From Myxococcota bacterium (lineage in GTDB: Bacteria > Myxococcota_A > UBA9160 > PR03): a stretch of 14,634 nt of DNA. Every line of letters starts with the position of its first letter. The stretch's first letter is position 1. This document shows, piece after piece, positions 1 to 14,634 of this stretch. Both the position numbers and the translations under genes were made by a program. The stretch lies in assembly GCA_041611735.1 (NCBI GenBank), contig JBFIML010000066.1:1-14634 (forward strand), in the 5' to 3' direction. The notes below the pieces were generated by a model. It did no database searches and was not told the DNA's origin. It worked only from the letters and a program-made list of their open reading frames with translations.

Positions 1-614
1 TTCTCGAGCATCAGGCGCCCGAGGACCGTGGCGCACCAGGGCGTCTCGGGGGCGGGCTTGAGCACCAGCGTGTTGCCCGCCGCCAGCGCCGGTCCGAGCT
101 TGCACAGGTTCAGGTAGATGGGGAAGTTCCAGGCGGTGATGGCGCCCACCACGCCCACCGCCTCGCGGCGCAGGATGCGCCGCTGCGGCTGCCCGAGGAA
201 GCGGATCGCCGCCATCTTCTCCTCGTAGGGGTAGCTCCCGGCCAGCTCCGCCCAGTAGGGCATCTGCTCCACGTAGGCGTCGAGCTGGGCCGAGTAGGTG
301 AGCAGCACCGGGGAGCCCGCCTCCGCCACCACCAGGCTGCGCAGCTCCTCGCGCGCCTCGACCAGGGCCGCGGCGAGCTGCTCCAGGCAGCGGCGCCGGA
401 AGGCCGCATCCCGCGCCCAGGGCGTCGTGTCGAAGGCGCGCCGGGCCGCCGCGATAGCCGCCTCCAGGTCGGCCCGGGTCCCGTCGGCGCACACGCCGAG
501 CACCTCCTCGGTGGCCGGGTTCACGGTCTCGAAGCAGGCCCCGCTGCTGGCCTCCACCAGCCGACCGTCGATCAGGTTGCGCGGCTCGCCGCGCGGTGCC
601 AGCAGCTCTGTCAT
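1..614 (-). CDS. aldA: Aldehyde dehydrogenase, N-terminal ~204 codons, running off the left edge; similar to M. tuberculosis AldA/Rv0768
   Basis: Not in the ORF track; translated by hand from ATG at 614 (GGGGG SD upstream): MTELLAPRGEPRNLIDGRLVEASSGACFETVNPATEEVLG...AAIAAARRAFD...RREAVGVVGAITAWNFP...KLGPALAAGNTLVLKPAPETP. These are the classic ALDH motifs. Confidence 0.93.
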   Translation of the reverse strand, partial: MTELLAPRGEPRNLIDGRLVEASSGACFETVNPATEEVLGVCADGTRADLEAAIAAARRAFDTTPWARDAAFRRRCLEQLAAALVEAREELRSLVVAEAGSPVLLTYSAQLDAYVEQMPYWAELAGSYPYEEKMAAIRFLGQPQRRILRREAVGVVGAITAWNFPIYLNLCKLGPALAAGNTLVLKPAPETPWCATVLGRLMLE

Positions 615-636
615 GCCATCCCCCTGGCGACGGCCC

Positions 637-1386
637 TCAGGGCCGCAGCACCTGCCCGCCGTCCACGTTCAGGATCTGGCCCGTCACCCAGCTCGACTCG
701 TCCGAGAGCAGGAAGATGCACGCCCCCAGCAGGTCCTCGGGGCGCCCCTGCCGCGCCAACGGCATGCCGGCCAGGATCTGCTCGAGGATGGGCTTGGGCA
801 CGATGCGCCGCGTGGCGGCCGTGTCCGTCGGGCCCGGCGCGATGGCGTTCACGCGGATCTTGTGGGGCCCGAGCTCGCGCGCCAGGGCGTGCGTCAACCC
901 GTTCAGGCCGAGCTTCGCCACGCCATAGAAGCCCACCCCCATCCAGGCGGCGGTGGACGACTGGTTCACCACCGAGCCGCCGCCCCGGGCCTTCATGGAC
1001 TCCCAGCAGGCGCGCGTGCAGAGCAGCGCGCCGTGCAGGTTCACGTCCATGAAGCGCTTGTAGTAGTCCCAGTCCACGCCGAGCAGCGGCGCCAGGCGCA
1101 TGTCGTGGTAGATGGCGGCGTTGTTCACCAGGCCGTCGATGCCGCCGTAGGCCCGCACGGCCGCCTCGGCCAGGGCGCGGGTGGATTCGGGCGAGGCCAC
1201 GTCCACCTCCACGAAGGTCGCCTGGCCGCCGGCCGCCCGGATGGCGTCGGCCACCCGCTGGCCCGCTTCCTTCTGGATGTCGGCCACCACCACCCGCGCG
1301 CCTTCGGCGGCGACGCCCCGGGCGTAGGCCTCGCCGATCCCCTGGCCGGCGCCGGTCACGACCACCACCTTGTCCGCGAGCCGCAT
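637..1386 (-). CDS. Classical SDR oxidoreductase, Rv0769-like
   Basis: TGAGQGIG, NNAA and YGVAK (YxxxK) motifs. Segments DYYKRFMDVN, GGSVVNQSSTAAW and NAIAPGPTDT closely match the remembered Rv0769. GGAGG SD. Confidence 0.93.
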   Translation of the reverse strand: MRLADKVVVVTGAGQGIGEAYARGVAAEGARVVVADIQKEAGQRVADAIRAAGGQATFVEVDVASPESTRALAEAAVRAYGGIDGLVNNAAIYHDMRLAPLLGVDWDYYKRFMDVNLHGALLCTRACWESMKARGGGSVVNQSSTAAWMGVGFYGVAKLGLNGLTHALARELGPHKIRVNAIAPGPTDTAATRRIVPKPILEQILAGMPLARQGRPEDLLGACIFLLSDESSWVTGQILNVDGGQVLRP

Positions 1387-1407
1387 GCCTCCTCCGCGCC
1401 GGTCGGA

Positions 1408-2061
1408 CTAGGCGACCGGACCCTCGGGCGTCCGGGTGAGCTCGCCGACCAGGGTCTCCCGCAGCAGGTCCAGCTCGCCGGCGGGAAGCCGCGCGTCTCC
1501 GCCCTGGAGGATGCAGGTCGCGGCCAGGCCCGAGAGCACCGAGAGCGTGTAGTGTGCCAGGACGCGCCGGCGCCGGCGCCCGAGGCGCGCGTCGGCGAAC
1601 AGCCGCGCGAAGATCCCCTCCCAGGCCTCGAACAGGCGCGCCTGGAGCGAGGGAGCCTGCTGGCCCTCCTCCCGCGGCAGGTGACCCAGCAGGATCTCGA
1701 AGGTGGAGCGGTAGTGGGGGCTCGCGAAGTGCTCCCAGGCGCGCTCGACGAACCGGGCAGCGCGCTTCTCCAGGGAAGGCTCGTCCCGGGGGATGCTCTC
1801 GAGCCGCGCCGCGAAGCGCGCGAAGCTGTCCTCGAGCACCGCCACCAGGATGCCGTCCTTGCCGCCGAAGTGGTGCTGCACGGCGCCCCAGGTGACGCCG
1901 GCCCGCTGGGCGATCTCGCTGGCCGTGGTGCGCGGGAAGCCCACGTCCGCGATGCTCGCCACCGCGGCGCCGATGAGGCGGGCCCGCGTGGCGGCGGTGC
2001 GCTCGGCCTGGCTGCGCCGCCCGCGGGCGCGGACGGGCAGGGAGCGGCGAATCGGCTTCAT
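1408..2061 (-). CDS. TetR/AcrR family transcriptional regulator
   Basis: N-terminal HTH: RSQAERTAATRARLIGAAV...GFPRTTASEIAQRAGVTWGAVQHHFGGKDGIL. Transcribed divergently from the P450 operon. Confidence 0.93.
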   Translation of the reverse strand: MKPIRRSLPVRARGRRSQAERTAATRARLIGAAVASIADVGFPRTTASEIAQRAGVTWGAVQHHFGGKDGILVAVLEDSFARFAARLESIPRDEPSLEKRAARFVERAWEHFASPHYRSTFEILLGHLPREEGQQAPSLQARLFEAWEGIFARLFADARLGRRRRRVLAHYTLSVLSGLAATCILQGGDARLPAGELDLLRETLVGELTRTPEGPVA

Positions 2062-2072
2062 GGAGCCCGTCC

Positions 2073-2101
2073 AGGGTACGCGTCATTTACATTGCACACA
2101 A
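2073..2101 (-). promoter_or_regulatory. Putative sigma-70 promoter of the tetR-SDR-aldA operon
   Basis: Minus strand -35 TTGTGT (2101-2096), 17-bp spacer, -10 TACCCT (2078-2073). This would give a near-leaderless tetR mRNA, and no SD precedes ATG 2061. Confidence 0.45.
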
Positions 2102-2108
2102 TATGTAA
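2087..2108. promoter_or_regulatory. Palindromic operator TTACAT-N10-ATGTAA, probable TetR binding site
   Basis: AT-rich inverted repeat (2087-2092 / 2103-2108) in otherwise very GC-rich DNA, lying between the divergent TetR and P450 genes. Confidence 0.7.
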
Positions 2109-2121
2109 GTTGGCGTAGGCT
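2092..2121 (+). promoter_or_regulatory. Putative sigma-70 promoter of the P450/CYP51 operon
   Basis: -35 TTGCAC (2092-2097), 18-bp spacer, -10 TAGGCT (2116-2121). Confidence 0.5.
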
Positions 2122-2153
2122 GGACGCGCCCCGAACGAGCGGAGGGGCGCCGG

Positions 2154-3332
2154 CTGGTCGAGTACGACCCGTACGCCTACCGGACCCACGAGGACCCCTA
2201 CCCGGTCTACCGGGAGCTGCGGGAGAAGGCGCCCGTCTACCGCAACGACGCCCTGGGCTTCTGGGCGCTCTCCCGGCACGCGGACGTGCTCGCGGCGTTC
2301 AAGGACTGGCAGCGCTTCTCCAGTGCGCAGGGGGTTTCCCTGGAGCCCCAGGCGGTGCACCCGCGCGCCGACGCGGTGATGTCGATCCTGGCCATGGACC
2401 CGCCGCGCCACACCCGCATGCGCGCCCTCGTCTCGCGCGCCTTCACGCCGCGGCGCGTGGCGGGCCTCGAGCCCGGCATCCGCGAGCTCGCCATCCACTA
2501 CCTGGAAGGCCTGCGCCCCCGCGGCGCCTGCGACTTCATCCAGGACTTCGCCGCCCGGCTCCCCATGGACGTGATCAGCGAGATGCTGGGTGTCCCCGCG
2601 GCGGACCGGGACGGGCTGCGTCGCCAGGCGGACCTGGTGGTGCACCGCGAGGAAGGCGTGGCCGGCGTCCCACCCGCCGGCCTCGCGGCGGCGGCGGGCA
2701 TGATCCAGTACTTCGCCGGGCTGCTGGCCCAGCGCCGGCGCACGCCGCGCGACGATCTCCTGGGCGCGCTCCTCGCCGCCGAGCTCGAGGGCGACCGCCT
2801 GAGCGACCGCGAGGTGATCGGCTTCCTGTTCCTGATGATCATCGCGGGCAACGAGACCACCACCAAGCTGCTGGGCAACGCGCTCTACTGGCTCGGGCGC
2901 CACCCGGGCGAGCGCGACAAGCTGCGCGCCGACCCGACCCTCATCCCTCGCTGGGTGGAGGAGACGCTGCGCTACGACAACTCGACCCAGGCCCTGGCCC
3001 GCAGCGTGACCCGCGACCTCGAGCTGCACGGTGAGAAGCTCGCGGCCGGCGACCGGGTCCTGCTGCTGCTCGGCTCCGCCAACCGCGACGAGCGCGTCTT
3101 CCCGCGGGCGGACGCCTACGACATCCTGCGCGACACCAGCGCCTCGCTCTCCTTCGGCCACGGCACGCACTTCTGCCTGGGCGCCGCCCTGGCGCGCCTC
3201 GAGGCGCGCGTGGCCCTGGAGGAGGTGCAGCGCCGCCTGCCCGACTGGGAGGTGGACGCCAGCCGTCTCGTGCGCGTCCACTCCATCAACGTGCGTGGCT
3301 TCGCCAGCCTCCCGATCGGGTTCCGGTCGTGA
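2154..3332 (+). CDS. cyp123: Cytochrome P450, CYP123-like (Rv0766c-like); probable CTG start, ~392 aa
   Basis: I-helix AGNETT, EETLR (ExxR) and heme motif FGHGTHFCLG. The reading frame extends upstream of the ORF-track start (2286) as VEYDPYAYRTHEDPYPVYRELREKAPVYRN...FWALSRHADV, matching the remembered CYP123 N-terminus. SD GGAGG at 2141-2145 precedes CTG at 2154. Confidence 0.9.
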   Translation: MVEYDPYAYRTHEDPYPVYRELREKAPVYRNDALGFWALSRHADVLAAFKDWQRFSSAQGVSLEPQAVHPRADAVMSILAMDPPRHTRMRALVSRAFTPRRVAGLEPGIRELAIHYLEGLRPRGACDFIQDFAARLPMDVISEMLGVPAADRDGLRRQADLVVHREEGVAGVPPAGLAAAAGMIQYFAGLLAQRRRTPRDDLLGALLAAELEGDRLSDREVIGFLFLMIIAGNETTTKLLGNALYWLGRHPGERDKLRADPTLIPRWVEETLRYDNSTQALARSVTRDLELHGEKLAAGDRVLLLLGSANRDERVFPRADAYDILRDTSASLSFGHGTHFCLGAALARLEARVALEEVQRRLPDWEVDASRLVRVHSINVRGFASLPIGFRS

Positions 3333-4102
3333 GCACCGGGGCCCCGGCGCGGGTCGCCGCCGTGACCGGCGCCTCCTCCGGCATCGGCGCCGCCACCGCC
3401 GTGGCCCTCGGGCGCCTGGGCTGGCGGGTGGCGCTCGGCGCCCGGCGCAGCGAGCGGCTGGCGGAGGTGGCGCGCCGGGTGGAGGCGGCGGGCGGGAGCG
3501 CCCTGGCCGCCGCCCTCGACGTGACGGAGCCCGACTCCATCGACGCCTTCTTCGCCGCCGCCGAGGCGGCCTTCGGCGCCGCCGACGTCGTGGTGAGCAA
3601 CGCCGGGGTGTGCGTCCCGGGCCTGCTGCACGAGGTCGGGGAGGAGGATCTCGCCATCGAGCTGCGCACCAACCTGCTGGGTCCGGCGCTGGTGGTGCGG
3701 CGCGCGCTGCCCGCGATGCTCGCGCGCGGAAGCGGCGACCTGGTCTTCGTCTCGTCCCAGAACGCGGTGGCCCCGCGGCCCTTCCAGGCCGGCTACTCCG
3801 CTGCCAAGGCGGGCGTCGAGTCGCTGGCGCGGGTGCTGGCCATGGAGCTCGAGGGGACCGGCGTGCGCGCCACCATCGTGCGGCCCGGCCCCACGGCCAG
3901 CGAGTTCGGGCGCGGCTGGAAGCCGGAGACGATCCGCCGCGTGCTGGCGGCCTGGAAGCACTGGGGCCTGCAACGGCACCTGCGCTGGCTGCCCCCCGAG
4001 AGCGTCGCCAGTGCGGTGGTGGCGGCGGTTACGGCGCCCCCGGGCACGCATCTGGACCTGCTGCAGGTGATGCCCGAAGGCCCGTCGCCGGAGGCATCGT
4101 GA
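3329..4102 (+). CDS. SDR oxidoreductase, Rv0765c-like
   Basis: TGASSGIG, SNAG and YSAAK motifs. GTG start overlaps the P450 stop (GTGA). Syntenic position between cyp123 and cyp51 as in mycobacteria. Confidence 0.9.
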   Translation: MSTGAPARVAAVTGASSGIGAATAVALGRLGWRVALGARRSERLAEVARRVEAAGGSALAAALDVTEPDSIDAFFAAAEAAFGAADVVVSNAGVCVPGLLHEVGEEDLAIELRTNLLGPALVVRRALPAMLARGSGDLVFVSSQNAVAPRPFQAGYSAAKAGVESLARVLAMELEGTGVRATIVRPGPTASEFGRGWKPETIRRVLAAWKHWGLQRHLRWLPPESVASAVVAAVTAPPGTHLDLLQVMPEGPSPEAS

Positions 4103-5466
4103 CGGCCCCGGCTCGGGGCTCGCGCGGGCGCCCGCCGCCCCGCGTCTCGGGCGCCGTGCCTTGGCTCGGTCACCTGCTCGAGCTGCGCCGCCAGCCCCTA
4201 GAGCTCCTGCAGCGCGTGCGCGCCGAGTGCGGCGAGGTCGGCGAGTTTCGCCTGGCGGGCCGGCCGGTGGTGCTCTTCACGGGCCCCGAGGCCAACGAGG
4301 CCTTCTTCCGCGCCCCGGAGGAGCAGCTCGACCAGGCCGCCGCCTATCCCTTCATGACGCCCATCTTCGGCGAGGGGGTGGTCTTCGACGCGAACCCGGA
4401 GCAGCGCCGCCAGGCCTTGCGCAACCGCTCGCTGCGCGACCAGTTCATGCGCGGCCACGCGGAGGTGATCGCCGGCGAGACGGAGCGCATGCTGGCCGGC
4501 TGGGGCGCCGCTGGGGAGATCGACCTGCTCGACTTCTTCGCGGAGCTCACCATCTACACCTCGAGCGCGTGCCTGCTCGGCCGCGAGTTCCGCGAGGAAC
4601 TCACCCCGGAGTTCGCGGTCGCCTACCACGACCTCGAGAAGGGCACCGACGCCTTCGCCTACGTGAACCCCTATCTGCCGCTGCCCTCCTTCCGCAAGCG
4701 CGACCGGGCCCGGCGCCGCCTGGTCGAGCTCATCACCGAGATCATGGAGCGGCGCGAGCGGGAGGGGCGCGAGACCCAGGACCTGCTCCACGTGCTCACG
4801 CGGCTGCGCCGGGCCGACGGGAGCCCTCGCTACGACGCCGACCACATCACCGGCATGTTCATCGCCATGATGTTCGCGGGCCACCACACCACCTCGGGAA
4901 CCGCCGCCTGGACGCTGCTGGAGCTGCTGCGGCACCCGGACGTCGGCAAGCCGGTGGTGGAGGAGCTCGACCGCCTGCACGCCGCCGGCACTCCGGTGAG
5001 CTACCAGGCCCTGCGCGAGATGCCGGCCCTGGAGAGCGCCATCAAGGAGACCCTGCGGCTGCACCCGCCGCTGATCCTGCTGATGCGCAAGGTGATGAGC
5101 GACTTCCACTACAAGGACTGGCGGATCGCCGCCGGCAAGCTGGTGGCCGCCTCGCCGGCGGTCTCGAACCGGCTGCCGGAGTGCTTCCCGGACCCCGAGC
5201 GTTTCGACCCCGCGCGCTACGGGCCCGGCCGCGAGGAGGACCGCCAGAGCTTCGCGTGGATCCCCTTCGGCGCGGGGCGGCATCGCTGCGTGGGCGCCGC
5301 CTTCGCCATGATGCAGCTCAAGGCGATCTTCAGCATCCTGCTGCGGCGCTTCGAGTTCGAGCTGGCGCAGTCGCCCGGGAGCTACCGGAACGACCACTCG
5401 AAGATGGTGGTGCAGCTGCGGCAGCCGTGCCGGGTGCGCCATCGCCAACGGGAGGCGGCGCCGTGA
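4099..5466 (+). CDS. cyp51: Sterol 14-alpha-demethylase CYP51 (CYP51B-type), ~455 aa
   Basis: Signature segments AYPFMTPIFGEGVVFDA, EIDLLDFFAELTIYTSSACL, MMFAGHHT, ETLRLHPPL, WIPFGAGRHRCVG and YRNDHSKMVVQL are near-identical to the remembered M. tuberculosis CYP51B1. GTG start at 4099 overlaps the SDR stop; GGAGG SD at 4090-4094. Confidence 0.96.
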   Translation: MTAPARGSRGRPPPRVSGAVPWLGHLLELRRQPLELLQRVRAECGEVGEFRLAGRPVVLFTGPEANEAFFRAPEEQLDQAAAYPFMTPIFGEGVVFDANPEQRRQALRNRSLRDQFMRGHAEVIAGETERMLAGWGAAGEIDLLDFFAELTIYTSSACLLGREFREELTPEFAVAYHDLEKGTDAFAYVNPYLPLPSFRKRDRARRRLVELITEIMERREREGRETQDLLHVLTRLRRADGSPRYDADHITGMFIAMMFAGHHTTSGTAAWTLLELLRHPDVGKPVVEELDRLHAAGTPVSYQALREMPALESAIKETLRLHPPLILLMRKVMSDFHYKDWRIAAGKLVAASPAVSNRLPECFPDPERFDPARYGPGREEDRQSFAWIPFGAGRHRCVGAAFAMMQLKAIFSILLRRFEFELAQSPGSYRNDHSKMVVQLRQPCRVRHRQREAAP

Positions 5467-5660
5467 GGGTGCGTGTGGACCGGGACCTCTGCCAGGGGCA
5501 CGGGGTGTGCGTCAGCGAGGCGCCCGAGGTCTTCGCCCTGGACGACGCGCTCGGCCCGGTCCGGCTGCTCCAGGACGAGCCGCCCGAGGCCCAGCGCGCC
5601 CCGGTGGAGCAGGCGGTGCGCTACTGCCCGACCCACGCCCTCGCCCTCGAGGACGACTGA
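5463..5660 (+). CDS. [3Fe-4S] ferredoxin, Rv0763c-like, 65 aa
   Basis: MRVRVDRDLCQGHGVC...YCPTHAL carries the CxxHxxC...CP motif of P450-associated ferredoxins. GTG overlaps the cyp51 stop; GGAGG SD at 5451-5455. Confidence 0.93.
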   Translation: MRVRVDRDLCQGHGVCVSEAPEVFALDDALGPVRLLQDEPPEAQRAPVEQAVRYCPTHALALEDD

Positions 5661-5683
5661 GCCCGCCCAGGAGGAGATCCCGC

Positions 5684-6211
5684 ATGCCTGCCTTCCCCCG
5701 CCCGGAGCTCGAGGAGATGGTGCAGCGCTGGCTCCAGGCCAACCACCGCGCGGAGGCGCAGGGCGACTGGGCCACCCACCTCGGCCCCTTCTACACCGAG
5801 GACGCCGTCTATACCTGGAACAACGGCCCGAAGTGGGATTTCGCGGCGCACGGCCGCCAACAGATCTGCGACTGGGCGCTGGGCACCGAGATGCAGGGGC
5901 TCGAAGGCTGGCGCTACGTCTACGACCACGTGCTGATCGACGAGCGCCAGGGCGAGGTGGTGGGCTTCTGGCGCCAGATCGCGCCGGTCAAGCGGCCCGA
6001 CGGCTCGCCCTGGGAGGTGGCGGGCGTGGGCGGGTCCTGGTTCCGCTACGCCGGCGACTGGCGCTGGAGCTGGCAGCGCGACTTCTTCGACCACGCCAAT
6101 GCTGCGGCGGTCTTCCTGGAGCTGGCCCGCCAGGGCGCGCTTGCCGGGGCCATGCAGGAGCGCATGCGGAAGGGCTCCAAGATGCCCGGCTGGGTGCGAC
6201 GCGAGGGCTGA
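5684..6211 (+). CDS. SnoaL/NTF2-like fold protein, Rv0762c-like, 175 aa
   Basis: PRPELEEMVQRWLQANHRAE...FYTEDAVYTWN...ALGTEMQGLEGWRY...IDERQGEVVGFW...GGSWFRYAG...WQRDFFD matches the remembered Rv0762c. AGGAGGAG SD before ATG 5684. Confidence 0.9.
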   Translation: MPAFPRPELEEMVQRWLQANHRAEAQGDWATHLGPFYTEDAVYTWNNGPKWDFAAHGRQQICDWALGTEMQGLEGWRYVYDHVLIDERQGEVVGFWRQIAPVKRPDGSPWEVAGVGGSWFRYAGDWRWSWQRDFFDHANAAAVFLELARQGALAGAMQERMRKGSKMPGWVRREG

Positions 6212-7041
6212 TGGCCAGCGAGGCGCTTCCGGTGGCTCGGGCCCGCGGCGGGCGCTGGTTCTCGGCCAATCCGAGCAAGGCCTGGGGCGAGAAGTTCTTC
6301 CTGCTCTACACGCCGGTCTGGGTGACGGGCATGGCGCTGCTCATGCGGTCCGGGGCCAGCGGACGCTGGGGCGACCTCGCCCTGAACGGCGCCATCGGCG
6401 CGCTCTGGGCGCCGCTGCTCCTCATCCCCGCCTGGCTCCGGGACGAGCGCTCCCTCGGGCGCCCCTGGTACCGGACCTACTGGTTCAAGTTCAACGTCTG
6501 GATCGGCATCTTCGCCGCCATCGGCACCTACTTCCTGACCGAGTACTTTTTCGACGTGCTGGGGATGGTCTACCACTACCCGCAGCTGCGCTGGAGCTTC
6601 GACTCGACGCTGCTCGGCTCCGGCGACCAGCGCGTGCCCCTCATCATGTACGGCTCGGCCCACTACTACTTCGTCACCTACCACACCGCCGCCGTGGTGG
6701 GGATGCGTCGTCTGCGCACCTCGCGCCTGCCCGCCCACCCGCTGACGACGGTCCTCAGCGTCGTGCTCCTGGCCTACGGCTTCGCCTGGGCCGAGACCTT
6801 CTTCATGACCGATGCCTCCATTGCCGAGCAGTTCACCTACCGGGACCTGCCGCGGATGCTGCGCTGGGGCTCGCTCTTCTACGCCTGCTACTTCTTCGTG
6901 AGTTTCCCCATGGTGTATCGCCTCGACGAGGAGCCGGGCGACGACTGGTCCCTGGGACGCACCGCCCGTGACGCCCTGGCCGCCGGCATGGGGGTCTTCC
7001 TCCTGCTCGACCTGGTGACCCGGGCGCTGGGGACCCTCTGA
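6211..7041 (+). CDS. Cycloeucalenol cycloisomerase (cyclopropylsterol isomerase, plant CPI1) homolog; multi-pass membrane protein, 276 aa
   Basis: End-to-end motif match to remembered plant CPI1: NPSKAWGEKFFLLYTPVW (plant NPSKRWGELFFLFYTPFW), YWFKFNVWIGIF..IGTYFLTEYFFDVLG (YWVKANLWIIIF..VGNYFWTHYFFKVLG), LFYACYFFVSFPMVYRLDE (LFYAIYFIVSFPMFFRMDE), and DALAAGM...LDL. ATG overlaps the upstream stop (TGATG at 6209-6213). Confidence 0.88.
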   Translation: MASEALPVARARGGRWFSANPSKAWGEKFFLLYTPVWVTGMALLMRSGASGRWGDLALNGAIGALWAPLLLIPAWLRDERSLGRPWYRTYWFKFNVWIGIFAAIGTYFLTEYFFDVLGMVYHYPQLRWSFDSTLLGSGDQRVPLIMYGSAHYYFVTYHTAAVVGMRRLRTSRLPAHPLTTVLSVVLLAYGFAWAETFFMTDASIAEQFTYRDLPRMLRWGSLFYACYFFVSFPMVYRLDEEPGDDWSLGRTARDALAAGMGVFLLLDLVTRALGTL

Positions 7042-7043
7042 GA

Positions 7044-7907
7044 ATGGCGCGCGCCACGGCGACCCGGGTGGGCTTCGTGGGGCTCGGCAACATCGGCCTG
7101 CCCATGGCCGAGCGGCTGCTCACCGCCCGCTTCGAGCTCACGGTCCACGACGTGGACCCGGAGCCCGTCCGCGTGCTCGCGGCGGCCGGGGCCCGCCGGG
7201 CGGGCTCCGCGCGGGAGCTGGCGGCCCAGGCCGAGGTGATCGGCCTGTGCGTGCGCGACGACGCCCAGGTGCGGGAGGTGTCCCAGGCGCTCCTAGCCGG
7301 CGCGGAGCCGGACACGCTGCTGGCCATCCACAGCACGATCCGGCCGGCCACCGTGCACGAGGTGGCGCGCGCGGCGGCCCGCCGGGGCGTGACGGTAGTG
7401 GACGCGCCCGTCACGGGCGGCGCCGTCGGCGCCCGCAGCGGACGCCTGTGCGTCATGGTCGGGGGCGAGCCCGAGGCGGTGGAGCGCTGCCTGCCCGTCT
7501 TCGAGGCCTTCGCCGAGAAGGTGGTGCGCACGGGGCCTCTCGGGAGTGGCGCCGCCACCAAGCTGTGCAACAACCTGATGACCTACCTGGGCTTCCTGGC
7601 GGCCTGGGAGGCGGAGCGGCTCGCCGTGGCCAGCGGCCTCTCCCGCCAGGCCCTCGACGAGGTCGGGCGGCACAACGGGAACCTGAGCCAGCAGAAGCTG
7701 GCCTTCCTGGGCCTGCACCGCTCCCCGGTGGACCGCAGCGACCCGGGCTTCCGCGCCGCGCTGCAGCGCTTCGTCGAGCTGGCGGAGAAGGACCTGACGG
7801 TGACCCTGGACTTCGCCCGGGAGCTGGGCCTGGAGCTGCCCGGCGCGGCCCTGTGCCGCGAAATCGTGGCGCGCGTCTACGGCCTCGAGGACCCGGCGCG
7901 CGATTGA
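7044..7907 (+). CDS. NAD(P)-dependent beta-hydroxyacid dehydrogenase (3-hydroxyisobutyrate DH/6PGDH-like family), Rv0770-like
   Basis: GFVGLGNIG dinucleotide-binding motif, DAPVTGG substrate motif and GSGAATKLCNN catalytic-Lys motif. Confidence 0.9.
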   Translation: MARATATRVGFVGLGNIGLPMAERLLTARFELTVHDVDPEPVRVLAAAGARRAGSARELAAQAEVIGLCVRDDAQVREVSQALLAGAEPDTLLAIHSTIRPATVHEVARAAARRGVTVVDAPVTGGAVGARSGRLCVMVGGEPEAVERCLPVFEAFAEKVVRTGPLGSGAATKLCNNLMTYLGFLAAWEAERLAVASGLSRQALDEVGRHNGNLSQQKLAFLGLHRSPVDRSDPGFRAALQRFVELAEKDLTVTLDFARELGLELPGAALCREIVARVYGLEDPARD

Positions 7908-7926
7908 ACCCACTCCGAGGAGCACC

Positions 7927-8292
7927 ATGGCGAACTCCGACGACAAGCGCAGCCAGGGTCGGGCCCGCTTCGAGCAGGTGATGGGCTTCCCGGCCCCGGA
8001 ACGGGACGGCCCCTTCCTGGACATGACCCTCGATCACCTGTTCGCAGAGCTGTGGAGCCGGGAGGGGCTCTCCACGCGGGAGCGCCGCCTGATCACGCTC
8101 ACCGTGCTCGCCTGCCTGGGGCACGAGCCGACCCTGCGCCTGCATCTCGGGGCCGCCATGCGCGAGGAGCTCAGCGACGCGGAGATCGACGAGGTCATGC
8201 TCCACATCGCCCACTACGCGGGCTGGCCCGTGGGCGCCATCGGCTTCGGTGTGGCGCGCCAGCTCCGGGCCGAGCGCGACCGCAAGGGTTAG
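7927..8292 (+). CDS. Carboxymuconolactone decarboxylase (CMD/PcaC-like) family protein, Rv0771-like
   Basis: HLFAELWSREGLSTRERRLITL...EIDEVMLHIAHYAGWP pattern, with no AhpD-type CxxC. GAGGAG SD. Confidence 0.88.
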   Translation: MANSDDKRSQGRARFEQVMGFPAPERDGPFLDMTLDHLFAELWSREGLSTRERRLITLTVLACLGHEPTLRLHLGAAMREELSDAEIDEVMLHIAHYAGWPVGAIGFGVARQLRAERDRKG

Positions 8293-8336
8293 GAGCCTGA
8301 CCCGGGACTGGCGTGGAGCGGCCCGGGCGCTCGCGC

Positions 8337-8912
8337 CTAGGCGTAGTCCGGCTGGTTGCCGGGTTTCCACTTGATGTTGCAGCCCGTGCTGGGCCGCTGG
8401 TCCGACGCGACGGGCTTCCCGGCCAGCACCGCGTCCACGGCCGCGCGCAGGTCGGCGCCCGTCACCGGCCGCCCGTTGCCCGGGCGGCTGTCGTCGAACT
8501 GGCCCCGGTAGACCAGCCGGCGCTCGGCGTCGAAGAGGTAGAATTCCGGCGTGCAGGCCGCCCGGTAGGCCTTGGCCACCCCCTGGCTCTCGTCGAATAG
8601 ATAGGGGAAGACGTAGCCCGCCCGCTCGATCTCCTCGGCCATGCGCTCCGGCGCATCGTCGGGATGGGTGGTGACGTCGTTGGCGTTGATGGCCACCAGG
8701 GCGAGCCCCCGCTCCGCGTACTGCCTGGCGAACTGGGCCAGGCCGGCCCGGATGTGCTTCACGAACGGGCAGTGGTTGCACAGGAAGGCCACCACCAGCG
8801 CCGGCGCCTTCTCGAAGTCCTCCAGGGCGATCGTGCGTCCGTGGGGATCCGGGAGCCGGAAGGCGGGCGCCCGGGTCCCGAGCGGCAGCATCGTCGAGGG
8901 GGTCACGGCCAT
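8337..8912 (-). CDS. Thioredoxin-fold AhpC/TSA (redoxin) family protein, 191 aa
   Basis: MAVTPSTMLPLGTRAPAFRLPD...FLCNHCPFV...AACTPEFYLFD...GCNIKWK. The start is placed at ATG 8912, which has a GGAGG SD, not at the ORF-track start 9053. Confidence 0.92.
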   Translation of the reverse strand: MAVTPSTMLPLGTRAPAFRLPDPHGRTIALEDFEKAPALVVAFLCNHCPFVKHIRAGLAQFARQYAERGLALVAINANDVTTHPDDAPERMAEEIERAGYVFPYLFDESQGVAKAYRAACTPEFYLFDAERRLVYRGQFDDSRPGNGRPVTGADLRAAVDAVLAGKPVASDQRPSTGCNIKWKPGNQPDYA

Positions 8913-9087
8913 GGCGGGTCCTCCCGGGAGCGCGGGTCTGCGGAGAGTACAGGCGCGGGCTCGCTGACGGAAGTGAACCAAGCCGTCGAGCGCCTGGCTC
9001 GGCCTGGCGGTGCTCACGCGCCGCTCGACCCGTTCGGCCTGGGGCCCCCGCATGGCGCCGAACCCACTCGAGCGTGGCGAGCTGGGC

Positions 9088-10386
9088 TCACAGCTCTGCG
9101 CGCGCCTGCCGGTGCATCCACGCCAGTATCGGGCGCACCCCCAACCCGAGCAGCGGCGGCGGCGGGAGCCAGGAAGGTCGTGGGAGGGACTGGACGTGGC
9201 GGAGCAGCTCGGAGTCGGCGCCCACGGCCAGGTCCGCGAGCAGCATCCCCGACGCTGCGCCGAGCGCCATCCCCACGCCGTTGCAGACCGCCGCGCCGAA
9301 GATGTTCGAGGCCAGGCGCCCGAAGAAAGGGGCCTCGTTCAACGAGATCGCCACGACACCCGCCCACGTGTACTCGAGATCGACACCCGCAAGCTCGGGG
9401 AAGCGGACCCGCAGCGAGTGCCGGTGGGCCGCCCGGACCGCCTCGATCTGTCGCTCCGAGGTGCGCCCGCCCGGGGCGTAGGAGGCGGAGTTGCGGATCA
9501 GGAGGCGCTGATCAGGCGTCCGGCGCAGGGTCGTTCCAACCGGGATCTCGGGCACGAGCCCCCACTCGCGCTCACCACCGAGGGCGCTCTGCTCGGCCTG
9601 CGTGAGCATGCGAGTCAGGCTCGCGAACACCCGGAGCGGGAACATCCGCTGGCGCAGAAAGCCCAGCGCCGGCGAGAAGGCGTTGGTGGTGAGCAGTAGG
9701 TTCGCCGCCTCGATGGATCCCTCCGCGCACTCGAGCCCCAACATCGCGCCCGCCTGGATGGCACGGACCGGAGACTCCTCCAGCAGTACGACGTTGGCAG
9801 GAAGCGCCCCGGCGAGGCCCCGCACCAGCGCCGCCGGCTGCACCAGGACGCCCCCCGGCAACCTCGCGCCGGCGCGGTAGTACGAGGTTCCCGTGATCGC
9901 CTCGAGCTTGCTCGCGTCCAGCTCCTCGTAGGGCTCGCCGAGGGCGTCGAGCTGGCGCAGGAAGCGCTCGACGGCGCGGGTGCCCGCGTCTCCTGCCGCG
10001 CCGTGCAGACGCCCGCCCTCCCGCCATGCGCATTCGATCCGATGGGACCGAACCCGTTGGCGCAGGCTCTCGATCCCGGCTCGCGCCAGCTGGATGCGGC
10101 GGCGCTGCTTCTCGGGTGCGAGACGGCGGTCGTAGTGCCCGAGGTCGGTCAGGAACCCCGAGTTCCGGCCGGAGGCGCCCAAGCCGACCCGCTGCGCCTC
10201 CACCAGCAGGATGCGCGTCTCGGGCAGGAGCTCCGCCAGGCGCCGTGCGGCTGAGAGCCCCGTGATTCCCGCGCCGAGCACCACCCAGTCCGCCCGCTCC
10301 CGACCGCGAAGCCGTCGTGCGGGCGCAGGCACCGGAAGCATCGCGTACCAGCCACACCGGGAATCGTCGGCGGGGAACACTTCCAA
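9088..10386 (-). CDS. FAD-dependent oxidoreductase, DAO/PuuB-like (gamma-glutamylputrescine oxidase-like) family
   Basis: VVLGAGITG dinucleotide fold, GASGRNSG, QPAALVRGLA and CNGVGM motifs. Start is uncertain (TTG 10386 or GTG 10380). Confidence 0.85.
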   Translation of the reverse strand: MEVFPADDSRCGWYAMLPVPAPARRLRGRERADWVVLGAGITGLSAARRLAELLPETRILLVEAQRVGLGASGRNSGFLTDLGHYDRRLAPEKQRRRIQLARAGIESLRQRVRSHRIECAWREGGRLHGAAGDAGTRAVERFLRQLDALGEPYEELDASKLEAITGTSYYRAGARLPGGVLVQPAALVRGLAGALPANVVLLEESPVRAIQAGAMLGLECAEGSIEAANLLLTTNAFSPALGFLRQRMFPLRVFASLTRMLTQAEQSALGGEREWGLVPEIPVGTTLRRTPDQRLLIRNSASYAPGGRTSERQIEAVRAAHRHSLRVRFPELAGVDLEYTWAGVVAISLNEAPFFGRLASNIFGAAVCNGVGMALGAASGMLLADLAVGADSELLRHVQSLPRPSWLPPPPLLGLGVRPILAWMHRQARAEL

Positions 10387-10466
10387 CAGGGTAGCCCACG
10401 GGTTGGCGTCCTACGCTCGGACAGCGGCGCGAAGCACCCCGCTTCCGCTGCCGAACCGAGCCACGG

Positions 10467-11150
10467 CTAGATCCAGGCCAACGCTCGAGCGAGGATCTCT
10501 GTGGCCCCGTTCTCCGCGCAGGCTCCGTGCGCGATCACCAGACGCTCCGGCCTCCAGGCGAGGACCCGCGCCCGGGCCGTGCGGGCGGGGCCCCGGCGCA
10601 AGAAGCTGGTCCGCCATTCCCGCGGCGTACTGCCGCGCTCGCCCACCAGCCCGTCGAGGCGCATCAACATCCCTCTCACGCCCTGCGCCTGCGCCGCGTC
10701 ATGGCGCTGCACGAGGTCGCAGACGATGGCTGTGCGCGACGGGCGATGGAAGAAGACAACCTCCGTCATCGCGATCGAGCCGCGGAAGAGGGTCTGATCG
10801 ATGTCTGACGCCCAGACGGAATCGGCCTGGTCGCCGAGCTCCGCATCAAAGTGCAAGTCCCGCCGTCTCCTGGCGAGCCCGGGTGGCGCATGGAGCCGCG
10901 CCTCCGGCCAGTGCTGGATCCATTCCCTCAGGAAGAGATGGTGGATCTTGTTGGGGGAGACGATGTGGCGAACGGGCCCGATCGACTCCACCGCCCGCTG
11001 GAGCTCGAGGCTGAGCGCGATCGGCGACCAAACCCAAGCGCTGCCGTCCGCCAACCGCACGATCGCCATGCGGGTCGGATACGGGAAGCCGAAAAAGGAG
11101 ACCACGGGGCCGTCGGCCACGTACAAGGATGGCCCGAACTCCTCGAGCAT
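10467..11150 (-). CDS. DUF4336 family protein (metallo-beta-lactamase-like fold)
   Basis: FPYPTRMAIVRLADGS..VWSP, VRHIVSPNKIHHLF, EVVFFHRPSRT.I.CDL and VIAHG motifs are typical of DUF4336. Confidence 0.85.
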   Translation of the reverse strand: MLEEFGPSLYVADGPVVSFFGFPYPTRMAIVRLADGSAWVWSPIALSLELQRAVESIGPVRHIVSPNKIHHLFLREWIQHWPEARLHAPPGLARRRRDLHFDAELGDQADSVWASDIDQTLFRGSIAMTEVVFFHRPSRTAIVCDLVQRHDAAQAQGVRGMLMRLDGLVGERGSTPREWRTSFLRRGPARTARARVLAWRPERLVIAHGACAENGATEILARALAWI

Positions 11151-11310
11151 GATGGCAAGCTACCTGCGCATGGGCGGTGCATCCAGCGCAGCGCACCGCC
11201 CGGTCCAATCGATGCGTGGTAAGTTTGGCGGCGGGCGCCCCGGCTCGAGCGCTCCCCGTCAGCGCGGTGTGCGGGAGCCGGGCGCCGAGAAGCAGAAGGA
11301 GACGACGGCC

Positions 11311-12168
11311 ATGGCCAAGGTCTTGATCACAGGAACCAGCAAGGGAATCGGCCACGACGCCACGCTGATCCTGGCACGCGCGGGACACGAGGTGGTCGCC
11401 ACCATGCGGAACCCGGGCGCCAGCGACCTCGAGAAGATCGCCACAGAAGCGAAGCTCCCGGTGATGGTCCTTCCCATGGACGTAGACGACGATGCGTCGG
11501 TGGCGGAGGTGTTCAGGCAGGTTGGCGACTCGCTCGATGCACTCGTCAACAACGCCGGCATCTTCAGCGTCAACGCCGTCGAAGACGAGAGCCTCGACCA
11601 GTTCCGACGCGTGATGGAGACGAACTACTTCGGCGCCGTGCGCTGCGTAAAGCACGTGCTCCCGGCGATGCGGAGACGCGGCTCGGGCTGCATCATCAAC
11701 GTTACGTCGATCGCCGGGCGTGTCGCCTTCTTCGCGAGCAGCGCCTACAGCGCCTCCAAGTTCGCACTCGAGAGCTTCACGGAGTCCTTGGCCCAGGAAG
11801 TGAAGGGCTACGGAATCAAGGTCGCCCTGGTGGAGCCCGGCATCATCGACACCCCGATGGCGACCACGAATCTGCCCCAATACGACAGCAGCACGGTCTA
11901 TCCGCACGGACGCCGGCTCCACGCCTTCTTCAGCAATCCCGAGAGGGGAGAGGCGCCTCCCACAGTCGTCGCAGACATGATCCGCCACGTCATCGAGGGC
12001 GACGATCCGCGGCTGCGCTTTCCCGTTGGTCCCGATGCGCTGTCGTTCCTGGGCTGGCGCTTTGCACTGAGCGACGAAGACTGGGTCGGCCTCGGTGGCT
12101 TGAAGCGCGACGCGGACTACTTCCAGCGGGTGTTCTTGGATACGGGAGTCGATCTACGTTCGGCATGA
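11311..12168 (+). CDS. Classical SDR oxidoreductase (17-beta-HSD-like subgroup pattern), 285 aa
   Basis: VLITGTSKGIG, ATMRNP, VNNAG, ETNYFG, YSASKFALE and VEPG motifs. AAGGAG SD before ATG 11311; the ORF-track extension from 10801 is a shadow of DUF4336. Confidence 0.9.
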   Translation: MAKVLITGTSKGIGHDATLILARAGHEVVATMRNPGASDLEKIATEAKLPVMVLPMDVDDDASVAEVFRQVGDSLDALVNNAGIFSVNAVEDESLDQFRRVMETNYFGAVRCVKHVLPAMRRRGSGCIINVTSIAGRVAFFASSAYSASKFALESFTESLAQEVKGYGIKVALVEPGIIDTPMATTNLPQYDSSTVYPHGRRLHAFFSNPERGEAPPTVVADMIRHVIEGDDPRLRFPVGPDALSFLGWRFALSDEDWVGLGGLKRDADYFQRVFLDTGVDLRSA

Positions 12169-12362
12169 CCTCTGGAGCGCGAACGTGAACCATTTCGCCG
12201 CTGGCGTATCCTGCAAGAGCCGCGGGTGTCAGCTGCAAGCCGCAGAGCGCCTCAACCTGGACCCGTTGCCGCGGTGGATGGGTTCCCTTCTTGTAGCGGC
12301 ATGGTACCGGGGGCACCGCTGCCCAGGCGCCGCGGCCTGGCCCGCCACCAGGGAGGGCGCCC

Positions 12363-12776
12363 ATGTCGGCTGACTCGCGACGCGAGGACCTCGGCCGCAA
12401 GCATCAGTTCCACGGGCTACAGCCCGTCCTTCCAGTTTGGGAAGTTGCAGCGAGCGCTCAGTATTTCCATGAGGTGCTTGGCTTCGAGATCGACTTCCTG
12501 GAAGGCGATCCTCCCATTCACGGTCGCGTCACGAAGGGCGACGGAAGCTGGGGCCATCCGATCTACATCCATCTCTCGAAGGCGGCGCCCGAGGAAGTAC
12601 GCCCGAGCGGAGAGCTCCGCATCCACGTCGGACACGACCTCGACGGTCTATTCGAGGCGTATCGCCGCCTCGGGGTCGAGGTGGTTTTCACGCCCGTCTC
12701 GCAGGCCTGGGGGCTTCGCGAGTTTGCGGTGCGGGAGATCAACGGGCATGTGCTTCGATTCTGCGCCGAGGCCTAG
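12363..12776 (+). CDS. VOC (glyoxalase/bleomycin resistance) family protein
   Basis: PVLPV.EVAASAQYFHEVLGF...DLDGLFEAY...QAWGLREFAVREINGHVLRF pattern. GGGAGGG SD. Confidence 0.85.
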   Translation: MSADSRREDLGRKHQFHGLQPVLPVWEVAASAQYFHEVLGFEIDFLEGDPPIHGRVTKGDGSWGHPIYIHLSKAAPEEVRPSGELRIHVGHDLDGLFEAYRRLGVEVVFTPVSQAWGLREFAVREINGHVLRFCAEA

Positions 12777-12879
12777 GGGGTTGGTCTTCTCATGGAAGGC
12801 GCGGCGGCGGACGGCGGCCTCGGTGGCGCAGTGGGCGGTGGTACGCTGACAGAAGAGGCCTCCCCCGCCGAGGTGGGAG

Positions 12880-13359
12880 ATGGAACCGCTTCACCTGTTC
12901 GTTGCCCAGTTCCTCTGGTTCCTGCTCGTATGGTCAGCGATCGCCTGCTTGGTGGTCTGGCCGTGGTCTCTCGGGCTCTCCTCGGAGGCGCGGCTTTCGC
13001 TCTGGCTGGCCCCGCAGATGTTCCGTGTCCTGGGTCTCGGGCTGCTGGTCCCGAATCTCTCTCCGGGAATCTCGCGTGAGTTTGCGGTGGCCACGGCGGT
13101 CGGCGACTCGCTCACCGCCACCCTTGCTCTACTGGCCTTCCTCGGGCTGCGTCGGGGCTGGCGGTTCGCGCGGCCCCTGACCTGGGCCTGCATGTTCGTC
13201 GGCATCACCGATCTGCTGGTGGCCTTCCCGCACGCCGCGCGTACGGGGGCCATCGATCATCTCGCCGCGCAGTGGTACGTCCCGGTGTTCGCTGGCCCGG
13301 TCATGGTGGTGTCCCACATCGCCTGCCTCGTGGCCTTGCTTCGCGATCCGCGGGACTAG
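12880..13359 (+). CDS. Hypothetical integral membrane protein (~5 hydrophobic segments)
   Basis: Hydrophobic segments with embedded polar motifs (PQMFR, GD, G.TD, H). Purine-rich SD-like sequence GAGGTGGGAG immediately upstream. Confidence 0.75.
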   Translation: MEPLHLFVAQFLWFLLVWSAIACLVVWPWSLGLSSEARLSLWLAPQMFRVLGLGLLVPNLSPGISREFAVATAVGDSLTATLALLAFLGLRRGWRFARPLTWACMFVGITDLLVAFPHAARTGAIDHLAAQWYVPVFAGPVMVVSHIACLVALLRDPRD

Positions 13360-13617
13360 CGCAGGGGCTCGTCCCCTTCGAGCTGGGCGCGGACCTCGTG
13401 CTGGTGGCCCTCATGGGGAAAGCGAGGGCCCGGAGCAGGGCGTGCTGGCGCGGAACCCTCGCTCGCACGAAAGCCAGGGCCTCTTCAAGTGCGGACCGAC
13501 GAGCCGCTGCCCTTCCGGCTCGTGCCAGCCGAGCGCCGGCACGAGTCGAAGCGCTGGTGTCCTGTCAGGGCACTAGGGGGTTCGCCGTGCCTCCGCGGGT
13601 AGCGCGGCTCGGGGTCC

Positions 13618-14463
13618 TCAAGACACCCGGCGTCTGCGGCCGAGGGCCGCCAGGCCGACCAGGCCCGCGCCAAGCAGCGCCAAAGTGCGCGGCTCCGGAA
13701 CGACCGTCCCGATCGGCGGGTCGAGGCGCGGGCCGACTCCTCCCTCGGTCGACACGGACCAGCCTTCGAAGCCGTCGCTGTTGTCCCAGTTCTTGGCGCT
13801 CTGGCCGGTGCCCTCGTTCGGCTTCTCGCCGACCTTCGAGTAGAGATAGACGTAGGGATGGGTGCCGGCGCCCACGAAGAGCGCGTCGGGGACGTAGAGC
13901 AGCATGTCGAGCTTGCCCGAGCCGCCCCCGTTCAGGTCCATGTCCAGCAGGACGCGGCTGTCGCCGTCCGGGCCCACGTCCAGATCGTAGACGAGGTTCG
14001 CGTTGCCGCCGTAGGTCGGGTGGCCGAGCAGGTTCGGAGCGTTGCCCAGGTAGAGCTGCACCTCGTCCAGGGAGAGGTAGGCGGCCGCGCCACCGCTCTC
14101 GTTGATGTCGAGGGCGAACTCCCGATACAGGACCCCCGAGATCACGATCTGGGGCACCGCGTCGAGCAGCAGGGAGTGCGTGAACGAGCCTCCGACCTCG
14201 TCGTACTGGAAGGGGGCGCCGTCGGTGTTGTAGCCCTGGGTGCTCGGCGTGCTCGCCGCCTGGTAGCGCACGAACTCGTCCACGGCTCCGGAGCCGGCGC
14301 CGCTCGAGGTGAACTGGTAGAAGCGGGCCCCGTTCAGCGCGCCGCTCGAGAGCGCGGTGGTCAGGTCCAGCTCCGTGATCGCGGCAGCGGGCGTGGGGAT
14401 CGAGAGCGCCGCCAGGAGCGCAACCCCTGCGAGCGGGCCAGAGCGTGCCGTCGTGCAATGCAT
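13618..14463 (-). CDS. PEP-CTERM sorting-domain surface protein, 281 aa
   Basis: N-terminal signal peptide (LAGVALLAALSIPTPAAA). C-terminal VPEP, then a TM helix (TLALLGAGLVGLAALG), then RRRR. AAGGAG SD before ATG 14463. Confidence 0.92.
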   Translation of the reverse strand: MHCTTARSGPLAGVALLAALSIPTPAAAITELDLTTALSSGALNGARFYQFTSSGAGSGAVDEFVRYQAASTPSTQGYNTDGAPFQYDEVGGSFTHSLLLDAVPQIVISGVLYREFALDINESGGAAAYLSLDEVQLYLGNAPNLLGHPTYGGNANLVYDLDVGPDGDSRVLLDMDLNGGGSGKLDMLLYVPDALFVGAGTHPYVYLYSKVGEKPNEGTGQSAKNWDNSDGFEGWSVSTEGGVGPRLDPPIGTVVPEPRTLALLGAGLVGLAALGRRRRVS

Positions 14464-14535
14464 CGAATCGAGCTCCTTTCTTCGCACCGCCCACATCCCC
14501 GAGGGAACCCAGCGGCTACAGCTGGCTGATCATGA

Positions 14536-14551
14536 AGCAATGTGTGTGCCA
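14536..14551 (-). promoter_or_regulatory. Sigma-54 (-24/-12) promoter of the PEP-CTERM gene
   Basis: Minus strand TGGCACACACATTGCT: GG-N10-GC with the consensus TGGCAC and TTGC boxes. Confidence 0.82.
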
Positions 14552-14579
14552 TAGTGCCGGGGTCTGGATAAAGGCGCAT

Positions 14580-14596
14580 AATCGGGTCCTTTACAC
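14580..14596 (-). promoter_or_regulatory. Candidate PEP-CTERM-box enhancer (PrsR-type activator site)
   Basis: Minus strand GTGTAAAGGACCCGATT lies ~30-45 bp upstream of the sigma-54 site. It resembles the TGTAAA-containing motif recalled for PEP-CTERM gene promoters. Confidence 0.55.
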
Positions 14597-14634
14597 ATCG
14601 GTTCTGCGCAAGTTGAAAACGATCCAGACGCAAA

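Follow-up and report, generated by a model that had tools for sequence, protein, structure and literature searches.

The presence of a gene for a cycloeucalenol cycloisomerase (CPI) homologue in the cyp51-ferredoxin operon of a marine member of the Myxococcota is confirmed. In the window (the whole 14,634-nucleotide stretch analysed, from a 95%-complete MAG), the operon runs in the order P450, SDR, CYP51, ferredoxin, NTF2-like protein, CPI, HIBADH-like protein and CMD protein, with a TetR gene divergent from it (Table 1). Since CPI stands here in a mycobacterial-like cyp51 cluster of a genome without detectable sterol-making genes, we suggest that the cluster may trim plant or algal sterols after uptake. 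TetR control would make the processing of imported cyclopropyl sterols inducible and CPI would be the entry enzyme, a proposal to which we give an even chance.

Table 1. Features of the proposed sterol-processing unit in the window.
Feature	Position	Strand	Evidence
Aldehyde dehydrogenase, N-terminal part	3..614	-	Pfam Aldedh 137 bits; truncated by contig start
SDR_a, SDR oxidoreductase	637..1386	-	Pfam adh_short_C2 224 bits; NCBIfam NF005853 388 bits (cut-off 303)
TetR-family regulator, divergent from operon	1408..2061	-	Pfam TetR_N 45 bits
AT-rich imperfect palindrome TTACAT-N10-ATGTAA, candidate TetR operator	2087..2108	.	read from sequence; between TetR and first P450
Second cytochrome P450 (P450b), probable start CTG 2154	2154..3332	+	Pfam p450
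SDR_b, SDR oxidoreductase	3329..4102	+	Pfam adh_short 162 bits; NCBIfam NF005854 264.9 bits (cut-off 260)
CYP51, sterol 14alpha-demethylase	4099..5466	+	606 bits, E 2.8e-181 against M. tuberculosis CYP51 (1e9x)
Small single-cluster ferredoxin, start GTG 5463 or 5469	5463..5660	+	Pfam Fer4_15 52 bits, Fer4_13 45 bits
NTF2-like protein, 175 aa, likely 8,14-Bsr	5684..6211	+	six published pocket residues; position after cyp51-fdx
CPI1-family membrane protein (cycloeucalenol cycloisomerase homologue), 276 aa	6211..7041	+	full-length homology, conserved residues, hydropathy
3-Hydroxyisobutyrate-dehydrogenase (HIBADH)-like NAD(P) oxidoreductase	7044..7907	+	Pfam NAD_binding_2 142 bits, NAD_binding_11 41.5 bits
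CMD-family (carboxymuconolactone-decarboxylase) protein, last conserved gene of unit	7927..8292	+	Pfam CMD 59.5 bits

The CPI reading frame has no internal stop, and its GC3 (0.94-0.97) is like that of its neighbours, in keeping with the native, GC-rich codon usage originally predicted. Its ATG (6211-6213) and the TGA of the upstream gene (6209-6211) have one base in common (TGATG), and a 2-nt gap separates its own TGA (7039-7041) from the next ATG at 7044; both junctions were re-read and support translational coupling of CPI within the operon. The stretch 5691-7380 is also covered, with zero differences, by a contig of an independent study (X5, record 15), and thus both junctions are real beyond this assembly. 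With 276 aa, the product is as long as expected for the family (about 270-300 aa), and a 19-residue hydropathy scan shows four or more strongly hydrophobic segments (56-74, 96-114, 181-199 and 255-273), as in a polytopic membrane protein.

Database comparisons support the assignment of this protein as a true CPI1-family homologue over its full length, as had been claimed. At E≤1e-3 it matched 745 proteins, many of them named "cycloeucalenol cycloisomerase" by JGI, and 580 representative clusters. BLASTP against a Selaginella protein (also "cycloeucalenol cycloisomerase", by its UniRef name) gave 86/261 identities (33%; 120 bits, E 4e-37) over residues 16-267, and phmmer against the representatives recovered the same protein at E 7.9e-23. 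In an alignment of 105 sequences, with plants, fungi and protists among them, Y121 never varies and a further 16 positions, including Y107, Y112, Y157, R166, E195 and Y224, are at least 90% conserved; all 17 are kept in the window protein. The tree places it in a bacterial clade, apart from a plant/chytrid/protist clade (98-100% SH-like support). Searches of Pfam, NCBIfam and PDB gave no match to any known delta-8/delta-7 isomerase. The window protein has whole-length homology, similar size, polytopic membrane character and family-wide residues in common with plant CPI1, but it is bacterial and operon-encoded, its genome has no detected cycloartenol synthase, and its activity is a prediction. 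A search of the literature found no enzyme assay of a bacterial CPI.

Residues 14-452 of the window CYP51 align with 7-449 of the M. tuberculosis enzyme, and the score against M. capsulatus CYP51 was 501 bits. Of the 56 distinct PDB sequences that head the listing, almost all bear the name CYP51 or sterol 14alpha-demethylase; one, 9wat, is named just "Cytochrome P450". The protein holds AYPFMTPIFGEGVVFDA in the B' helix and FAGHHTTSGT in the I-helix, aligned to the same M. tuberculosis stretches, and we take the CYP51 signatures to be YxxxxPxFGxGVxxD and AGHHTS/T, respectively. Phe at the position of M. tuberculosis F78 is confined to the clade of the window CYP51, with or without CPI, and in the 63 other CYP51s linked to CPI this residue is M, L, A, I or V. 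The start codon of cyp51 (GTG) and the stop of the SDR gene overlap in GTGA, and a GGAGG lies five bases 5' of it. Obtusifoliol, the product of CPI, is reported as the preferred substrate of M. tuberculosis CYP51 in vitro (PMC7947880).

The original prediction was right about cyp51-fdx and CPI but missed a likely sterol reductase between them. [quoted passage not shown] This enzyme is described as sitting directly after cyp51-fdx (Lee, Giner and Welander, J Bacteriol 2026, PMC13277303), with activity demonstrated for the M. capsulatus, M. tuberculosis and Sandaracinus homologues, and the order cyp51-fdx-Bsr was repeated in 13/17 of the relatives' loci examined. At E≤0.01 the protein itself had no Pfam match; its homologues (62-70% identity), which NCBI names "nuclear transport factor 2 family protein", carry SnoaL_2/SnoaL_4. 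Judging from its residues and position, it is likely to be 8,14-Bsr. The published Cyp51-Fdx-Bsr clusters match the window in these three genes and their order, the likeness of Bsr being judged by gene position and by all six pocket residues, and they occur in uncultured Myxococcota, gamma- and alphaproteobacteria, the taxa of the CPI loci here (PMC13277303). The window differs from them in that CPI directly follows Bsr; the main text and one supplement of that paper make no mention of CPI, cyclopropyl or cycloisomerase.

Also missed was the equivalence of the whole unit to the mycobacterial-type cyp51 cluster. Set against the published list for M. tuberculosis Rv0762c-Rv0771 (PMC10470581; operon note from PMC7947880), the unit consists of the same gene families plus CPI: the post-fdx hypothetical protein, ferredoxin, cyp51, an oxidoreductase, a second P450 (P450b taking the place of cyp123), a regulator-like gene, an aldehyde dehydrogenase (aldA), dehydrogenases and a CMD protein. 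The comparison was by sequence for CYP51 and at family level for all other genes. Gene order and strands differ, and the published list contains no CPI, which agrees with what had been stated of this locus. CPI homologues in sterol-making myxobacteria, likewise anticipated, are on record (Desmond and Gribaldo 2009, PMC2817430; Hoshino and Gaucher 2021, PMC8237579). There, including in P. pacifica, CPI1 members are syntenic with other sterol genes, as in the window, but were read as working together with OSC, SQMO and ERG24-27 in a de novo pathway; the window genome has none of these detected, and the partners of its CPI are those of a mycobacterial-type cluster. The arrangement, first taken as undescribed, is only partly new, as CPI1-sterol gene synteny (PMC2817430, PMC8237579) and Cyp51-Fdx-Bsr clusters (PMC13277303) were already published.

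Linkage of CPI to CYP51 is general and not peculiar to this assembly, as a survey of neighbourhoods and the independent contig both indicate. Of 81 genome loci, 67 have a CYP51 (identity 40% or more) no further than 6 kb upstream of CPI; in five others the copy is cut or sits 8 kb away, five are not evaluable and four are truly without CYP51, three of these four genomes having one elsewhere. Where a metagenome locus had 2.5 kb or more of upstream sequence, CYP51 was present in 43/46. The original prediction overlooked that most relatives have this cluster without CPI. The reductase gene is found in 24/40 relatives, all 13 of their clusters that were examined are without CPI, and CPI itself is present in just one of the 40. 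CPI looks like an accessory, optional member, and its absence from otherwise identical clusters indicates that the cluster works without it.

The window had been noted to contain no squalene epoxidase (SE) or oxidosqualene cyclase (OSC), and none was found elsewhere in the 95%-complete genome, nor was ERG4/24 (C14 reductase), although absence in a MAG is not proof. The one match to OSC/SHC Pfam domains was weak (23-31 bits, a 319-aa ORF). The parallel search for steroid-ring degradation returned a single weak signal, a KshA_C match of 104 bits whose neighbours are non-diagnostic, and no sterol uptake system was identified. Cultured Zavarzinia marina and a Halioglobus MAG carry CYP51-Fdx-Bsr-CPI with no cyclase, and their KshA_C matches are strong (284 and 195 bits). 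OSC-type cyclases occur in 18/79 other CPI-bearing genomes, and all 18 read WPVSDCTAE; a His six residues before the Asp of this motif is presumably cycloartenol-synthase-type. Val at its position is assigned to lanosterol-type enzymes, and in eukaryotes CPI occurs with cycloartenol-type OSC, a rule from which P. pacifica, with CPI1 and the lanosterol-type residue, was remarked to deviate (Desmond and Gribaldo, PMC2817430). That co-occurrence is not seen here either (no OSC detected in this genome, Val in 18/18 others), so that a link of bacterial CPI to cycloartenol is not clear. A preprint describes cultured cycloartenol-making Myxococcaceae without downstream sterol enzymes.

TetR control, part of the original prediction, is supported by the TetR gene and a conserved operator-like palindrome at the operon head. 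Versions with at most two mismatches lie in 13 other loci within ~250 bp of P450b, HIBADH or CMD gene starts, and in one (L013) near the aldehyde dehydrogenase start as well. Homologues of the TetR gene (54-61% identity), the aldehyde dehydrogenase (58-75%, in L005-L013 and relatives) and the CMD protein are present in related clusters, SDR_a is kept there, and the HIBADH-like gene is there divergent from P450b.

How could such an operon act on sterols from outside? The substrate of CPI would be a cyclopropyl sterol of cycloeucalenol type from plants, algae or myxobacteria, and opening of its 9beta,19-cyclopropane ring would give a delta-8 14alpha-methyl sterol of obtusifoliol type. CYP51 and the adjacent ferredoxin would then strip the 14alpha-methyl, as shown for the M. 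tuberculosis orthologue, leaving a delta-8,14 diene, which 8,14-Bsr, like its M. capsulatus, M. tuberculosis and Sandaracinus homologues, would reduce and rearrange to a delta-8(14) sterol. More speculatively, the second P450, the two SDRs, the aldehyde dehydrogenase, the HIBADH-like and the CMD proteins might carry out further methyl oxidation and removal or side-chain work. With CPI as an optional add-on, a mycobacterial-type cluster would accept cyclopropyl sterols in addition to those of lanosterol type. Family membership, the operon, the linkage, the CYP51 and Bsr neighbours, the undetected cyclase, SE and ERG4/24 here, the want of OSC-type cyclases in the nine other genomes with this cluster and CPI, the Zavarzinia and Halioglobus gene sets, and the palindrome speak for imported sterols; the 18/18 Val OSCs, the many clusters without CPI, the weak KshA_C match, the clade-bound F78, the lack of a bacterial CPI assay in the literature, the Myxococcaceae preprint, the want of an uptake system and the limited weight of an absence in a MAG speak against them.

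It is also conceivable, if unlikely, that the CPI protein is a sterol-nucleus isomerase of a different reaction, e.g. a delta-8(14)/delta-8 double-bond shift after CYP51 and 8,14-Bsr on lanosterol-type sterols. The gene does lie downstream of cyp51-fdx-Bsr, although operon gene order need not mirror reaction order. Plant CPI and delta-8/delta-7 isomerases have similar carbocation intermediates and common inhibitors, but the protein resembles CPI1 and no known isomerase of the latter kind. Co-occurrence with Val OSCs, also in P. pacifica (PMC2817430), fits such a reaction, while the His of the same motif, if as we presume cycloartenol-type, would allow these cyclases to make mixed products.

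Lamb et al. raised for mycobacteria the possibility that CYP51 of non-sterol bacteria acts on another lipid (PMC7947880), and the cluster could by analogy serve a different triterpenoid or a bacterial membrane lipid. In line with this, 21/40 relatives have a high-scoring cyclase match, and the one member of this class inspected (L084) carries DTDDTA, presumably the squalene-hopene-cyclase (SHC) motif. The cluster is nevertheless present in at least ten relatives without a detected SHC-type cyclase and in this genome, where none was found. Moreover, the CYP51 (PMC7947880) and the Bsr homologue (PMC13277303) of M. tuberculosis do act on sterols, and characterised members of the three families are all sterol enzymes, which makes a non-sterol substrate rather improbable. 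De novo synthesis via cycloartenol, with the OSC and epoxidase genes in the unassembled 5%, would accord with the published, biosynthetic view of bacterial CPI1 and with the 18/79 genomes with an OSC-type cyclase, one of which (G044) has SE and ERG4/24 too. We regard it as very improbable: none of the three independent marker families was detected in a genome that is 95% complete, just one weak second match (G023, 155 bits) among the 40 relatives could be OSC-type, and no OSC-type cyclase occurs in the nine further genomes that combine this extended cluster with CPI (0/9). TetR control and the catabolic-looking aldehyde dehydrogenase and CMD partners fit an inducible pathway instead.

The P450b frame has no ATG, GTG or TTG from the stop at 2106 to 2286 and still encodes a typical P450 N-terminus; GGAGGGG lies 6-7 nt 5' of CTG 2154. 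PDB relatives align from residue 2-4 onward, the best being a CYP125 ancestor (291 bits). Weak SDR cross-matches aside, genes 3' of 8292 have a match in one of the 81 loci only; those cross-matches (26-33%) are between the SDR at ~11200-12168 and other SDR genes in the 81 loci.

The association of the CPI protein (the 276-aa homologue of cycloeucalenol cycloisomerase, CPI1) with CYP51 is widespread among bacteria. At least 226 loci in species-representative genomes encode a CPI relative, and the best 80 of these, labelled Myxococcota, Binatia and gamma- and alphaproteobacteria among others (NCBI labels on metagenome-assembled genomes being rough), were taken together with one locus from a relative of the present bacterium. 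CYP51 (at least 40% identity) lies no more than 6 kb upstream of CPI in 67 of these 81 loci, and it is found on 43 of the 46 metagenome contigs that extend at least 2.5 kb upstream of CPI (80 contigs examined). The linkage on which the original prediction was built thus reaches well beyond this assembly. Five further loci have CYP51 cut at a contig edge or 8 kb off, five have an upstream flank of less than 1.9 kb that cannot be judged, and four have a 10 kb flank without CYP51, three of the four genomes concerned carrying CYP51 elsewhere. [quoted passage not shown]

In the genome of this uncultured marine bacterium (a bin of 4.09 Mb in 118 contigs, 95% complete, 72% G+C), the window is an entire contig of 14,634 bases, whose gene map was built from third-position G+C and family searches (see table). 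The CPI junctions of the original prediction were exact, the gene overlapping the one before it at 6209-6213 (TGATG) and standing 2 nt from the next (7042-7043), and the junction between the SDR gene and cyp51 is likewise an overlap, GTGA. A contig from a second, independent study matches positions 5691-7380 with zero differences, which rules out an assembly artefact as the reason for where the CPI gene stands. The operon's first P450 has no in-frame ATG, GTG or TTG from the stop at 2106 to 2286, a stretch that codes for a typical P450 N-terminus; its start is likely to be the CTG at 2154, ahead of which stands GGAGGGG. Past the CMD gene (carboxymuconolactone-decarboxylase family), positions 8337-14496 hold genes for an AhpC/redoxin, a DAO-type FAD oxidoreductase, a DUF4336 protein, two unknowns and a PEP-CTERM protein. 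Apart from weak cross-matches (26-33%) of an SDR at about 11200-12168 to other SDRs, these genes are matched in only one of 81 related loci, and G+C falls to 0.64-0.66 at about 11000-13000.

Genes of the window, and sites of the TTACAT-N10-ATGTAA palindrome in other loci
Feature	Position	Strand
Aldehyde dehydrogenase	3-614, cut	-
SDR	637-1386	-
TetR	1408-2061	-
P450 (first of operon)	2154/2286-3332	+
SDR	3329-4102	+
CYP51	4099-5466	+
Ferredoxin	5463/5469-5660	+
175-aa protein	5684-6211	+
CPI-like protein	6211-7041	+
HIBADH-like reductase (3-hydroxyisobutyrate-dehydrogenase-like)	7044-7907	+
CMD protein	7927-8292	+
Palindrome, other loci	L005:3560, L006:3507, L008:3545, L010:3505, L013:6174 and 13587	
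Palindrome, other loci	L096-L098, L100-L103, L105	

Membership of the CPI1 family, originally proposed from motifs, was borne out by alignment to a Selaginella protein (33% identity over 261 columns, E 4e-37), and Pfam, NCBIfam and PDB sequence searches returned no match for the protein. The family comprises 745 proteins at E<=1e-3 in a 90%-clustered collection, many of them named cycloeucalenol cycloisomerase by JGI, and 580 representative clusters at the same threshold. Twenty representatives were named by cluster look-up, on which the plant identity of CPI relatives rests: one Selaginella and one Apiosordaria protein, both cycloeucalenol cycloisomerases in UniRef, and others from a chytrid, Syssomonas, a marine protist transcriptome and Polyangiaceae. 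A homologue search seeded with a Syssomonas CPI gave 12 proteins, with no plant names among them. A 105-sequence alignment shows all positions of at least 90% conservation to be retained in the window protein, in which at least four segments are strongly hydrophobic. In both trees built (111 rows with FastTree, 88 rows with IQ-TREE quick) the protein falls inside a bacterial clade, apart from the plant, chytrid and protist proteins, whose own clade has SH-like support of 98-100%. The ascomycete members from Gaeumannomyces and Apiosordaria (P0135, P0172, P0205, P0168) group with a Polyangiaceae cluster (that of P0141) and not with the plant/chytrid/protist clade; this is a hint of bacterial-fungal gene transfer, and such fungi should not need CPI. 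A fused form also exists, the 1056-aa P0258 having its CPI-family domain at residues 7-226.

The remainder of the cluster resembles that of M. tuberculosis. The list published for Rv0762c-Rv0771 comprises a hypothetical protein, ferredoxin, cyp51, an oxidoreductase, cyp123, Rv0767c, aldA, two dehydrogenases and a CMD protein (PMC10470581). Its gene families match those of the window, a likeness at the level of family except for CYP51, where the sequences were compared (606 bits over the full length). CPI is absent from that list, in agreement with the original prediction. The 175-aa protein has no family match of its own, and a PDB search was at chance level; its homologues, called "nuclear transport factor 2 family protein", contain SnoaL domains. 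As shown by Lee, Giner and Welander (J Bacteriol 2026, PMC13277303), 8,14-Bsr is an NTF2-family protein, co-localised with cyp51 and its ferredoxin, which takes the delta-8,14 sterol formed by CYP51 and yields a delta-8(14) sterol; homologues from M. tuberculosis and a Sandaracinus proved active too. All six pocket residues published there (Y37, Y43, Y78, Y80, D133, D136) occur at identical numbers in the 175-aa protein, which is likened to Bsr by these positions, the domains of its homologues and its gene place. The nearest PDB entries to the second P450 are a CYP125 ancestor, CYP130, a vitamin D hydroxylase and CYP142/124. This genome has 13 P450-family matches, many for 4.1 Mb, which suggests an oxidative lifestyle on hydrophobic substrates. 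A Phe at the position of M. tuberculosis F78 was ruled out as a mark of CPI-linked CYP51s, being confined to the clade of the window's CYP51, in CPI-bearing and CPI-less loci alike.

CPI looks accessory to this cluster. Among 40 relatives drawn from the family and order of this bacterium, one was found to have CPI, and none of the 16 that belong to the family itself; a strong Bsr homologue (E<=5e-56) is present in 24 of the 40. Of 17 loci examined around these homologues, 13 had CYP51, ferredoxin (Fdx) and Bsr together, most with P450, SDR, aldehyde dehydrogenase, HIBADH, CMD and TetR genes, and 12 of the 13 were without CPI, the exception being L104 in G024. Bsr marks the cluster end in the longer of these loci, followed by unrelated genes. 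The CYP51 tree unites the window with 11 relatives that lack CPI and with the CPI-bearing L013 in a clade of 13 rows (98%), a placement that also speaks for the contig being correctly binned. In the CPI tree the window and L013 branch off early, one after the other (97% and 82%), within the clade that contains the other extended clusters. Repeated loss of CPI from an ancestral cluster fits these data at least as well as two gains. Among the genomes seen, only this one has HIBADH and CMD genes after CPI on the same strand; elsewhere CPI is last in the operon. There are also signs of cluster decay in relatives: a CYP51 remnant covering 15% of the protein adjoins an intact Bsr gene in one (L102, G030:C74, 8706-8915), and the Bsr gene is broken into two pieces in another (G015, C4:532851-533367). 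In two relatives (L094 in G022:C1, L099 in G020:C24) a Bsr-like gene has no CYP51 within about 8 kb on either side.

The lack of cyclase and epoxidase noted in the window extends to the assembled genome. Searches with two cyclase Pfam domains gave a single weak match (23-31 bits), the ORF concerned being of 319 aa and devoid of a catalytic motif, and those for squalene epoxidase and ERG4/24 reductase were empty. The same searches work, since in a control genome (G044) an oxidosqualene cyclase (OSC), an epoxidase 3 kb away and ERG4/24 genes were all found. De novo synthesis by genes missing from the assembly is accordingly rated very improbable for this bacterium. Across 79 other CPI-bearing genomes, which are bins of whatever completeness, a cyclase of low score (138-172 bits) is present in 18 and one of high score (at least 260 bits) in 9, and no cyclase was found in the remaining 52. 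All 18 low-scoring cyclases read WPVSDCTAE, which we take to be the OSC-type motif and on which that class is read as OSC-type; the high-scoring class, also seen in 21 of the 40 relatives, is read as squalene-hopene-cyclase-type from one inspected member with DTDDTA, presumably the motif of that type. An OSC-type cyclase was found in none of the nine genomes with both the extended cluster and CPI. The cultured, non-pathogenic Zavarzinia marina and a Halioglobus metagenome-assembled genome combine CYP51-Fdx-Bsr-CPI with strong KshA_C matches and no cyclase found, gene sets that fit those of steroid degraders. A KshA_C match in the present genome was dismissed as evidence of steroid catabolism or C4 demethylation: it is weak, it reaches just 78 bits against the SdmA model, for which the cut-off is 600, and its neighbours (genes for an acyl-CoA dehydrogenase and an amidohydrolase, and an acetoacetate-decarboxylase-like gene) are uninformative. 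No SdmA above cut-off was found in the five genomes searched.

Even where a cyclase is present, its product is ambiguous. The 18 OSC-type cyclases (L085, L108-L124) read (H)(G/R)WPVSDCTAE, in which the His six residues ahead of the catalytic Asp is, we assume, of cycloartenol-synthase type, whereas the Val two residues ahead of it (V453) is lanosterol-type for Desmond and Gribaldo (PMC2817430). According to the same paper, P. pacifica, the first bacterium reported with CPI1, has the same mismatch between Val and CPI1, and a preprint describes cultured cycloartenol-making Myxococcaceae as having no downstream sterol enzymes. A link from bacterial CPI to the cell's own cycloartenol is thus not demonstrable, which leaves standing both an imported substrate and a different reaction. 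We give about even chances to the former, in which CPI, judging from homology and linkage, would open the ring of imported 9,19-cyclopropyl sterols, CYP51-Fdx would take off the 14-methyl group and Bsr would set the double bond at 8(14); for the CYP51-Fdx and Bsr steps there is demonstration in orthologues. The preferred in vitro substrate of M. tuberculosis CYP51 is obtusifoliol, the CPI product (PMC7947880), and a CPI-first order fits this preference. That the protein catalyses some other sterol isomerisation is unlikely, and a non-sterol substrate, set beside the sterol chemistry of the CYP51 and Bsr orthologues, is less likely still; full-text literature yielded no assay of any bacterial CPI. 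Removal of the 4-methyl groups by the second P450, the SDRs and the aldehyde dehydrogenase, HIBADH-like and CMD proteins is speculation.

To our knowledge, no natural role has been agreed in some 25 years for the CYP51 of bacteria that make no sterols, mycobacteria included. With the discovery of 8,14-Bsr in 2026, successive action on sterols was shown for two of the cluster's genes (PMC13277303). The conserved eleven-gene unit, which has its family content in common with the orphan M. tuberculosis cyp51 regulon, could tentatively be viewed as a "protosterol-trimming" pathway, to which the optional CPI would add plant and algal 9,19-cyclopropyl sterols. Such a pathway, which we consider possible though doubtful, would rid raw sterol precursors of the features that stand in the way of their use or breakdown, with CYP51 and Bsr dealing with the 14-methyl group and the second P450, SDRs, aldehyde dehydrogenase and CMD protein perhaps with the 4-methyl groups or side chain. 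If so, the presence or absence of CPI would report the sterol pool on which a lineage feeds, and the mycobacterial-type cluster would gain its first natural substrate class. A relative of the plant ring-opening enzyme stands in the cyp51 operon of many bacteria from sea and soil, in the majority of which no oxidosqualene cyclase was found, and this points to the cycloartenol-derived sterols of plant and algal detritus as the substrate pool. The use of CPI1 as a marker of the cycloartenol route in early sterol evolution is also affected, since here CPI1 travels with a processing cluster and not with a cyclase.

The suggestion that this arrangement was undescribed stands in part. Bacterial CPI1 homologues and, in producers, their synteny with sterol genes are in print (PMC2817430, PMC8237579), as are Cyp51-Fdx-Bsr clusters (PMC13277303). 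CPI within such clusters goes unmentioned in the main text and one supplement of the last, whose figure 4b may show it unlabelled, and in the accessible text of Lamb et al. (PMC7947880). What is new is the optional presence of CPI in mycobacterial-type clusters of genomes where no oxidosqualene cyclase was found, together with the proposed three-step reading and a conserved operator-like site.

This site, an AT-rich imperfect palindrome (TTACAT-N10-ATGTAA, positions 2087-2108), was found by eye and pattern search between the TetR gene and the first P450. A repeat finder gave no inverted repeat of at least 10 nt in 2040-2300, the arms of the palindrome being 6 nt. Fifteen other loci contain versions with no more than two mismatches, and in 13 of these loci the site is no further than about 250 bp from the starts of second-P450, HIBADH or CMD genes (in L013 also of the aldehyde dehydrogenase gene). 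The palindrome is a likely operator of the cluster's TetR across many lineages, and its sharing supports a common, putative TetR control of the cluster.
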